Source: Arenicellales bacterium
GTDB taxonomy: Bacteria; Pseudomonadota; Gammaproteobacteria; Arenicellales; Poriferihabitantaceae
Direction: 5' to 3'
Length of the DNA stretch: 64,000 nucleotides
Assembly (NCBI GenBank): GCA_965231905.1
Contig: CBDDOO010000001.1
Span: 324,900-388,899, forward strand
Shown here: positions 1 through 64,000 of the stretch, in pieces
Layout of the letters: every line of letters starts with the position of its first letter
Position numbering within the stretch: position 1 is the first letter of the stretch
Program-made: the position numbers and the translations under genes
Notes under the pieces: model-generated
What the model saw: the letters and a program-made list of their open reading frames with translations, nothing else
Told to the model about the DNA's origin: nothing
Databases searched by the model: none

Positions 1-963
1 TGAGGCCATGCTCCCTTCAAAAACAAAATCCTCCGGGAATGTTTGCAGGCAAGCAGCCTCTCGAATACTGATTGCCCTGTCCTGCTCCGGGTGGCCAAAG
101 CGTCCATTCGAGTAACTCGTGCACCGAGTGGTTAGTCCCGATGCGGGAGTGTCCCAGGACATCCGGCCATAAACATCGGTATATCCAGAGAAATTCCTGT
201 GGCACTCAAGTCTGAGATGATCTGGCCAATCCCGGTTACCCCCGCCTTCCGGCGTTGCCTTGACACGTTCGACATTCCGCGCAGAGAGATTCGCCGCCCT
301 ATGGTTGGGTATCTGGTCGTGTTCTTCCCCCGCTTGTATTGGTGGAAGATGAGAGATCCAGTCACGCACAGTACCATATCGTTCGTTCGGCGTTCCCGGC
401 CCATGAGTCTCATCGGGCAGATGGATTGTACCGTGCCGGCTCGCTACCAATACGAGCCGACGGCGACTTTGTGGTATTCCGTACCTCGCCAGTTTGATGG
501 GGCGATAGTCCACTTCGTATTCTGCCGCTTCCAATCGACCCAGAAAATCACCGAAAGGTTGACTATCGCTATCCAGTTTCTGCAGCCCCGGAACATTTTC
601 CACGAACACGAGATCTGGTCGGCAACCCTCTACCAGATTTGCAAAGTAGGTAAGTAACGGCACACGTTCGTCCTGATCCAGGTTCGGTCGCTTGGTATTT
701 TGTCTGGAAAATGGCTGACATGGCGCACACCCACTGAAAAGCACTGGTTGTAATCGTTCCGATTCTACCCGAAGCCGTACGGCTTCAACGCTTACGTTAC
801 GAATATCTGCAAACTCGAAGTGTGTGTCGGAGAAGTTGGCCTGGAAGCTCGCTCTGGCTTCTGCATCGTGATCCAGCGCGAACGAAATCTCCATACCGGC
901 ATCCTGAAAGCCACAACTGGCGCCGCCACAGCCGGCGAAGAAGTCATATACCTGAACGGTCAT
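1..963 (-). CDS. DNA (cytosine-5)-methyltransferase, partial (3' end runs off window)
   Basis: Absent from the ORF track because there is no stop in the window. My reverse-strand translation from ATG at 963 gives MTVQVYDFFAGCGGASCGF (motif I), GCAPCQPFS (motif IV catalytic PCQ), FVENVPG (motif VI) and PQSRRRLVLV (motif VIII). Confidence 0.85.
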   Translation of the reverse strand, partial: MTVQVYDFFAGCGGASCGFQDAGMEISFALDHDAEARASFQANFSDTHFEFADIRNVSVEAVRLRVESERLQPVLFSGCAPCQPFSRQNTKRPNLDQDERVPLLTYFANLVEGCRPDLVFVENVPGLQKLDSDSQPFGDFLGRLEAAEYEVDYRPIKLARYGIPQSRRRLVLVASRHGTIHLPDETHGPGTPNERYGTVRDWISHLPPIQAGEEHDQIPNHRAANLSARNVERVKATPEGGGNRDWPDHLRLECHRNFSGYTDVYGRMSWDTPASGLTTRCTSYSNGRFGHPEQDRAISIREAACLQTFPEDFVFEGSMAS

Positions 964-990
964 TGGTTCATCATGGCAGGTCATCTCCCT

Positions 991-1425
991 TCATTCGTAA
1001 AGCAAGGTATATAACTCGAAAGCCTTGATCTGTTTTCTCACTCCCTCGAACGTGTCGCGTCCAGTGACTCTTGAAATCGGTTGCGTGGGTTCGCGCTGCT
1101 TGAAAATAACGTATTGCATCATTCTTCTACCCAGAAATTGTAACCCCAAATGAGTTTTTTGGTCGTCCTTCCAGACGGCGCGCAGATTTCCATTATCCAT
1201 CGATACCAAGTTACCTTTCCGCAAGCGCGGATCCAGTTCGATGAAACTCTGGAAGTCAGCCTCGGAGGTGAGGTTCAATGCATAACCGTCATTTGCCGCA
1301 ATATGGCGTAGATCAGAAATTCTCACTGAATACGCCTGAAATTTAGTCCGCACCGGCTCATTCAAAGCGAATGCGGCGCTGGAATGATCGAAGGTGAAGA
1401 ATTTTGCAGCATTTCGAGTATCCAC
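991..1425 (-). CDS. hypothetical protein (144 aa), directly upstream of and co-oriented with the C5 methyltransferase
   Basis: Intact ORF ending 27 nt before the methyltransferase ATG. No motif recognised. Confidence 0.5.
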   Translation of the reverse strand: MDTRNAAKFFTFDHSSAAFALNEPVRTKFQAYSVRISDLRHIAANDGYALNLTSEADFQSFIELDPRLRKGNLVSMDNGNLRAVWKDDQKTHLGLQFLGRRMMQYVIFKQREPTQPISRVTGRDTFEGVRKQIKAFELYTLLYE

Positions 1426-1601
1426 AATTTACGTTGAACGCGATTGATTGTCATGTTCAGGAATTGGGTGACAATTACTTCATGCGCCCGCATCATACCA
1501 CGTATCTGTGTCCGACTTCGCTACGACCAATTCCGATACGCTTCATGTCAACACAGCAATTCCCGCCAGCTACAGATGATGAGGGCTATCAAGGGATTTG
1601 A

Positions 1602-3216
1602 GGGAGTTTAAAGAAAGTTTATCGTAAACTTTTGTCCTGAAGGGATGTATTCTACGGTTCCAATTTCAAGAAACAGAGGAGAGGTCATGAACCATCCAGT
1701 CAGTCGCAAGGATTTATCCGCTCACGGGTTATACCAGGTTGTTCGCACGTCTTTTGAGTCATTTCCCGATTCCAGGCAGGTTCGCAAGCTGTCTTTGCCG
1801 GATGTTCTGATGTCCGGTCTGGCGATGTTCAGTCTGAAGTATCCTTCCTTGTTGCAGTTTGACCGTTGTCGTCATGCACAGGCGGTTCGTCATAACTTGC
1901 GGACTTTGTTCGGGATTCGACAGGCGCCGTGCGACACGTATATGCGGGAGCGTTTGGATGAAGTGGAGCCGCATGCGTTTGAGCCGGTTTACAAGCGGTT
2001 GTTTGCGCGGTTGCAGAGGGGCAAGGGACTGGAAGGTTTTGCGGGGCCGGGCGGTCATTATGTGTTGTCGGTAGACGGGACCGGGGTCTTTTCTTCCCGG
2101 CAGGTTCGCTGTCGCTGCTGTTGTGAGAAACGCCACCGGAACGGCGAGGTTACGTATTACCATCAGTTATTGGCTGCGGTATTGGTGCACCCGGATTGTC
2201 GGGAAGTGATTCCGTTGATGCCCGAGGCCATTGGAAAGCGGGACGGTGCGACGAAGAATGACTGTGAACGGGCTGCATCGAAGCGGTTGCTGAGACGGGT
2301 TCGTCGCAATCATCCACACTTGAGGCTGCTGGTGGTGGAAGATGCTTTGGCCGCGAACGGGCCGCATATCCGGCTGCTGGAGTCGCTGGACATGCGCTTT
2401 ATGCTCGGAGTGAAGCCGGGGTCTCATGCGGAGTTATTCCGTTGGGTGGAGGCCACGACAACCACGGGCGCCCTCGAAGTGTCGGGAGAGGACGGTGTCC
2501 GTTTCCGTTTCCGGTTTCTCCATGCAGTCCCGTTAAATGACGCGCACTTTGATCTGGAAGTGAACTTCCTGTCCTGTCAGGAGATTCGCCCCGATGGCCG
2601 GGAACGACGCTTCTGTTGGGTTACGGACCTGCCGATTGACGAATCCAACGTCTATGAACTGATGCGGGTCGGTCGCGCCCGTTGGCGCATCGAGAACGAA
2701 ACCTTCAATACGCTGAAGAACCAGGGCTACGGCCTGGAACACAACTTTGGTCACGGCAATCAATACCTGTCTACTGTACTGACGCATTTGATGATGCTGG
2801 CCTTTCTGATTGACCAGATACAACTGCGTTGCTGTGCGGTGTTCAACCGGGCGCTGATGAGCCGCCACAGTCGCAGCGCCTTGTGGCGGAAGATGCGAGC
2901 CCTGTTTGATGAGTATCTGATCAGCAGTTGGGAAAGCCTGTTTCATGGAATCGCTTTCGGATACTCTCCCCCGTCCCTCCCCGACCCCCCTTGAGCTCTT
3001 CCGTGACCCGGTGTGTTCCGGGGGGATTTTCAGCGTACACAAAGCCCGTCCTTTTTGTTGCGGCAACCCGGCAGCCCGGCTCTGCTCGCCCTGAAGAAAC
3101 AGCCCGCAGAAAAATCCAACTCTCAACCGTCATCCCTCTATCCATTATTCCCTGGCGGGAATTGCTGATGTCAACACTATCTTAGTGACCACATTGTTAA
3201 GTTCCGATAAACTCCC
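1602..3216 (+). mobile_element. IS element (IS4-superfamily DDE transposase); boundaries approximate
   Basis: Single transposase ORF. Candidate imperfect terminal inverted repeats: GGGAGTTTA...AGTTTATCGTAAACTT (1602-1630) versus the reverse complement of GTTCCGATAAACTCCC (3201-3216). No clear target-site duplication found. Confidence 0.5.
1687..2994 (+). CDS. DDE transposase, IS4 superfamily
   Basis: C-terminal GRARWRIENETFNTLKNQGY matches the IS4-type Y-R-E-K signature. GGAGAGG RBS lies before the ATG at 1687; the ORF track start at 1645 is also possible. Confidence 0.85.
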   Translation: MNHPVSRKDLSAHGLYQVVRTSFESFPDSRQVRKLSLPDVLMSGLAMFSLKYPSLLQFDRCRHAQAVRHNLRTLFGIRQAPCDTYMRERLDEVEPHAFEPVYKRLFARLQRGKGLEGFAGPGGHYVLSVDGTGVFSSRQVRCRCCCEKRHRNGEVTYYHQLLAAVLVHPDCREVIPLMPEAIGKRDGATKNDCERAASKRLLRRVRRNHPHLRLLVVEDALAANGPHIRLLESLDMRFMLGVKPGSHAELFRWVEATTTTGALEVSGEDGVRFRFRFLHAVPLNDAHFDLEVNFLSCQEIRPDGRERRFCWVTDLPIDESNVYELMRVGRARWRIENETFNTLKNQGYGLEHNFGHGNQYLSTVLTHLMMLAFLIDQIQLRCCAVFNRALMSRHSRSALWRKMRALFDEYLISSWESLFHGIAFGYSPPSLPDPP

Positions 3217-3236
3217 AGATAGATGGAGTTCACCGG

Positions 3237-5111
3237 ATGTCAGAAAATCACAATCAAGGTTCCCAAGAAGGCGGAGGAGATCAGGACATGGCAATAGTGA
3301 CTCAAGAGGATTTTGTGTCTGCGGACCTCGAAGCGCCTATTCGTGGTAGCAACAAGGTTGATTGCTGGAACTTGGCGGCCCTGTACGAAACAGCAGCCAG
3401 AGAACACAAACAAGCTGGCAACGAAACCGCCGCCCGCGTCTATTGTCTTATCGCTGATGTCTCCCACATGCACTTCAACCCCGAAGACCGGGCGGAACCC
3501 TATGGTCCTAATTTTGTTTTGGGCGGAAGGCGAAGTATGATCCCCTGCGACTTGCGAGGAGGTCAATCGGACGTATTCGCAGCTATTGCGTCTAATATTG
3601 ATAATCCAGGACTCAGGGCACGGCTTTCCGATGTGGCTTGGCACAACAATCGTGGGCTTTTTGCCATGGCACAATTGGCGATCAACGCCTATTGCGATAC
3701 TGTGCAAGCGGTTCTCGACGGCACAGCCGAATTTTTTTCCGACGAGCGAACCGCCAGTAGCCGAAGTGGTACTGAGATGCTGCACCGCGCTTGTCAAATC
3801 GCCCATGCAACAGGCTGGAAGAAATCTGAAAAAATACGCCTCAAGTCATTAATCACCACCGTTGTCCAGGATGCATTCAATCGAAAAGATCACCGTGGAT
3901 TCCTGAATACAGCCGAACTCAGCCTGCAACTCCGCATCGGCGAATCGGACGCTATAGCTCGAAACGCCGAGACGCTGATTACAACCAACAGCCCGGATGC
4001 TTTTATTTCCCGTGAACTATGGCAACTCGCCGCTCTTGCCTACCGACAGTCGGGAAACGATACTGAGCTCAACCGCTGCCTTATATCCGCAGCGGAATGT
4101 CTCGTTGCACTGGCAGATGCTGAAGGCGGGCGCGGAATGGTCGCAGCAGGTCACTTGAGTGATGCCATCAAAGAACTTAGGCGAATACCAGATACTCAGA
4201 AAAGGCGACAACAACTTGAGCGCAAGCTCCGCGACGCGCAAGCCTCAATACATGACGAAATGGGCGTGATATCGGCGCCGGTTGACCGGACTGATCTTGT
4301 CAAAGAAACCCGTAAAAGTGTGAGTGGCTTGAGTCTGGCACAGGCACTAGCGGTTTTTGCTGATCTCGCTTCGCCCCCGGCCCCGGCAACGTTACGAGAC
4401 GAAGCGAGGAAGCAGTACGAGAAAAGTCCTTTCTTGAGTCTTATTCCGAAGTCGATAGTCGATGACGAAGGCAAGGTAGTGTCCAGGTCTCCCGCTCTCA
4501 CTGGCAACGAAGCAGAAGACCAATCAGCAATCCACCATAGCATTGCCAAAGATGAAGGCTTTCGCAGGCATATTGTCGTTCGCGGGCAGATTGAACCGGC
4601 AAGGCAGTTGATCCATTTCGAACACACGCTCGGACAGCGTGATTTCCTCCCTCTCGTGACTATGAGCCCGTTCGTTCCTGAAGATCGTGTGGTTCTTTTC
4701 AGTTTGGCGTTTATGCGATTTTTCGGCGGAGATTTTATGTCCGCACTTCACATTCTCGTTCCGCAGTTGGAGAATTCATTGCGTCATATCCTGAAACAGA
4801 CTGGCAAGGAACCCTCCTCAATCCAGAGTGACATGACGCAGGAAAACCGGAGTTTGTCGGTACTGCTCACGAAGGATCGAGAGTCACTCGAAAAAGTATT
4901 CGGCTCCGCTATTATCTATGAGATTGAGAACCTGTTTGATTTTCGAGGCGGCCCCGCACTCAGGCATCAACTGGCGCACGGGTTGGTCTCAGGAGAGGCT
5001 TGCTACGGGACAGATGCGATTTATGCGTGCTGGTTCATTTTTCGGCTGTGTTGTCTGCCTTTATTTAGTCATTGGGAACAACTGACCAAGTGGATGGACG
5101 GAAACTATTAG
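3237..5111 (+). CDS. alpha-helical protein with C-terminal HEPN-like (Rx4H) / DUF4209-like domain
   Basis: 624-aa ORF with GGAG 9 nt upstream of the ATG. C-terminus LFDFRGGPALRHQLAHGLV contains R576-x4-H581 (nt 4962-4979), as in HEPN/Abi_2-type RNxxAH motifs. A second LENSLRHILK helix lies upstream. Confidence 0.75.
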   Translation: MSENHNQGSQEGGGDQDMAIVTQEDFVSADLEAPIRGSNKVDCWNLAALYETAAREHKQAGNETAARVYCLIADVSHMHFNPEDRAEPYGPNFVLGGRRSMIPCDLRGGQSDVFAAIASNIDNPGLRARLSDVAWHNNRGLFAMAQLAINAYCDTVQAVLDGTAEFFSDERTASSRSGTEMLHRACQIAHATGWKKSEKIRLKSLITTVVQDAFNRKDHRGFLNTAELSLQLRIGESDAIARNAETLITTNSPDAFISRELWQLAALAYRQSGNDTELNRCLISAAECLVALADAEGGRGMVAAGHLSDAIKELRRIPDTQKRRQQLERKLRDAQASIHDEMGVISAPVDRTDLVKETRKSVSGLSLAQALAVFADLASPPAPATLRDEARKQYEKSPFLSLIPKSIVDDEGKVVSRSPALTGNEAEDQSAIHHSIAKDEGFRRHIVVRGQIEPARQLIHFEHTLGQRDFLPLVTMSPFVPEDRVVLFSLAFMRFFGGDFMSALHILVPQLENSLRHILKQTGKEPSSIQSDMTQENRSLSVLLTKDRESLEKVFGSAIIYEIENLFDFRGGPALRHQLAHGLVSGEACYGTDAIYACWFIFRLCCLPLFSHWEQLTKWMDGNY

Positions 5112-5218
5112 ACTCGCCCAGTTTCTCGACATGAGAAAACACTCGGACTCAGTGAGGCGGATACCCTCCCTGCCCACCACAAAGCGAAATCGTGTATCAT
5201 CCCTGCCGGAGTCCAGAT

Positions 5219-7366
5219 ATGTATACGATAAATGACATCAATCCGGTCGAAATAAAACAGCCATTTCGACCACGGGCGAGGGTGCTACAACTTCTCGGTG
5301 ACGAATTGATAGGCAGCGCCCGATTGGCGGTCTTTGAACTGGTCAAAAATGCGTATGATGCGGACGCAAATGAAGCTGTCGTTCGCCTTGATCTTGCCTC
5401 GACACAAGAGCCAATGATCATTATTAACGACGATGGCGAGGGCATGACTCTCGATGTACTCCGATCAGTCTGGCTGGCGCCGGGGGACGATCATCGTCAG
5501 AAACAACGCCTATCGGGCCGGAGAACCGCCAAGCATCAGCGTCTTCCACTTGGAGAGAAGGGGTTAGGCAGATTCGCTGTCCACAAACTCGGGAATCACA
5601 TCACCCTCGTGACGCGTGCTCAGAATGCTGACGAATGTGTGGTGGAAATTGACTGGAACGAGCTGATCGACAAACCCTATCTGGATGAAGCGCCCGTGAC
5701 GATACGGGTTCGTTACCCAGAAGTGTTTACCGGAGAACAGACGGGAACCCGTATCGAAATCCGTCAATTACGAATAGCCGACTGGTCGCGTGGTGAAGTA
5801 CGGCGCTTGCACAACCAGATCACCTCCATTTGCTCTCCGTTCGAGGAACCAGGGGATTTCGATGCCAGGTTGCTCGTCCCCGGACGCGAGGACTGGATTG
5901 ATGACCTGCCAGATATTTCCGAAATTCTTGATCGAGCGATCTGGAAGTTTTCCTTTCGAGTTTCGGATGGCGACTTCAACTGGACTTACGAATTCCGCCA
6001 GATTCCCGGTTTCAATCTCGACGGCAGAACCGTCAATAAGTCTGGCGACCGGCTGAGGCTTCCGTCACGCTCGGGTGACGACCGGATGGAAAAGAAAGTT
6101 GTGGCCGATAAAGAGATATTTGAAGGTATCGGTCCTGTCACCGGAGAATTTTATGTTTACGACCGGGGTCAGGAAGTGCGTCGGAGAATGTCCCAGATAC
6201 GACTGCTGGAGTCTTACCTTGATGAAACGGGAGGAGTACGAGTCTACCGGGATGGCATTAGAGTGTATAACTATGGTGAGTCTGGAGACGATTGGCTTGG
6301 CCTTGATCTGCGTCGTGTGAATGTGCCGACACGCCGTATCAGCCGCAATATCATTTTAGGAGCGATACATCTGTCCCTGCGAGAATCCACTGGTCTTGTC
6401 GAGAAAACGAATCGGGAAGGTTTCGTAGAAAACGCGCCCTGCCTCCAGTTGCGCCGAATCGTCCTCGGCGCCCTTGCTGCCCTTGAGGCGGAACGGCAAT
6501 TTGATAAAGAGCGTATCAGACAATTGACCGAAAAACCGGACGATCCAGTGAGCGCTAAAATCGAAAAACCGATACAGGCGCTGCGCCGCGAGCTTGAACG
6601 ACAGGGGGTGGAAGAAAAGTTCGAGAACTTTGTTGTAAAGATCGAACAGGACTACCAGAGCATGCAAGCGACACTGCTCACAGCCGGCATGTCCGGTTTG
6701 AATCTGGCAGTAGTATTTCATGAGGTAGAACGGGGTGTGCGGGCACTCCACCAAGTCATTTCCGAAGGTGCGGACATGGAGAGCGCTATTCTCCAAGCGC
6801 GTGATCTCATGCGCCTTCTCGACGGGTTCGCCACATTGCTCCGGCGAGACAGCAAACAGCAACACAATGGGAGGAAATTGCTGGATGCCGCTCGAAAGTT
6901 CAATATATTGCGCTTCCGACATCATCGCATCCAACTCGTATGTCCGTCTCTGAAAAGCGCTGACGAACTGTTCTACTCCCGGTTTGCATTCGGTTTGGTT
7001 GTGGGAGCATTGAACAATCTTGTGGATAACGCTCTATACTGGCTCCGGGTAAAATGGCCGGATATTCCAGAGCCAAACGATTCTACCGAACGAAAGCTTT
7101 ACATCGGCGTATCGGACGATTTCGATGCTGGACCGGCCATCATCGTCGCGGACAACGGTACGGGTTTTCAGGGAGACGCGCCTGAAAACCTCGTGCGGCC
7201 ATTCTTCACTCGCAAGCCCGAAGGGATGGGGCTTGGTCTTTATTACGCAAATCTGGCGATGGAATTGAATGGAGGACAGCTTGCTTTTCCACAGCCGGGA
7301 GAGGTCGAACTTCCCGAAGAATTCGACGGCGCAGTCGTCGCCCTGATATTCAAGGAGGTGAAATGA
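5219..7366 (+). CDS. dual GHKL ATPase: N-terminal MORC/HATPase_c_3-like module plus C-terminal histidine-kinase-like DHp/CA module
   Basis: N-terminal motifs: ELVKNAYDADA (N box), INDDGEGM (G1), GEKGLGRFAVHKLG (G2). Centre: VVFHEVERG (His codon 6719-6721, H-box-like). C-terminal motifs: NLVDNALYW, VADNGTGF, GMGLGLYYA. ATG at 5219 follows GGAG; GTG at 5192 is an alternative start. Confidence 0.85.
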   Translation: MYTINDINPVEIKQPFRPRARVLQLLGDELIGSARLAVFELVKNAYDADANEAVVRLDLASTQEPMIIINDDGEGMTLDVLRSVWLAPGDDHRQKQRLSGRRTAKHQRLPLGEKGLGRFAVHKLGNHITLVTRAQNADECVVEIDWNELIDKPYLDEAPVTIRVRYPEVFTGEQTGTRIEIRQLRIADWSRGEVRRLHNQITSICSPFEEPGDFDARLLVPGREDWIDDLPDISEILDRAIWKFSFRVSDGDFNWTYEFRQIPGFNLDGRTVNKSGDRLRLPSRSGDDRMEKKVVADKEIFEGIGPVTGEFYVYDRGQEVRRRMSQIRLLESYLDETGGVRVYRDGIRVYNYGESGDDWLGLDLRRVNVPTRRISRNIILGAIHLSLRESTGLVEKTNREGFVENAPCLQLRRIVLGALAALEAERQFDKERIRQLTEKPDDPVSAKIEKPIQALRRELERQGVEEKFENFVVKIEQDYQSMQATLLTAGMSGLNLAVVFHEVERGVRALHQVISEGADMESAILQARDLMRLLDGFATLLRRDSKQQHNGRKLLDAARKFNILRFRHHRIQLVCPSLKSADELFYSRFAFGLVVGALNNLVDNALYWLRVKWPDIPEPNDSTERKLYIGVSDDFDAGPAIIVADNGTGFQGDAPENLVRPFFTRKPEGMGLGLYYANLAMELNGGQLAFPQPGEVELPEEFDGAVVALIFKEVK

Positions 7367-8658
7367 GGCTGCCAGCACCGCGTATTATCGCGATTGACGA
7401 CGAACCGAAACACCTCAAAGGATTGGCGCAGGGACTCAACCGATATGGCACGGCCTGTCTGCCCATTCACTTCACAGGTGAAGCCACTATTCCTTCATGT
7501 TCTCATGTACGTGTAATCTTCGCCGACCTTCACCTCAGTGGCGGCCTTAAAGACCATGCACAAGACTTCAGCATAATCGGCGGCCTGATTGAAGATATCC
7601 AACCATCCGGTCCTTATTTCATCGTCCTCTGGACCATGTATCCAGAGCAAGCGTCTGCATTGTATGCTTTCCTTGTGGATCGTCTCCAGAGTGTGGCTAA
7701 ACCGTTCACGGTGCAAGCACTCAACAAGAACGATCATCTTGACACACAGGGTGATGTAAAAAACCCTGAGGCGCTTGTCGAAGCTATAGGACGGGTCGTT
7801 GTAGAACAGCCACAGATCGGGGCGCTATTCAATTGGGAGGAGCGGGTACTGGGCGCTACCGCGGATACAGTATCATCCATTACCAAGATGGCTGATTCGG
7901 CTGCAAAAGACGCAAGCCCCGTTAAAGAAATCGACAGGTTGCTCAAGAATATTGCCATTGCCGCTGTCGGTAAAGATCATGTCGAAGAAGATCGGTTTCA
8001 AGCTGTCAATGAAGCGCTTCTACCCATCCTCGCTGACCGCATTGCATCCATGCGTTCACGGGAGATTGACCGTGAATTATGGAAAGCCGCGTTTGGCGGA
8101 TCAAAGACCAGTTCCAAGTTGAGATCTGATGAAGCTGCCAAGCTTAACCGTCTGCTTCACATTGCACATCCGACAGACATAAGTAGCTGGATGGAACGTG
8201 GCTCTGTCATTACTTTGCCAAAGAGAGCCTCAGGCGACAAGTTCAAGCCATGGTTCGGTCTTGAACAAGAGATGGCGGCCAACAAATCCTTCGGTTGTCA
8301 GGATTTCGACTCAAACGATGCTCGATTCCGTTGGGTACTCGTACAATCGCAAGCGGCTTGTGACTACGCTCAAATACGGCCGGGGCCATTGACTTTCTAT
8401 CTCGGGCTGTGCTTGCCCGAACCAAGAGCTCGTAAAGGGAGCCTCCCTTCCGCCCTTTGGGCCAGCCCATGTTTCTACTTTGATGACGAGCCCTTCCTGC
8501 TGCATGTGAACGCAGGCTTTCAAATGCCGTTGCCACGAACGTCGCGAGGAATAGAAAAGCCTCTTTTTCGTCTGCGCGAACAGCTTCTCAACGATATGAT
8601 TTATCGACTCCATAGCCACGGCGCCCGGCCTGGGGTTATTTCATTTCGCAAATCTTAG
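7363..8658 (+). CDS. response-regulator receiver (REC) domain protein with ~300-aa C-terminal domain of unknown function
   Basis: REC landmarks: RIIAIDDEP, VIFADLHLSG (Asp 7525-7527), FIVLWT, VAKPF (Lys 7698-7700). ATGA overlap with the upstream gene, and AAGGAGG RBS at 7352-7358. Confidence 0.8.
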   Translation: MRLPAPRIIAIDDEPKHLKGLAQGLNRYGTACLPIHFTGEATIPSCSHVRVIFADLHLSGGLKDHAQDFSIIGGLIEDIQPSGPYFIVLWTMYPEQASALYAFLVDRLQSVAKPFTVQALNKNDHLDTQGDVKNPEALVEAIGRVVVEQPQIGALFNWEERVLGATADTVSSITKMADSAAKDASPVKEIDRLLKNIAIAAVGKDHVEEDRFQAVNEALLPILADRIASMRSREIDRELWKAAFGGSKTSSKLRSDEAAKLNRLLHIAHPTDISSWMERGSVITLPKRASGDKFKPWFGLEQEMAANKSFGCQDFDSNDARFRWVLVQSQAACDYAQIRPGPLTFYLGLCLPEPRARKGSLPSALWASPCFYFDDEPFLLHVNAGFQMPLPRTSRGIEKPLFRLREQLLNDMIYRLHSHGARPGVISFRKS

Positions 8659-8669
8659 GCAAGTGATTC

Positions 8670-9623
8670 TTAAGGAGAATCAATCAGGGATTTCACCACA
8701 GCCGTCATCACCGGCGGGCAGACCCCGTTACCGAGTAGCCGGACGCGGTCGCGTCGAGTACCGATCAGCAACTTGAAACTCTCATCGAAACCCATGGCTC
8801 GCTTGAGCTCGGGAACTTGGAGCATCCGCATCCTTGATTCCCTCCCATCATGCTGGACAAGAGCGAAACGATCCACAGTTGTAATGGTGCGTAAAGGCCG
8901 ATCAAGGGGTTGCCAGCCGCCACTTCCATCATTCCCATAGTACACCAGAAGAAAACTGGCTTCCTCTCCGAGTGCCTGAAAGCCGCGTTGCGCCCGTTCA
9001 AGCGTCGCAGTGGCCCGACGCTCATCGAACAAGGCAGATGTTTTCCAGACACCTACTGAATCCAGTATTGACTTTACCGTTTTACGCTGACAGGGGCGCT
9101 TGTGGATAACCGGGTTCGGATTACGCGCGCGGTCGCCGACGAGAAAGAGACGGCGCCGACGTTGCGGCACACCGAAATCGGCTGAATCCAACACGTGTTC
9201 ATGCAACCGATAACCGAGATTGCCAAGTTCATGCTTGAGTTCTCCATAGCGCGACCATGGTCGCATGTGGATCACATTTTCCAACACCAGCCACCGGGGA
9301 CGCAGTGCTTGAGCATAGCTGACAACCAACATGGCAGTGGCACGGCTGGCTTCGTCACGCGGCGCCCCGCCCTTGGCACAGGTATGGTTAGTGCATTCGG
9401 GAGAAGCAAGCAGAAGATCAATCTCGCCGATTTCCGTTTTCAAGGAACCGAGGGGAACGCTTTCCAAACGTTCGGCGATGACCCGCGCCTCTGGAAAATT
9501 GGTAGAAAACGTCTTGGCTGCGATGGCGCACATATCAACACCGACAACGATTTCGGCTCCGGCATCTCGCGCTCCGGCGCTACCGCCGCCTGCACCGCAG
9601 AACATGTCAAATGCCCGTATCAT
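8670..9623 (-). CDS. DNA (cytosine-5)-methyltransferase
   Basis: AFDMFCGAGGGS (motif I), ASPECTNHTCAKGG (motif IV variant with PEC), LENV (motif VI), PQRRRRLFLVG (motif VIII). Lies 37 nt downstream of hsdS on the same strand. Confidence 0.9.
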   Translation of the reverse strand: MIRAFDMFCGAGGGSAGARDAGAEIVVGVDMCAIAAKTFSTNFPEARVIAERLESVPLGSLKTEIGEIDLLLASPECTNHTCAKGGAPRDEASRATAMLVVSYAQALRPRWLVLENVIHMRPWSRYGELKHELGNLGYRLHEHVLDSADFGVPQRRRRLFLVGDRARNPNPVIHKRPCQRKTVKSILDSVGVWKTSALFDERRATATLERAQRGFQALGEEASFLLVYYGNDGSGGWQPLDRPLRTITTVDRFALVQHDGRESRMRMLQVPELKRAMGFDESFKLLIGTRRDRVRLLGNGVCPPVMTAVVKSLIDSP

Positions 9624-9660
9624 CTTGTGGTGATGATTGTTTTGCTGTTTATGATGTCAG

Positions 9661-10818
9661 TCATGCGTCTGCTTCCAGAAGGCGTGACATCAGGGAAGCG
9701 GTCAACGACGCGGAGGTTTTATGACCGGAGTCAGCGAGTTTGGTTGTTGTCTGTGCAGATTGTATGATTTCTGCAAATCGCTTTTGTGCATCAAAAGTCG
9801 GTACTGGAACCGGCATCGACAAGAGTGCTTTCATGTCGGTTCTGGGCATCCGTGAGCCTGTTACCGAGGCCATAACATAGTCAACGGTTTCTTCTCGCCG
9901 GAGCAAGTTTGCAAGAAAGTCACGATTTACCCCGTCTCGAGGTAGCAATGGGATAAGCTCGGTCGAACACCTGCCAGGGAAATCGGGCGTGGCAACTTTA
10001 TTAAGGTATGGCCTGAGCTTTCCATAAAGAACATGGCGTTCGTCAAAAGAGAATGCCGCGCTCTTTCGGGCGCCGACACGAGAATCTGAATCGAAGTTAA
10101 AGGCTCCGATACCTGAGTCAACGTTTTCGACCCCGACGAAACGGAGTTGGGGTGCGATCGGATCGTTTGGTTTGATCCCGCGACGGTCCATATCGCAAAG
10201 GTCACCAAGCGTTTTTATCTCCCACCCCATCGGATTCTCGACCGGGTCTCCGAACATTTTGACGAACAGCGCCGGAATGAATTCCTGCAACCGTTCCTGT
10301 GCCTGTTTTTGCAGCCGTTCAATCTTCGCCGCCCGGTTCAGGATATTGACGATGCGGCGTTGCTCGTCGAGTGGTGGGAGAGGAATACAGACCTGCTTAA
10401 GAGTGGACTTTGGGAGTTCTCTAAACGTCGTACCTCCGGCGAGTTGAATCAGGCGTTCACGCTGGTCGCGAAGCCAAAATGCGAGATACTCCGGCACAAT
10501 GCGTTCGCTACAAATGAGGTTGGCGAAACCCTGGTTGGTCGCTATGGGCTGAGTCGCGATTGCCGTGTAGCCAATGGTGGCTCTACTCGTCATCAATACG
10601 GTTCCAGCAGGCACTAAACGGGCACTGCTTTCACGCAACGCAACTTCAGTGATTGATTCCTTTGTTTGATCGAGAAAGAGAGTATCAAGCACTGTCACAT
10701 CCGTCGGTGTGGCCCACGGTATGGTGCCATTGAAATAAGCAGCAATACTACGCCGGGGAGTTCCCCCGCCAACGATGGTACAAACTTCTGCGAGAGGCAC
10801 TCGTACGCACGCAGTCAT
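9661..10818 (-). CDS. hsdS: type I restriction-modification specificity subunit
   Basis: Two-TRD layout with conserved helical spacers (PLPPLDEQRRIVNILN ... VPVPTFDAQKRFAEII). ATGA overlap with hsdM. Confidence 0.9.
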   Translation of the reverse strand: MTACVRVPLAEVCTIVGGGTPRRSIAAYFNGTIPWATPTDVTVLDTLFLDQTKESITEVALRESSARLVPAGTVLMTSRATIGYTAIATQPIATNQGFANLICSERIVPEYLAFWLRDQRERLIQLAGGTTFRELPKSTLKQVCIPLPPLDEQRRIVNILNRAAKIERLQKQAQERLQEFIPALFVKMFGDPVENPMGWEIKTLGDLCDMDRRGIKPNDPIAPQLRFVGVENVDSGIGAFNFDSDSRVGARKSAAFSFDERHVLYGKLRPYLNKVATPDFPGRCSTELIPLLPRDGVNRDFLANLLRREETVDYVMASVTGSRMPRTDMKALLSMPVPVPTFDAQKRFAEIIQSAQTTTKLADSGHKTSASLTASLMSRLLEADA

Positions 10819-12446
10819 TCCGCCACCACCCCTCGCACCGCCCCCGCCAACTCATCAATCTCTCCCAATATCTCCGTCTCAATTTCCCTCAATTCCTCCA
10901 GAATCTCCAACGGGTCGCGATGCTTCACTTTAGCCCGGCTTTGTGGCCGGTGCCGGTTGGCGCTGAGATTGAAGTCCACAGCGCGAATTTCATCAGCCTC
11001 GGCGAACCACCACTTCTCCGTCCAGTTGTCCTTCAGATCCCGGTCGCGCCACGCCGCCCACCGCTCCTCCCGGTCCTGGAACGCATCAATCAGACCGGGC
11101 AGGTCATCCTCGTCAATCGGCGTATCATGGTTGGCGTCCAGCTTGAATCCGTCCTGGTCGGCATGGAGAAACATCACCCGTTCTGTTGTCCCACCCTTGC
11201 GAAATACCAGCACGGAAGTCTTGACCCCGGAATAGGGATTGAACACGCCACCGGGCAACGACAGTACGGCCTCCACCGTATTGTTCTCGATCAGTTTGCG
11301 CCGCAATTCCTGGTGCGCTCCAGTAGACCCGAACAATACACCCTCCGGCACGACCACACCGCAACGTCCTCCTTCCCGCAAATGGTTGACCATGTATTGC
11401 AGGAACAGAAGTTCCGTCTGCGCTGTGCGTCCGACCTTCACATCCTCGACAATGCGATCCTTGTCCAGGCGCCCGGAAAAGGGCGGGTTGGCGAGGATGA
11501 CATCAAATCCCTGCACTGGCAGACCCAGTTCCGCCTTTGCGGCCCGGTCCAGGGAACGGGTCAGTGCATCGCGGCGCAAGATGCGTACCCGGTCCAGACC
11601 GCGCAGGGTCAGATTCATCGTGGCGAGGCGCACCATCTGCGGGTCTACATCGTTGCCGAAGAACGTGGCTTCCTGCAACTGCCGCACCGCGTTCCGGCTC
11701 AACGTGTCGCCGAGTCCGCGTACAACTGTCTTGCCCTCGGCTTCCACCTCTTCCATTCCGTCAGGCGACGAGTTCGCCAGCCGGATATGATCGTAGGCGC
11801 CGACCAGAAAGCCAGACGTGCCTGCCGCCGGGTCGTAAACAGTCTCGCCGATGCGGGGGTCAACCAGCCGAACCAGGGCGCGGATAATGTGGCGTGGGGT
11901 TCGGAACTGACCCAACTCCCCCGCCTGACGGATCTGGCGTAATACATGCTCGAACAGATCGCCCTTGGTATCCGCGTCCACCTGGTCCAGATGCAGGTCG
12001 TTCAGTTGGCTGACGATCTGGGTGAGTACGGTCGGCTCATCAATCACCAGCCGGGCGCCGTCCATGAAATCGGTAACGCCGTCTGCCGCGACTTCGGCAT
12101 GGAACGCAAAGACCTCCTCGCGAACCCAGTGGACCAGTCGCTCGCCGTTCAGCGCATGCGCCCAGGACGACCATCTCAACAATTCGCGTGATACGGACTC
12201 GGCGCCTGACTCTGGAGCATTGCGCGGGTCGCGCAAGTCCCATTCTCCTTCGAAGACGCTGGCATAGGGAGCGGCTCCCGGACGCCGGGCAGCCCGCACA
12301 CGTACCGCGTCCGCCGCCTCGTACAGGTAGAAGTAGATCAGGAAGCTGAGTTGCTCGGCGTTCTGGGCCGGATTCGGGTAACCGCCGCCGAACAGGTAAT
12401 TGCGGATACGGTCGATGCCGCGCCGAAGTTCCGGGGTCATGGGCAT
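10815..12446 (-). CDS. hsdM: type I restriction-modification N6-adenine DNA methyltransferase subunit
   Basis: FRTPRHI, DPAAGTSGFL (SAM motif), ILANPPFSG (NPPF catalytic motif). Start moved to ATG 12446, 4 nt after the hsdR stop, rather than the track start 12530, which would overlap hsdR by 80 nt. Confidence 0.9.
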   Translation of the reverse strand: MPMTPELRRGIDRIRNYLFGGGYPNPAQNAEQLSFLIYFYLYEAADAVRVRAARRPGAAPYASVFEGEWDLRDPRNAPESGAESVSRELLRWSSWAHALNGERLVHWVREEVFAFHAEVAADGVTDFMDGARLVIDEPTVLTQIVSQLNDLHLDQVDADTKGDLFEHVLRQIRQAGELGQFRTPRHIIRALVRLVDPRIGETVYDPAAGTSGFLVGAYDHIRLANSSPDGMEEVEAEGKTVVRGLGDTLSRNAVRQLQEATFFGNDVDPQMVRLATMNLTLRGLDRVRILRRDALTRSLDRAAKAELGLPVQGFDVILANPPFSGRLDKDRIVEDVKVGRTAQTELLFLQYMVNHLREGGRCGVVVPEGVLFGSTGAHQELRRKLIENNTVEAVLSLPGGVFNPYSGVKTSVLVFRKGGTTERVMFLHADQDGFKLDANHDTPIDEDDLPGLIDAFQDREERWAAWRDRDLKDNWTEKWWFAEADEIRAVDFNLSANRHRPQSRAKVKHRDPLEILEELREIETEILGEIDELAGAVRGVVAE

Positions 12447-12450
12447 ACCG

Positions 12451-14601
12451 TCAACGCTCCCCGATGTGAGAGTCCCTGGATTCGCCTGTTGTCGGACGCG
12501 GTCCGAACACCACGGCATTGAATCCGGCAATCAGCCTGTCGAGGAATTTCTCGCCTCCGAACACCCGCCGGGCCTGATCATATCCGCCCAGGGCGGTGAA
12601 CGGGTGTTCATCCAGGTTGTAATCTCCGAAGGTTTCCGCTTTCATGGCGTTCGCCTTGACCTGACTCCCGATCAGTCCCGCCCAGCGAGCCTGTTCGGCG
12701 GTGAGTTCCTGCTCACTGCGCCATTGCTCAACCCGCAAGCCGATTCCGGCTGCTCGCGCATCGTGTTCCGGCGTGCGCACAATCCGGCCGTTCTCATCGA
12801 GCGTCAGCCACTCGCGGGTTGAGGGGTCAATGTGGTCGTCCACATCCAGCGTCAATAGCTTGCCGGATTGGTATGGCCCCTGTCGTCCGTCCCGTTTGTT
12901 GGCATCCAGGACTCCGCCTTCCATGCCTTCATCATCGTCTCCGTGGAAATCGGTCACACCGGCGAAATCGAACAGGGTGAATCCTGTCTTCCCGATATGA
13001 TCCGCCCTGCGAGTGCCGCGTCCGCGCATCTGTCGGTAGAGGATGGCGCTGCGGGTGAACCGGGCCATCACCAGATTGACCACCTCGGGACAGTCGAAGC
13101 CGGTATCGAGCATATTTACACTGACCAGAATCCGGGGAAATTCTTCTTCCTTGAAGCGCTTGATGATGGCGCCTGCATCGGGGGCCGGGCCGCCGCCTGC
13201 GTCACTCACCACGAAATCCGCGTATCGCGTCGTCGGGTGCGGTTTCAGGTCGGCGAAATGCTCATCGAACATCTCCGCCAGCGTTTGCGCATGGCGTTTC
13301 GTCACCGCGAATACGATGGTTTTGCCCATGTCCGGGATATGCCGGATACCGCTCTTGCCCATGAACCCTTTTTCGAAGGTGTCGCGGAACTCGCGGACGA
13401 TGGCGCGGTTGCGTTCGGGTATCGTGAATCTGCGTTCCAGGGCGCGAGGGTCTACGCTGATGCTGTCCATAGTCACGAACAATTTCTCGAACTCGGACCG
13501 GGTGGTCACATCCATCGCGCTCCAGTCCAGTTCATCGCGCCGAACTGAAAATCCGTCTACATCGGCTGTCTTTACCGTCATCGCCTTGTAGATGCGATAG
13601 GGAACCAGGTGGCCCGCCTGAATGGCTTCGGGTAATGTGTAGCGGAAAGTCGGCTTTTCAAGGCCGAAGAACCGCAGAGTGTCCCGCACGAACAGGCCGT
13701 CTTCCGGGTCGGAAGGCGCGTCCCCATCCATTACGGTGCAAGGGGTCGCCGTCAGTCCCAGTTGGAACCCATCAAAATGCCGTAATACGCCACTCCATTT
13801 GCCATAGATTGAGCGGTGGCATTCATCGGTAATCACCAGATCGAAATAACCCGGTGAAAGGTCGCGATATTCCGCGATCATGGTCTGAAGGGTCGCAATC
13901 GTGACCCGCTTGGCCCGGTCGAATCCCCGGCCGGGGCGCAATACGTGACAGGGATAATCCCGCAGGTGGTCGGTAAATGCGTCTTCGGCTTGACCGGCCA
14001 GCGCAATTCGGTCAACAAGGAACAGGACACGGGTGACCATACCCGCCTCGAACAAGCGTTTAATGAAAGCGGCCGCTGTGCGGGTCTTGCCGGTTCCCGT
14101 CGCCATCTCGACCAGCAGTTTGCGCCGCCCCCGCAATACTTCGGTAGATAGCTCTTCGATACAGGCGATCTGGTAATCCCGGTCCACGATGCTCCGGTCA
14201 ATGGCGACACTGGAAAGGTCGCGGCGAATCCGGCGCGCGGCAATCCGCCTTTCCAGATCATCCTGTGAATAGAAACCCGCGATTATCCGGGCATGCGCGT
14301 CTGTTTCGCGATCCAGGAAGCGTACTTCCTCGCCGTTCGACAGGAATACGAACGGCACATCCAGTTGTCCGGCGTAGTGGCGCCCCTGGTCCTGAGCCGT
14401 GACCGGATCAATGCTGGCGCGCTTGGCTTCGAGTATCGCCATCGGGCGGCCCTGACGGTCACAGAGCGCATAGTCCGCCTGCGTACCATCGGGAAGGGCG
14501 TGCTCGAACAGGACGCTCGACCCATCGGTGATATTCCAGCCTGAATCTTTCAGCAATGCGTCAATCTTGACGCGGGAAAACGCTTCAGTGGTTGAGGTCA
14601 C
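12451..14601 (-). CDS. hsdR: type I restriction enzyme R subunit (PD-(D/E)xK nuclease + SF2 helicase)
   Basis: N-terminal ADYALCDRQGRPMAILEAKR (D...EAK nuclease motif), MATGTGKT (Walker A), ITDECHRS (DEAH-type motif II). GTG start. At 716 aa it is short for HsdR. Confidence 0.85.
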   Translation of the reverse strand: MTSTTEAFSRVKIDALLKDSGWNITDGSSVLFEHALPDGTQADYALCDRQGRPMAILEAKRASIDPVTAQDQGRHYAGQLDVPFVFLSNGEEVRFLDRETDAHARIIAGFYSQDDLERRIAARRIRRDLSSVAIDRSIVDRDYQIACIEELSTEVLRGRRKLLVEMATGTGKTRTAAAFIKRLFEAGMVTRVLFLVDRIALAGQAEDAFTDHLRDYPCHVLRPGRGFDRAKRVTIATLQTMIAEYRDLSPGYFDLVITDECHRSIYGKWSGVLRHFDGFQLGLTATPCTVMDGDAPSDPEDGLFVRDTLRFFGLEKPTFRYTLPEAIQAGHLVPYRIYKAMTVKTADVDGFSVRRDELDWSAMDVTTRSEFEKLFVTMDSISVDPRALERRFTIPERNRAIVREFRDTFEKGFMGKSGIRHIPDMGKTIVFAVTKRHAQTLAEMFDEHFADLKPHPTTRYADFVVSDAGGGPAPDAGAIIKRFKEEEFPRILVSVNMLDTGFDCPEVVNLVMARFTRSAILYRQMRGRGTRRADHIGKTGFTLFDFAGVTDFHGDDDEGMEGGVLDANKRDGRQGPYQSGKLLTLDVDDHIDPSTREWLTLDENGRIVRTPEHDARAAGIGLRVEQWRSEQELTAEQARWAGLIGSQVKANAMKAETFGDYNLDEHPFTALGGYDQARRVFGGEKFLDRLIAGFNAVVFGPRPTTGESRDSHIGER

Positions 14602-14616
14602 AAGTTGAACCGGGAA

Positions 14617-15237
14617 TCAAGGCATCGGTACTTCCGTATCGACCGGGACGCGGTAGCCTTTTTGTACGGCCGGGCGCGCGGCAATTTCGGTGTACCAGCG
14701 TTTCACGTTCAGGAAGTCGTTCATATCGACCTGTTGCCACTCGAATCGGGAGGCCCAGGGCCACAACGCGATATCGGCGATTGAGTAGTCACCGGCGACA
14801 TATTCATTTTCTTCCAGATGGTCGTCGAGTACGGCATAGAGGCGCTGGGCTTCGACCTTGTATCTTTTCTCGGCGTATTCACTGGTTCCGGGCTTGAAGT
14901 GCAGGAAGTGGTGAGCCTGCCCCAGCATCGGGCCGAAGCCGCCCATCTGGAACATCAGCCATTCCAGAATTTGCCAGCGCTTGTCTTGCGGCATCAGCAT
15001 TCTGGTTTTATCGGCCAGATAAATCAGGATCGCGCCGGATTCCATCATGCTCAAGTCGTTTTCCTCATCGACGATAGCCGGAATCTTGTTGTTCGGGCTG
15101 ATCTTCAGGAAATCTTCATCGAATTGGTCGTTCTTGCCGATGTCGATCGGGTGGACCCGGTAGGGCAGTCCGGTTTCTTCGAGCATGATGGACGCTTTGC
15201 GTCCGTTCGGGGTGCTCCAGGTGTATAGATTAATCAT
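14617..15237 (-). CDS. yfcG: Nu-class glutathione S-transferase / disulfide-bond oxidoreductase, YfcG-like
   Basis: Resembles E. coli YfcG from memory (LY..TPNG.K..LEE..L.Y....D...G.QF...FL.ISPNNKIPAIVD). Confidence 0.85.
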   Translation of the reverse strand: MINLYTWSTPNGRKASIMLEETGLPYRVHPIDIGKNDQFDEDFLKISPNNKIPAIVDEENDLSMMESGAILIYLADKTRMLMPQDKRWQILEWLMFQMGGFGPMLGQAHHFLHFKPGTSEYAEKRYKVEAQRLYAVLDDHLEENEYVAGDYSIADIALWPWASRFEWQQVDMNDFLNVKRWYTEIAARPAVQKGYRVPVDTEVPMP

Positions 15238-15327
15238 TACAGTATTTTCTTATATCCGGTTGGTCGGGTTGTCTTGGGCGAGGTCACGATCAGGCTGCAA
15301 TTATAGGGGGTTCGAGGTCAAAATAGT

Positions 15328-16524
15328 TCATCGGGCGCCGGAACTCTCTTTCCCCACTTTCACCAGCAGTTCCGTGTCCGGCGAGAACCTCCTGATGAGT
15401 GGCAGCAGTGCGGCCCCGAGGACACGTGCCTTCGGTCCGATGGAGCCTGTTGTGATCTCGATGGGCGAAAGGCCCGTGCAATCGAACTTGCCGTAGGCGT
15501 CACCCACTCCATCGACCACGCGGCGGCGCCAGTCGGACCGCAGAAGTCCATCTATGATCACCGCCTCAAAGTCAACGACACTCATTGCCGACACCACCGC
15601 ACGGGACAGGGCTTCTACTGCCCGATTCAGCCAGGTAGAGAAAACCTCCTCGGGATCCCGTGTTCCAATGGGGCTCAGCATTTCCGATTTGTCGAAACCG
15701 GCGGCGACCAGCGCCCGCTCCAGATCAATGACCGATGCCCGGTGAATGAGCTGTTGCGGTTTTTCGACTCCATCCATGTCGCCGATCGGCATCGAACCCA
15801 GGGCGCCCGCATTGAGCTGTTCGCCCCGGTAGAGGCGGCTATTGATGACAACGCCGCCCCCGACGAAGGTGCCCAGGTAGATATACAGTGCGCTGCGCCG
15901 GTTGATTTGATCGCCGGCAATCATCTCCGCGGCACAAGCGGCTGTGGCATCGTTGTACAGCGACGCCGAAAGGCCGGTCGCCGCTTCGAGTTCGGCGGCG
16001 ACATCAATATCGCGCCATGCGGCGATCGCCTCGCGTTCCAGACTCAGGACATCCGACCATTCATGCAGAACCCAGGGCATCGCGACACCGAGGCCGACGA
16101 TACGGGCGCGCAGGCCACGTTTCAGGGAGCTCACGAGTTCCAGAGTAGTGTCCGTCGCCATGGCCATGGTCTGCGACGGGAGCGGGGCGTGATAGGACGT
16201 TGATCGGGAAGCCACGATGCTGCCACAGAAATCGACGAGAAGAACCTCGAGACTGCGGCGCCCAATCTTGACACCCAGGGAAAAGGCGCCTTCGGGGTTG
16301 AGCGCGACCGGAGTGAAAGGTTTGCCCACTCTGCCCCGAACCTTCTCGCGCTTGACCAGAAGTCCCTCGTCAAGCAGCGAATTGACGATCACAGTCGCGG
16401 CCTGACTGCTGAGTCCGGTGGTGCGTGCGATTTCCGCTTTTGACAGCGCGCTCGCCTGCCGTATGGCAGTGATCATCAAACGCTCGTTGAAGGCTCTGAG
16501 CCCGATCGGCTCTCCGTTTCGCAT
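15328..16524 (-). CDS. ROK-family transcriptional regulator
   Basis: N-terminal wHTH (NERLMITAIRQASALSKAEIARTTGLSSQAATVIVNSLLDEGLL) followed by a ROK sugar-kinase-like fold. Start set at ATG 16524, just after the fructokinase stop. Confidence 0.85.
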   Translation of the reverse strand: MRNGEPIGLRAFNERLMITAIRQASALSKAEIARTTGLSSQAATVIVNSLLDEGLLVKREKVRGRVGKPFTPVALNPEGAFSLGVKIGRRSLEVLLVDFCGSIVASRSTSYHAPLPSQTMAMATDTTLELVSSLKRGLRARIVGLGVAMPWVLHEWSDVLSLEREAIAAWRDIDVAAELEAATGLSASLYNDATAACAAEMIAGDQINRRSALYIYLGTFVGGGVVINSRLYRGEQLNAGALGSMPIGDMDGVEKPQQLIHRASVIDLERALVAAGFDKSEMLSPIGTRDPEEVFSTWLNRAVEALSRAVVSAMSVVDFEAVIIDGLLRSDWRRRVVDGVGDAYGKFDCTGLSPIEITTGSIGPKARVLGAALLPLIRRFSPDTELLVKVGKESSGAR

Positions 16525-16531
16525 ATTGTTT

Positions 16532-17476
16532 CTATTGGGTATACTGGAGATCCGGCAGTTCGGAACGAAGGGGCAGGTCGGCGCCGCGGCGCGTGCAGGT
16601 GATTGCCGCCGCCGCCGTGGCAAAATCCACGACCTGGCGGCACTCGTCCAGCGAAATCCGGGACAGTCCCGATTTCGTTGCCTTGCCGAGTTCATCCAGT
16701 CCGCAAAGAAGCCCCGCCTGGAAACTGTCACCGGCCCCTACCGTATCAATCACCTCCACTTGGCGTCCGGTGGTTTCAAAGACTTCTCCCCGGAGAGAAA
16801 CCAGGGTCCCACTGTCGCCGCGGGTCACTACGATGAGAGGGACCCCGCGGGAATTCCAGCGGTAGATCGAGCTTTCGATCTCGTCGCCGGGGAACAGCAG
16901 TTCCAGATCCTCGTCACTCACCTTGATCAGATCGGCGATCTCGGTGAAGGCCTCGACCCGCTCGCGCCACTTGCCAAGGTCCGGCTCGACATTCAGGCGG
17001 AGGTTGGGGTCGAACGAGACCAGTCTCCCGTCATGATGGCGTCGGGCAAACTGGAGTAACGAGGAGCCGGTCGGCTCCACCACCAGGGAGTATGAGCCGA
17101 AGTGTATGGCGGACACCGACCGGGGTAATTCAGGCAAGTCAGTTTCGGCAACCGAACTGTCGGCCGCATCGTGGCCGTAGAAGCTGTAGTGAGGGATGCC
17201 CCCGGACCCCAGGGTAACCAATGCCAGGGTGGTCGGGTTCTGTTTTCTGACGAGATAATCGGTTTCCACCCCTTCGTTCTCCAGTGTCTGTTCCAGCCGA
17301 CAGCCCAAGGGGTCGCTGGAGATGCCGGTGAACAGGGCAGCGCCACGCCCCAGGCGGGAGAGACCGACCGCGACGTTGAAGGGCGAGCCGCCGATGCGCG
17401 CATCGAAAGTGACGCTGCTGTCCGCTTCGGCTGAAAGGAAGAGGTCATAGAGCGCTTCGCCGCAGCTCAGAAACAT
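16532..17476 (-). CDS. PfkB-family carbohydrate kinase (fructokinase)
   Basis: GGSPFNVAVGLSRLG near the N-terminus and DTVGAGDSFQAG near the C-terminus (PfkB signatures). Sits in the mannitol operon. Confidence 0.85.
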   Translation of the reverse strand: MFLSCGEALYDLFLSAEADSSVTFDARIGGSPFNVAVGLSRLGRGAALFTGISSDPLGCRLEQTLENEGVETDYLVRKQNPTTLALVTLGSGGIPHYSFYGHDAADSSVAETDLPELPRSVSAIHFGSYSLVVEPTGSSLLQFARRHHDGRLVSFDPNLRLNVEPDLGKWRERVEAFTEIADLIKVSDEDLELLFPGDEIESSIYRWNSRGVPLIVVTRGDSGTLVSLRGEVFETTGRQVEVIDTVGAGDSFQAGLLCGLDELGKATKSGLSRISLDECRQVVDFATAAAAITCTRRGADLPLRSELPDLQYTQ

Positions 17477-17635
17477 GCGGGCGCCTCGTCGGTCTGGCGC
17501 GACCAGAACCGTTCAGTCAATAAAAGCAGGACGGGCCGGGGCAGACCGTGTGGTCGTATGCAGCATCCCATCGTCAGCATCTGCCGGTCCGCCTGAATGT
17601 TCGTGAGCGGCATTGCCCGTCAGCGAAAGAGTGGT

Positions 17636-19188
17636 TCAGTTGCATGAACGTGTCGGCCAGGTGGCCGCATAGGCCTGCAGGGTTGCCTCGCACCCATCCG
17701 ACCAGATCTTGCTGAGCCAGCGTTCGAAGGCATCGACGAAACGGGGCGCCTCCACCAGGTCACCGTAGAACTGGCGTTGTTCCAGCCAGGCGCGCGGATG
17801 TTCTCGCGCCGCATTCGCCGCCTCCAGAAGGGTGTCCCAGAACGGGTCATTCGGCTCGATGACGGCGCCGTCCTCTCGTCGCCCCACACACATCCGCGCC
17901 CACAATGCCTCGACCAGCGCCAGTCCCTCGATCGGTGTGCCGTCCCTGAGTCCGTCACGCAGGATCGGCAGAATAAAGCCCGTATGGCGCGCCGAGCCCT
18001 TGAAGGCAACGCGCCGTGTCGTATCGGCGATGGCGGTGTTGGAAAATCTCCGACGGACCAGATCCAGGTAGTCTTCTTTCGCGAGATTCGGAACCGATTT
18101 TACATGGGGAAGAATTTCCTCACGCTGCACCTTGCAGAACAGGTCCCGAATCAGGGGCTGTGCCATGCAGTCCGAAATGGTTTCGATGGACAGGATTTCA
18201 CCGGGATTGGCAATGATTTGGTGACCGGCATTCAGGATGCGGATCTTCATCGTCTCATGGTCATGGACCCTGTCCGAAAAAGTAGCGCCGACCAGGTCCC
18301 AGTCCGGACGCCCGACGCAGAAGTCATCCTCGATGACCCACTGGCGGAAGCTCTCATGCGTGACGGGAACCTGATCGTCAATGCCGAATTTCCGTGCCAG
18401 TGTGAGTTCGTCCGGGCCGGTGGTGGGCACGATGCAGTCGACCATCGAGTTCGGGAACGTGCAATTCGAGTCAATCCACCCGGCAAGATCCGGGTCGGTT
18501 GCCCGTGCGAGTGAAACCAGGGTCCGGCGGAGCGCCGCGCCATTGCCCCGGAGGTTGTCGCAACTCTGGCCGGTGAACGGGCCGATACCCTGATCGCGTC
18601 TGGACCTGAGAGCTGCAATCATCGCGCCAAACACGGTGCGCGGGCGGTCCGGATTGGCGGCGTCGTGCAGTATGTCGGGATGCGCCGTGTCGAAACCATT
18701 CGTCGCGGGATCAATGTAGTAGCCTCCTTCGGTCACCGTCAACTCGACAATCCGGATCGCCGGATCTGTCATCCGGCGGATCAGGGTGGCGTTGCCCTCC
18801 TCGACTGGAACATAGTCAATCATTGCGCCAATCACCTCTGCCGATGTGCCTGATGAATCAAGTTCAATCAGCGTCGACAGGTAATCCTGCTTCCTGAGCT
18901 TCTTTCGTTGCGCGGCATCGTAGGGGCGGATACCGGCGCCAATGATCGCCCAATCGTGGTTGAGACCCAGCTGCAGCAGCCGATGCAGGTACCACGCCTG
19001 GTGCGCCCGGTGAAAATTTCCGACGCCGACATGAATGATCCCCGGGGTCAGGGATGTCCGGTCATAGCCTGGCCGGGCAATCGTTTCCGGAAGTTCGCTC
19101 AGCGTGGCGTTCGATAGACGGATCATCCTGGCCGGATCAGTGAAGGCATGATTCGGCAACCGGCGGTACGGCTTCGCTGCCAACCGTT

Positions 19189-19192
<4 letters not shown>
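17636..19192 (-). CDS. mannitol 2-dehydrogenase family oxidoreductase
   Basis: [18 protein letters not shown] is the long-chain mannitol dehydrogenase signature. The GTG at 19192 overlaps the upstream stop; ATG at 19126 is an equally plausible start. Confidence 0.85.
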
Positions 19193-20193
<1,001 letters not shown>

Positions 20194-20203
20194 ATCTCTA
20201 TCC

Positions 20204-21034
20204 TCACTTCACCGCGCCGAAAGTCAGGCCGCGGACAAGTTGTTTCTGGCTGAACCATCCCAGGATCAGGATCGGCGCTATGGCCATTGTTGATGCCGCG
20301 CTCAGCTTGGCGTAGAACAGACCCTCGGGGCTTGAATAGCTGGCGATGAAGGCGGTCAGCGGACCGGCCTTCGCCGCCGTCAGGTTCAGCGTCCAGAACG
20401 CCTCGTTCCAGGCCAGGATGAAGTTCAGCAGTATGGTTGAGGCGATACCCGGCACGGCCATAGGTGTCAGCACATACAGGATTTCATCCCGCAGTGACGC
20501 GCCGTCTATTCGCGCGGCTTCCAGTATCTCGCCGGGAATTTCCCGGAAATACGTGTAGAGCATCCAGACGATGATCGGCAGGTTGATCAGCATCATGACG
20601 ATGACAAGACCGAACCGCGTGTCGAGGAGTCCGAGCTCGATGAAGATCAGGTAGATCGGGTAGAGGACACCCACCGCCGGCAGCATCTTGGTGGAAAGCA
20701 TCCAGAGCAGGATGTCCTTGGTCCGTTTCGATGGCGCGAAGGCCATGGACCATGCGGCGGGAACCGCGACGATGATGCCGAGCAGCGTGGAAACGCCGGC
20801 GATGATCACCGAGTTCCAGAGATAGCGCATATAGTCGGAACGCTCCTGCACGATCGCATAATTCTCCAGCGTCCAGTCGAACAACAGGAAAACCGGCGGG
20901 TCGGCAATTGCCTGCGCCTCGGTCTTGAAGCTTGTCAGGATCGTCCACAGTACCGGGAAGAAGATCAGCAGGCCGATCCCCCAGGCGACGGCGGTGTTGA
21001 CGACCTTCCGCTTGCTTGTAACCGTGCGGGCCAT
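20204..21034 (-). CDS. sugar ABC transporter permease (SmoG/MtlG type)
   Basis: Multi-TM protein with an EAA-loop region (EAARIDGAS). Confidence 0.9.
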
Positions 21035-21046
21035 GGCTCTGCCTCC

Positions 21047-21877
21047 TCACGTATCCAGATTCTTGCCGACAATGCGCATCAGGAAGAGCGCCACAATGTT
21101 GGCGAGGATGACCGCGTAGATGCCGCCGGCCGAACCGAGACCCACATTCTGACTCTCCAACACACGCTGGAAAATCAGATAGGTCAGCGTCCGGGTACCG
21201 AACGAACCCTGCGTCGTCACGAAGATTTCGGCGAAAATCGACAACAGGAATATCGTCTGGATCAGAATGACGATGGTAATGGCCTGACCGAGGTGCGGCA
21301 GGATGATATGGCGGAAGCGGGCCAGGGGCGGGGCGCCGTCCATCTCACCAGCTTCCAGTTGCTCGCGGTCCAGCGACTGGACCGCCGTCAGCAGGATCAG
21401 CGTTGCGAAGGGCAGCCATTGCCACGAGACGATCAGGGTGATGGAAAAGAGTGATGCCTGACTCAACCATTCCAGCGGCGCCAGGCCGAAGAATTTCCAG
21501 AGATGCGCAAACAGCCCGTTCACCGGATCCATGAACATGTTCTTCCAGACCAGCGCCGAAACGGTCGGCATCACGAAGAACGGCGCGATGACCAGTATCC
21601 GGACGATGCCCTGCCCCCACATCGGCTGATCCAGCAGGAGCGCAAGCAGGATGCCCAGGACCACGGTGATCAGCAGCGCACCACCCACGATGATGAGTGT
21701 CGCCTGCACGCTCGGCCAGAACGAGCTTGAGGTGACAAAGCGGACATAGTTCTCGAACCCGATCCACCCCAGGTCACCGCCTCGCAGCGGCAGGTAGCGC
21801 TTGAACGAAAAGTAGAGCGTCATGATCAGGGGCACGAGCATCCAGCCAAGCAGCAGGACAACCGCGGGCGCCATCAT
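21047..21877 (-). CDS. sugar ABC transporter permease (SmoF/MtlF type)
   Basis: Multi-TM protein with an EAA-like loop (EAGEMDGAPPLARFRHIILP). Confidence 0.9.
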   Translation of the reverse strand: MMAPAVVLLLGWMLVPLIMTLYFSFKRYLPLRGGDLGWIGFENYVRFVTSSSFWPSVQATLIIVGGALLITVVLGILLALLLDQPMWGQGIVRILVIAPFFVMPTVSALVWKNMFMDPVNGLFAHLWKFFGLAPLEWLSQASLFSITLIVSWQWLPFATLILLTAVQSLDREQLEAGEMDGAPPLARFRHIILPHLGQAITIVILIQTIFLLSIFAEIFVTTQGSFGTRTLTYLIFQRVLESQNVGLGSAGGIYAVILANIVALFLMRIVGKNLDT

Positions 21878-21948
21878 CAGGCGGGCGGCGGATCTTGCAT
21901 GCAGGGTTGCTATGACGCAGTTCCTTTGGGGTCAGGCTGATGCCGTCA

Positions 21949-23259
21949 TCAGTAACCGGCGGCCTCCATCTCCTCGGCTGTCAGGGCCTGTGCCTTCTCG
22001 AGCGCCTTCTCGACGGTCTGCTGGCCGGCGAGCGCGGCCGAGAATTCCTGGCCCACTTGCGTGGCAATGCCCGCGAACTCCGGAATGGCGACGAACTGGA
22101 CACCGGTATAGGGCACCGGATCGACGGTCGGCTGCTTCGGGTCGGCCGCGTTGATCGAGTTCAGCGTCATCCTGGCGAAGGGCGCAGCCTCCAGATAAGC
22201 GGGATTCTCGTACAGCGAGGTTCGGGTGCCGGGCGGGACATTAGCCCAGCCTTCTTTCGACGCCACGAGCGCCGTGTATTCCTTGCTGGTCGCCCAGGCG
22301 ATAAACTTCTTTGCCGCATCCGTCGCGTCGGAACCGGCCGGGATTGCCAGCGACCAGGCCCAGAGCCAGTTGCCGCGTTTGCCGAGACCATTGTCGGGAG
22401 CCAGAGCGAATCCGACACTGTCGGCCACTGTCGAGTCGTTCGGGTTGGTCACGAACGAGGCTGCCACGGTTGCATCAATCCACATTCCGCACTTGCCTTG
22501 CTGGAAGAGGGACAGATTCTCGTTGAATCCGTTGGTCGAGGCCCCCGGAGGACCATAGCTGGTCATCAGGTCCATGTAGAAACTGAGCGTGTTGGCCCAG
22601 GCTTCGCTGTCGAACTGGGGTTTCCAGTTCTCGTCAAACCAGCGCGCGCCGAAGGAATTCGAGGTGGCGGTCAGAAATGCCATGTTCTCGCCCCAGCCGG
22701 CCTTTCCGCGGAGGCAGACGCCATAGATCCCGTTGTCCCGGTCCGTCATCGCCGCCGCCGCTTGCCTGATGAAATCCCAGGTCGGCGCTTCGGGCATTTC
22801 GAGGTCGGCTTTCTTCATCAGGTCGGTCCGGTACATTACCATGGAGCTCTCCCCGTAGAACGGCGCCGCGTACAGCTCGCCATCGACGGTCAGGCCGGAG
22901 CGTATCGCGGGAAGCAGGTCATCGGCATCCCATCCGGCGGGTAGGTCGTTCAATGATGTGAGCCAGCCGTTCTTGCTCCAGATCGGAACCTCGTAGGTGC
23001 CGATGGTCAGCACATCGAACTGGCCGCCTTTCGTGGCAATGTCCTGGGTCACACGCTGGCGCAGTACGTTCTCTTCCAGCGTGACCCATTCCAGGGTGAT
23101 GTCGGGATTCCTGGATGTGAAATCCTCTGTCAGCCCCTGCATTCGGATCATGTCGCCGTTGTTGACGGTTGCAATGGTGACGGTGGTGGCAGCGTGGGCG
23201 CCGGCTGTCGCGACAAGTGCAACCGCGCCAACTGCACAAAGAGTGGTCTTCAAGCTCAT
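21949..23259 (-). CDS. sugar (sorbitol/mannitol-type) ABC transporter substrate-binding protein
   Basis: Signal peptide MSLKTTLCAVGAVALVATAGAHA. Family 1 extracellular solute-binding layout; first gene of the operon. Confidence 0.9.
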   Translation of the reverse strand: MSLKTTLCAVGAVALVATAGAHAATTVTIATVNNGDMIRMQGLTEDFTSRNPDITLEWVTLEENVLRQRVTQDIATKGGQFDVLTIGTYEVPIWSKNGWLTSLNDLPAGWDADDLLPAIRSGLTVDGELYAAPFYGESSMVMYRTDLMKKADLEMPEAPTWDFIRQAAAAMTDRDNGIYGVCLRGKAGWGENMAFLTATSNSFGARWFDENWKPQFDSEAWANTLSFYMDLMTSYGPPGASTNGFNENLSLFQQGKCGMWIDATVAASFVTNPNDSTVADSVGFALAPDNGLGKRGNWLWAWSLAIPAGSDATDAAKKFIAWATSKEYTALVASKEGWANVPPGTRTSLYENPAYLEAAPFARMTLNSINAADPKQPTVDPVPYTGVQFVAIPEFAGIATQVGQEFSAALAGQQTVEKALEKAQALTAEEMEAAGY

Positions 23260-23510
23260 GTTATCTCCCGGAAGTTCACGAATTAATCAACTTAATTGAT
23301 TTAATCCTGTTTGCCTTTGCCAAGTCAAGGACTTTTTTGATCCGTGGCCGGTGGCGCAAGCGGGTCAAGGCCGATCCCGGACTGCCATTTCCTGACGGAT
23401 TGGCGATTCTCTCCCGGTTCGGCCCGCGCGGTCCAGCTTTGTCGGGCATAATCCGAATATCCCATTAGCCATATTTCCGATGATTTTGCGGGGGGTTAAG
23501 CTGTATCGCT

Positions 23511-23957
23511 ATGAACGATGACTCTTCAGTAAATCTGGGCAGCGGCATTTCCGCGTTTGAATCGAAGCATTTCGCTTTGGCGCTGCGTATCCTGTCGCCT
23601 TTGGCGGAGGACGGCAACGCCGAGGCGCAATACCGTATGGCGATCATGCATCAAAATGGCCTGGGTGTGGTCCGCAACGAATTGATGGCGTTCAAAAACA
23701 TGAAACTGGCTGCCGAACAATCGCTTGCCCTGGCTCAACACGGGCTGGGGTTCATGTATATGGAAGGAGAATGTGTGGGGCAGGATGCTTCGAGCGCGAT
23801 ATACTGGTTTACCCGGGCTGCAAATCAGGGACTGGTGGGTTCGCAGGCGACACTGGCCTTGCTGTACGAGGAAGGCCGCGGTTGCGAGGTGGATCTGGAA
23901 AAAGCGAAAATGTGGTATCGGAAGGCGGGTTTTGGCGACAAGGCCGATTCGCTTTGA
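23511..23957 (+). CDS. Sel1-repeat (SLR/TPR-like) protein
   Basis: Tandem Sel1 repeats: AEAQYRMAIMHQNGLGV, AQHGLGFMYMEGECV, SQATLALLYEEGRGC, with A..WY.KAA-type helices. Confidence 0.8.
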   Translation: MNDDSSVNLGSGISAFESKHFALALRILSPLAEDGNAEAQYRMAIMHQNGLGVVRNELMAFKNMKLAAEQSLALAQHGLGFMYMEGECVGQDASSAIYWFTRAANQGLVGSQATLALLYEEGRGCEVDLEKAKMWYRKAGFGDKADSL

Positions 23958-24010
23958 ATGCTCCCACTGAACATGCCGGGGTGGAATCATCCAGCGCTCC
24001 GCAGTCGCGT

Positions 24011-25099
24011 ATGCGACGGTATCTTCAACTCATCGCAACCGGCCCGGAGCTGAGTAAATCCCTGACCGAAGCGCAGGCGGAGGATGCCATGGACATGATC
24101 CTGAAAGGCCGGATCAGCCCGGTGCGAACGGCGCTGTTCCTGATTGCGTTACGCATGAAACGCGAAACCGATGCCGAGAACATCGGCGTTCTCAATGCGC
24201 TGATGCGTAATCTCAAGACTTGCGTAACCCGCAGCCCGGAAATCCTGGCTGTCGCCGACCCGTTCAACGGTTATACCCGCAGCCTGCCGGCAACCCCGTT
24301 TCTGCCGGCGGTCTACGCCGCCTGCGGATTGCCGACCTATATACACGGATTGGATCACGTCGGTCCGAAGTATGGCATCACGGCGCGAATGGCGCTCGCC
24401 GCCGCCGGGGTCAATGTCGAACTGGATCCGACCATAGCCGCGCGAAAACTGGACTGTGCGGATACAGGCTGGAGTTATCTGGATCAGGGACAATATATCC
24501 CTGAGCTGAACAAACTGGTTGAACTTCGGGATGAGATGGTGAAACGAAGCTGTATTTCTACGCTGGAGGTAGTGTTGCAACCCTTGCGGGGCGCTCGCGC
24601 CACTTATCTTATGACCGGGTTCGTGCACAAGGCTTATCCTCCGGTTTATGCGATGCTGGCCAGACATGCCGGATTTGATTCAAGCGCCATTATCCGCGGG
24701 GTGGAAGGAGGTTGTATTCCTTCGCTCAGCCAGGTGTCCCGTTATTTTGGCTGTTGGGGGGATGAGGAGTTGACGCTGAATAAACTGGCGCCCGGTGAGT
24801 TCGGGATAGAACGGAAACAGCGGGCGATACCGATTCCGGAATCATTCCAGTCGGATATCGAACAAACATCCTGCAACAATACACAGGTACTCAGGGGGGG
24901 TGTGGAATATATGGTTGAGCTTGGGCTCGAAGCGCTGGGCAACACTCCCGGCAAGATGCGGGATAGCCTGATTTACGGCGCCGCCATCGGGTTGAGACAA
25001 TTCAGGATGGCTTCCGATTCACGCGAGGCGGCGGCCATGGCGACCAGAGCGATTTCCAGCGGTGAGGCGTTGGCAAGATTCAGGGCGGCCTGCTGTTGA
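24011..25099 (+). CDS. anthranilate phosphoribosyltransferase-family (TrpD2/YbiB-like) protein
   Basis: N-terminal helical domain (LTEAQAEDAMDMILKGRISPVRTALFLIALRMKRET) typical of glycosyltransferase family 3. Start set at ATG 24011; the track start 23771 would overlap the Sel1 gene. Confidence 0.65.
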   Translation: MRRYLQLIATGPELSKSLTEAQAEDAMDMILKGRISPVRTALFLIALRMKRETDAENIGVLNALMRNLKTCVTRSPEILAVADPFNGYTRSLPATPFLPAVYAACGLPTYIHGLDHVGPKYGITARMALAAAGVNVELDPTIAARKLDCADTGWSYLDQGQYIPELNKLVELRDEMVKRSCISTLEVVLQPLRGARATYLMTGFVHKAYPPVYAMLARHAGFDSSAIIRGVEGGCIPSLSQVSRYFGCWGDEELTLNKLAPGEFGIERKQRAIPIPESFQSDIEQTSCNNTQVLRGGVEYMVELGLEALGNTPGKMRDSLIYGAAIGLRQFRMASDSREAAAMATRAISSGEALARFRAACC

Positions 25100-25135
25100 G
25101 CCAGATTCTCCCTGGACTCCCTGACTGACGGGATT

Positions 25136-26524
25136 GTGATGAAGTATCTGCCGCTCATGCACAATTTTTCCGGTTGCCGCTGTCTGGTGGCAGGCGGCGG
25201 GAAAGTGGCCTTGAGACGCGCCCGGCGTGTACTGGACGCGGGGGGAAGGGTGGATGTCATCGCGGTGAAGTGTCTGCCCGAACTGAACGAAATCATCCTC
25301 GCGAACAACGGCAGTGTCCGGCTTCGGCCCTGGCGTTCCGGCGACCTCGAGAGCCACTATAAACTGGTGGTGGCCGCGACCAATGACAAGGAGGTCAATC
25401 GGCAAATTGCCGAGGCTGGCAAGCGGCGTGGCATTGCGGTCAATGTGGTGGATGATTCCTCGCTGTGCGATGTCATTTTTCCGACCGTCATCAACCGTGA
25501 GCCAACGCAGATTGCCATTACCAGCGGCAGCGCCTCTCCCCAGTTCGCCAACCTGCTGCGCCACCGGATCAACCTGTTCATCCCGAGCGGTTATGGCCGG
25601 CTTGCGGAGTTGTTCGGGCGATACCGCCGACAGATCAATCAACGGATCCAGCATCCGGGTGAACGCAGAAGCTTCTGGAACAAGGTCGTATATGGCCACA
25701 TTGCCGAAAGCGCGTTATCGGGAAATATCGAGCTTGCGGAATCCTGTTTGCAGGCGGCGATTGCGGACCATCGGGGGTTTTCAGACTGTGGAGAGGTTTA
25801 TCTGATCGGGGCCGGGCCGGGCGACCCTGACCTGTTGACCCTGCGCGCGTTTCGGCTGTTGCAGCAGGCCGAGATTGTGATTTATGACCGGCTGGTGTCG
25901 AAGGAGACCCTGGACCGGCTGGAAGAGGGCAAGGAGTTGATTTATGTCGGCAAGCAGCGCTCGAAACATACACTGCCGCAAACACAAATCAATGATCTCC
26001 TGGTGCAATATGCCAGACAGGGGAAGCGGGTCGCGAGATTGAAGGGGGGTGATCCCTTTATCTTTGGCAGGGGCGGGGAGGAAATAGAAAAACTGGCCGA
26101 GAACCGCATTCCTTTCCAGATTATTCCCGGCATCACCGCGGCGACCGGATGCGCCAGCTATGCCGGCATTCCGCTGACTCACCGCGATCATGCGCAATCC
26201 GTGCGCTTTGTGACCGGGCAGTTGCAGAATGGATCCGTCAATCTTGACTGGGATAACCTGATTGCCCGCGAGCAGACACTGGTTTTCTATATGGCTTTGC
26301 AGGGGTTGCCGACAATCTGCAAGCAATTGATTGCCCATGATTGTTCTCCCGACACTCTGGCCGCGGTCATCGAGAAAGGGACGACCCCGGAGCAGCGTGT
26401 GTACATCAGTACCCTGGAAAAACTTCCCGCCGTCATGGTCGACAGCAATATCCAGGCGCCGACCCTGACCATAGTCGGGTCAGTAGTCAGTCTGCATTCG
26501 AAGCTGGGGTGGTTCAACCGATGA
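25136..26524 (+). CDS. cysG: siroheme synthase (precorrin-2 dehydrogenase/ferrochelatase + uroporphyrinogen-III C-methyltransferase)
   Basis: N-terminal Rossmann segment CLVAGGGKVALRRA. C-terminal VYLIGAGPGDPDLLTLRA and LKGGDPFIFGRGGEE are SUMT signatures. Confidence 0.9.
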   Translation: MMKYLPLMHNFSGCRCLVAGGGKVALRRARRVLDAGGRVDVIAVKCLPELNEIILANNGSVRLRPWRSGDLESHYKLVVAATNDKEVNRQIAEAGKRRGIAVNVVDDSSLCDVIFPTVINREPTQIAITSGSASPQFANLLRHRINLFIPSGYGRLAELFGRYRRQINQRIQHPGERRSFWNKVVYGHIAESALSGNIELAESCLQAAIADHRGFSDCGEVYLIGAGPGDPDLLTLRAFRLLQQAEIVIYDRLVSKETLDRLEEGKELIYVGKQRSKHTLPQTQINDLLVQYARQGKRVARLKGGDPFIFGRGGEEIEKLAENRIPFQIIPGITAATGCASYAGIPLTHRDHAQSVRFVTGQLQNGSVNLDWDNLIAREQTLVFYMALQGLPTICKQLIAHDCSPDTLAAVIEKGTTPEQRVYISTLEKLPAVMVDSNIQAPTLTIVGSVVSLHSKLGWFNR

Positions 26525-26562
26525 CTTTCGGACGACCTCAGGTTGAACCGAACTGAACCGGA

Positions 26563-27780
26563 TTACATTTCCGCCAGTTCCTGAACGCCCTCGATGGCCT
26601 GTTCCAGGTCTTCGTCATCTGTGAAGTAACCGGGAGAAAATCGAACGGTCCCGTTTTGTGGAACGGTATTGGCATCCTGGTGAACCAGCGGCGCGCAATG
26701 CAGGCCGGCCCGGACACATACGGCGTAATCCGCATCCAGCATCGTGCCGACCTGATCTGCGGGCAGGTCTCCGATATTGATCGATAGTGTTGCAACCCTG
26801 GGGCGGTTTCTCCCGGGACCGTAAACCCTGACATTCTCAATATCCCTGAATGCGGTCTCCAACTCTTTCACATGGGCTACCTCTTTCCCCTCTATATGTT
26901 GCAGTGCGGCCCGGCAGGCTTCGGTATGGCTGACATCCCCGCCAGCGCCATTCAGTTGTTCTTTGCCCAGTTCCGCGAACCATTTCTGCGCGGCATTCAG
27001 CCCTGCGATACCGGGCAGCGACACTGTGCCGGTCTCAAGATGATGGGGATAGTTATCGGGTTGGAACGGGGTGATTGAATCAACACCGGTTCCGCCTACC
27101 CGCGCCGGACGAATCCAGACGCCGTCATTGACCAGCATTCCACCGATACCCATGGGACCAAACAGGCCCTTGTGGCCGGTGAAGGTCAGGACGTCAATGC
27201 AACAGTCCTGCATGTCGATGGTCAAAACCCCGGCGCTCTGGCAGGTATCGACTATAAAAGTCACCTCCGCTTCGCGCGCAATCCGTCCAATCGACTTCAA
27301 ATCCTGGACAGAGCCCAGTACATTGGAAGCATGGTTGACTACGATCACTTTTGTTTCAGAGCGGATCGCCTTTTTTATTTCCTGTACATCGACATAGCCC
27401 TGTTCATCATGTTCTACGCGAGTGACGGCGACGTTATGGTCCCGCTCCAGGTGGTTCAACGGTCGGATAACAGAATTATGTTCCAAACGGGTACTGATTA
27501 CATGATCACCGGATACCAGCATGCCGAACAGCGCGATGTTGAGTGAATCCGAGGCATTCTGGGTAAAAACAACGCGATTGCTGTCACTGCCGAAATTGAA
27601 AAACTGTCCCAGCAACCGACGTGTCTGGGAGATCATCTTTTCGGCTTCCACTGCCAGTTCATGTCCGGCGCGGCCCGGATTCACCCCGTAGCCGCGATAG
27701 AATTGATCCATGAATTCATATACGCATTCAGGTTTCGGCCAGGAAGTGGCGGCATTGTCCAGATAGTAGTGTTCTTTCAT
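26563..27780 (-). CDS. class V aminotransferase-fold cysteine desulfurase (SufS/CsdA-like)
   Basis: YLDNAATS, PLP-lysine region FTGHKGLFGPMGIGG, catalytic loop RAGLHCAP. Start at ATG 27780 (MKEHYYLDNAAT). Confidence 0.85.
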   Translation of the reverse strand: MKEHYYLDNAATSWPKPECVYEFMDQFYRGYGVNPGRAGHELAVEAEKMISQTRRLLGQFFNFGSDSNRVVFTQNASDSLNIALFGMLVSGDHVISTRLEHNSVIRPLNHLERDHNVAVTRVEHDEQGYVDVQEIKKAIRSETKVIVVNHASNVLGSVQDLKSIGRIAREAEVTFIVDTCQSAGVLTIDMQDCCIDVLTFTGHKGLFGPMGIGGMLVNDGVWIRPARVGGTGVDSITPFQPDNYPHHLETGTVSLPGIAGLNAAQKWFAELGKEQLNGAGGDVSHTEACRAALQHIEGKEVAHVKELETAFRDIENVRVYGPGRNRPRVATLSINIGDLPADQVGTMLDADYAVCVRAGLHCAPLVHQDANTVPQNGTVRFSPGYFTDDEDLEQAIEGVQELAEM

Positions 27781-28198
27781 CGGGGCCTCGCAAATGAAGT
27801 GGTGGCGTATAGTCATCTGAACTGCGGATAGATGATCCGGTGAAAGAAAATTATATACCTGTATGGTTGGGAAAATAGTCTAAAAAATCCAGAAGATCGG
27901 TTTATATTGAAACCAATGTTTCAATATTATCAATATAGGTAGATTGCTGGAAGCGAGAGAATCGCCAATTCAGATCCTTATCGCCAAAATCAATTTCCGT
28001 TTATTTTGACAGAAATATCACTATTCAGGCCATATTCGGTTGAAATTGTTATGAAATTTTCTGCTTTAAGTGTTAAGGTTCGCGGGTTTTCAGGTTGGCG
28101 GTATTAGGTTATCGCCACATTTTGCTTTCTACTTCAAACCGGTGAATTTGGATGTGGAAATTTTATGTAGATTCACCATTCAAGTAGAGAAAAATATA

Positions 28199-28408
28199 AT
28201 GAGTAAAGGTAAGGTCAAGTGGTTTAGCGCCGCTAAGGGTTTCGGATTTATCACGCCACAGGAAGGGGGAAAAGATCTTTTTGTCCACTATTCTGAAATT
28301 CAAAGTGGCGGTGGTTATGCGACGCTGAATGAAGGGCAGGAGGTTGAGTTTGAGGTGGGGCAGGGTCAGAAAGGCCCCTGCGCCAATAATGTCGTGCCTG
28401 TCCAGTAA
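28199..28408 (+). CDS. cspA: cold-shock protein, CspA family
   Basis: [20 protein letters not shown] (RNP1 KGFGFI) and DLFVHYS (RNP2). 69 aa, with a long AT-rich leader upstream. Confidence 0.95.
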
Positions 28409-28428
28409 CCTATAAGGGACAGAGCAAA

Positions 28429-28478
28429 TGCAGACAAGCTTGTCTGAAGCCAGGCTTGTCTGCAACCCGTTTCGGGTT
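28429..28478. terminator. hairpin cluster between convergent cspA and Zn-ADH genes (probable bidirectional terminator)
   Basis: TGCAGACAAGC (28429-28439) pairs with GCTTGTCTGCA (28454-28464). There is also the perfect palindrome CAGACAAGCTTGTCTG (28431-28446) and AACCCGTTTCGGGTT (28464-28478). No strong U-tract. Confidence 0.5.
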
Positions 28479-28510
28479 CCCCTGCCGGATTTCCGGTTGC
28501 GTATCCGGCG

Positions 28511-29500
28511 CTAAATCTGCAATACCACCTTGGGCGCGGCACAATATCCGTTGTGGATTTCGTCGAAAGCGCCTCCCCCATCACCGAGCGGACGGGATTC
28601 AATCCAGTCCAGCGTACCCAGCGCTCCGCTGTGCAGCTTCCGCAGTGTGACCCGCAAATCCAGGGGAGAATAGGTATAACATCCAATCAGTGTTATTTCC
28701 TGCAGGGTCATGCGCCTGACATCCATGCTGCCCTTGTTGTCCATCAGCCCAATGTGCACAATGGTTGATCCCGGCCGGGCGCTGGCTATGCTGGTATTCC
28801 GGGTGTTGGCATTGCCAACGGCGTCAAAGACCAGATCATAGTCATTTTCTGCGGGAGGGTTTTCAATCGGGTCAAAAACCCTGCAATCGGTATGGTCAAT
28901 GACCGTTTGCCGTCTCAATGGATTGGTTTCGGCCAGGTCAACCCGCACCGTCCCCTTGTCCAGCAGAATCAATGCAGTCAGCAGGCCAACCGAACCGGCG
29001 CCGATAACCAGAGCTTTGGCTTCACTGACCGGGCGGGCGCTGGCTTTTTCACCCAGCGATACCGCATGCAGCGCGGTGGCGCCCGGTTCCGTCAAGGCCG
29101 CCTTGCCGGCATCCATGCCGTCCGGTACTTCAATCAGATTTCGTTCCGGGATGGCAACCTGTTCAGCGAAGGCCCCGGCCCGAACCATGCCGATCAAATC
29201 CCTGTGGGCACAGAGATTCTGGCGACCGCCTGAACAGTCATCGCATGTACCGCAGGTGATGAGTGGATTGAGCACAACCCTGCTGCCCGGTTTGCTGCCT
29301 TGCAATACCACTCCAACGGCTTCATGGCCGAGAATCAGGGGAGGTATCCGGCGCGGGTCGTGCCCCATCCAGGCGTGCATGTCGGAACCGCAAATACCGA
29401 CGGATTGAACAGCGACCAGCGCTTCATCCTGACCAGGAGCCGGGTCCGGTTCGTCTCGGTAGGTCATTTGCTGATTGGCTGTATAGACCAGGGCTTTCAT
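28511..29500 (-). CDS. Zn-dependent medium-chain alcohol dehydrogenase (candidate HpsP-like)
   Basis: GICGSDMHAW (catalytic Zn site), structural Zn cysteines CGTCDDCSGG, Rossmann VIGAGSVGL. Confidence 0.85.
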   Translation of the reverse strand: MKALVYTANQQMTYRDEPDPAPGQDEALVAVQSVGICGSDMHAWMGHDPRRIPPLILGHEAVGVVLQGSKPGSRVVLNPLITCGTCDDCSGGRQNLCAHRDLIGMVRAGAFAEQVAIPERNLIEVPDGMDAGKAALTEPGATALHAVSLGEKASARPVSEAKALVIGAGSVGLLTALILLDKGTVRVDLAETNPLRRQTVIDHTDCRVFDPIENPPAENDYDLVFDAVGNANTRNTSIASARPGSTIVHIGLMDNKGSMDVRRMTLQEITLIGCYTYSPLDLRVTLRKLHSGALGTLDWIESRPLGDGGGAFDEIHNGYCAAPKVVLQI

Positions 29501-29514
29501 ATTCGCCTCCTGTA

Positions 29515-30306
29515 TTACCCGGCAGAGAAACCGCCATCAATGTGTAGTATCTGTCCGGTGATATAGGCAGACGCGGCAGACGCGAAGAAAATGGTAATGC
29601 CGGACAGATCGCTTAAATTCCCGTTACGTCCCGACATGGTCTGGCTGGCCCTCCACTGTTCGGTCTCGGGATCGTCAAATACGGAGGCAGTCAGTTCGGT
29701 CGGGAAAAATCCCGGCGCTATCGCGTTACAGGTGATACCCTGTACAGACCAGGCCTGCGCCATCGCCCGGGTCAGTTGGCAGATACCGCCTTTTGACGCC
29801 CCATAAGCCAGACTGTTGGCAAATGCGCGGAATGATTGTAAAGACGCAATGTTGATGATGCGTCCGTAGCCGTTTCCAATCATACCGGGCACAAATTCCC
29901 GGCTGAAAAAAAACGGTACGCAAAGATTCAGGTTGACGGTCGCGTCCCAGCTTTCAATGGTGATCTCATCCACGCTCTGGCGAAGGTTGATTCCGGCCGC
30001 GTTGACAACGCCATCAACATGCCCGAACATATCCCTGCATTGCGCGGCGACCTCCCGGATTCCGGGTCGGTCCCCCAGGTCGGCGCAGACTGACCTGGCT
30101 CGTCCGCCGTTTTCGGTGATTTCTTCAACCACATTGTCGAGTGGATCCCTGCGTCGGGCGATGCCGATGACGGCGGCTCCCGCGGCGGCCAGAACCCGGG
30201 TCATCTCGCGGCCAATGCCCGAACTGGCGCCGGTAATCACGAAAACCCGGCCATCCAGGGAAAACTGGTCGAGAGGGTTATTCCGGATTGAAGACGGGCC
30301 TGGCAT
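29515..30306 (-). CDS. short-chain dehydrogenase/reductase (candidate HpsO-like)
   Basis: VITGASSGIGREM (TGxxxGIG), NAAG, and catalytic YGASKGG (YxxxK). Confidence 0.85.
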   Translation of the reverse strand: MPGPSSIRNNPLDQFSLDGRVFVITGASSGIGREMTRVLAAAGAAVIGIARRRDPLDNVVEEITENGGRARSVCADLGDRPGIREVAAQCRDMFGHVDGVVNAAGINLRQSVDEITIESWDATVNLNLCVPFFFSREFVPGMIGNGYGRIINIASLQSFRAFANSLAYGASKGGICQLTRAMAQAWSVQGITCNAIAPGFFPTELTASVFDDPETEQWRASQTMSGRNGNLSDLSGITIFFASAASAYITGQILHIDGGFSAG

Positions 30307-30324
30307 GTCCCGACAAACCTCGCC

Positions 30325-31647
30325 CTAAAGTGTCTGCCGATCAATCCCCAGATCGAATTTTTCGCCCGGAAAATACTTGTAGAGACGGTCATCCCCGCTG
30401 CGGGCGTGGCCTTCCATGCCTTCCGCGCGGGAGATTCTCGCGGTTACCGCGCCAACATCCCGGTTGGCCTGTTGACTCATGCGCTGGTAAGTCAGCGTTT
30501 TTATGAACTTGGCTACACTGAGTCCGCCGGTATAGCGCGCCGCCCCCTTGGTTGGCAGAATATGATTGGTCCCTGAACACTTGTCGCCGTAAGAAACTGT
30601 CGTTTCTTCACCGAGAAACAGGGAGCCGTAGTTATTCAGGTTTTCAAGCCACCAGTCGAGGTCCCGACAGTGGACTTCAAGATGTTCACTGGCGTAACGG
30701 TCGCTGACCTGGACGGCTTCCTCCCGCGAGTCGACCACAACCACTTCGCCGTAGTCGCGCCAGGCGCTTTGCGCGGTTGAACGATTGGGCTCGGCCAGTC
30801 TCTCGATATACTTCGGCATCTGTTCGATGACTTTTTCGGCCAGCGCCCTGGAAGTACTGATCAGCCACGCGGGGGAATCGGGGCCGTGTTCCGCCTGACT
30901 TGCCAGATCGCAGGCGACGATTTCAGGGTCGGCCGTTTCATCCGCGATGATCAATACTTCGGTGGGGCCGGCGAACATGTCAATACCGACCTGACCGAAC
31001 AGGATTCGTTTGGCTTCCGCTACAAACCGGTTTCCCGGACCCACGAGTATATCCGCCGGATTGCCGGTGAACAGGCCGAAGGCCAGGGCGGCCACTCCCT
31101 GAACGCCGCCAAGATGGAGTATGGTATCCGCTCCGGCATAATTCGCCGCGTACAGGATCGCGGGATGAACACCGCGTTCACCGTGTGTCGGAGAGCAGGC
31201 AATGACATGACTGACGCCAGCGACTTTGGCTGTGGTGACGCTCATGATTGCGGAAGCGATGTGTGCGTAGCGTCCGCCGGGTATGTAACAACCCGCGGTT
31301 TGCACCGGAATCAGGCGTTGTCCGCAAAAGAGGCCGGGAGACAATTCAGTCTCGAACTCGCTCATGCTTCCCAACTGCGCTTGGGCGAAGGCTTTCACAC
31401 GCGCATGGGAGAACTGGATATCCTGCCGGGTCTGTTCAGACAGTGACGCCGTCGCCTGTTCGATTTCCTCTTCCCTTACGATCACGTCCTTCTCCCAGCC
31501 ATCCAGTTTCTGTGCATACTCCCTGACTTTCTCTTCGCCGCCCTGTTCGATTTCCCGCAGCATGGCGCGAACGGTTTCATGTGTGTCGTCCTGTCCAGAG
31601 GCAGGGGTTCTGGACGCTTTTTTGATGTAGTGAATTGCCATTGTCAA
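30325..31647 (-). CDS. hpsN: histidinol dehydrogenase-family enzyme, candidate sulfopropanediol 3-dehydrogenase
   Basis: Full-length HisD-like protein (440 aa). It sits away from any his genes, between a TRAP transporter and SDR/Zn-ADH genes, which is the same order as hpsKLMNOP. The symbol is a synteny-based proposal. Confidence 0.6.
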   Translation of the reverse strand: MTMAIHYIKKASRTPASGQDDTHETVRAMLREIEQGGEEKVREYAQKLDGWEKDVIVREEEIEQATASLSEQTRQDIQFSHARVKAFAQAQLGSMSEFETELSPGLFCGQRLIPVQTAGCYIPGGRYAHIASAIMSVTTAKVAGVSHVIACSPTHGERGVHPAILYAANYAGADTILHLGGVQGVAALAFGLFTGNPADILVGPGNRFVAEAKRILFGQVGIDMFAGPTEVLIIADETADPEIVACDLASQAEHGPDSPAWLISTSRALAEKVIEQMPKYIERLAEPNRSTAQSAWRDYGEVVVVDSREEAVQVSDRYASEHLEVHCRDLDWWLENLNNYGSLFLGEETTVSYGDKCSGTNHILPTKGAARYTGGLSVAKFIKTLTYQRMSQQANRDVGAVTARISRAEGMEGHARSGDDRLYKYFPGEKFDLGIDRQTL

Positions 31648-31675
31648 GTTTCAAAATTGCGAATTGTGTTTGTTA

Positions 31676-33019
31676 TTATCCGAGGCTATACAGATATTCC
31701 GGCAGCCATAGCGCGATTTGCGGGAAGGCAATGATCAGAATCAAGCCGATCAACTGGATCACCATGAATTGCAGCATGCCGCCATAGATATCCTTCAGAT
31801 CCCATTCGGGCACGACGCCCTTGAGGAAATAGGCCGACAGGGCGACCGGCGGCGATAGCCAGGCGGTTTGCAGGTTCACCGCAACCAGAATTCCGAACCA
31901 GATCAGGTTAAACCCGAGTTTATCGATCAACGGCAGCAGGATTGGCACGATGATCAGAACAATCGGCACCCATTCCAGCGGCCAGCCCAGCAAAAAGATC
32001 AGCACCATCACTATTGCGAGGATCGCGTAAGGCGACATATCCAGTGTCAGCAGGACTTCGGTCAGCATGGTCGGCGTACCCAGTCTTGCGAACACGGCGC
32101 CAAAGAAATTCGAGGCGGCCACCAGCACCAGTATCAGGGCTGAGATTTCCAGGGTTTTGATCAGCGCATCCTTGAACCCCGGCCAGTTCAGTTTCCTGTA
32201 GGCTGCCGCGAGCAGAAACGCGCCGAAGGCGCCCATACCGGCGGCTTCTGTCGGGGTGGCGAATCCGAGCAGGATGCTGCCCAGCGCAAAACCGACCAGC
32301 GCCGCGGGCGGTACGAGGCCGAGGAAAAACTCCTTCCACACATGGGACATTGAAGTCGGTTGCAATTCTTCCGGCAGGGGCGGGCCCAGGGACGGATTGA
32401 GTTGGCAGCGGATCAGCGCGTAGCCGGTATACAGGAAAGCCAGCATGAAACCCGGAATGATGGCGGCGGCGAAAAGATCGGTGACCGGCACTTCCAGGAT
32501 CGGCCCCATGACCACCAGCATGATACTGGGCGGGATCAAAATTCCCAACGTACCACCTGCGGTGATCGCTCCGGCCGAAAGTTGCACATCGTAACCGGCG
32601 CGATTCATGGTTTTGGCCGCCATGATGCCGAGAATGGTCACCGAAGCGCCTACAATGCCGGTGGCGGCGGCAAAAATGGTAGAGACAAAGAGTACCGCGA
32701 TATAGAGGGCGCCACGGGTGCGGGACAGGGCGAGTTGCACTGCGTTGAACAACCGCTCCATCAGGCCGGCCTGCTCCATCAGGATACCCATGAAAATGAA
32801 TAATGGCACCGCGGCCAGTGTCTGTTCCAGCATGACCCCGGAAAACTGGAACGTCATCAGATAGAAAACCAGTTCCCCGAACCCCCACAGGCCAAAGGTC
32901 ATACCGAGGAAAATCAAGGTGAACGAAATCGGGAAGCCGACAAAAATGGCAAACAACATGCAGGCGACCATGATCAGCCCGATATATTCGGGTTGCAGAT
33001 TGACAAGGAAATCAATCAT
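31676..33019 (-). CDS. TRAP transporter large permease (DctM family)
   Basis: 447-aa polytopic membrane protein; abuts the small permease gene with no gap. Confidence 0.9.
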   Translation of the reverse strand: MIDFLVNLQPEYIGLIMVACMLFAIFVGFPISFTLIFLGMTFGLWGFGELVFYLMTFQFSGVMLEQTLAAVPLFIFMGILMEQAGLMERLFNAVQLALSRTRGALYIAVLFVSTIFAAATGIVGASVTILGIMAAKTMNRAGYDVQLSAGAITAGGTLGILIPPSIMLVVMGPILEVPVTDLFAAAIIPGFMLAFLYTGYALIRCQLNPSLGPPLPEELQPTSMSHVWKEFFLGLVPPAALVGFALGSILLGFATPTEAAGMGAFGAFLLAAAYRKLNWPGFKDALIKTLEISALILVLVAASNFFGAVFARLGTPTMLTEVLLTLDMSPYAILAIVMVLIFLLGWPLEWVPIVLIIVPILLPLIDKLGFNLIWFGILVAVNLQTAWLSPPVALSAYFLKGVVPEWDLKDIYGGMLQFMVIQLIGLILIIAFPQIALWLPEYLYSLG

Positions 33020-33634
33020 CTAAACAGGCCACCTGCCACGGGTAATTGCATACCAGCATTTCAGTAATTCGGATATGCCCTGCATTAACAACAGCACGAC
33101 CCCGATCGGAATGGCGCTTTTTATCGGTCCCATGTAGGGCATCCAGGCCGTGTCCATGCCGCGTTCTCCCCGATCAATCGAGGTCCAGGCATAATCAATC
33201 GACATCCACAGGAAAACCAGCATACCAGGGAAATAAAAGAGTATGTACAATGTGCCGTCCACGATTCCCTGGGTTCGTTCCGACCAGTTGCGGTATATAA
33301 AGTCGGCGCGGATATGTACGCCGCGTGACAAGGCATAGCCAGCGCCCAGCATGAACATCGCGCCGTACAGCATGCGGCTGACATCGTAGGCCCACATTGT
33401 CGGAGCAATAAAGAACTTGCGGGCGATGACCTCATAGACCATCGCCAGACACATCGGTACCAGAAACCAGCAAACCAGTTTCCCCACCAGCATACTGGTA
33501 CGGTCTATCCAACTGATCAGGCAGGCTACCCAGGGTGGCATGTCGTCTGGCAGATTACCCGGATCGGCGGCACGGCGTTCCGCTATCAACTCGTCCGCAA
33601 TTTCGAGTTCGTCTGGAATAATTTCTTCAGCCAT
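33020..33634 (-). CDS. TRAP transporter small permease (DctQ family)
   Basis: 204 aa, about 4 TM helices, immediately upstream of the DctM-type gene. Confidence 0.85.
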   Translation of the reverse strand: MAEEIIPDELEIADELIAERRAADPGNLPDDMPPWVACLISWIDRTSMLVGKLVCWFLVPMCLAMVYEVIARKFFIAPTMWAYDVSRMLYGAMFMLGAGYALSRGVHIRADFIYRNWSERTQGIVDGTLYILFYFPGMLVFLWMSIDYAWTSIDRGERGMDTAWMPYMGPIKSAIPIGVVLLLMQGISELLKCWYAITRGRWPV

Positions 33635-33707
33635 GGCTGTGATGCCCCGGTGCTTGGAGGAGACAGTATAACCCGCTTTTGGCCGGATGCGTGATTATTT
33701 TGAGGAT

Positions 33708-33744
33708 GATACCCGATACGGGCCCGAAAGCCCGTATCGGTATC
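33708..33744 (-). promoter_or_regulatory. strong intercistronic hairpin between TRAP binding-protein and permease genes
   Basis: GATAC-C-CGATACGGGC / CCGAAA loop / GCCCGTATCG-GTATC gives a 15-bp stem with one bulge, inside the 158-nt dctP-dctQ spacer. Confidence 0.6.
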
Positions 33745-33792
33745 CTTATGCGATTGCGCCTCTGACTGAATTAAGGCGCGTGATGTGAAGAT

Positions 33793-34905
33793 TTATTGCG
33801 CCATTTGCTGCAATTGCTTGGCATAAGCCTGGCCAAGGTTGGCGTTTGAGGTTTGTGCGCCAGCCCAGAACGGAACCGCGATATCTGCAAACGCTTTTTG
33901 CGAATTCCAGACCTCGGCGAAGAACTCGTTTTCGGCGGCATTTTTCTCAAGGCTTGCCTTCGCCGCGTTCATGTAAGCCGGGAAATAATCGGCGGGCGTA
34001 TCATGCAGAATAACACCGTGATTTTCCGTCAGGTCTTTCAGCGCCTTGCCGTTTTCATAGATTCGATAACTCATGGAACGAATCAGGGAAGCATCGGCGG
34101 CGATATTGATCGCGTTTTTCTGGTCTTCGGTCAGGCTGTTCCAGACATCGCCATTGATGTAAAGATCCGCGTTGACCACGACCTGATGAAGTCCCTGCAG
34201 GTAGTAGTGTTTCAGCACTTTCTGGAAGCCGAACACACTATCCGGTTTCGGGCAGCACCATTCGGCCGCGTCAATCGTGCCTTTTTCCAGCGCTGGCAGA
34301 ATGTCACCGCCTCCCATCGCTACGCTGGCAACGCCAATGTCCTTATAGGTCTGGCCGGGAATGCCGGGAGGGGTGCGGAAACGGTATTTCCGGAAATCAT
34401 CCATGCTGTTGATCGGTTCCTTGAACCACCCCAACGCCTCCGGGCCAACCGGCTGGAGCATGACGCCATGGACATTCAAGCCCATTTCATCCCACAAACG
34501 GTCATACAGTTCGCGTCCACCTCCGTTCATGAACCATGAGATAAAGGCAATGTTGTCGATACCCACGCCAGCGCCTGCAACCGGAGAACCGAACAGCATG
34601 GCGGCGGGGTGTTGGCCGGACCAGTAATGCGTCCAGGCGAAGCCGCCTTCAACCAGACCCTTGTCCACCGCGTTCAGAATATCCCGTCCGCTCACGATGG
34701 CGCCGTCAGGCAGCACTTCAATCTGCACTTCGCCGTTAGTCAGGGCGGCGACATTTGCGGCGAAATCCTTCAGCATGACGATTTCATCCGCCTTGGTCGG
34801 CAGTACCGACTGAACCCGGATTTTTACCTCCGCGATTGCGCTGGCGCCGACCAGCATGGACAGTCCGATCAGGGTGGCTGCCACTCGTTTAAAAGTTCTA
34901 ATCAT
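33793..34905 (-). CDS. TRAP transporter substrate-binding protein (DctP family)
   Basis: Signal peptide MIRTFKRVAATLIGLSMLVGASAIA. 370 aa, first gene of the TRAP cluster. Confidence 0.9.
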   Translation of the reverse strand: MIRTFKRVAATLIGLSMLVGASAIAEVKIRVQSVLPTKADEIVMLKDFAANVAALTNGEVQIEVLPDGAIVSGRDILNAVDKGLVEGGFAWTHYWSGQHPAAMLFGSPVAGAGVGIDNIAFISWFMNGGGRELYDRLWDEMGLNVHGVMLQPVGPEALGWFKEPINSMDDFRKYRFRTPPGIPGQTYKDIGVASVAMGGGDILPALEKGTIDAAEWCCPKPDSVFGFQKVLKHYYLQGLHQVVVNADLYINGDVWNSLTEDQKNAINIAADASLIRSMSYRIYENGKALKDLTENHGVILHDTPADYFPAYMNAAKASLEKNAAENEFFAEVWNSQKAFADIAVPFWAGAQTSNANLGQAYAKQLQQMAQ

Positions 34906-35092
34906 TTGTATCTATCTCCTAATTACTGTATTTTGGTGTTTGTATGGATAACTTCAAGTTGGTTTCCCAAAAAAATCTCAGGAAAATATAAAAAAGAATC
35001 CGCCCGATTGAAAGAGCAGATTCTATACGAAAACGCAAATTAGTTGTTGATCTCTGCTATTGCGGCCCGTATCTTGACACATAAAGCCGGTG

Positions 35093-35737
35093 TTAGCAAT
35101 GGATTTCCCCGGACCGGATTTCCCCGGACTGGATTCTGACTACATCAGCATCGTCCATTTTTTTCAGGGCCATTGCCAGTGAGCCTTCCATATCAATGGC
35201 GCGGCAGGCATCCTCAATCAGGACTACATCGAATCCTTCCGATCGGGCGTCAAGCGCCGACCAGGCCACACAAAAATCCGTCGCCAGGCCAGCCATGAAA
35301 ATTCGCCCGAATCCACGGCCGTGGAGATAACCGGCAAGTCCGGTCGGAGTTGTCTGGTCATTTTCAAAAAACGCGGAATAGGAATCTATTTCCGGTCGAA
35401 ACCCCTTACGGAGAATCAATTCTGTATTCCTGACATCAAGCCGGGCATGGAATGCCGCTCCTGAAGAACCCTGGACACAGTGGTCCGGCCACAAAACCTG
35501 GTCGCCATAAGGCATCCGGATCTGGTCAAACGGGGAATGTCCGGTATGGCTGGACGCGAAGGAGCTATGGTTTGCAGGGTGCCAGTCCTGGGTCAGTATC
35601 CGGTGCTGGAATTTTTCCGAAACTGCGTTGATAACCGGAACAACCGCGTCCCCATCCGGGACTTCCAGCGCTCCCCCGGCGCAAAAATCGTTTTGCACGT
35701 CAATAATCAGCAGGCAATCAGTGTTGTTTGGTATCAT
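35093..35737 (-). CDS. pncA: nicotinamidase/pyrazinamidase (isochorismatase family)
   Basis: LLIIDVQNDFCAGGALEV, TQDWHPANHSSF, GLATDFCV (catalytic Cys). Start at ATG 35737 (MIPNNTDCLLIID). Confidence 0.9.
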   Translation of the reverse strand: MIPNNTDCLLIIDVQNDFCAGGALEVPDGDAVVPVINAVSEKFQHRILTQDWHPANHSSFASSHTGHSPFDQIRMPYGDQVLWPDHCVQGSSGAAFHARLDVRNTELILRKGFRPEIDSYSAFFENDQTTPTGLAGYLHGRGFGRIFMAGLATDFCVAWSALDARSEGFDVVLIEDACRAIDMEGSLAMALKKMDDADVVRIQSGEIRSGEIHC

Positions 35738-35775
35738 TTTGATTTCTGGTATTCGGATACTGTGCCATAATAAAC
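35584..35775. repeat. direct repeat copy A (pncA promoter + first ~50 codons)
   Basis: Aligns by eye with 43304-43502. It contains a ~100-nt near-identical core (GATAACCGGAA...CAGGCAATCAGTGTTGTTT), and homology starts at AGTCCTGGGTCAG in both copies. Confidence 0.85.
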
Positions 35776-35865
35776 TATCAGCAATAATCTTCCAACGCTC
35801 AGCAGACATGACTATTCAAGATTGGCTGTCTCGGCACAATGCCGGGGTCGTGCAGGTATTGTGCC

Positions 35866-36072
35866 ATGCCTGACGCAGTCCATCTTCTGACCGTCTTGGT
35901 CGTTGCCGCAGCGCTGATGTCGGCAGTTATCAGGGGAGCGGCAATCATCTGGGGAAAGGCTGACAGCGCGATCCTGAAAATCATCATCATTGTGCTATGG
36001 CTGACCGCCTTCCCGGCTATGCTGGGAATATCAGTCCTCGTCGGGCTTTTTGGTCGGCGTTCATTCGCTTGA
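35866..36072 (+). CDS. possible small two-TM membrane protein
   Basis: MPDAVHLLTVLVVAAALMSAVIRGAAIIWG...IIIIVLWLTAFPAMLGISVLVGLFG. Supported by hydrophobicity only; an antisense ORF of similar size exists. Confidence 0.3.
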   Translation: MPDAVHLLTVLVVAAALMSAVIRGAAIIWGKADSAILKIIIIVLWLTAFPAMLGISVLVGLFGRRSFA

Positions 36073-36128
36073 TTGCACCGCAATCATGAGTTACATTGTG
36101 ATCCCGATCATTATCGCAGTACCAGAAC

Positions 36129-36374
36129 ATGGCAAGCATAACAATCCGCAATCTTGACGACGACGTGAAGACGCGCCTCCGCGTACGCGCCGCTGAGCAT
36201 CACCATTCGATGGAGGAAGAGGTGCGCATCATTCTGTGCAACGCCGTGAATGGCAGGCAGGACGGTCCCCGGGATCTGGCGAAGTTCACGCGCGAGTGCT
36301 TCGCTCCCCTTGGCGGTGTGCAACTCGAACTCTCTCCACGCGGCCCGATGCGAGAACCTCCTGATTTCTCCTGA
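36129..36374 (+). CDS. FitA/VapB-type ribbon-helix-helix antitoxin
   Basis: MASITIRNLDDDVKTRLRVRAAEHHHSMEEEVRIIL is the typical FitA/StbC RHH N-terminus. Immediately precedes the PIN gene. Confidence 0.85.
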   Translation: MASITIRNLDDDVKTRLRVRAAEHHHSMEEEVRIILCNAVNGRQDGPRDLAKFTRECFAPLGGVQLELSPRGPMREPPDFS

Positions 36375-36384
36375 TGTGGTCTGC

Positions 36385-36834
36385 ATGTTCGCCATAGATA
36401 CTAATGTCGCTTCCGAACTCATGCGCCCGCAGCCGAAGCCCTCCGTCGTGGCATGGATTGCCGAACGTGACGCACAGGAGATGTATCTGACGGCGGTGAG
36501 TGAGGCGGAATTGCGCTATGGCGTCGCGATCATGCCAGCGGGCAGGCGACGAACCACATTGGAGGCCGCCATGATCCGCTGGCTTGATCATGGCTTCAAA
36601 AAGCGGATTCTCCCGTTCGACAGCGCCGCGGCCCGCGCCTACGCAGAGGTCGCGGCTGAGCGCCGCCACGCAGGCCGGCCAATCGGCGAGGCCGACTGCC
36701 AGATCGCCGCTATATGCCGCGCCCGTGGCGTTGTTCTGGTCACGCGCAACCTGCGGGACTTTCAATGTACCGGGATCGAGGTCGTTGATCCTTGGGCGGA
36801 GGTCAGCGCCCCGGAGATCTACCCAGATAGATAA
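36385..36834 (+). CDS. vapC: PIN-domain toxin (VapC/FitB type)
   Basis: MFAIDTNV (first acidic residue), SAVSEAEL, and CQIAAICRARGVVLVTRNLRDF (C-terminal acidic/PIN signature). GTG at 36376 is an alternative start. Confidence 0.85.
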   Translation: MFAIDTNVASELMRPQPKPSVVAWIAERDAQEMYLTAVSEAELRYGVAIMPAGRRRTTLEAAMIRWLDHGFKKRILPFDSAAARAYAEVAAERRHAGRPIGEADCQIAAICRARGVVLVTRNLRDFQCTGIEVVDPWAEVSAPEIYPDR

Positions 36835-37043
36835 CTGAACATGAGGTTCGGGTCTCGGTTCTGTTCGTTCACGCGTATCATCGGTCGTGAGTTTTCGGAT
36901 TATGCTCCGATTCGGACGGGTGCTGGATGAACGAGGCCGATACTTGGTCGTGCTCCTTAGAATTCAAGTCGCCCGCCTGCATTTTGTTAGACAAAGTGGT
37001 GTACTAATTCTGTCTGCTGCAAGACAGATTATTACCCCTGCAA

Positions 37044-40000
37044 TTACAGGGAGCTCAAACCACCTTGGTAGGCAGCTTCCAGCCGTTTCCTGCCTTTTTC
37101 ACCAATACGGCGCATGCCGAGCCATTTGCGCATTTCCACAACTACATCCTCCTGGTTACAGCCACAATCAATAAAGTAGCGGGACATGGCCACGAGTTCA
37201 GACATGGCAACATCTTCTGCAGCACGCTGATGTGAAAATCCATCAACCACACGAAAGCTGTCCCAGTTGGGTGCATCAGCGTTCACCAGCCACACGAATC
37301 GTGTGTCATCTTCCGTGGTAATTTGCAGCCTGTCATTGCTTTTCAGAACTTCACCAAGTACCCGGTTGATCCTGCTGCCTGCACTTTTGAAGCCATGGGC
37401 CTTGGTAATCAATTTGAACAGGACTTCCTCACGAATTGGCTGCTCATGCTGAACGATTTGCTCCATCAGACGAGCGTGTGTAGTGCGGTAGTGAAACTCG
37501 TAAAAACTGTCCTGCTTAAGGTGCAAGTCACTAGAACCTTCACTCCAAGGGATGTACTCACACTTACCCGGTATCTCAGGGGCATCCTCTACCACCTCAC
37601 CAGCAACCTTTTCCCACACCATCTCCTGGGGATCAGCCTTCAAAGAGAGATCATGGTCATCCTCATCCGTACCTGCAAGATTTGTATCAACATCCCCTTC
37701 TGCATTCCTTATCCACTGCTTCGCATCTGTCGCGTTTGCTGCGCCCTCCGAAGGCACTTCATTGTCCTCATCGAAAGACTCCAGCAACTCACGTAACTGC
37801 TGGTCCACATGATTGACACAATCCTCCGGGGCAACCCACCAGTCTGTGGACCAGATTCTCAGAATCTTCCACCCCAGTCCCTCCAGAACTTGCTGGCGCA
37901 GGAAATCCCGGTCACGTGCCGTGGCAGAACGGTGATAAGTCGCACCGTCACATTCGATACCGGCAAGATACATCCCGGCCTTGTCAGGATGAACAACACC
38001 AAGATCAATGCGAAAATCGGACACACCGATCTGGCTGTGAACCATCCAGCCCCGCTCCTCCAGCCGAATCGCAACCTGCTCTTCGAAGGGTGAGTCAAAA
38101 GTTCCCAACGGACGTTCGATCGACTCTCCGATTGCTTTCGCGCCCCGTTTGGCAAAATCCATGAAGTGCTTCATGTCTCTCACACCGGCTGCTGCTGTAC
38201 GGGACAAATCGATATCTTCCGGCTGCATGCTGGAGTAGACATGCATTTCATTGCGTGCACGGGTGATTGCAACGTTCAGTCGCCTTGGCCCGCCGTCCTG
38301 ATTCAAAGGCCCGAAATTCATCGACAAGCGGCCCGAATGGTCCTTTCCGTAGGTCATGGAAAAGTAGATGATCGAGCGTTCGTCCCCTTGCACACTCTCT
38401 ATGTTTTTCACGAAGATGGCCTCAATGTTATCTTCTGCAAAGAAAGGTTCGATCTCGGGGTAATCCCTGCGTGCCTTCTCCAGCAGGTCTTCAATGAGAA
38501 CCTGTTGTTCCTGATTGAAGGTAACCACTCCGATGGTCATGCCCGTTTTTTTGAATTCCGGATCACGCAGCCTGGATACTATGCTGTCGACCACGGCTCT
38601 TGCTTCGGGTTGATTGATCCGGTTGCCGCCTTTCTCATACAGTCCGTCACGAACATGGTGGAACGATACCGCGGTGTCGGTCGTAGCCGGCGACGGAAAA
38701 GTGATTAGCCCACCCCTGTAGTAGTTGTGATTGCTGAAGGTGATGAGAGACTCTTGTCGTGAGCGGTAATGCCACTTCAGTTGATAGGTAGGCAGATTAG
38801 CGCCCATGCATTCATCGAGGATGGATTCCAGGTCTCCAACATCAATATCGCTGTCGTTGTCCTCATCCTCCTGGCGGTTGAAAAATGAGGTCGGCGGCAG
38901 CTGCTTCGGATCACCTACAACAATGGCCTGATTCGCCCTTGCAATAGCCCCAATGGCATCCCATGGCGTGATCTGACTGGCCTCATCAAAGATCACTACA
39001 TCGAAGAACGTCCCCTCAGGGGGCAGGTACTGGGCCACCGACATGGGACTCATCATCACACAGGGAGTGAGCTTGAACAGATTGCTGCCAAGCTTTTCCA
39101 CCAACTGACGCACCGGTATATGACGGCGCTTTTTTTGAATTTCCCGACTGAGCACATGCCACGTCGAGCCTTGCGGAATATGACCACGCGAGGGGATTAC
39201 CTGGCTGAGTTTGGCAAACACGTAGGCTTGGGTAAGTTCCATGAAGTGCTCGTCCAGCTTCACGAAATCCTCAATCGTGCGCACATGCTCGGCGGGCACG
39301 AATTTTCGGATTACATCATCATTGTCCACGGCATGATTCAACCACCAGCGGTGATAGTTCACCCTGAAGGCTTCCTCGGCCGTGTTGCCTGCAAGGGCGC
39401 CTTTTTCAACGGCTTCCACTAATGACTGCATGCCTTTTGCCAAGGCATCGTTTCGAACCCACCGCCAGGCGGTCCAGGCCTTCAGCCTAGGAGCCTGTTC
39501 CAGCCACTGTGCACAAGTATCTATGGTCGTTTGCAAAAACGACTTCTCGTCAGACTTTACATGCAAGTCACCGGTCACGGCAATGGTCGTACCCAGGGAC
39601 AGTTGAGCTGCCTCAAAGGCCTCTAGTGACTGCACGAATGTGTTCGCCGATGTCTGGATCTTACCGCTCGGGCCCAACAGGTCTGTAGACTGAAGCAGCA
39701 TGATCATCGTGGATGTGGCCTCGCGATAGGCCTCTGGTGATGCGAATAGTGCACCCATCACACTTCTTAGCTCATGGCCAAACTCCGCAGCGTGTGTGAA
39801 AAGTGCAGGATCCGTGTGAATACCCTCGAACTTCCTGCCGATGACCTGATCCAAGCCCTTGAGCATCTCAAATGCCGTCCTCGTTTTTTTGGCATTTGAG
39901 AGATGGGCAAGATCGGAGGTGACACCAGAGATTTTCGAGCCCCCAGAAAATGGCTTGAGCCGGGCTTTTACGGCCTTGACACCCAGCCATTTCGCCAGGA

Positions 40001-43000
40001 ACCATTTCTCTTCGGCACTACCCAGTTGCGCCACCAAGCCATCGATATCCAGATCAAGCACGGTTTCCTTGTAGGTCACAACCGTGCTCTTAAATTGCTG
40101 GCGGTAACTTTCGATCAGCTCTGAGCCACGCTCGAGATCAGCAATCAGATCACGGTCCTCTGGGCCGAGCAAGAAGGCGTACGACTGGTTGTATGCCTTG
40201 GGCAGGATGCGCTCAAGGGCTGCAACCATTTGTAGATCACCTCGGCTCATCACCTGAATTGGCAATCCCAAGAGTTTGATCCAGGACTGTAGTGCAGCCT
40301 GCAGGTCCATTGCGGCAGCGTGCAGGTCTTTGGACTGGTCAATGGCACTCCTTTGCCAGGACGGCGACCAGTCGTCAGCTTCGACCCGGTGAAAGCAGCT
40401 CTCGCTGATATCGCCAATTTGCTCGGCATTGGCATCAATGCGCACAGCGATATTTGAATATTCCTCCAGGTTATCCTCGCTGTGCGTCTGATAATCCGGC
40501 CAGTGAAACTCCAGCGGAACTACTACAGGATTGTTGATGACCACGCCGATGGCCTTGAAAATGCTGAGCCCGTTGGGATAGGTTTTGTGGAGTTGCCGGA
40601 CGTAGGCATTGAGGTCTTCTCGCAGGTTCAGCAGGCGCTGGGACTCGCGGTCCCAGTTGGAGATTTTGGGGTGCCTGTTTTGCCACGCATGATCAAGTTG
40701 CTTGATCACATCTGTCTTTCTTGCCTTGCTCGAATGCAACTCCAGGCAAAACTTGCCTAAGCCCACATCACGCAAGCGGCGGTAGACGACATCCAAAGCA
40801 GCCGTTTTCTCGGACACGAACAGTACCTTTTTGCCAATGCCAAGGAGATGGGTGATCATGTTGGCGATCGTCTGGCTTTTACCGGTCCCGGGCGGGCCCT
40901 CAATCACGAAGTCCATGCCTTCGGATGCCGCGATGACGGCCGCCATCTGGGTGCTGTCACAGGACATGGGCAGGTAGGTGTCTTTCGGATGGCATTTCTG
41001 ATCTATCTCCTTCGGGTGCGGGAAGTCGACACCGTCGTTTCCCATATAGGTGTCCCGAGGGGTGTCGATCAGGTGTTTGACCAGGGGCGAGTTCTTGAGA
41101 TATTCAGTGCGTGCATCAAGATCCTCCCACATCAGGTACTTGGCGAAACTGAACGTGCTCAAGACCAAGTCTTCTGAAACTTCCCAACCTTCGATATCGC
41201 GAACATGCTGTCTGACGATGTTCCATATGCCATCCACGTCCAGGCCAGAGTCATCCTTTGGCAACTCCTTGGACAGTTCCGGGATTTCAAGCCCGAAGTC
41301 CTGGCGAAGCATTTGCAGCAGGGTCGGGTTGAACTGCGGCTCATCATCATGGATGCGCAGCTTGAATGCCGCATTCACGGACCTTCTTGAAAGGCTGACC
41401 GGTATCAGGATCAGGGGCGCCCGGTGGGTGCGAGAGCGTTTGTCGGTCTGGGTCCAGTTCAAAAAGCCCAGGGCCAGGTACAGAATGTTGGTGCCGCCTT
41501 CCTCAATCGCAGCCTTCGAGGCCCGGTACAACCCGATCAGCGACGCGCTCAATTGTCGCTGATCGAGTGCCGTGGTAATTCTCCCGTGCCGCATGGCCTG
41601 CAGCACCTGTTCCGCATGCAGGTCCTCCGAGTAACGCCTGCGGTGTTCCTCGCCGCTTCTCGGATCACCGGGGCTGATGACTTTCTCCAAGGGCGAGAAG
41701 GTGAAGACCTGGTCCTCTGCCAACATGTCCTCCAGCTCACCGGAATTTGTACAGATACAGGGTACCGCCCGTTTCGACCGCTTGAAGTTCAATAGCCGGT
41801 TGCGCAAGGACAGATCAAGAAGTTTTCGCTTCCAGTTTTCAACACGCGCGTCGGCGCCCACCGCATCATCCGGGGTGGGGGCATCCGGATATTCCACGTC
41901 CTCGGGCAAGTCACTCAGATCATCCAGGCCTGCATCGATCACTTCATCGACCGAAACATCCTCCTGCCCCGTCTGCGTGACCCGCTCATACAGCGGGCGA
42001 ATCCGGGCAAGGCGGGATTGCTTGATGTCGACCAGCAGCAGGAAGCTGTCTTTATCGAACAGCTTGACATTGGCCTCCTCTCTCGCTTGCTTGAACCTGA
42101 CGGCAGGGCGGTGCGCAACGTAGGTGGTCTCAAATACCAGGATCTCCTTCAGGACGACCCTTTTGCGCAGGGCCTGCAGATCCTCGACCACACTGGCGCT
42201 AAACTCAAGATCCTCCAGCCAGACACCGACAAAGGCATGGCCTTTAGTGAAAATGATCAGGGAATTAAAGCCTGCCTGTTCAAGGGCACCGGCGAATAGC
42301 AGGGTGGAGTCCATGCAGGTGACTAGACGGTGACGCTTCACCTCTTCGGGTAAGCGAATCTTTTGACCGGCATCCTCGAAACTCGCGGGGGGCTCGGCAT
42401 AGGCCAGATCCTGCCTGATGACTGCCGACCAGATGGCATTGACCATCTCACCCACTTTCTTTCGGCTTCTTGACTGGTAGCCATCAAGCTTCAGGTCACG
42501 ACCGGTTCCCTGCAGCACCTTCGCTGCAGTTCGCAGGATTTCCTGTATAAATGGCGAATTCGGTTGCACATAGGCTGCCAGGATTTCCGGCAATTCCTGA
42601 ATCCCGCCCCATTCGTTTCGACTCAGCACCTGCACATCACAAGATAACGTGGCAAGTACTTCATCCCCTGAATTCAATGAGAAATCGTAGGTACCCCGAA
42701 CCGCCTCATTGACATCCTCCAAAAATCCCGGGTTGAGTTCAATCATGCAGTCACGCAAGGATATCTCGGTATCAGGAGCCAGTCGGGTGATATGCCAGAC
42801 CTTGGGTTTGGCAAACCCCGGAGTGGTGGTGACCGTAAGCTCCAGGTCTTGATAGCTGACGTCTGTAGGGTTGTTGAGAACAATGTCCCGAAGAACGGGC
42901 ACTGAGTTTTGCTGGAGTGCCAGATTGACCTTGTGGGCCGCTGCAATCTGGATGGTGATTGCTTTGTTCTCAGTTTCTTTATTGTCTGTCTCTGAATTCA

Positions 43001-43001
43001 T
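37044..43001 (-). CDS. 1985-aa multidomain helicase-nuclease: transglutaminase-like core + DUF4011 + SF1 (Upf1/DNA2-like) helicase + Vsr/DUF559 endonuclease + DUF3320 (Hhe-like defence candidate)
   Basis: TCMDSTLLFAGALEQAG...KGHAFVGVW (Cys 42315-42317, His 42236-42238). KLLDLSLRNRLLNFK (DUF4011 hallmark, ~41781-41825). GPPGTGKSQT (Walker A, ~40870-40899). VIFDEASQI (~38973-38990). RRLNVAITRAR (motif VI). FRIDLGV...GIECDGATYH...ILRIWSTDWW (Vsr/DUF559, ~37830-38110). DUF3320-like tail. Confidence 0.9.
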   Translation of the reverse strand: MNSETDNKETENKAITIQIAAAHKVNLALQQNSVPVLRDIVLNNPTDVSYQDLELTVTTTPGFAKPKVWHITRLAPDTEISLRDCMIELNPGFLEDVNEAVRGTYDFSLNSGDEVLATLSCDVQVLSRNEWGGIQELPEILAAYVQPNSPFIQEILRTAAKVLQGTGRDLKLDGYQSRSRKKVGEMVNAIWSAVIRQDLAYAEPPASFEDAGQKIRLPEEVKRHRLVTCMDSTLLFAGALEQAGFNSLIIFTKGHAFVGVWLEDLEFSASVVEDLQALRKRVVLKEILVFETTYVAHRPAVRFKQAREEANVKLFDKDSFLLLVDIKQSRLARIRPLYERVTQTGQEDVSVDEVIDAGLDDLSDLPEDVEYPDAPTPDDAVGADARVENWKRKLLDLSLRNRLLNFKRSKRAVPCICTNSGELEDMLAEDQVFTFSPLEKVISPGDPRSGEEHRRRYSEDLHAEQVLQAMRHGRITTALDQRQLSASLIGLYRASKAAIEEGGTNILYLALGFLNWTQTDKRSRTHRAPLILIPVSLSRRSVNAAFKLRIHDDEPQFNPTLLQMLRQDFGLEIPELSKELPKDDSGLDVDGIWNIVRQHVRDIEGWEVSEDLVLSTFSFAKYLMWEDLDARTEYLKNSPLVKHLIDTPRDTYMGNDGVDFPHPKEIDQKCHPKDTYLPMSCDSTQMAAVIAASEGMDFVIEGPPGTGKSQTIANMITHLLGIGKKVLFVSEKTAALDVVYRRLRDVGLGKFCLELHSSKARKTDVIKQLDHAWQNRHPKISNWDRESQRLLNLREDLNAYVRQLHKTYPNGLSIFKAIGVVINNPVVVPLEFHWPDYQTHSEDNLEEYSNIAVRIDANAEQIGDISESCFHRVEADDWSPSWQRSAIDQSKDLHAAAMDLQAALQSWIKLLGLPIQVMSRGDLQMVAALERILPKAYNQSYAFLLGPEDRDLIADLERGSELIESYRQQFKSTVVTYKETVLDLDIDGLVAQLGSAEEKWFLAKWLGVKAVKARLKPFSGGSKISGVTSDLAHLSNAKKTRTAFEMLKGLDQVIGRKFEGIHTDPALFTHAAEFGHELRSVMGALFASPEAYREATSTMIMLLQSTDLLGPSGKIQTSANTFVQSLEAFEAAQLSLGTTIAVTGDLHVKSDEKSFLQTTIDTCAQWLEQAPRLKAWTAWRWVRNDALAKGMQSLVEAVEKGALAGNTAEEAFRVNYHRWWLNHAVDNDDVIRKFVPAEHVRTIEDFVKLDEHFMELTQAYVFAKLSQVIPSRGHIPQGSTWHVLSREIQKKRRHIPVRQLVEKLGSNLFKLTPCVMMSPMSVAQYLPPEGTFFDVVIFDEASQITPWDAIGAIARANQAIVVGDPKQLPPTSFFNRQEDEDNDSDIDVGDLESILDECMGANLPTYQLKWHYRSRQESLITFSNHNYYRGGLITFPSPATTDTAVSFHHVRDGLYEKGGNRINQPEARAVVDSIVSRLRDPEFKKTGMTIGVVTFNQEQQVLIEDLLEKARRDYPEIEPFFAEDNIEAIFVKNIESVQGDERSIIYFSMTYGKDHSGRLSMNFGPLNQDGGPRRLNVAITRARNEMHVYSSMQPEDIDLSRTAAAGVRDMKHFMDFAKRGAKAIGESIERPLGTFDSPFEEQVAIRLEERGWMVHSQIGVSDFRIDLGVVHPDKAGMYLAGIECDGATYHRSATARDRDFLRQQVLEGLGWKILRIWSTDWWVAPEDCVNHVDQQLRELLESFDEDNEVPSEGAANATDAKQWIRNAEGDVDTNLAGTDEDDHDLSLKADPQEMVWEKVAGEVVEDAPEIPGKCEYIPWSEGSSDLHLKQDSFYEFHYRTTHARLMEQIVQHEQPIREEVLFKLITKAHGFKSAGSRINRVLGEVLKSNDRLQITTEDDTRFVWLVNADAPNWDSFRVVDGFSHQRAAEDVAMSELVAMSRYFIDCGCNQEDVVVEMRKWLGMRRIGEKGRKRLEAAYQGGLSSL

Positions 43002-43190
43002 TTTTATTTTTACCTCTGAAGAATTCGTGAGCTCTGGAAGGTGTACAAGTCCACCCTATTTGGCACTGGATTTGATTTTGAATCAAGGATTGTAAGGGGG
43101 ATAGGAGTTACAGGCTATGATGAGGGGTGGCGTGTTGGTCCAGGAAATGGAGGAATTTGAGTCGGTATTGAGCATGTGTATTCATGCCCG

Positions 43191-43457
43191 CTAGATTGCC
43201 TGAACGGGCAGCTCGATAGAATCCCCTGATGCCGTGTCCGATGTGTTGACATTGCATGGCGCTCCTCCAGAGGCGGAATGCCAAAGGTTTCTGAACTTAT
43301 AAAAGTCCTGGGTCAGCATCCGGCGCTGAAATTTTTCCGAGATCGCATTGATAACCGGAAAGACCGCGTCCCCATCCGGGACTTCCAGCGCTCCCCCGGC
43401 GCAAAAATCGTTTTGCACGTCAATAATCAGCAGGCAATCAGTGTTGTTTTGGTTCAT
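43191..43457 (-). pseudogene. pncA: truncated pncA 5' fragment (first ~50 codons, then unrelated sequence)
   Basis: MNQNNTDCLLIIDVQNDFCAGGALEVPDGDAVFPVINAISEKFQRRMLTQD matches pncA, then diverges exactly at the repeat boundary (43304). Confidence 0.8.
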
Positions 43458-43502
43458 TTTGATATTTCAATTTCTGGTATCCGGGGCTATGTCATAATAA
43501 AC
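43304..43502. repeat. direct repeat copy B (pncA promoter + 5' end)
   Basis: Partner of 35584-35775, in the same orientation. Confidence 0.85.
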
Positions 43503-43547
43503 GAGAGGCAGTGTCAGTGTATACGCTCCCGTGAGAACACACAGGTT

Positions 43548-44798
43548 TTACTGCCATAGGGCGCTCATCGGCACGGCATAACAATTTTTCTGATTCAGCG
43601 GCAATGTGTTATTGCCACAATAGAGCAGGATACCCCCTTGAAAGTTTTTGCCTGCCTGAGCCGCTAAACGAGCAAGGCCAGTACTGTCTTTCGCTTGAAT
43701 ACTGGCCGTTTTTTTTATCTCTATCCCCCACAGCCGTTTGCGGCGCTCTATCACCAGATCAACTTCCACCTGATCCTTGTCCCGGAAATGACTGAATTTC
43801 AGTTCACTATCCAGCCAACTGGCCTGACAAACAAGTTGCTGCACAACAAAGCTTTCCAGTACCGGGCCGAAATGATTATCATGTTTATTCCAGTCATCCG
43901 CTTTCAGCCCACTCAACGTAGCGGCCAGGCCGGAATCAATCACATGAACCTTGGGGGTTTTGATCAGTCGCCTGGATTGATTACGATGCCAGGCAGGCAA
44001 CCGGCGAACCAGAAACAGGCGCTCGAGTACAGTCAGGTATTTTTCTGCTGTCTCCCGACGCATCTTCAATTCATTGGCTATATTGCTGACATTAAGGAGC
44101 GTACCTGTACGATAGGCCAGCATTTCCATCAAGGCCAGCATTTCTCCTTCATCACGAATTGCGGCTACATCTTTCACATCGCGCTGGATAATGGCATTGA
44201 GGTATTGTCGATGCCATTGTCTGGCTCTGGCTGCAGAACGGGTATTCGGCTCTGGGTAACCACCCTGGCATACGGCCTCGGCGACACCACCAATTACACT
44301 TTGTTCACCGATAACCTGTGGAAAAATATTGCCGCTGAGCATGGCGTCCAGCAGGGAGTTTTCACTGCGATACTTCTCTTGCTCGGTTAATGGGAAGAGA
44401 TTGATTACTTCAACCCTTCCAGCCAGAGATTCCTGTACGCCGGGCAGCAGCAGCAAATTAGCGGAGCCAGTCAACAGGAAGCGCCCTGCGGCCGCTTTGT
44501 GATCAAACCTTTCTTGATCGATACTGGCCTTGATGGCTGGCAGCAGTTCAGGCGCCCTCTGTACTTCATCCAGAATGACTGGTTCTGGCAGGCTCTGGAT
44601 AAAGCCGACGGGGTCTTGTTTTGCTACGGCCAGCAAGGCTCCGTCATCAAAATTGATGTACGTATGGTCAGGGCAATATTTCCTCGCCAGAGTGGTTTTG
44701 CCAACCTGGCGAGCTCCCAGCAAACAGACGACCGGCGTGTCAGCCAGCGCCTCTTGCAGCAAGGGAGCGGCGTATCTCGGGAGTAACGGTTCAGCCAT
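43548..44798 (-). CDS. AAA+ ATPase, AAA_14/DUF4143 family
   Basis: LLGARQVGKTTL (Walker A), VILDEVQ (Walker B), and a C-terminal DUF4143-like region. Confidence 0.85.
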   Translation of the reverse strand: MAEPLLPRYAAPLLQEALADTPVVCLLGARQVGKTTLARKYCPDHTYINFDDGALLAVAKQDPVGFIQSLPEPVILDEVQRAPELLPAIKASIDQERFDHKAAAGRFLLTGSANLLLLPGVQESLAGRVEVINLFPLTEQEKYRSENSLLDAMLSGNIFPQVIGEQSVIGGVAEAVCQGGYPEPNTRSAARARQWHRQYLNAIIQRDVKDVAAIRDEGEMLALMEMLAYRTGTLLNVSNIANELKMRRETAEKYLTVLERLFLVRRLPAWHRNQSRRLIKTPKVHVIDSGLAATLSGLKADDWNKHDNHFGPVLESFVVQQLVCQASWLDSELKFSHFRDKDQVEVDLVIERRKRLWGIEIKKTASIQAKDSTGLARLAAQAGKNFQGGILLYCGNNTLPLNQKNCYAVPMSALWQ

Positions 44799-44911
44799 AG
44801 CGTCCAGATGCCGATTACAGTTTCGTCTGATTGTCGATTATATCAGCGTCCAGATGCCGATTACAGTTTCGTCTGATTGTCGATTATATCAGCGTCCAGA
44901 TGCCGATTACA
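44799..44911. repeat. 46-bp tandem repeat, 2.5 copies, abutting the ATPase start codon
   Basis: AGCGTCCAGATGCCGATTACAGTTTCGTCTGATTGTCGATTATATC at 44799-44844 and 44845-44890, plus a 21-nt partial copy. Each unit carries TATAAT on the gene strand. Confidence 0.9.
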
Positions 44912-44982
44912 ATTCCGTGAGAACACACATTACTGTCAAAACTTTACTGTCAAAACTTATTGACAGAAAAATCAGAAGTTAA

Positions 44983-46178
44983 GGAATCTCTGATTAATCA
45001 GTTTCTATTGTATAATTTTTGTACTTCATACTGACTGGAGATATTTCCGATGCGCCAGAGTACTTTTTCCGAAGCTGGATTTGACAAATACAAGAAACAG
45101 ACGCGCAAGGAGCGTTTTCTGGATGAGATGGAGCAAATCATTCCGTGGGTGGAGTTGAATGCAGTCATCGAGCCTTTTTATCCCAAACCGCAAGGGGCAG
45201 GCCGCAGGCCGATTGGAATAGACCGGATGTTGCGGATTCACTTTCTGCAACACTGGTTCAGTCTTTCGGACCCGGCTGCCGAGGAAGCGTTGTACGATTC
45301 GTTGTCGATGCGCCGGTTTGTGGGCATAGACCTGGGTCGGGAGCCGGCTCCCGACGAGACCACGATCTGCAAGTTTCGTCATCTGATGGAGAAGCATAAC
45401 CTGGGGGAACGATTGTTCGGACTGGTCAATGAATATTTGGGTGAGAACGGACTGAAGGTGAATCGGGGTACGATCGTGGATGCCAGCATCATCTGCGCAC
45501 CGAGTTCGACCAAGAACCGGGAGAAGAAACGAGACCCCCAGATGCACTCGACGCGCAAGGGGCAGCAATGGTACTTTGGTATGAAGGCGCATATCGGTGT
45601 GGACAGTCGCAGCAAGCTGATTCATTCGGTGGTGGCTACGCCGGCGAATGTTCATGATTCACAGGTTCTGCCGGAACTTCTGCACGGGAAAGAGACCCGT
45701 GTATGGGGAGACTCGGCCTATACGGGTCAGAAGGCGGTGATTTCACAGGTAGCGCCGGAGGCGAAGGATTTCACTCATTCGAAGGGGACGCGCTACCGCA
45801 AATTGACGGAGAAGGAGCGCTTGAAGAATCGAACCAAGTCCCGGATACGGTCGAAGGTGGAACATCAGTTCGGTATTCTCAAGCGGCAGTTCGGTTTTAC
45901 CCGGGTTCGTTACCGGGGGCTGGAGAAGAACACGCATCGACTGGTTGTGGCCTGTGCCTTAAGCAATCTGGTGATGGCGAAGAAAGTACTGTTGAGACAA
46001 AGGCGGTTGAAACTGCAGGCTACGTACGCCTGAAAAATGAAAAGAGGGGGAGAATGCTTGTATTTCCCCGCTCCCGCTCACTGATTCCGGGCCATTCTGT
46101 CTTTCAGACCCACTCATATCCCGGATTTACAAAAATGACTACCCAAAATCCCCAAAACTCGTATTGTTCAGACTTTCC
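44983..46178 (+). mobile_element. IS5-family insertion sequence (1196 bp) with 4-bp TTAA target-site duplication
   Basis: IRL is GGAATCTCTGA (44983-). IRR in reverse complement is GGAAAGTCTGA (-46178). TTAA is present at 44979-44982 and 46179-46182. Single IS5-type transposase. Confidence 0.85.
45050..46033 (+). CDS. IS5-family transposase
   Basis: 327 aa, closely resembling E. coli IS5 InsH from memory (FLDEMEQIIPW, RMLRIHFLQHWF.LSD, DAS.I.APSSTKN, GDSAYTGQ, VEH.FG.LKRQFGF.RVRYRGL.KN). Confidence 0.95.
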   Translation: MRQSTFSEAGFDKYKKQTRKERFLDEMEQIIPWVELNAVIEPFYPKPQGAGRRPIGIDRMLRIHFLQHWFSLSDPAAEEALYDSLSMRRFVGIDLGREPAPDETTICKFRHLMEKHNLGERLFGLVNEYLGENGLKVNRGTIVDASIICAPSSTKNREKKRDPQMHSTRKGQQWYFGMKAHIGVDSRSKLIHSVVATPANVHDSQVLPELLHGKETRVWGDSAYTGQKAVISQVAPEAKDFTHSKGTRYRKLTEKERLKNRTKSRIRSKVEHQFGILKRQFGFTRVRYRGLEKNTHRLVVACALSNLVMAKKVLLRQRRLKLQATYA

Positions 46179-46317
46179 TTAAGTACACTCATGGTGCTAT
46201 GACCCCTATCCCGTCCAAGTGAGTCTGGAGAGGGCAGCCGACTTGTGATCAGTGAGGGGATGGAAGACCAGACCAACCGATCACCACTGACAGCAACCGA
46301 CGACAACAACCGGGAAC

Positions 46318-47514
46318 ATGAACATGAAAAGAGCAATCACACTGGCGGCATCAATCACCCTTCTGGCTCCTGTATTCACTGTCCAGGCGGACGGATGGGA
46401 GCAATATAATCCGGACGGATGGGCGCAATATAATCAATTAGGCTGTTGGGCGAGTGTAAGCCAGCAAGCCTGCTTTGCAATGGCAACATGGAACAATGAC
46501 TATATGTACGGCGGCGAAGGCAATGACATCCTGATCGGAGGCGCGGGCAATGACTGGCTGGATGGCGGCGATGGGGATGACTCCCTGCACGGCAGTATAG
46601 GAAACGACAGGCTGGGCGGAGGTGATGGCAATGACCACCTGTACGGCGGCGATGGGGATGACTCCCTGCACGGAGGCGCGGGCAATGATTTGCTACGTGG
46701 CGGCGCGGGCGATGATACCCTGTATGCTGGCGCGGGGGATGATGATAGCGCCATGGTAGCCACCATGGTGGACATTGACACAGCGGAGGAACCAATAGTT
46801 ATTGTTGGTTATCATAACTCCCTGGACGGAGGCGATGGCAATGACACCCTGCACGGAGGCGATGGCAATGACCTCTTGGACGGCGGCGATGGGGATGACC
46901 GCCTGTACGGACGCGAAGGCCATGACTTCGTGATCGGAAGTTATGGCAATGATTATCTGATCGGATATAAAGGAGATGACACCCTGCACGGAGGCGATGG
47001 CAATGACCGCCTGTACGGAGGCGAAGGCAATGATTATCTGACCGGAGGCCATGGCCATGACTACCTGAACGGAGGTTATGACGATGACCGCCTGAACGGA
47101 GGTTATGGCAATGACCGCCTGTACGGAGGTTATGGCAATGATTATCTGTTCGGAGGCCCAGGCAACGACCGCCTGAACGGCGGCGAGGGCAACGATTGGA
47201 TACTCGGAGGCAGTGGCAATGACAAATTGGCCGGTAATGCCGGCTCGGACTTCATGAGTGGCGGGGACGGCGCGGATACCTACAAACTACGCGGGAACCG
47301 CAAAAACCGCAAAGACCGCGATATTATCCTTGCTGATGAAACCGACAATATCGCTGATCAATTCAGCAACAAGGCTTTGGATCGTATCAACATCAACGAT
47401 GTCACTCTGCCAAGTATCGAGATCGGGGGACGGACATTTACGCTGGACGCGAGCATTCTGGCTGACCATGCCCACCGGGTAACCGGCGCGGATATTATCT
47501 ACCGGAAGCCGTGA
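46318..47514 (+). CDS. RTX (hemolysin-type Ca-binding nonapeptide repeat) protein with N-terminal signal peptide
   Basis: About 25 GGxGxDxUx repeats (GGAGNDWLDGGDGDDSLHG...). N-terminus MNMKRAITLAASITLLAPVFTVQA. Confidence 0.85.
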   Translation: MNMKRAITLAASITLLAPVFTVQADGWEQYNPDGWAQYNQLGCWASVSQQACFAMATWNNDYMYGGEGNDILIGGAGNDWLDGGDGDDSLHGSIGNDRLGGGDGNDHLYGGDGDDSLHGGAGNDLLRGGAGDDTLYAGAGDDDSAMVATMVDIDTAEEPIVIVGYHNSLDGGDGNDTLHGGDGNDLLDGGDGDDRLYGREGHDFVIGSYGNDYLIGYKGDDTLHGGDGNDRLYGGEGNDYLTGGHGHDYLNGGYDDDRLNGGYGNDRLYGGYGNDYLFGGPGNDRLNGGEGNDWILGGSGNDKLAGNAGSDFMSGGDGADTYKLRGNRKNRKDRDIILADETDNIADQFSNKALDRININDVTLPSIEIGGRTFTLDASILADHAHRVTGADIIYRKP

Positions 47515-47540
47515 CCGCGACCAGTTAGAGAGAACAGACC

Positions 47541-47705
47541 ATGACGATTACAACCGCGTTAATTTTGCTGATTGTTACCATTGTTGGTGTTGTTGGTGTT
47601 GTTGGTGTAGGCGTGGCGCTGGCGGGCGTGATCATCCCGGCCAGCAATCGCCGTGGCCCGATGCGGGAACCTCCTGTGTTACAGCGCGACCGGCATCATT
47701 TCTGA
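47541..47705 (+). CDS. possible 54-aa single-TM peptide
   Basis: My own translation (below the track cut-off): MTITTALILLIVTIVGVVGVVGVGVALAGVIIPASNRRGPMREPPVLQRDRHHF. No clear RBS. Confidence 0.2.
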   Translation: MTITTALILLIVTIVGVVGVVGVGVALAGVIIPASNRRGPMREPPVLQRDRHHF

Positions 47706-48376
47706 TATGCGGGACATGGTAAATATAAATCTCTGTTCTCGTTCGCGGACACGTAGAGCATGAAATTTATTTGTTTAACTCCATCCGAATTCGTGTTCCA
47801 ATCGCCGGTATCAGGATTTTCCGGGCCGCTAAATGCATAAGTCCCCGGCCAATCTTCCAAGCTTCTGTCTATTGTATAATCCGGAAAGGGATCATCGCAA
47901 GAGAGACTACCATTGACGAGTTTAATACGCAGATTGTTCTCAGCCTGGAAATTCATTAATATGACCCGGTACCCAGTAATCGGGAGCGATGTTACTGTTA
48001 TTGATCCGGTGTAATTCCCCTGGAATTGTACAAGCAAAGTACCTCCAAAAGTCCATCGGCTTACTTCTGTCGCGTTTTGTGTCGCTAGTCTGTCCTGCGC
48101 ATCCAGAGCGTTCAGCGTTCCATCAGCTCCCGTTCCACCGCTTCCCGTTCCATCGTTTCCTGTTCCATCGTTTCCTGTTCCACCGCTTCCCGTTCCGCCG
48201 CTTCCCATTTCACCGCTTCCCGTTCCGCCGTTTGGCGAGACATCTGCATGAGCAGGCAATAATACGCTGTTTATAATCGGCTTATTCCATGCGGTGACGG
48301 CAACCCCTCCAACGGTCAGGCTCTTGATGATTTGTGATCTTTTCTGTAAGTCTGTCTTTTCTTCTTCTCGATTCAT
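47696..48376 (-). CDS. secreted hypothetical protein with Gly/Thr/Ser pentapeptide repeat tract
   Basis: N-terminal hydrophobic segment ending in AHA, then GGTGSGEMGSGGTGSGGTGNDGTGNDGTGSGGTGADG, then a beta-rich C-terminal domain. Confidence 0.6.
   Translation of the reverse strand: MNREEEKTDLQKRSQIIKSLTVGGVAVTAWNKPIINSVLLPAHADVSPNGGTGSGEMGSGGTGSGGTGNDGTGNDGTGSGGTGADGTLNALDAQDRLATQNATEVSRWTFGGTLLVQFQGNYTGSITVTSLPITGYRVILMNFQAENNLRIKLVNGSLSCDDPFPDYTIDRSLEDWPGTYAFSGPENPDTGDWNTNSDGVKQINFMLYVSANENRDLYLPCPAYQK
48116..48235. repeat. 15-bp in-frame tandem repeat, ~8 copies
   Basis: CGTTCCACCGCTTCC-type units counted from 48116 to 48235, encoding the GTGSG/GTGND repeats on the minus strand. Confidence 0.85.
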
Positions 48377-48486
48377 GACTATGGTCGAATAGTGAATGTA
48401 TGTTATTGTGCCGGGACATCATTTTGATTTTCGCGAATGAACCTATATCATAATAGTCTGCCAGTGACAATCTTCCAGCAACAGAC

Positions 48487-49314
48487 ATGACTGACGACAT
48501 AGCGGCCATGAAGCTCTACCATCAGGTAGACCGGGTATTCAATGAGTTGGACTCCCTCGGGATCAAGGATCAGGACCCGGTCGATGTATCCGTGTTGAGC
48601 GCTTATGATCAATACCATTATCTGGGCACCGATGCCGTGGATGAGGCGATTGAAAAGCTGAATATCAGTTCAAACATGGAAATCATGGAAATCGGTTCTG
48701 GAATCGGTGGCCCGGCGCGCTATCTTGCACATACTTCCGGGTGCAGGGTGACTGCTCTGGAACTGCAACCGGAATTGAATGCCACGGCGATGAAACTGAC
48801 AGCCCGTTGTCGCCTCCAGGACAAGGTGACCCATCTGTGCGGCGACATACTTGATGGCCCTCCAGAGAACAGACAATATGACGCGCTGGTCAGTTGGCTT
48901 ACCTTTCTGCATATTCCCGACCGCCCCGCTCTCTACCGAAACTGCTTCGCCGCCTTGAAGCCCGGTGCCGGCCTCTATGTTGAAGATTATTTTGAGCGCA
49001 ATCCCCTGAGCGATCAGGAGAAACAGGTATTGAGCCGGGAAGTCCACTGTGACCGTGTTCCGACTATGGCTGAGTATTTTGATGAGCTTTGTGAGGCGGG
49101 ATTTACCCGAATCGGGCTGGTGGACAAATCAGCCGAATGGACCCGGTTTGTCGTCGAGCGGCAATCCGCCTTCGAAAATGCCAGGGAGCGCAACGAAGAC
49201 CTGCACGGGAAAAAGATCGTGAATGGCCTGTCGGAGTTTTACAGCGCCATTGTCAATCTGTTTACGGCCGGGAATCTCGGCGGAATCTGCTTCACGGCCT
49301 GGAAACCCGGATAA
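48487..49314 (+). CDS. class I SAM-dependent methyltransferase
   Basis: EIGSGIGGPARYLA (motif I), acidic end of beta-2 (VTALELQ), and DALVSWLTFLHI (motif post-II/III). Confidence 0.85.
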   Translation: MTDDIAAMKLYHQVDRVFNELDSLGIKDQDPVDVSVLSAYDQYHYLGTDAVDEAIEKLNISSNMEIMEIGSGIGGPARYLAHTSGCRVTALELQPELNATAMKLTARCRLQDKVTHLCGDILDGPPENRQYDALVSWLTFLHIPDRPALYRNCFAALKPGAGLYVEDYFERNPLSDQEKQVLSREVHCDRVPTMAEYFDELCEAGFTRIGLVDKSAEWTRFVVERQSAFENARERNEDLHGKKIVNGLSEFYSAIVNLFTAGNLGGICFTAWKPG

Positions 49315-49417
49315 AGTATGACAGGACAATCACGGGGTATTGTCTCCCTGATCAAGCGGGGGCAGGCTCTGCGAATATTCTAATTCAAACAATCCCTGTA
49401 TGACAGGAGGAGAAAAG

Positions 49418-50722
49418 ATGAAAACGAAAAACAGTCACATCAATCCCGCAAAAAGAGCGACCCTGAAGAAAGCGGGAACCGTAGCGGCGCTCGCCGCCGC
49501 GGCCCAGTTCAACCCCGCAATGACCGCCTGGGTCTATGGTTCCGACCAGCCGATCAAGGTTGGCATGCAATTACACAGAACCGGAATCGGCGCCTCTTAT
49601 GGCCGATGGTATGAGCGCACTGCTGCGGCGGCGGCCCGGATCATAAACGACGAAGGCGGGATTAACGGCCGTCCGCTGGAACTGGTGATCGAGGATGATG
49701 GTACGGACCCCAGGCGTGGCGCGGAAGTGATCGAAAAATTCGCGACCCTGCATAAAGTGGATGTCGCTTATGGTACCCTGTTTTCCCATGTGGTTATCGG
49801 CTCCTCCCCCCGGGCCGGGGAACTGAAACTGCCCTATTATGTGGTATCCGAAGGTCATCACGTTGCCTCGGGCAGCCTGAATCGTTATGTGTTCCAACCC
49901 GGAATAACCGATGTCAGATCCCAGGTTATTTCCATGGCGCCCTGGGTAGCGGAAAATCTGGGCAAGAAGGTCACCATGATTTTCCCGGACTTTGCGTTCG
50001 GTCATGACCATCGGGACTATTTCTCCGCCGCGATCCAGGAACAGGGCGGCGAAGTACTTGAATTGATTGCGGTTCCTCCCACCGAGTCCTCGTTTACCCG
50101 GTATCTGCCCAGAATACCCTCGGATACCGAAGTGCTTTATCACGTCATGGTCGGGCCGGGCGTGCTCACATTCGTCAAGGAAATGGGTCAGCATTTCGGC
50201 AGTAACCGTCCGCAGATTTTTGGTTTTATCGATTCTCTGGAGGCGGTTGATCTGGCTACCCCCCAGCTTGAGTTTCTGGAAGGCACCCATTTCTGGGAGG
50301 CTTACCCCCGTTATGCCCAGACCGGGCAAAGCGAGTATGACGCCTTTTATCGTCAGGCTGTAGGGGTGGACCAGAACGGCGCCAGCGTGAACGATGCCCG
50401 CGATGTATCGACCTATTCCCACATGTTCGGTTGCTGGGAAACCCTGTTCATTATCAAACAGGCGATGGAAATAAGCGGCTATTCAGAGCAGAGCGCGGCG
50501 CACAAAAAGGCGTTGATCGAAGCTACGGAATCCTTGCAGGAATTTTCCGAAGGCCGGAACCATCCCCAGGGGAACAAGGTTTTCAATAGCAGAATTCACC
50601 AGAGTTTCGGTCATCAGAACATCTCCCGGGTTGAAGGTGGCCGCCTCAAGGTGGTTCACAGGACATCCATCGAAGACGGCCTGTACGAACCCGAAGCCGA
50701 CTACACGCAGATGGCGCTTTAG
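49418..50722 (+). CDS. ABC transporter substrate-binding protein, LivJ/Peripla_BP_6 type
   Basis: AGGAGG RBS before ATG 49418. N-terminal signal with RATLKKAG (possibly Tat-like). IKVGMQLHRTG...INDEGGINGRPLELVIEDD is typical of the family. Confidence 0.85.
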   Translation: MKTKNSHINPAKRATLKKAGTVAALAAAAQFNPAMTAWVYGSDQPIKVGMQLHRTGIGASYGRWYERTAAAAARIINDEGGINGRPLELVIEDDGTDPRRGAEVIEKFATLHKVDVAYGTLFSHVVIGSSPRAGELKLPYYVVSEGHHVASGSLNRYVFQPGITDVRSQVISMAPWVAENLGKKVTMIFPDFAFGHDHRDYFSAAIQEQGGEVLELIAVPPTESSFTRYLPRIPSDTEVLYHVMVGPGVLTFVKEMGQHFGSNRPQIFGFIDSLEAVDLATPQLEFLEGTHFWEAYPRYAQTGQSEYDAFYRQAVGVDQNGASVNDARDVSTYSHMFGCWETLFIIKQAMEISGYSEQSAAHKKALIEATESLQEFSEGRNHPQGNKVFNSRIHQSFGHQNISRVEGGRLKVVHRTSIEDGLYEPEADYTQMAL

Positions 50723-50821
50723 ACATTGAAACGCTGTGGACGGCCAACCCCTTGAAACGGGGTTGGCTGGCGCTTCGATCAGCCTCCCGTAGTCGAACAA
50801 GCTGAAAAACCGGGTTCTTTC

Positions 50822-51703
50822 GTGGATTTCGGACCATTCCTGTTTCTCGCCTCCCTGGAAGGGCTGGTACAGGCGGCGGTACTGAGCCTGACGGCGCTGG
50901 GACTGTGCCTGGTGTTCGGAGTCATGCGCGTCGTCAATGTCGCGCATGGGGAGTTTTATATGCTGGGCGCCGTTCTGGCCTGGTGGGTCACCAGTTTGTT
51001 TCCGGTTCATCCCGCCGCCGGATTTCTGGCGGCGTTGGTGATCGGTCCGGCCCTGGTTGGAGTCATTGCCTTTTGCAGCGAAAGGCTGGTTCTTGAAAAG
51101 ATCGACTACAATCCCGAAGCCACAATCGTCGCCACAATCGGGGTTTTGTATATTCTGCAGCAGTCCGCCCTGCTGTTGTTTGGCCCCGACGCCAGACCGG
51201 TGCAGCCACCCCTGTATTTTCGGGTTGACTTCCCCTGGTTCGGCTATTCCGGTTACAAGCTCCTGGTCGTTGCCATGGCCATTGTTATCCTGCTGGGCAG
51301 TTGGTATGCGCTCAGCCGAACCCGGGCCGGTCTGATCATGCGCGCCACACAGGTCGATGGAGAGATGGCGCAAGCCTTCGGTATTCCGGTGAACCGTGTA
51401 TATGGCTGGGTTTTCGCGGTGGGAGCCATGTTTGCGGCGCTGGCGGCGGTTCTGATTGTCCCGATTCGTCAGGCCCACTACCTGATGGGTCTTGACCCGT
51501 TGCTGCTGTCATTTATCGTGGTCATTACCGGCGGGCTCGGGAGTATCCGCGGAACTATATTGGCGGCGATCATCATCGGTATGAGCGATGGCGTCATTTC
51601 CATGTTCTTTTCCCCTACGCTGGCGAAGATGGCCGCCACATTTCTGGTTGCCATGGTGCTGGTGTTCAAACCCGAAGGGCTGTTCGGGGTCAGGGAGCGA
51701 TGA
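50822..51703 (+). CDS. livH: branched-chain amino acid-type ABC permease
   Basis: LTALGLCLVFGVMRVVNVAHGEF matches the LivH N-terminal signature. GTG start. Confidence 0.85.
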   Translation: MDFGPFLFLASLEGLVQAAVLSLTALGLCLVFGVMRVVNVAHGEFYMLGAVLAWWVTSLFPVHPAAGFLAALVIGPALVGVIAFCSERLVLEKIDYNPEATIVATIGVLYILQQSALLLFGPDARPVQPPLYFRVDFPWFGYSGYKLLVVAMAIVILLGSWYALSRTRAGLIMRATQVDGEMAQAFGIPVNRVYGWVFAVGAMFAALAAVLIVPIRQAHYLMGLDPLLLSFIVVITGGLGSIRGTILAAIIIGMSDGVISMFFSPTLAKMAATFLVAMVLVFKPEGLFGVRER

Positions 51704-52662
51704 ACGCGCTTGCCAAAAGGAAGTCCCTTCTGCTCCATGCCACGGTCATTGCGGTTCTTTTCTGCCTGCAATTCGTCCTGCCGGAATACCATCATCTGAT
51801 CGCTACCCGGATCATGGTGCTGGCGGTTTTCGCCATGGGATTCAATGTCCTTTTCGGTTATACCGGATTGCTGAGTCTCGGTCATGCCTTGTTTTTCGCC
51901 ACCGGGCTGTATGCCGCGGGCCTGACTGTTTATCATCTGGAATGGGGCGTGGCCTCCGCATTCGTTTTCGCTATATTCACCGGCGCTCTCGTCTCTGCAT
52001 TGGTTGGCGCCATCGCATTGCGTACCCGTGGCGTGGCGTTCATGATCGTTACGCTGATGTTTGCCCAGGTGGCTTATCTGGCCACTCTGCATTTCACGAC
52101 CTGGACCCGCGGTGATGAGGGGTTGGTCCTTCCCGAGTCGGCGCGAAGCATGGAACTGATGGGGTTACAGTTCAACCTGACAGACCCCGCTACCCGGTAT
52201 TTTATCGCGTGGACCCTGCTGACCGTCTGTCTGATCATTATTTATCGCCTGGTCAATGGTCCCACCGGCAGGGCCTTGATCGCAATCCGCGAAAATGAAG
52301 AAAGAACCCGCATGCTGGGTTACAATACCTTTGCCATCAAGCTCAAGGCTGTGGTCATATCGGGAACGCTGTCCGCCGGCGCCGGCGCCGCATACTCCCT
52401 GTTGTTTGCCTATATCGGATCCTCTTTCGCGAGTATCCAGTATTCCATTGATGTCCTGCTGTTCACCCTTGTGGGGGGCGCCGGGACGGTACTGGGTCCA
52501 CTGGTGGGCAGTTTCATGATGTTTTACCTGATTGACATTGCCAGCAACTATACCGCCGCCTGGCTGCTTGTCACCGGGGCTGTACTCATATTTCTGATCC
52601 TTTACTTCCCCAAAGGCATTCTGGGCGCCGTGCGGGAACGGTGGATCGCCTGGTTGCCGTAA
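51700..52662 (+). CDS. livM: branched-chain amino acid-type ABC permease
   Basis: ATGA overlap with livH. GYTGLLSLGHALFFATGLY matches the LivM signature. Confidence 0.85.
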   Translation: MNALAKRKSLLLHATVIAVLFCLQFVLPEYHHLIATRIMVLAVFAMGFNVLFGYTGLLSLGHALFFATGLYAAGLTVYHLEWGVASAFVFAIFTGALVSALVGAIALRTRGVAFMIVTLMFAQVAYLATLHFTTWTRGDEGLVLPESARSMELMGLQFNLTDPATRYFIAWTLLTVCLIIIYRLVNGPTGRALIAIRENEERTRMLGYNTFAIKLKAVVISGTLSAGAGAAYSLLFAYIGSSFASIQYSIDVLLFTLVGGAGTVLGPLVGSFMMFYLIDIASNYTAAWLLVTGAVLIFLILYFPKGILGAVRERWIAWLP

Positions 52663-53396
52663 TGCTGATCGAAACCCGCAACCTGTCCCGGTCGTTTGGC
52701 GGATTGCAGGCTGTCCGGGGTGTGGACTTCTCGGTTAATGTCGGAGAGGTGCGGTCGATCATCGGTCCCAATGGCGCTGGAAAGACGACCCTGGCCAGCC
52801 TCATATCCGGGAGATTGTCGGCTGACAAGGGATCAATCCGGCTTGCCGGGAAAGAAATCACGCCTTTGCCGACCTGGCAGAGAGTGCGGCTCGGCATTGC
52901 CTATACCTTTCAAATCACCAGCATCTATCCGGCCCTGTCGGTTTTTGAGAATGTCGCTATCGCCGCGCAACTGCGAACGCAACTCCGGCAACCCGCCGAT
53001 GCCGCCAGCCCGGCCCGGTCTGTGGATGAGATCGTGGTCGAGTGTCTGGACAGGGTAGGGCTCCGTATCGACCCGCGGCAAAAGGCGGGAGAAACCGCCT
53101 ACGGTCACCAGCGACTGCTGGAAATAGCCATGGGACTGGCGCTGCGCCCGGTACTGCTGATACTGGACGAACCCACCCAGGGACTGTCTGACGGAGAGAC
53201 GGAAGTGTTCAAATCCCTGATCCGGGAAATCAGACAATCTACTACAATCCTGCTGATTGAACATAATGTCCCGGTGGTTACTTCCCTGTCGGACCGGATT
53301 ACGGTCATGAATCAGGGCGCCATACTGGCTGAGGGCGCTCCCGATGAAATCCAGCGCAACGATGCAGTCCAGACTGCCTATCTGGGACGTGTGTGA
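52662..53396 (+). CDS. livG: ABC transporter ATP-binding protein
   Basis: TAATG overlap with livM. GPNGAGKTT, YGHQRLLEIAMGL, and LILDEPTQGL. Confidence 0.9.
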   Translation: MLIETRNLSRSFGGLQAVRGVDFSVNVGEVRSIIGPNGAGKTTLASLISGRLSADKGSIRLAGKEITPLPTWQRVRLGIAYTFQITSIYPALSVFENVAIAAQLRTQLRQPADAASPARSVDEIVVECLDRVGLRIDPRQKAGETAYGHQRLLEIAMGLALRPVLLILDEPTQGLSDGETEVFKSLIREIRQSTTILLIEHNVPVVTSLSDRITVMNQGAILAEGAPDEIQRNDAVQTAYLGRV

Positions 53397-53400
53397 GCGT

Positions 53401-54111
53401 ATGTTTTCAGCAAGACAGGTCAACGCCGGGTATACCTCCGACAGTCACGTGATCCGGGATGTTTCATTTGAACTGGAAAAGGGGGAGGTGCTTTGCCTGC
53501 TGGGTCGAAACGGCGCCGGAAAAACATCCCTGTTGAAAACCATCATGGGCCTGATGCCATTTCGCTCAGGGGAAATTCGGTTGAACGGGGTTGGGTTGAA
53601 CGCCCTGAAGGCGCACGAAATTCCCGCTCATGGGGTGGGCTATGTGCCCCAGGGGAGGCGGCTGTTTGCTGAATTGACCGTGGCGGAGAACCTTGAGATC
53701 GGCCTGTTGCTGAAAAAACAGGAAAAGCGCCTTCTGGATCAGGCGCTGGACCTGTTCCCGACGCTTCGAGCGCGGTTCAACCAGATTTCCGGCACATTGA
53801 GCGGCGGGGAACAACAAATGCTGGCTATGGCCAGGGCATTGTGTCTGCATCCTTCTCTGCTTTTGCTGGATGAACCGACCGAAGGGCTGATGCCCTCCAT
53901 GATTTCAACGATTCGGAGCGTCATCAGCCGACTCGCCGGGGAAGGGGTTGGCGTCCTTCTCGTGGAACAACGAATTGATGCTGTGCTGGGGGTCGCTGAC
54001 CGCGTCGCATTCATGGAGAACGGGGTACTGCACAAATCCCTGGATGTGGCGGAAGTGGAACACGATGAAGAGCTGATCCGGCGTTACATCGGTATCGGGC
54101 GGGCTGATTGA
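53401..54111 (+). CDS. livF: ABC transporter ATP-binding protein
   Basis: GRNGAGKTS, LSGGEQQMLAMARAL, and LLLDEPTEGL. Start at ATG 53401, after the livG stop. Confidence 0.9.
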   Translation: MFSARQVNAGYTSDSHVIRDVSFELEKGEVLCLLGRNGAGKTSLLKTIMGLMPFRSGEIRLNGVGLNALKAHEIPAHGVGYVPQGRRLFAELTVAENLEIGLLLKKQEKRLLDQALDLFPTLRARFNQISGTLSGGEQQMLAMARALCLHPSLLLLDEPTEGLMPSMISTIRSVISRLAGEGVGVLLVEQRIDAVLGVADRVAFMENGVLHKSLDVAEVEHDEELIRRYIGIGRAD

Positions 54112-55517
54112 AATTCGGACTGCCAACGTGGTTATTATTGGCCGGCTGGAGCCTCTGCCCGGCTGACGTTTTGGCCCACAGCGCCGAACGCGGGCTGATT
54201 CTGCTGCTCCCGACCGAACTCTACATAATCGGTGGGGCGCTGGCCGTTTTGCTGTCTTTTATCGTGTTGGCCGTCATTCCTCATGATTTTTTCAAGCGCC
54301 TGGCGGGTCACAGTCAGACGATAAGGGGAATTTCAGGGCTTCCTGTTGTACCTTTCAGCCTGGGGTCGACTCTGGTTCTCGCCTTTTTGATCATCACTGG
54401 CATCGAAGGCTCCCGGGACCCGTTGCTGAATCCACTGCCCATCACGGTCTGGACTCTGTTCTGGGTCCTGTTCACCCTCCTGCAATGTGTTACCGGCAAT
54501 CTCTGGGGTTACTTCAATCCCTGGAGCGGCATGGCCTGGGGAGTTCGGCGGGTTTTTTGTCTCAAACCCCGGTATGCGGCGCTGCCGGAAGGATTTGGAT
54601 ATTTCCCGGCGATGATCCTGTTCGCGGGATTTGCCTGGTTTGAACTGGTTGACCCGGCCCCGGAAGACCCCGACCGGCTGGCCTGGATGGTTCTGGCCTG
54701 GTGGCTGATCAATCTGATTGCGGTATTGATATACGGCGAGGAAAAATGGTTTGAGCGCGGCGAGCCTTTTGCCATTTTCTTTCGCCTGATCGGGAAACTT
54801 TCGCCATTTCAGCCCGACGGCGGCAACGGCGGAAAAATCAGGATAATGGTTCCCGGATCAGCCATCAGTACCCTGCCCGCCCTGCCTCTTTCCGGCGCTC
54901 TTTTCGTGCTGTTGACCCTGAGCGCGGTTTCCTTTGACGGTCTTTCGGGAACCTTCTTCTGGTTGAGCCTGATTGGGGTCAACCCGCTGGAATTCCCCGG
55001 CAGAAGCTCGGTGATGTTCGACAATTCCCTGGGGCTGGCTGGCGGATTCGGGTTGCTGGTTCTGCTGTATCTGGCGTGTGTGTACGCGGGTTGGAAAATG
55101 GCGGGGGTAAAAATCGGCTTTGTGGAGGTTGCCGGGAGACTGGTGTACTCCATTATTCCCATATCCCTGGTGTTTCATTGCGCCCACTACCTGACCCGGA
55201 TTCTGGTCAACGTCCAGTATGCCTTTCTCGCCTGGAATGATCCGTTGTCCCGGGACTGGAACCTGCTCGGCGCCAGTCACTTTCATGTCACCACTTCATT
55301 TTTTAATCATCTTGATGCGGTGGCCCTGATATGGGGCGTGCAGACGGCGGTCATCGTTCTTGGGCATGTGATTGGTATTTTCATCGCCCATGTCATCGCG
55401 CTGGGCATTTATAAGTCCCCCCGAACCGCGGTCAGGAGCCAGGTGTTTCCGGCTATACTGATGGTAGGTTATACGGTGTTTGGATTGTGGCTGCTGTCCA
55501 CTGCCGCCATCGGGTGA
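54108..55517 (+). CDS. polytopic membrane protein of unknown function (~12 TM)
   Basis: 469-aa hydrophobic ORF. The TTG start overlaps the livF stop. No motif recognised. Confidence 0.65.
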   Translation: MKFGLPTWLLLAGWSLCPADVLAHSAERGLILLLPTELYIIGGALAVLLSFIVLAVIPHDFFKRLAGHSQTIRGISGLPVVPFSLGSTLVLAFLIITGIEGSRDPLLNPLPITVWTLFWVLFTLLQCVTGNLWGYFNPWSGMAWGVRRVFCLKPRYAALPEGFGYFPAMILFAGFAWFELVDPAPEDPDRLAWMVLAWWLINLIAVLIYGEEKWFERGEPFAIFFRLIGKLSPFQPDGGNGGKIRIMVPGSAISTLPALPLSGALFVLLTLSAVSFDGLSGTFFWLSLIGVNPLEFPGRSSVMFDNSLGLAGGFGLLVLLYLACVYAGWKMAGVKIGFVEVAGRLVYSIIPISLVFHCAHYLTRILVNVQYAFLAWNDPLSRDWNLLGASHFHVTTSFFNHLDAVALIWGVQTAVIVLGHVIGIFIAHVIALGIYKSPRTAVRSQVFPAILMVGYTVFGLWLLSTAAIG

Positions 55518-55553
55518 AGGTTGGGGAACACTTGGAAAAAACCGGAAAGACAC

Positions 55554-56990
55554 ATGAAACTTGAAACATTCCGCCGGGAAGCGCATGAACTGATTGACTG
55601 GATATATGACTACCGCCAGAAGATTGAGGCGCGGCCAGTGCGGGCACAGGTCGCTCCGGGGGATATCCGCGGAGCGTTGCCGGATGCTCCGCCGGAGCAT
55701 CCGGAACCCTTCGCCGATGTGCTGCGAGACCTCGATACCCTGGTGGTTCCGGGCATTACCCAAATGCAGCATCCCATGCAGTTCGGCTGGTTTCCCTCCA
55801 ATGCCTCGCTGGCCTCGGTACTGGGTGATTTCGCCAGCTCCGGTCTCGGAACCCTGGGCATTTCCTGGGAAAGCTGCCCCGCCCTGACTGAAGTGGAAGA
55901 AGTGGTGTGTGACTGGATGCGGCAACTGGTGGGGCTGTCGGAGCAGTGGGAAGGTACGATCCATGATACCGCGTCCACCGCCTGCCTCTGCGCCATGATC
56001 CTGGCCCGGGAAAAGGCGACCGACTACGGCGAGACCCGGGGCGGGTTACAGCAGGCGGATGCTCCCCTCACGGTCTACACCACCGACGAAGCCCATTCCT
56101 CGGTCCGCAAGGCGGCGCTGCTGGCCGGGTTCGGCGCAGACAATATCCGCCGGGTGTCGATGGATGCCGATACCCGCGCCATGCAGCCAGCCGCGCTGGA
56201 AGCCATGATCGACCGGGATCTGGTCGGTGGCGCCATTCCCGCCATAATTGTGGCTTCGGTAGGCTCTACCGGCGTCACCGCGATGGATCCGGTGGCGGCG
56301 CTGGCAAAATGCGCCAGTCGCAACGGCATCTGGCTCCATATTGACGCCGCTATGGCCGGCTCCGCCATGCTGCTGCCCGAGTGTCGCCACCTTTGGGAGG
56401 GTATTGAGAATGCCGACTCCATCTCGTGGAATCCGCACAAGTGGTTCGGCGCCATCCTTGATTTCGCCCTGTTCTACGTGCGGGACCCTGAACACCTGGT
56501 CCGGGTGATGTCTACGAATCCGAGTTACCTTCGCTCTGGCGTGGACGGAGAAGTGAAGCAGTATCGGGACTGGGGCATCCCTCTGGGACGACGTTTCCGG
56601 GCGCTGAAACTCTGGTTTCATCTGCGCCTCGACGGCGCCGAAGCGATTCGCCTGCGGCTGCGCGCTGACCTCGACAATGCCCGCTGGCTGGCGGCGCAGG
56701 TGGCATCCGAACTCCACTGGGAGGTAGTGGCGCCGGTTACCCTGCAAACCGTGTGCATTTTGCACCGGCCGTCTGGCCTGTCCGGGGAGGCGCTGGATAC
56801 GCATACTCTGGGCTGGGTGGATGCCATCAACCGGTCCGGAGCCGCGTTCCTGTCCCCGGCGAAGATTGATGATCGCTGGATCGCGCGGGTATCCATCGGC
56901 GCTGAGGCCACCGAACGCCGCCATGTGGAAGCGCTCTGGAACCTCGTCCGGGAAACCGTTGCCCTGGTGGATATCAATGGCGAACAGTGA
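55554..56990 (+). CDS. group II PLP-dependent (aromatic-L-amino-acid/tyrosine-type) decarboxylase
   Basis: HPMQFGWFPS, TASTACLCA, DAAMAGSA, and SWNPHKW (PLP lysine). Confidence 0.9.
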   Translation: MKLETFRREAHELIDWIYDYRQKIEARPVRAQVAPGDIRGALPDAPPEHPEPFADVLRDLDTLVVPGITQMQHPMQFGWFPSNASLASVLGDFASSGLGTLGISWESCPALTEVEEVVCDWMRQLVGLSEQWEGTIHDTASTACLCAMILAREKATDYGETRGGLQQADAPLTVYTTDEAHSSVRKAALLAGFGADNIRRVSMDADTRAMQPAALEAMIDRDLVGGAIPAIIVASVGSTGVTAMDPVAALAKCASRNGIWLHIDAAMAGSAMLLPECRHLWEGIENADSISWNPHKWFGAILDFALFYVRDPEHLVRVMSTNPSYLRSGVDGEVKQYRDWGIPLGRRFRALKLWFHLRLDGAEAIRLRLRADLDNARWLAAQVASELHWEVVAPVTLQTVCILHRPSGLSGEALDTHTLGWVDAINRSGAAFLSPAKIDDRWIARVSIGAEATERRHVEALWNLVRETVALVDINGEQ

Positions 56991-57645
56991 GAGAACCGAC
57001 GACGCAACGCTCTACTATGCCCACGACCCGATGTGCTCCTGGTGCTGGGCATTCGCGCCGGCCTTTGAGGCGCTGGAGACCTCCCTGTCGCCGGTGGTTG
57101 GTGACCGACTACAGATCCGGAAGTTACTGGGCGGCCTCGCCCCGGACAGCGACGCGCCGATGCCGGAATCAATGCAGCAGTTCCTGCAGCGAACCTGGGC
57201 AACGATTCAGCAACGGGTACCGGGTACTGTGTTCAATTTTGATTTCTGGACCCGGTGTCGGCCATGCCGCTCCACCTGGCCCGCCTGCCGTGCTGTCATT
57301 GCGGCTCGGGCCCAGGGGGCAAACCGGGACACCGCTATGAATCGGGCAATCCAGCAGGCCTACTACCTGGATGCGCGCAACCCATCCGAGCGGGATACTC
57401 TGATAGCGCTGGCTGAAGAGATTGACCTGGATGTGCCGCGTTTTGCCGCCGACCTGGATGCGCCGCACACCCGAGCCGCCCATACGGTAGAAATGGATCT
57501 GGCGCGGCATCTGGGTGTCCGGGGATTCCCCGGACTGGTCCTGGTAGGCGGTGACCAGGCGCGGGAAATCAGGGTGGATTTTTACGGGCCGACTGCGATG
57601 CAGGCACAGGTGATGGCGCTTGTGGAGGACGGCCGCACAGATTGA
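56977..57645 (+). CDS. DsbA-family thioredoxin-fold protein
   Basis: LYYAHDPMCSWCW (CxxC) plus a DsbA-like helical insert. The start overlaps the decarboxylase gene end by 14 nt. Confidence 0.8.
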   Translation: MANSERTDDATLYYAHDPMCSWCWAFAPAFEALETSLSPVVGDRLQIRKLLGGLAPDSDAPMPESMQQFLQRTWATIQQRVPGTVFNFDFWTRCRPCRSTWPACRAVIAARAQGANRDTAMNRAIQQAYYLDARNPSERDTLIALAEEIDLDVPRFAADLDAPHTRAAHTVEMDLARHLGVRGFPGLVLVGGDQAREIRVDFYGPTAMQAQVMALVEDGRTD

Positions 57646-57669
57646 GCGGGCCGGATGGATCGCGGGCGG

Positions 57670-58515
57670 TTACCCGGGATCTTCGAAATCCCGGGCATCG
57701 TGACGCTCGCGCAACAGCCCCGGATTGTCCGAAGAACGGTTGACACGCTTCCCCCGCTTTACCGCTGGCCGCTCCCCGATCTCCCTGGCCCAGCGGTCAA
57801 GATGCTGGTAGGAGGCCGCCTCCAGGAACTCCGCCGCCTCGTAGATGGAATTGAACATCAGCCGACCGTACCAGGGCCAGATGGCGATATCCGCTACGGT
57901 ATACTCATCCCCGCAGATATAGCGGCGGTCTGCCAGATTGCGATCCAGCACATCCAGCTGCCGCTTGACCTCCATGGTATAGCGGTGGATCGGATATTCC
58001 ATGAAATGGGGGGCGTACCTGTAAAAATGGCCGAAGCCGCCACCGAGATACGGAGCGCTGCCCATTTGCCAGAAAAGCCACGACAGGCACTCGGCCCTCT
58101 GTGAAGCGCCGGTTGGCGCCAGCGCCTGGAACTTGTCCGCGAGATACCAGAGAATCGCGCCGGATTCGAAGATCCGCACGGGTTCTTCTTCGCTGCAATC
58201 CAGCAGGGCGGGGATTTTCGAGTTGGGGTTGATCGCCACGAAACCGCTGCCGAACTGATCGCCCTCATTGATGTCGATGTACCAGGCATCGTATTCCGCG
58301 CCCTGATGGCCGGCCTCCAGCAGTTCCTCCAGCATCACCGTGACCTTGATGCCGTTGGGGGTGCCCAGGGAATACAGTTGCATCGGGTGATGGCCGCGGG
58401 GCAACTCCCGTTCATGAGTGGGACCGGCAACGGGACGGTTGATCCCGGCCCACCGGCCCCCGTTTCCCTGGTCCGGGCACCAGACTTTGGGCGGCTTCCA
58501 GGATTCGTCTGTCAT
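57670..58515 (-). CDS. yghU: Nu-class glutathione S-transferase, YghU-like
   Basis: HPMQLYSLGTPNGIKVTVMLEELL...INPNSKIPALLD, with the N-terminal extension typical of YghU. Confidence 0.85.
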   Translation of the reverse strand: MTDESWKPPKVWCPDQGNGGRWAGINRPVAGPTHERELPRGHHPMQLYSLGTPNGIKVTVMLEELLEAGHQGAEYDAWYIDINEGDQFGSGFVAINPNSKIPALLDCSEEEPVRIFESGAILWYLADKFQALAPTGASQRAECLSWLFWQMGSAPYLGGGFGHFYRYAPHFMEYPIHRYTMEVKRQLDVLDRNLADRRYICGDEYTVADIAIWPWYGRLMFNSIYEAAEFLEAASYQHLDRWAREIGERPAVKRGKRVNRSSDNPGLLRERHDARDFEDPG

Positions 58516-58554
58516 ATTTGTCGACTCATCACCTGCGAAAATAACGGGGAGTGC

Positions 58555-58866
58555 TTAGCCTGGGGAAGTCGCATATTGTTGTATGTTTTTCAACTCTTTG
58601 CGCCCCCGGTCTTTGGCTAGTCCCAAGTCATAGTGGGCTTGTAAATTCACCCAGAACTCCGGGCTTGTGCGAAAAGCAACAGACAATCGCAAAGCCGTAT
58701 CACCCGATATGCCGCGTTGTCCGTTAATGATCCCACTGATCCTGTTTGCGGGAACATGAATGTGCTTGGCAAACCTGTTCGCGCTTAACCCAAGCGGCTC
58801 AAGATATTCATTCACGAGGATTTTCCCCGGATGAACGGGTTTAATGGTAGTCGCAGATTTCGACAT
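58555..58866 (-). CDS. higA: HigA-type XRE-family antitoxin (no adjacent toxin gene)
   Basis: HPGKILVNEYLEPLGLSANRFAKHIHVPANRISGIINGQRGISGDTALRL matches the HigA/VapI signature. Start at ATG 58866. Confidence 0.85.
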   Translation of the reverse strand: MSKSATTIKPVHPGKILVNEYLEPLGLSANRFAKHIHVPANRISGIINGQRGISGDTALRLSVAFRTSPEFWVNLQAHYDLGLAKDRGRKELKNIQQYATSPG

Positions 58867-58909
58867 GGTAAGCATCTCCATTTTGCCAAGTGAAGCATAT
58901 TGTATCGTA

Positions 58910-59743
58910 TCACACCTCTGATTCTTGTCCGTATTTGAGGGTGGGGTCAGCGATCCAGCCTTCGAGTGGATCAAGTGTACTGGGAGCGCCGTAGTTTCGG
59001 TCTTGGTTGCGCCAGGCCCAAGCGGCTTGAATGGCGCAAAGCAGAGCATCCAGATGGTCGCCCTGCGGGTCGTCGGCGAGAGTTTTTGGGGCGTTGAGGG
59101 TAAGGCCGTAGGTGGCGTGGAGCTTTTCGCTTGTCAGCATGTCGAACAGATCTTGTCTGGCGGTGTACTGGGCTTTTGTTTGTTTCTTTTTCGTGTCCTG
59201 CTTGTAGCTGCGCCACCCGATGAAGCGCCGGGCCAACACACCGGGATAGGCTTCAACCACAATTCTGTTTTGATCACCAGATTGCAAGGCGGAGACCATC
59301 ACGTTCGCCTTGCGTAAGCGTGGCGCTCCTTCAAAGAACATCAGGCCGACTGGTGAGCCATAGAGCTTTTGCGGGCTGAGCGAACTGGCGTCAATATCAG
59401 TCTGGCGCCGGTGTTCTTTATCGCGGTATGGTCTCTTTTCGCGGTAGTCATCCAGCTTTTTCCTGAATTCTTTCCGGTCCAGTGTACTGACGTATTCGAC
59501 GTAGCCTGCCCAGGTTGTTGGCCATCCAATCGTTTCTATAAATCTTCGTGCCTGCCCGAAGGGGAAGTCCATGCCTGCAATCCAGGGGCCGGGACAGAGG
59601 AGGGCGGCTTCGAAGTCCTTAAAGTTCTGCCATCCGTATAGTGTATTTGCTGTTAAGTGATCATCCTCTAAGGTACATGCCAGGCAGGTGATCGGCTTGT
59701 GGAGTTTTGGGCGGCTCGTGAAATCTATTCCGTAGACTCTCAT
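58910..59743 (-). CDS. DUF429-family protein (predicted RNase H-like fold)
   Basis: MRVYGIDFTS at the N-terminus, with overall length and pattern recalled for DUF429. Confidence 0.7.
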   Translation of the reverse strand: MRVYGIDFTSRPKLHKPITCLACTLEDDHLTANTLYGWQNFKDFEAALLCPGPWIAGMDFPFGQARRFIETIGWPTTWAGYVEYVSTLDRKEFRKKLDDYREKRPYRDKEHRRQTDIDASSLSPQKLYGSPVGLMFFEGAPRLRKANVMVSALQSGDQNRIVVEAYPGVLARRFIGWRSYKQDTKKKQTKAQYTARQDLFDMLTSEKLHATYGLTLNAPKTLADDPQGDHLDALLCAIQAAWAWRNQDRNYGAPSTLDPLEGWIADPTLKYGQESEV

Positions 59744-59886
59744 GCGTCCAATGTCACATAGACAGGATTAATTGTCCAGAGTTTTTAGCTTTTGACAGAG
59801 TACAGATTTTCTGTCGTGGCTTCGGCTTTCAGCAATGGCGCTCAGCCGACATTCTTTTTGTTCCAGAACATGCCGAGCGATGATCT

Positions 59887-62121
59887 TCATGTGCGGGCGA
59901 GTACCTTTTCGAACCACAGTATGGCTGCCTCGCCTTCTTTCAGTGTGACCTCATCAACCGAACGGCTATGGCGTATGCCGTTTCGGAGTTCTGCCAACTG
60001 GTCAAACTTCACTAACAATGTTGATTTGTTCGCGAATCGGCTCTCAAAACTCTGCCAGAGGTTCTTATTGAAAATCGTTTCCTGCAACTCTCGCAAATCA
60101 CTGTACTCAAGCCGCCGACTTAACAGTTTGTATTGATCCAGTTCGATATTAGCATTCTTTTTTGCGGCTGCCTGGATACGTTCATCGATTTTCTGAAGCA
60201 CATGAGATGGTAGCCGCTCAGCATCACTTTCGAGTGTCTTGTCCACTTGTTTTCGAAGAGAGAGCTCAATGTGTTCGACACGTCTATCTAGCTCTCGCAA
60301 ATGAGGTGACAGGTCACTCCTCCCCTTGATCAGCAGATTCTCAATCGCCTCCAGAAGTGTCCTCTGGCGTTCAGCAATAAACTTCTCGTAGTCATCTTCA
60401 GTAAATGGATTGCGTAACAGTATAACGAGAGCCGCTGGGGAGATAAAATGCGATTCAAATATGCTGTGTACCGTGCTTTCCCCACTTTGCTTGATCAGTT
60501 CTGGAAGATATTCGTTTGGAAGCCGATTGCCAATAATGCGCCGGTTCGTTTCGGCAGAAAGTGGTGTACGGTTCAAAATTGAGTGAATCAGCCTACCATC
60601 AACGCTCAGTTCCATCGCTTTCGAGGCCGGAATGATGTGATGATCGTCCAAATCATCAAATTGAGGCACATTGCCATTGACCCAGTCGCGAGCCCCCTGA
60701 ATAATGAGTAAATTGAAGATACCGTTATAGATTGAAGTACCGCGCCTGACTTCACCCCGAAGGTCCAAATTTCGGAAACGCACCTTAAATTCCTGGATCA
60801 GTCTAGGTTCACTCTCATCGTTATCCATCCAGGCTTTCATATCCAGGAAATCCCGCGCCGCAGTTGAGTCGACAGAACCTGAGTATCGATTCAGGAATAC
60901 CGCGGCCCAGTACCAATGCCTAACCTTGAATTGTGCCTCAAGTTTCTGGCTGTCGGATAATTCTCTGACGTGCGCCTGTATGGCAGAAAATACCGGGATG
61001 ATCGAAATGTAGGGGAGATAATTCGAAGAAATCGCACCGAATTCCTGAGGATGTCGCAAGAGTTTGATGGCCGCCTCAAGGGCAGCAACAGCATCATCCC
61101 AACGCTGCGTGAATGCCGTCGTATCAGCAACTAACACTTCCTTCCGACGTGTCCCATCGGGGTCACGGACTGGCTTCTCTGATCCGGGTAGAAGGAAGTA
61201 GAGGTAATTCGGTGAGCAGTACCCTTGCCTGAGAATCGACATTACTTGCAAGATGTACACATTCATCTTATTTGAGTCAACAAACTCAAGACGGGGGGCA
61301 GCGGCGCGCCACATATGTTTTAACTGCAAACCTTTGGGCTTGAGCAATGCATTCATAAGATCGAAGGTATCAAGTTGAATCCCTTTGCTATTGATCTGCG
61401 TAAATATGTCGCAGACCTTGTCGACTCCAAGTTGCTGATCAAGTTCGATATAGGAAATCTGGTACTGTTCTGTAAGAACCTTGAGGTGCTCGCCAAATGC
61501 CGACGCATTCTTGGCATTCAGCGTCGCTTCCTGGTACTGATCATTCTCACCTGACTGCTCTGCTTCAGCCGCTACTTTACGCCAATGCTTTTCGTATTCT
61601 TGCACCCAGTTCGGCAATGCCCAGCCCTCTTCACCAACAACGGCCAACGGAAAGATATGATTCGCATACTGCTGCTCACGATTGGTAATGAGTTTTGCCC
61701 AGCGTTTCGACCAATCGTACTCGAACGCCTTATCGTACTCATCAGCCATAAAACGGTCGATACGAACGAAGAAGTAATACCGATTTGCACGAGTAGGCAG
61801 TGGCTTATCGGGTGCCAGAAACGCGTAGTACATGGCCGTGAGCCGCTGTTGTCCGTCCAGCACGATGTATTCCGCCTTTTCTCGACCTTCATAGCCGTAG
61901 ACCGGTTCGCAGGACAGTGCCTCAAAGTTCTTTTTCTTGCCAGTCCAGAGCAACAAGCTGCCAATATAATAGTCGAGGAATATTGAGCGCATCAGATCAC
62001 GAATGTCCCATGGTTTCCACTCAAACTCGCGCTGAAAGTCGGGAATGACGAATCGCCCTTCCCGCAGTCGTCCAATGAGCGTGTTCAGTGTGACATGATC
62101 AGGTTTCTGTGCATTTTTCAT
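59887..62121 (-). CDS. GmrSD-type DUF262 (ParB-like NTPase) + DUF1524 (His-Me/HNH-like nuclease) protein with extra C-terminal HEPN-like tail
   Basis: IPDFQREFEW and LDGQQRLT (DUF262). DDHHIIPAS...LNRTPLSAETNRRIGN (DUF1524). C-terminal AELRNGIRHS is an Rx4H motif at 59968-59985. Confidence 0.85.
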   Translation of the reverse strand: MKNAQKPDHVTLNTLIGRLREGRFVIPDFQREFEWKPWDIRDLMRSIFLDYYIGSLLLWTGKKKNFEALSCEPVYGYEGREKAEYIVLDGQQRLTAMYYAFLAPDKPLPTRANRYYFFVRIDRFMADEYDKAFEYDWSKRWAKLITNREQQYANHIFPLAVVGEEGWALPNWVQEYEKHWRKVAAEAEQSGENDQYQEATLNAKNASAFGEHLKVLTEQYQISYIELDQQLGVDKVCDIFTQINSKGIQLDTFDLMNALLKPKGLQLKHMWRAAAPRLEFVDSNKMNVYILQVMSILRQGYCSPNYLYFLLPGSEKPVRDPDGTRRKEVLVADTTAFTQRWDDAVAALEAAIKLLRHPQEFGAISSNYLPYISIIPVFSAIQAHVRELSDSQKLEAQFKVRHWYWAAVFLNRYSGSVDSTAARDFLDMKAWMDNDESEPRLIQEFKVRFRNLDLRGEVRRGTSIYNGIFNLLIIQGARDWVNGNVPQFDDLDDHHIIPASKAMELSVDGRLIHSILNRTPLSAETNRRIIGNRLPNEYLPELIKQSGESTVHSIFESHFISPAALVILLRNPFTEDDYEKFIAERQRTLLEAIENLLIKGRSDLSPHLRELDRRVEHIELSLRKQVDKTLESDAERLPSHVLQKIDERIQAAAKKNANIELDQYKLLSRRLEYSDLRELQETIFNKNLWQSFESRFANKSTLLVKFDQLAELRNGIRHSRSVDEVTLKEGEAAILWFEKVLART

Positions 62122-62257
62122 ACGGTTCTTCTTTTGTCCAGTACAGCCACAAGCCGTTGGTATTTACTATCTGCATGGGGAACGAAATCAACGGGTGTCA
62201 GCATCAACCATACATCTTTATCATACTCAATGCGCTGGCGGATTCATAGGACATTGA

Positions 62258-63625
62258 TCAAAGCAGGCGGTCAGCAATGTCCGGGGCATCTTCAGAACTA
62301 ATCCGTCCATTACTTAACAACTGGGTGCGAATGGTCCATGGCGATACATTGAAGTGGTCTGCTACCTCGTTCTGTTTTTCCTCGGAATCATAATCGCCTT
62401 CCATCATGCCGTCCACACAGGTAAACGGGCTTAACAGCTCAGCGGCAAATGCGCGTTGAAGTTTCTGACGGTAGCTATAGGCACGAGTTGCCGGGAGAAG
62501 GGGTTCAGTGGAATTGCATATTTGTGTGCAAAATACACGGTCTCCGATCAGGCGCGCCAGGTCAAACCGCCGCCCCGTTTGCCTGGATGGCCGAAGGGAT
62601 ACATACGAACGATTGTTGCTCCGGTCAAGTGCAAAAGAGATATTGTGTGCAGGATGATCGGACTGTCCCGAAATCGCGTTTTCCATGGCGCCTGCAAAAC
62701 TGGTCAGAACCTGGTTACAGATCGGTTGATCATGCAGCTTTTCCTGACTACGGATGCTCTGTGCAAAAAGTTGGCCCAGATGCCATGCCTGTACAGGCTC
62801 TGCCGGCTGTGGAATACCTGTCATATTGTCCAATTTGACGGCATTGTTCGGATTAGCTTCAAAACCATCTCGTTTAGCGATTTCTACAAAGTCCTGTCCA
62901 TGAATCACACTGTTTGCCGTGTGGTCGCCCGGCTTCACATCAGCCGCAATCTCTCCCAGAGCTTTTTCCCCCAGTTTGTTCGCATCGTCAAGCCAGGATT
63001 TCAATTCATTCTCATCTGTCTCATCCGGTTCATAACCGAGTTGGGCTTCCAAACGACGATAACAGGCCAGTTCAGGGTTTTCTCTTTCTTCGCGTAGATC
63101 GTTCCACAGACGGTGCAGGTTGCTGCTGCCGATTCCCTTCTTACCGAGTCGCATCAACATATCTTCTACAAAACCGTCAATAGCATTTTCAAGGGTTTCT
63201 GCACGAACCCATTGACGACTTGGCGCCCCCAGGTAACGGAACAGAACTGTTTCCGGATCACTGGAAGGCCCGGATGACAGGCAAGACAACACACCATCCG
63301 AGAAAATCGTTACATTGGGCCAGACATACCCTTCGCCTATGGTTGACATTTGATGTGCGAAATTCCAATGCGCTGCGGCATCTTCATCAGAAGGGCGACG
63401 GACCTCCCAGCGCAGTCGCCACCAGTTCCACAACAGCCACTCGGCAATGTGATAACCTGGGACATACGGACCGTGGCGGAGTTGCCTGTTGTTCATGTCC
63501 TCACCTGCAGTTAACAAATGCTTGTTTGCTACTGTCATGGCAAACAGACCAAATGTCGCTCGCTCTGCTTCGGTTCCGAAATCAGCATTTTCCGGGGTCA
63601 ATGAAATTGTCAGGTTATCGATCAT
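62258..63625 (-). CDS. hypothetical protein (455 aa) with degenerate ImmA/IrrE-like C-terminal module
   Basis: RRFDLARLIGDRVF (62534-62572) sits where ImmA/IrrE proteins have rfTlaHElgH. The downstream QRAFAAELLSPF (62423-62449) resembles the conserved AN.FAaeLLmP. Start at ATG 63625 (MIDNLTISL). Confidence 0.65.
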   Translation of the reverse strand: MIDNLTISLTPENADFGTEAERATFGLFAMTVANKHLLTAGEDMNNRQLRHGPYVPGYHIAEWLLWNWWRLRWEVRRPSDEDAAAHWNFAHQMSTIGEGYVWPNVTIFSDGVLSCLSSGPSSDPETVLFRYLGAPSRQWVRAETLENAIDGFVEDMLMRLGKKGIGSSNLHRLWNDLREERENPELACYRRLEAQLGYEPDETDENELKSWLDDANKLGEKALGEIAADVKPGDHTANSVIHGQDFVEIAKRDGFEANPNNAVKLDNMTGIPQPAEPVQAWHLGQLFAQSIRSQEKLHDQPICNQVLTSFAGAMENAISGQSDHPAHNISFALDRSNNRSYVSLRPSRQTGRRFDLARLIGDRVFCTQICNSTEPLLPATRAYSYRQKLQRAFAAELLSPFTCVDGMMEGDYDSEEKQNEVADHFNVSPWTIRTQLLSNGRISSEDAPDIADRLL

Positions 63626-63718
63626 CTTGATTCCCACTCTTTGATGATATATTTTTTCATATCGACCTCGTTGCCGTAGTAAAAAACGGGAGTACAATAT
63701 GCACTTTCTACCTCAAGT

Positions 63719-63795
63719 CGGGGTGTAGCTCAGCCTGGTAGAGTACTGCCTTCGGGAGGCAGGGGCCGGTGGTTCGAATCCACTCACCCCGACCA
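63719..63795 (+). tRNA. tRNA-Pro (anticodon CGG)
   Basis: Cloverleaf folded by eye: acceptor CGGGGTG/CACCCCG, D-arm AGCTCAGCCTGGTAGAGT, anticodon stem CTGCC/GGCAG with loop TTCGGGA, T-loop GGTTCGAATCC, encoded CCA. Confidence 0.9.
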
Positions 63796-63859
63796 TAGAA
63801 AACAATGCCATCACGTTAAAGCGGTTTTGACCCGGACCGTGCGTGTAACGGTTACGGGG

Positions 63860-64000
63860 TCAATTCATATCCAGCGCCTTCTTCCGTTCATTCGCCCAGG
63901 TCCGTATGATCTGGTCAACCGCAAGACCCATGAAGGCGACACACAACCCCAGTGTCAGTCCGATTCCGGTGCCCTGTGGATCAGAAATGGCTTTCAGAAT
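63860..64000 (-). CDS. 3' end of a membrane/permease-like gene (partial, start beyond window)
   Basis: My reverse-strand translation ends ...ILKAISDPQGTGIGLTLGLCVAFMGLAVDQIIRTWANERKKALDMN*. Hydrophobic segment only. Confidence 0.35.
   Translation of the reverse strand: MLKAISDPQGTGIGLTLGLCVAFMGLAVDQIIRTWANERKKALDMN

What the first reader, a model, noticed from the sequence alone, without database searches (positions are those of the whole stretch)
35584..43502. ~7.7-kb insertion inside pncA bracketed by ~190-bp direct repeats that duplicate the pncA promoter and first ~50 codons; no integrase present
Copy A (35584-35775) belongs to the intact pncA. Copy B (43304-43502) heads a truncated fragment that diverges exactly at the repeat edge (after ...LTQD). 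The repeats are similar but not identical: a near-identical ~100-nt core with diverged flanks. That pattern is expected if an integrative element brought its own replacement 5' end for the target gene. The interval carries only a small membrane ORF, a FitAB/VapBC pair and the 1985-aa helicase-nuclease. No recombinase gene is present, so the mobilisation machinery has been lost or acts in trans.
Basis: partly seen in the sequence, partly recalled or inferred. Interest (0 to 1): 0.65.

Follow-up and report, generated by a model that had tools for sequence, protein, structure and literature searches.

The report
Defence island with pncA recombination scar
The repeat is real: a dead stub of the nicotinamidase gene pncA marks where an anti-phage gene block entered an integrase-free defence hotspot, most likely by ordinary homologous recombination between related bacteria.

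Summary
Copy A (35584-35775) and copy B (43304-43502) are a true direct repeat of the pncA 5' end. The coding part is 142/154 identical, with an 87-nt perfect core. Copy B stops after codon 51 (...LTQD).

Four related genomes carry the empty site, with a methyltransferase (MT) gene and pncA back to back. The whole stretch 35.8-48.4 kb is therefore a variable hotspot, not just the 7.7 kb flagged. It holds a third partial copy of the MT-pncA intergenic region beside MT.

The cargo is defence-type:
- an anti-phage helicase-nuclease (NCBIfam ProA, PADLOC PDC-S37);
- an intact FitA/PIN toxin-antitoxin pair;
- beyond copy B, a PDC-S01 ATPase, an IS5-type element and an RTX protein.

No integrase lies in 23.8-31.6 or 35.1-51.7 kb of the window, or among the called genes of the two fetched island-bearing relatives.

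The key result concerns window 43373-36109 (the 3' end of the stub, a spacer, ProA and vapCB). This tract is 99.6% identical to relative L095, whose backbone is only 86% identical. Its left breakpoint lies inside the stub.

The insertion is discrete and pncA is restored. Exchange by homologous recombination fits better than a site-specific element. This is a new member of a known kind, of moderate interest.

The parts
35093..35737 (-). Intact pncA (nicotinamidase/pyrazinamidase, 214 aa from ATG MIPNN).
   Evidence: NCBIfam NF008623 scores 201.7 bits against a cutoff of 174. It aligns end to end with the A. baumannii nicotinamidase structure 2wt9, E 3.8e-73. Pfam Isochorismatase.
35584..35812 (-). 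Copy A of the repeat. It covers pncA +1..+154 (35584-35737) plus a full copy of the MT-pncA intergenic region (35738-35812), including a copy of the MT start codon.
   Evidence: A promoter-like TTGGAA-17-TATTAT lies at 35795-35767 (the scan as a whole was not above chance). The upstream part shares the 'AGTATC' variant with L081's right copy.
35839..36072 (+). 77-aa hydrophobic small ORF of unknown function.
   Evidence: Only a sub-threshold BrkB hit. Window 35897-36088, which covers most of it, has no mismatch to L081. It is absent from L095.
36129..36834 (+). Intact type II toxin-antitoxin pair: FitA-like RHH antitoxin (36129-36374) and PIN-domain VapC toxin (36385-36834).
   Evidence: Pfam PF22513 4.2e-20 and PF01850 8.7e-15. 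vapC is deleted, at different places, in L081 and L095.
37044..43001 (-). 1985-aa SF1 helicase plus PD-(D/E)xK-type nuclease with domains DUF4011, AAA_11/12, MTES_1575 and DUF3320. It is an anti-phage 'ProA' / PDC-S37 protein and an Hhe relative.
   Evidence: NCBIfam NF058533 antiphage_ProA scores 2189.6 bits against a cutoff of 1500. The Hhe model scores 882, below its cutoff of 2000. PADLOC PDC-S37 1304 bits. Pfam domains. The gene alone (43031-36964) recurs in an unrelated context in L088.
43002..43303 (-). 302-nt spacer between the stub and ProA, of unknown origin. No family hit and no terminator-like site on the gene strand.
   Evidence: The sequence is shared with L095 within the 99.6% tract. 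It is absent upstream of ProA in L081 and L088.
43304..43502 (-). Copy B: a dead pncA stub (-45..+154). It is chimeric. Positions -45..+84 are of the window-lineage type. Positions +97..+154 are of the L095/L083-clade type. The residual ORF 43191-43457 encodes 51 PncA residues plus 37 unrelated ones.
   Evidence: The two private changes against L095 (+97 V33F, +134 H45R) are both nonsynonymous.
36109..43373 (.). Recently exchanged tract, 99.6% identical to L095. It covers the 3' end of the stub, the spacer, ProA, vapC and vapB. The flanking backbone is about 86% identical.
   Evidence: 27 differences across 43360-36627 and 3 in 239 nt across 36347-36109. Differences are dense outside the tract.
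43548..44798 (-).
   Evidence: Homologues at 84-90% sit in unrelated contexts (L086, L087); the shared block is 44862-43540. The cassette is flanked by an exact 15-nt direct repeat, 43529-43543 / 44915-44929.
44979..46182 (+). IS5-family insertion sequence (DDE transposase 45050-46033) with terminal inverted repeats and TTAA at both ends.
   Evidence: Pfam DDE_Tnp_1 and DUF772. Inverted-repeat pair 44979-44998 / 46163-46182.
46318..48376 (.). RTX calcium-binding repeat protein (46318-47514, +) and a 226-aa Gly-rich, probably secreted, protein (47696-48376, -). These are further hotspot cargo and are not recombinases.
48418..48493 (-). Third partial copy (DR1): the original MT-pncA intergenic region running to pncA +5, still attached to the MT gene (48487-49314, +).
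   Evidence: The conserved backbone resumes here in all relatives.

Best explanation
The interval is one module of an integrase-free defence hotspot wedged between two conserved, divergently transcribed core genes, a methyltransferase (MT) and pncA.

Shown:
- The ancestral state is MT<->pncA with a roughly 70-nt intergenic region.
- In this genome about 12.6 kb of accessory DNA sits there. Its pncA-proximal 7.5 kb is ProA + VapBC + a small ORF.
- Copy B is a non-functional pncA 5' stub. The same stub/cargo junction occurs in relative L095.
- A 7.3-kb tract, from inside the stub to just past vapB, is 99.6% identical between two lineages whose backbones are 86% identical. Its left end lies between pncA +84 and +97.

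Inferred:
- The junction after +154 arose once, probably in an L095/L083-like lineage whose own pncA was interrupted and at the same time replaced by a downstream intact copy. The founding event could have been homology-facilitated illegitimate recombination or Campbell-type insertion of a circle carrying pncA homology.
- The block then moved between species by host RecA-type homologous recombination, using the pncA 5' homology as the left arm.
- The 87-nt perfect core between copies A and B is a conserved stretch homogenised by crossover or gene conversion, not an att core.
- Because every left-hand copy of the pncA upstream region is followed by same-strand cargo, ProA is probably read from a captured pncA -10 region.
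For: - Empty sites occur in L082-L085. Occupied sites with different content occur in the window, L081 and L095.
- Window-L095 comparison: the initial blastn alignment (43502-36627) is 99.26% over 6876 nt, against 86.2-86.7% for the flanks. By mismatch map the near-identical tract is 43373-36109: differences fall at +5..+84, then only 27 across the ~6.7 kb from 43360 to 36627.
- L095's left copy is contiguous with its MT gene and intergenic region, and is about 93% identical to its sister L082 throughout.
- The stub segment +97..+154 is closest to the L082/L083/L095-left alleles (2-8 differences in 60). It is further from the window's own copy A (10) and from L081 (12).
- Copy B upstream shares TATTATGAYATAG with the MT-adjacent copy. 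Copy A upstream shares its variant with L081.
- The patchwork continues elsewhere. No mismatch to L081 in 35897-36088, next to 80% identity in 35800-35896. The first 114 nt of ProA are identical to L081 in a gene that is 92.8% identical overall.
- No integrase gene was found in any of the three islands. The 226-aa ORF is a Gly-rich, probably secreted protein.
- The ProA gene alone occurs in an unrelated context, L088.
- A third assembly (57-kb contig) holds 99.3%-identical ProA, an intact VapC and a P0003-type pncA.
- Literature: integrase-free core defence hotspots proposed to move by flank recombination (PMC10250203); RecA exchange at up to about 15% divergence, MEPS and HFIR (PMC6382021).
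Against: - No single simple event reproduces every detail. The 87-nt identity of A and B needs an extra gene conversion or a coincidence of alleles; Poisson P is about 0.002-0.02 at the divergence seen between lineages.
- Direct repeats of the target bracketing each module, in tandem, are also the classic signature of site-specific accretion.
- The direction of transfer rests on only 60 nt of stub sequence.
- Identity runs between the two lineages' alleles next to the mapped breakpoint are short (24 nt or less), below the usual MEPS.
- The event that founded the +154 junction cannot be reconstructed.
- Promoter capture rests on a consensus scan that was not above chance (12 found, 10.8 expected).
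Confidence: 0.6

Rival explanations
1. A decayed or trans-mobilised site-specific integrative element (CIME-like). An element with an attP that mimicked pncA -70..+154 integrated into the pncA 5' end through an integrase that has since been lost or is encoded elsewhere. Copies A and B are attR and attL, and the 87-nt core contains the crossover site. The ATPase/IS/RTX block is a second element accreted in tandem.
For: - Direct repeats of the target flank the block, with a perfect core and diverged arms.
- The target gene is restored. Empty sites exist.
- Three nested copies resemble tandem accretion as described for CIMEs (PMC5704250).
- The same junction occurs in a second species.
Against: - No integrase or integrase remnant was detected in the window ORFs checked (23.8-31.6 and 35.1-51.7 kb) or among the called genes of L081 and L095.
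- Under this model L095's right copy should carry the same element-derived 5' part as the window's copy A. Instead it differs at 6 positions in +9..+84 and has an unrelated upstream.
- L095's two copies are not identical in the supposed core: 5 differences in +31..+96.
- L081 carries the same cargo with a different left junction, at +13 and followed by Phd.
- The right end of the near-identical tract lies inside the island, at about 36109, not at an att site.
- No pncA 5' duplication occurs in 80 pncA loci of other taxa.
Confidence: 0.22
2. A local tandem duplication of the pncA 5' region in this lineage, with cargo dropped in between the two copies later.
For: Two same-strand copies lie close together. 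The 87-nt perfect core could be a remnant of a once-identical duplication.
Against: - No relative shows a duplication without cargo.
- The 3' part of the stub is a foreign allele: 10 of 60 positions differ from copy A, but only 2 of 60 from L095's stub.
- The stub and cargo are shared as one 99.6% tract with a genome whose backbone is 86% identical.
Confidence: 0.05
3. Transposition driven by the neighbouring IS5-family element (a composite or one-ended transposon) placed the block and created the repeats.
For: A DDE transposase gene lies 1.5 kb beyond copy B.
Against: - There is a single IS copy with its own inverted repeats and a TTAA at each end, which is a simple late insertion.
- It lies outside the repeat-bracketed interval.
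- L095 and L081 have the block without any IS.
- Repeats of 75-200 nt that are only 92% identical are not target-site duplications.
Confidence: 0.02

Closest known systems
Core defence hotspots (cDHS1/2 of Pseudomonas aeruginosa; Johnson et al. 2023, PMC10250203)
   Same: Variable anti-phage cargo sits between the same conserved core genes in every relative. There are no integrase or other mobile-element hallmarks. Occupancy differs among close relatives. Movement is proposed to occur by recombination in the conserved flanks.
   Different: Here the flanking core gene itself is partly duplicated, up to three times, which leaves datable scars and a mapped breakpoint. The host is an uncultivated gammaproteobacterium; the nearest named relative by CysG is Ca. 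Spongiihabitans at 66-67%. The hotspot is small, 0-12.6 kb.
Integrative islands and their integrase-less derivatives (CIMEs) with tandem accretion (ICESt1/3 family; review PMC5704250)
   Same: Direct repeats of the end of a target gene bracket each module. The target gene stays intact. Modules lie in tandem. There are no integration genes in the island.
   Different: CIMEs keep attL/attR recognised by a related element's integrase, and they target a gene's 3' end. Here no integrase or helper is seen in any of seven related loci, the 5' end is repeated, and breakpoints are not at one position.
Homology-facilitated illegitimate recombination / Campbell-type single-crossover insertion (de Vries & Wackernagel 2002, as summarised in PMC6382021)
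   Same: One homologous anchor plus one arbitrary joint, or a circle carrying a gene fragment. Either gives a truncated copy plus an intact copy of the anchor gene around foreign DNA. That is exactly the L095 architecture.
   Different: These are known from laboratory transformation experiments. Here the mechanism is inferred from sequence alone. The donor side of the illegitimate joint is unknown, so microhomology cannot be checked.
ProA / Hhe single-protein helicase-nuclease anti-phage systems (NCBIfam NF058533, NF042953; PADLOC PDC-S37, Hhe)
   Same: Full-length match to the ProA equivalog model above its cutoff. The domain order is DUF4011, SF1 helicase, MTES_1575 nuclease, DUF3320.
   Different: It falls below the Hhe equivalog cutoff (882 against 2000 bits). 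No paper describing 'ProA' was found in the searchable library, so function rests on the database label.

Membership tests
Site-specific integrative element (genomic island / CIME) | Integrase or recombinase gene in or next to the element (may be absent in a CIME) | tested here: not met
   Pfam, NCBIfam and PHROGs runs on the ORFs from pncA to MT (35.1-49.3 kb), and Pfam on large neighbouring ORFs at 23.8-31.6 and 47.7-51.7 kb, found only an IS5-type DDE transposase outside the interval. None appears among the called genes of L081 and L095.
Site-specific integrative element (genomic island / CIME) | Direct repeats (attL/attR) flanking the element, with an unoccupied attB in relatives | tested here: met
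   Repeats found. Four empty sites found.
Site-specific integrative element (genomic island / CIME) | The same crossover position and the same element ends in independent insertions | tested here: not met
   Left junctions fall at +5 (window DR1), +13 (L081) and +154 (window, L095). Right junctions fall at about -70 (window, L081) and -20/-7 (L095). L095's two copies differ within the putative core.
Site-specific integrative element (genomic island / CIME) | Excision to a circle and restoration of the empty site | not testable with these tools
   This needs reads or PCR from the source sample.
Core-gene-flanked defence hotspot | The same conserved flanking genes in all relatives, with variable content between them | tested here: met
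   MT and pncA-dctPQM flank content of 0 kb (L082-L085), about 7 kb (L081, L095) or 12.6 kb (window).
Core-gene-flanked defence hotspot | Cargo dominated by known or candidate defence genes | tested here: met
   ProA/PDC-S37, PDC-S01 ATPase and VapBC. Also non-defence RTX and a probably secreted protein.
ProA anti-phage helicase-nuclease | Full-length match above the curated equivalog cutoff | tested here: met
   NF058533 scores 2189.6 bits against a cutoff of 1500, residues 26-1965 on model positions 1-1903. Anti-phage activity was not tested.
Hhe | Match above the curated equivalog cutoff | tested here: not met
   NF042953 scores 882.3 bits against a cutoff of 2000, and only the C-terminal half matches. 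It is a relative, not a member.
Type II VapBC/FitAB toxin-antitoxin | RHH antitoxin gene immediately upstream of a PIN toxin gene, both intact | tested here: met
   PF22513 and PF01850, with a 10-nt gap between the genes. Toxicity was not tested.
PncA nicotinamidase (copy A) | Full-length equivalog match and alignment to a solved nicotinamidase | tested here: met
   NF008623 scores 201.7 against 174. 2wt9 aligns over residues 5-207. Copy B lacks everything after codon 51, so it is not a member.
In-situ tandem duplication | Both copies derive from the resident allele, and cargo-free duplicates exist in relatives | tested here: not met
   The 3' part of the stub is a foreign allele. No cargo-free duplication was seen in any relative.

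The most novel reading that the evidence does not exclude
The pncA stub is not a passive scar but the targeting device of a recombinase-free mobile defence cassette. On this reading the cargo carries a fragment of a conserved core gene, including that gene's most invariant 87 nt. That would give it locus-specific, RecA-dependent entry into the same site across species that differ by about 14%. It would always leave an intact pncA behind. It would also place ProA under a copy of the pncA (NAD-salvage) promoter, possibly linking expression of the defence gene to NAD status.
Probability: 0.15. Interest if true: 0.65.

Novelty: new member of a known kind. Interest (0 to 1): 0.35.

Why it matters
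How integrase-free defence hotspots are built and exchanged is described as an open question in PMC10250203. This locus gives a clean natural example. The recombination left readable scars. The empty site, three differently filled sites and a dated inter-species tract with a mapped breakpoint can all be compared. It also places a ProA-type helicase-nuclease and an intact VapBC pair in an uncultivated, probably symbiotic gammaproteobacterial genus. The result is useful and instructive, but it does not overturn anything.

Tried and rejected
- Exact look-ups of four window proteins found nothing, so the window's own genome is not retrievable.
It gave no close genomes, but it served as a control set of 80 pncA loci.
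- The metagenome scan with ProA gave one close hit (L088) in an unrelated context and five hits at 47-49%.
- The viral-contig scan gave nothing.
- Plasmid and phage DNA searches gave only ProA-like genes at about 65% identity on plasmids and no phage match.
- The closest ATPase homologues lie in unrelated contexts, so no ancestral 'ATPase-pncA' arrangement was found.
- Rfam, at gathering and permissive thresholds, gave nothing relevant in 35-49 kb.
- The promoter and terminator scan was not above chance and is used only as a hint.
- No paper on 'ProA' or PDC-S37 was found.
- P0011, an N-terminally short PncA, looked like another insertion. It is an empty site with a frameshift.
- An assembly artefact was considered and rejected, because the same junction occurs in an independent assembly (L095).
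- Xer/dif-type (IMEX) insertion was considered. No dif-like sequence was seen by eye in the repeat, but this was not formally tested.
- The order of events and the direction of transfer could not be fully resolved.
Full report
**1.
pncA lies on the minus strand (35093-35737; ATG = MIPNN). It is a full-length nicotinamidase: NCBIfam NF008623 scores above its cutoff, and it aligns end to end with structure 2wt9.

Its first 154 nt recur at 43304-43457, with 142/154 identical. The longest perfect run is 87 nt (35643-35729 = 43363-43449). Similarity continues about 40 nt upstream of the ATG, with an 8-nt insertion in copy B. A 44-nt core probe hits only these two sites in the window, against 0 expected. 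Copy B leaves the pncA sequence exactly after codon 51 (LTQD). The residual 88-aa ORF cannot encode an enzyme.

**2. Cargo between the copies.**
- A 77-aa hydrophobic ORF.
- An intact FitA-like/PIN toxin-antitoxin pair.
- A 1985-aa helicase-nuclease with domains DUF4011, AAA_11/12, MTES_1575 and DUF3320. It matches the NCBIfam equivalog 'anti-phage protein ProA' over its full length (2189.6 bits, cutoff 1500) and PADLOC PDC-S37 (1304 bits). It falls below the Hhe cutoff.

No recombinase is present in the interval.

**3. The surroundings change the picture.**
PncA homologues at 82-88% identity come from 2-3.5 Mb contigs of one uncultivated genus. The nearest named relative by CysG is Ca. Spongiihabitans (Arenicellales) at 66-67%.

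Four of these genomes (L082-L085) have a methyltransferase (MT) gene and pncA back to back, divergently transcribed and about 70 nt apart. In the window the MT gene is at 48487-49314, so 12.6 kb of accessory DNA separates the two core genes.

Beyond copy B lie:
- an AAA_14-DUF4143 ATPase (PADLOC PDC-S01);
- a 46-nt tandem repeat;
- an IS5-family element with TTAA at both ends;
- an RTX protein;
- a Gly-rich, probably secreted, 226-aa protein.

Next to MT (48418-48493) sits a third copy of the intergenic region, ending at pncA +5. Copy A's upstream (to 35812) repeats that whole intergenic region, including the MT start codon.

**4. Two relatives carry the helicase module at the same place.**
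L081 is arranged MT, intergenic copy to +13, Phd antitoxin, ProA (92.8% nt), vapB and a vapC remnant, small ORF, full intergenic copy, pncA.

L095 is the informative one. Its MT gene, intergenic region and pncA up to +154 are contiguous and about 93% identical to its sister L082. The identical junction ...CAGGACT|TTTATAAG follows. Then come the spacer, ProA and vapC'B, and then an intact pncA from about -20. L095 is therefore literally an insertion in pncA, with a roughly 175-nt repeat and a restored gene.

**5. The shared tract.**
The initial blastn alignment, window 43502-36627 against L095, is 99.26% identical over 6876 nt. The backbones on both sides are 86.2-86.7% identical.

The mismatch map refines this:
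- Differences fall at pncA +5, +6, +15, +24, +39, +63, +78 and +84.
- After that come only +97 and +134, both private nonsynonymous changes in the window's stub, and 25 more across the rest of the ~6.7 kb down to 36627.
- Beyond a 279-nt deletion in L095, near-identity continues to about 36109 (3 differences in 239 nt) and then stops.

The recently exchanged tract is thus 43373-36109. Its left breakpoint lies inside the stub and its right breakpoint lies between vapB and the small ORF.

A third assembly (57-kb contig) has ProA at 1972/1985 aa identity, an intact VapC and an L083-type PncA on one contig.

**6. Allele typing of the repeats.**
The stub's +97..+154 segment is closest to the L082/L083/L095-left alleles (2-8 differences in 60). 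It is further from the window's copy A (10) and from L081 (12).

The stub's upstream shares TATTATGAYATAG with the window's MT-adjacent copy. Copy A's upstream shares its variant with L081's right copy.

The stub is therefore chimeric, window-type at its 5' end and L095-clade-type at its 3' end. The promoter-proximal part of the working gene is of the island-associated type.

Further patchwork appears elsewhere:
- No mismatch to L081 in 35897-36088, next to 80% identity in 35800-35896.
- The first 114 nt of ProA are identical to L081, although the gene overall is 92.8% identical.

**7. Mobility of the parts.**
The ProA gene alone (43031-36964) occurs at 89% identity in an unrelated metagenomic context with no pncA pieces (L088). 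The ATPase gene likewise occurs in unrelated contexts (L086, L087). No close DNA was found on plasmids, phages or viral contigs. Among 80 pncA loci of other taxa, none has a second pncA 5' fragment.

**8. Interpretation.**
The best-supported reading is an integrase-free defence hotspot flanked by core genes. This is the kind described for P. aeruginosa (PMC10250203).

Its modules are gained, swapped and eroded by recombination among related species. The pncA stub is the scar of one founding event. That event was either homology-facilitated illegitimate recombination or Campbell-type insertion of DNA carrying pncA homology, and both give a truncated copy plus an intact copy (PMC6382021). The stub has since served as left-hand homology for allelic exchange.

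The 87-nt perfect core is the most conserved part of the gene; window copy A and L081 differ at only 2 positions in +31..+96. Chance identity has P of about 0.002-0.02. It was therefore probably homogenised by the crossover or by gene conversion.

The site-specific, CIME-like model (PMC5704250) explains the nested repeats elegantly, but several findings count against it:
- no recombinase was found in any of the three islands;
- L095's two copies are not identical in the core;
- L095's right copy differs from the window's copy A where both should be element-derived;
- L081 has a different left junction;
- the tract's right breakpoint lies inside the island.

I give it about 0.2. Tandem duplication, IS5-mediated transposition and assembly artefact are rejected.

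**9. Function.**
pncA copy A is the working gene, with a promoter-like TTGGAA-17-TATTAT upstream. Copy B keeps only the -10-like hexamer (the scan was not above chance).

In the window, L081 and L095, a left-hand copy of the pncA upstream region is followed within 300-450 nt by same-strand cargo (ProA or Phd-ProA). No minus-strand terminator-like site lies between copy B and ProA. Promoter capture is therefore plausible but unproven.

The anti-phage function of ProA and the PDC-S01 ATPase rests on database models only.

**10. Verdict.**
This is a new member of a known kind, of moderate interest.

Noticed in passing
window 44799-44936: A 46-nt unit repeated 2.7 times directly upstream of the PDC-S01 ATPase start. 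It contains the best sigma-70-like match of the region (TTGTAA-18-TATAAT, 44912-44883). Homologue L087 appears to carry a single copy of the unit: both window copies align to the same L087 stretch, which lies at the contig end.
   Followed up: partly
window 43529-43543 and 44915-44929: An exact 15-nt direct repeat, CCGTGAGAACACACA, brackets the ATPase cassette just outside the block shared with L086/L087. It occurs nowhere else in the window or in the 95 loci fetched up to then (0.01 expected). It may be the insertion scar of that single-gene cassette.
   Followed up: partly
window 44979-46182: An IS5-family element (transposase 45050-46033) with 20-nt imperfect terminal inverted repeats and TTAA at both ends. 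It looks like a simple late insertion into the hotspot.
   Followed up: partly
L081 ~9254 and L095 ~9643-9651 (window equivalents 37035-36492 and 36626-36348): The vapC toxin gene has been removed by two different deletions in the two relatives. It is intact in the window and, as protein P0393, in a 57-kb contig. This looks like independent decay of the toxin-antitoxin pair.
   Followed up: partly
L085 9948-10099: In an empty-site relative (a circular 2.3-Mb contig at 3581x coverage), the pncA 5' end is split across two reading frames and the gene is called from an internal start (190 aa). This may be a frameshifted pncA.
   Followed up: no
L081 10704-13649: L081 has an extra 981-aa UvrD-type helicase with a Top1 zinc ribbon between pncA and dctP. 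It is absent from the window and from the other relatives. This may be a second small variable spot on the other side of pncA.
   Followed up: no
window 5192-7366 and 12451-14601: There are restriction-type genes elsewhere in the window: a BbrUII/HgiDII-like N-terminal region, and a type I HsdR-like protein (EcoAI family, below cutoff). They suggest another defence region at about 5-15 kb.
   Followed up: no
window 46318-48376: An RTX calcium-binding repeat protein (9 HemolysinCabind stretches) lies next to a 226-aa protein with GTGSGG-type Gly-rich repeats and a hydrophobic N-terminal segment. The 226-aa protein has no family hit and is alone in its 90% cluster.
   Followed up: partly
window 42901-43014 and 35897-36088 vs L081: There are short tracts identical to L081: 114 nt at 100%, and about 190 nt with no mismatch. 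They sit inside regions that are otherwise 80-93% identical. They are further recombination patches within the island.
   Followed up: partly

Follow-up and report, generated by a model that had tools for sequence, protein, structure and literature searches.

The gene at 37044..43001 on the reverse strand of the window (the whole stretch of 64,000 nucleotides that was analysed) is, judged from its sequence, an ordinary member of the ProA family, which is already catalogued. The explanation we favor, with a probability of roughly 0.8 that includes the mechanism and the island arrival described below, is that the protein is a stand-alone, horizontally mobile helicase-nuclease acting against phages or other mobile elements.

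Domain layout and family assignment

The open frame runs without interruption from an ATG start and encodes 1985 aa. From the N- to the C-terminus the protein comprises a beta-sandwich, a transglutaminase-like (TGL) Cys-His domain, an acidic linker, DUF4011, an SF1 helicase of the Upf1/DNA2 type carrying a large insert, an MTES_1575 nuclease and DUF3320.

37044..43001, reverse strand: proA-type gene, predicted single-gene helicase-nuclease defence protein (NCBIfam ProA equivalog; PADLOC PDC-S37)
42627..42956, reverse strand: Ig-like beta-sandwich, aa 16-125 (AF2 strands; Foldseek)
41997..42614, reverse strand: predicted TGL (papain-fold) domain, aa 130-335, with Cys229, His255 and Glu291, also Asp231 and Asp274 (AF2, Foldseek, conservation)
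41832..41984, reverse strand: acidic, D/E/P-rich low-confidence linker, aa 340-390 (pLDDT 50-67, no secondary structure)
41307..41825, reverse strand: DUF4011, aa 393-565 (Pfam PF13195, 162.6 bits, profile positions 1-158 of 158)
40722..40952, reverse strand: N-terminal part of SF1 helicase 1A, aa 684-760, with Walker A GPPGTGKS at aa 702 (Lys708) (Pfam AAA_19, AAA_30, AAA_11)
39042..40721, reverse strand: insert of ~560 aa between Walker A and Walker B, aa 761-1320 (column conservation; model matches)
38226..39041, reverse strand: remaining helicase core, aa 1321-1592, with Walker B DEAS (Asp1339, Glu1340), GDPKQLPP, QGDER and VAITRA (Pfam AAA_11, AAA_12)
37794..38087, reverse strand: Vsr-like PD-(D/E)xK nuclease (MTES_1575 REase), aa 1639-1736, FRID...IECDGATYH (Pfam PF18741)
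37047..37511, reverse strand: DUF3320 region, aa 1831-1985 (Pfam PF11784, 37.9 bits at 1831-1879)

The order of DUF4011, helicase, Vsr-like nuclease and DUF3320 given in an earlier note on this DNA was upheld by Pfam, and the motifs quoted there were all found (TCMDS at aa 228, KGHAFVGVW at aa 253 and LSLRNRLLNF at aa 397). No Pfam family was matched by aa 1-390 of the window protein. Scans for promoters and terminators around the gene gave results at chance level only.

The protein matched the NCBIfam model NF058533, 'anti-phage protein ProA' (NF058533.1, an equivalog model of release 20.0), with 2189.6 bits against a cutoff of 1500, aa 26-1965 aligning with model positions 1-1903 of 1903. 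Diverse relatives scored 2100-2350 bits on the same model, for which the score of the window protein is typical. Every fragment tested matched the ProA model, including the N-terminal 390 aa, which alone gave 381 bits to model positions 1-363. With PADLOC, the scores of which carry no curated cutoff, the best match was PDC-S37 with 1304 bits over model positions 8-1531 of 1550.

The earlier note had described a single-gene Hhe-like helicase-nuclease and had raised the possibility of an Hhe orthologue. The relationship to Hhe stands: DUF4011, the SF1 helicase and the Vsr-like nuclease are common to both and occur in a single polypeptide, as Hhe requires, and Hhe was the second-best defence model in PADLOC (PDLC02194, 605 bits) and in NCBIfam (Hhe_antiphage, NF042953, 882.3 bits). 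The protein nevertheless belongs to the ProA family instead, since the NCBIfam Hhe score, split over four stretches, lies below the curated cutoff of 2000 and both ProA and PDC-S37 score far higher; the PADLOC check called for earlier was likewise won by PDC-S37. In fragment-wise profile searches the Hhe models gave no match to aa 1-390 or to the DUF3320 tail. The DUF4011 match of the NCBIfam Hhe model starts at approximately position 113, leaving no space for a 360-aa module, and the TGL module, which it had been thought might be part of Hhe proteins, is integral to the ProA model. That the protein is an Hhe orthologue (Gao et al. 2020) with an added N-terminal domain is accordingly highly improbable, and the best explanation of the sequence relationships is that ProA is a paralogue or cousin of Hhe.

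A literature search found no publication defining ProA as an anti-phage protein, the matches to 'ProA' having other meanings (ProA of proline biosynthesis, the Legionella ProA protease and words such as 'proactively'). The anti-phage activity therefore rests on the name of the NCBI model and the candidate status in PADLOC.

Judged by motif, the SF1 helicase core and the Vsr-like nuclease are intact. Pfam AAA_11/AAA_12 located Walker A near aa 684-756 and the remainder of the helicase at aa 1332-1590; among PDB sequences the Walker A part matched IGHMBP2 and Upf1, and the remaining core matched Sen1 and DNA2. Conservation among 121 homologues is at least 97% for the catalytic motifs, all of which the protein retains: Walker A and B and motifs III, V and VI of the helicase, and D...ExD..H of the Vsr-like nuclease, whose residues Asp1666, Glu1683, Asp1685 and His1690 lie within these conserved blocks. 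The MTES_1575 REase profile was matched over its full length (120.8 bits) and DUF559 weakly (23.6 bits). The insert showed the lowest conservation in the core (mean column 0.44-0.6) and was matched solely by the ProA, PDC-S37 and, partly, Hhe models. Conservation of the DUF3320 region, equated with two wHTH (winged-helix) domains (PMC3710099), was poor across homologues.

The N-terminal beta-sandwich and TGL domain

Modelling of the N-terminus, suggested earlier as a check, was performed with aa 1-390 and gave a confident AF2 model (pLDDT 86) containing a TGL-like Cys-His domain preceded by the strands of aa 16-125, which are all-beta with pLDDT above 90. Foldseek matches of the beta-sandwich, all at the level of whole chains, included the CARDB domain 3idu (TMt 0.65), chains of TG2 and factor XIII, and UNC119. 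Since such Ig-like matches swamped the search with the full 390-aa model, making it uninformative for the Cys-His domain, aa 128-345 were modelled separately (pLDDT 89). The top PDB matches of this second model were almost all TGL proteins, but with E-values of 3.6e-3 to 0.5 and TM values of 0.3-0.4; they comprised TglA, PNGase, the CPR-C4 protease, LapG, PeiP/PeiW, Rad4, TgpA and ciliary TGL proteins, and also menin. Sequence identity to TGL structures was 9-19% among the top 50 matches. The window protein matched no Pfam TGL family (Transglut_core, DUF553) at E-values up to 10, and a profile of the N-terminal alignment matched nothing among PDB sequences up to the same value. Among 22 homologues, DUF553 was detected weakly in nine (best E 0.002) and Transglut_core in two (best E 0.08). 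The models speak for a TGL fold; each match taken by itself is weak evidence, but the matches agree.

In the AF2 model Cys229 starts helix 229-242, His255 starts strand 255-261 and Glu291 follows strand 287-290. TGL domains are defined by such a topology, with Cys opening a helix and His on a subsequent strand (PMC3495828). Cys229 and His255 are conserved in 150 of 150 cluster representatives no more than 50% identical to each other, and residue 291 is acidic in 149 of 149 (Glu in 138, Asp in 11). The putative third residue of the triad may be Glu291 or Asp274. The latter was weighed because of a PNGase-like spacing; a few representatives carry Ser or Asn there, but none carries a non-acidic residue at 291, which disfavors Asp274. 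The transglutaminase-like Cys-His core proposed in the earlier note is thus backed by the fold comparison, weak as the single E-values are, and by the invariant Cys and His.

Whether the domain is catalytic was weighed against the alternative of a ProA-family member with an inert TGL domain that only binds peptides or DNA or mediates oligomerisation, in the manner of Rad4/XPC or Cyk3. Consistent with an inert domain, Rad4 and menin, both inactive TGL-like folds, were within the Foldseek matches, no Pfam TGL model reached threshold, and inactive TGL domains are known to serve as peptide binders (PMC3495828). The triad is normally lost in inactive TGL domains, however, and the retention of Cys229, His255 and an acidic residue 291 in very divergent representatives argues for chemistry; an inert domain is therefore considered unlikely. 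It is put forward tentatively that the domain has peptidase or deamidase activity and provides either a second effector or a proteolytic switch for the helicase-nuclease to which it is coupled. Such an activity might, for example, cleave a phage protein, or the acidic linker of ProA itself and thereby free the nuclease. If so, a protease would gate the SF1 helicase-nuclease in ProA, a kind of coupling for which the literature search found no experimental report, and the pairing of beta-sandwich and TGL domain would resemble that of animal transglutaminases and ciliary C2-TGL proteins.

The pncA-bracketed segment and distribution of relatives

The proA-type gene lies inside a segment of 7.7 kb with a copy of the pncA 5' end on either side.

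35093..35809, reverse strand: intact pncA (nicotinamidase/pyrazinamidase; NF008623, 201 bits against a cutoff of 174)
36129..36834, forward strand: VapC (PIN) toxin gene preceded by a putative antitoxin ORF, within the segment (Pfam PIN, 54.8 bits)
43304..43502, reverse strand: displaced repeat copy spanning the 5' end of pncA and its upstream region, one arm of the repeat (~190 bp, 93% identical, 7720 bp away)
43548..44798, reverse strand: AAA_14/DUF4143 ATPase matching the candidate defence gene PDC-S01, just beyond the segment (PADLOC PDLC04790, 515 bits, full length)
45050..46033, forward strand: IS5-type DDE transposase, just beyond the segment (Pfam DDE_Tnp_1, DUF772)

At 35584-35775, the 5' end of the intact pncA forms the second arm of this direct repeat (families D1, D7 and D14). 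The 'pncA island' of the earlier note is real, its description holding because of the displaced copy at the far side, and the defence-type context also held, the gene being flanked by the pncA repeat, the VapC gene, PDC-S01 and IS5. NCBIfam VapC models matched the toxin gene with scores below their cutoffs; the antitoxin was assigned by position alone, since the 81-aa ORF upstream of vapC matched no family. An integrase-mediated island was considered and set aside: no integrase was detected in or beside the segment, where the small ORFs had no family match.

The closest named relative, 93% identical and syntenic, is encoded in a Candidatus Poriferihabitaceae MAG. Copies 80-85% identical occupy unrelated chromosomal sites, one adjoining OLD/TOPRIM and SMC-like genes; a further copy adjoins a HepT/MNT toxin-antitoxin pair downstream of guaA. 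A megablast search of plasmids with the gene returned no match, and a protein-level search was therefore needed. It identified 511 plasmid records, of which 68 cover at least 80% of the query and 243 are from Klebsiella, including an IncFIB plasmid on which the copy is flanked by IS elements. The N-terminal module alone retrieved 6753 cluster representatives at 50% identity. Clusters of relatives are named only 'DUF3320 domain-containing protein' or 'very-short-patch-repair endonuclease'. Occurrence at varied chromosomal sites and on plasmids is best explained by horizontal mobility of the family.

These findings bear on the possibility that the protein is a housekeeping helicase-nuclease of DNA repair or RNA quality control, similar to Upf1, DNA2 or Vsr, with no role in immunity. 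The nearest solved structures by sequence, named above, are of this kind, Vsr is a repair nuclease, and in several genomes the gene lies between housekeeping genes. In P. aeruginosa one DUF4011 gene is core, flanking the hotspot cDHS1 in every isolate, and not all relatives need therefore be mobile defence genes. Against a housekeeping role, near-identical copies occur at differing loci in related MAGs, the family is common on conjugative or mobilizable plasmids and beside IS elements and toxin-antitoxin modules, the copy in the window lies within a repeat-bracketed insertion, and curated defence models are matched over the full length. A housekeeping function is thus very unlikely.

Proposed mechanism and comparison with known systems

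In the favored reading, that of a mobile ProA-family defence protein, the gene would have been carried in by a small island whose insertion site was the 5' end of pncA. Nucleic acid would be engaged by DUF4011 and by the DUF3320/wHTH tail, and the ATP-driven helicase would translocate on foreign DNA or replication intermediates, passing it to the fused Vsr-like nuclease to be cut. The TGL domain, if an active Cys-His-acid enzyme and most likely a peptidase, would sense or cleave a phage or host protein, or gate the nuclease. The substrate (DNA or RNA), polarity, trigger and outcome (direct restriction or abortive infection) are matters of inference.

For annotation, the results indicate that the gene should be named as ProA-family rather than Hhe, and its N-terminal module as a beta-sandwich followed by a transglutaminase-like Cys-His-Glu domain. 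The locus itself is one more small defence islet at a metabolic gene, in a sponge-symbiont-like genome. The family is large, by both representatives and plasmid records, which makes the role of the TGL site a worthwhile biochemical question.

PNGase has a Cys-His spacing of roughly C-27-H, near the C-26-H of the window protein. As in PNGase and the other TGL or papain-fold enzymes (TglA, LapG (BTLCP), PeiW/PeiP, CPR-C4 and ciliary TGL proteins), the Cys opens a helix, and the His and an acidic residue come afterwards, on strands further along the chain; unlike these known enzymes, the window protein is only remotely similar and has no significant Pfam TGL match.

Hhe is reportedly a single-gene defence system. 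It shares with the window protein DUF4011, the Upf1-like SF1 helicase with a large insert and the MTES_1575/Vsr-like nuclease, the common regions giving 120-340 bits per fragment, whereas its models lack the N-terminal beta-sandwich and TGL module and the DUF3320 tail. Phage DNA-metabolism genes act as triggers of Hhe, and their expression is toxic only when Hhe is present. PDC-S37, a single-gene phage defence candidate of PADLOC, is matched from DUF4011 through DUF3320; its model begins at DUF4011 and gives no match to aa 1-390, and the TGL module is therefore not described by PDC-S37.

The TGL fusion had been thought possibly new. The same fusion, of a TGL peptidase, an SF-I helicase, a Vsr REase and two wHTH domains (DUF3320), was described in 2013 by Anantharaman, Makarova, Burroughs, Koonin and Aravind (PMC3710099), who predicted that giant proteins of the MTES_1575 type provide modification-independent defence, the TGL domain adding protein cleavage. 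These proteins share with the window protein the TGase-like domain, the SF-I helicase, the MTES_1575 Vsr REase and DUF3320/wHTH. They carry an extra N-terminal HEPN RNase where the window protein has the beta-sandwich; the Pfam scan detected no HEPN family in the window protein, the corresponding region of which is all-beta. Compared with other ProA members (NF058533), the window protein is structurally no different, the TGL module, DUF4011, helicase, nuclease and DUF3320 tail all being shared; what distinguishes this copy is its origin in an uncultured sponge-associated gammaproteobacterial lineage.

Organization of the protein and its N-terminal module

The translation of proA confirmed a single uninterrupted frame in which the motifs TCMDS (aa 228), KGHAFVGVW (aa 253), LSLRNRLLNF (aa 397) and GPPGTGKS (aa 702) follow one another, and the ORF list, translation and Pfam scan bore out the domain order proposed in the earlier note. 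The gene and the domains of its product are as follows.

Features of proA and its product
37044-43001, minus strand: proA, uninterrupted frame, 1985 aa, ATG start
aa 16-125: all-beta sandwich (AlphaFold2 model)
aa 130-335: alpha/beta domain (AlphaFold2 model)
after the alpha/beta domain, up to DUF4011: acidic linker, low confidence (AlphaFold2 model)
aa 393-565: DUF4011 (Pfam, 163 bits, full profile)
aa 684-756: SF1 helicase, Walker A part (Pfam AAA_19, AAA_30, AAA_11)
aa 1332-1590: SF1 helicase, later part (Pfam AAA_11, AAA_12)
aa 1639-1736: Vsr-like REase MTES_1575 (Pfam, 121 bits; DUF559 match weak)
aa 1831-1879: DUF3320 (Pfam)

The term Upf1/DNA2-type SF1 helicase is correct, since the nearest solved structures by sequence were IGHMBP2, Sen1, Upf1/Nam7 and DNA2. 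Conservation of at least 97% was found for the helicase motifs Walker A GPPGTGKS (Lys708), Walker B DEAS (aa 1339-1342), GDPKQLPP, QGDER and VAITRA, and for the nuclease blocks FRID (Asp1666) and IECDGATYH (Glu1683, Asp1685 and His1690). Conservation was lowest in the C-terminal ~230 aa and in the insert of ~560 aa that separates Walker A from Walker B.

The Pfam scan of the window protein assigned no family to aa 1-390. This N-terminal module was present in all 120 of the best homologues at 40-50% identity, and an AlphaFold2 model built from a 22-sequence alignment reached a pLDDT of 86 and a pTM of 0.83. A Foldseek search with the whole model returned mostly Ig-like sandwiches such as CARDB and UNC119, together with chains of transglutaminase 2 and factor XIII for which the tool did not give the aligned domain. 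Modelled alone, aa 128-345 gave a pLDDT of 89, and the PDB matches of this model were nearly all members of the transglutaminase-like (TGL) superfamily, but with E values of 3.6e-3 to 0.5 and TM scores of 0.3-0.4. They included S. pyogenes TglA, yeast and mouse PNGase, the CPR-C4 cysteine protease, LapG, the putative cysteine proteases 3isr and 3kd4, PeiP, PeiW, TgpA, Rad4/XPC, vasohibin and ciliary doublet-microtubule proteins. Single-sequence Pfam scans of the 22 homologues detected DUF553 ('transglutaminase-like domain') in nine (best E 0.002) and Transglut_core in two. No TGL sequence model was significant on the window protein, and a profile search of the module against PDB sequences found nothing.

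In the predicted secondary structure Cys229 is the first residue of helix 229-242, His255 opens strand 255-261 and Glu291 directly follows strand 287-290; these three residues, Asp231 and Thr293 were invariant in a 121-sequence alignment. A profile of the module, run by HMMER over 1.84 billion cluster representatives, matched 6753 proteins at an E value of 1e-3 or better, 1958 of them at 1e-30 or better. Conservation was scored in the best 149 representatives, no two more than 50% identical; 80 of them had at least 1600 aa and, with few exceptions, carried the module no more than ~130 residues from the N-terminus, and another 46 were shorter than 1000 aa. We take the shorter module-bearing proteins to be mostly metagenomic contig fragments. 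In this set Cys229 and His255 were conserved in 150 of 150 sequences and residue 291 was Glu in 138 and Asp in 11, while Asp274, the other candidate third residue by PNGase-like spacing, was now and then replaced by Ser or Asn. The TGL fold matches, the secondary-structure topology and the residue conservation together lend support to the previously suggested transglutaminase-like Cys-His core as modelled here. Catalytic residues are retained in each of the three enzymatic modules, and a TGL domain that is catalytically inert and serves only for binding was judged unlikely.

Assignment to the ProA family

The window protein matched the NCBIfam equivalog NF058533 ('anti-phage protein ProA') with 2189.6 bits, aa 26-1965 aligning to positions 1-1903 of the 1903-position model; the curated cutoff is 1500 bits. 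NF042953 (Hhe_antiphage), with a cutoff of 2000 bits, gave 882 bits in four pieces. In PADLOC the candidate system PDC-S37 scored highest, with 1304 bits over positions 8-1531 of its 1550-position model, and Hhe matched partially with 605 bits. The PDC-S37 model begins at DUF4011 and, unlike the window protein, is without the N-terminal module. When the protein was cut into six fragments, each scanned separately against the defence models, all six matched the ProA model, aa 1-390 alone with 381 bits over model positions 1-363. In the same scan both Hhe models matched only DUF4011, helicase and nuclease and left the DUF3320 tail and the N-terminal 390 aa unmatched. Diverse relatives, among them a protein of a Klebsiella IncFIB plasmid, others from Telluria and from a BD1-7-like MAG, and a 2391-aa variant, scored 2100-2350 bits with ProA versus about 830-890 bits with Hhe. 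Based on the fragment scans and on relatives that score alike on the two models, the window protein is by sequence a typical ProA member and a paralogue of Hhe. The partial matches of the two Hhe models notwithstanding, that it is an Hhe orthologue is highly improbable and was rejected by the model thresholds. The earlier reading as an Hhe-like helicase-nuclease was right in kind and wrong in the family name, which is ProA by NCBIfam and the fragment scans. The literature search did not find the paper introducing the name ProA.

Genomic setting and mobility of proA

Neighbouring genes
35093-35809, minus strand: pncA
36129-36834, plus strand: PIN/VapC toxin gene with putative upstream antitoxin ORF, convergent with the 3' end of proA
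43548-44798, minus strand: AAA_14/DUF4143 ATPase, 416 aa (PADLOC PDC-S01, full length, 515 bits)
46318-47514, plus strand: RTX-type calcium-binding repeat protein, 398 aa (RTX toxin and serralysin repeat matches, all far below cutoffs)
48487-49314, plus strand: SAM-dependent methyltransferase (weak, partial PADLOC MADS mad2 match, 58 bits)

A direct repeat of ~190 bp, comprising the pncA 5' end and ~50 bp upstream of it, was found at 35584-35775 and 43304-43502 (93% identity, 7720 bp apart). It brackets a 94-aa ORF, vapC with its putative antitoxin ORF, and proA; no integrase was detected within the bracketed segment. At the 43304-43502 copy, an 88-aa ORF still encodes the isochorismatase domain's ~40 N-terminal residues. 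The duplication may have arisen by integration that supplied a replacement 5' end, or by recombination. The ATPase gene, directly upstream of proA and just outside the bracketed segment, is by its match to PDC-S01, a PADLOC candidate defence model, a second candidate defence gene of the islet. Three tandem 46-bp units, two identical and the third 70% identical, lie directly upstream of its start codon (44799-44936) and overlap the region's best promoter-like match, TTGTAA-18-TATAAT (10 of 12). Past the segment follow an IS5-type transposase gene and the RTX-repeat gene, the latter lying between the transposase and a 226-aa ORF that had no family match. The mad2 match of the methyltransferase is probably generic methyltransferase similarity, since the syntenic relative also has this gene, which lies outside the island. 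Base composition is patchy along the window: G+C is 0.58-0.63 over roughly 11-23 kb (11001-23000) and again at 56-58 kb, and 0.47-0.54 in the stretches 1-10 kb, 43-49 kb and 60-64 kb. With 0.51-0.57, proA is no strong outlier.

The closest named relative was a Candidatus Poriferihabitaceae MAG with a 93% identical ProA and flanks syntenic at 87-91%. Its match ends at 36491, leaving 36492-37035 unmatched, and part or all of the vapC region appears to be missing. It has a single copy of the pncA 5' end, no pncA remnant, and no counterpart of the 5.4-kb segment holding the PDC-S01 ATPase, IS5 and RTX genes.

In other gammaproteobacterial MAGs, copies of ProA 78-85% identical occupy unrelated loci. 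OLD/TOPRIM, SMC-like and NOV_C genes are the neighbours of one copy and TerB-DnaJ and HSDR_N genes those of a second; a third lies downstream of csrA with Fic next to it. A distant member downstream of guaA adjoins a HepT/MNT pair. Matches were also found in 511 plasmid records (243 Klebsiella, 108 Ralstonia, 41 Acinetobacter), with at least 80% query coverage in 68; the copy in a Klebsiella IncFIB plasmid is flanked by IS110 and IS5. The occurrence at unrelated loci, beside toxin-antitoxin genes and on plasmids agrees better with a single-gene cassette that moves horizontally than with a core gene. A DUF4011 gene reported as a core flank of the P. aeruginosa hotspot cDHS1 is a caveat to this reading, as not every relative need be mobile. 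That proA encodes a housekeeping repair helicase was judged highly improbable. The family of the window protein is catalogued as anti-phage and the protein behaves as mobile cargo. In one gammaproteobacterial MAG (17761-23554 in its own numbering) the 85%-identical ProA lies ~1.8 kb from OLD-like TOPRIM/AAA_15, SMC_N/AAA_23 and metallophosphatase genes (Gabija-, Lamassu- or SbcCD-like) with NOV_C nearby, a setting that is a larger defence island.

Proposed mechanism and relation to described systems

Family membership suggests a mechanism in which nucleic acid would be engaged by the wHTH/DUF3320 tail and DUF4011. The Upf1/DNA2-like motor would move in the 5' to 3' direction along single strands of nucleic acid that become exposed during phage or plasmid replication, and the fused Vsr-like PD-(D/E)xK nuclease would cut DNA. 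For the TGL domain, an active Cys-His-Glu enzyme is proposed, with peptidase as the likeliest activity; its role would be that of a sensor or switch, or else of a second effector. The remaining value of the locus lies in the function of this invariant TGL triad. For Hhe, a phage knockout screen reports trigger-like behaviour for Bas63 g40 and for several DNA-metabolism genes of T7 class II, and expression of g40 was toxic only in Hhe cells (bioRxiv 10.1101/2024.10.10.617714), results suggesting that Hhe is activated by a consequence of phage DNA metabolism and not by one single protein.

The N-terminal TGL fusion, which the earlier note had held to be possibly new, is a defining part of ProA contained in the ProA model and is already known. 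Giant proteins that unite HEPN with a transglutaminase-like peptidase, an SF-I helicase, a novel Vsr-family REase (namesake MTES_1575) and a pair of DUF3320-overlapping wHTH domains were described by Anantharaman, Makarova, Burroughs, Koonin and Aravind (2013, PMC3710099). These proteins were proposed to be independent of DNA modification, to recognise invading DNA via the wHTH domains and to gain an additional layer of defence from protein cleavage by the transglutaminase domain (PMC3710099). The window protein has the architecture of these giant proteins minus HEPN.
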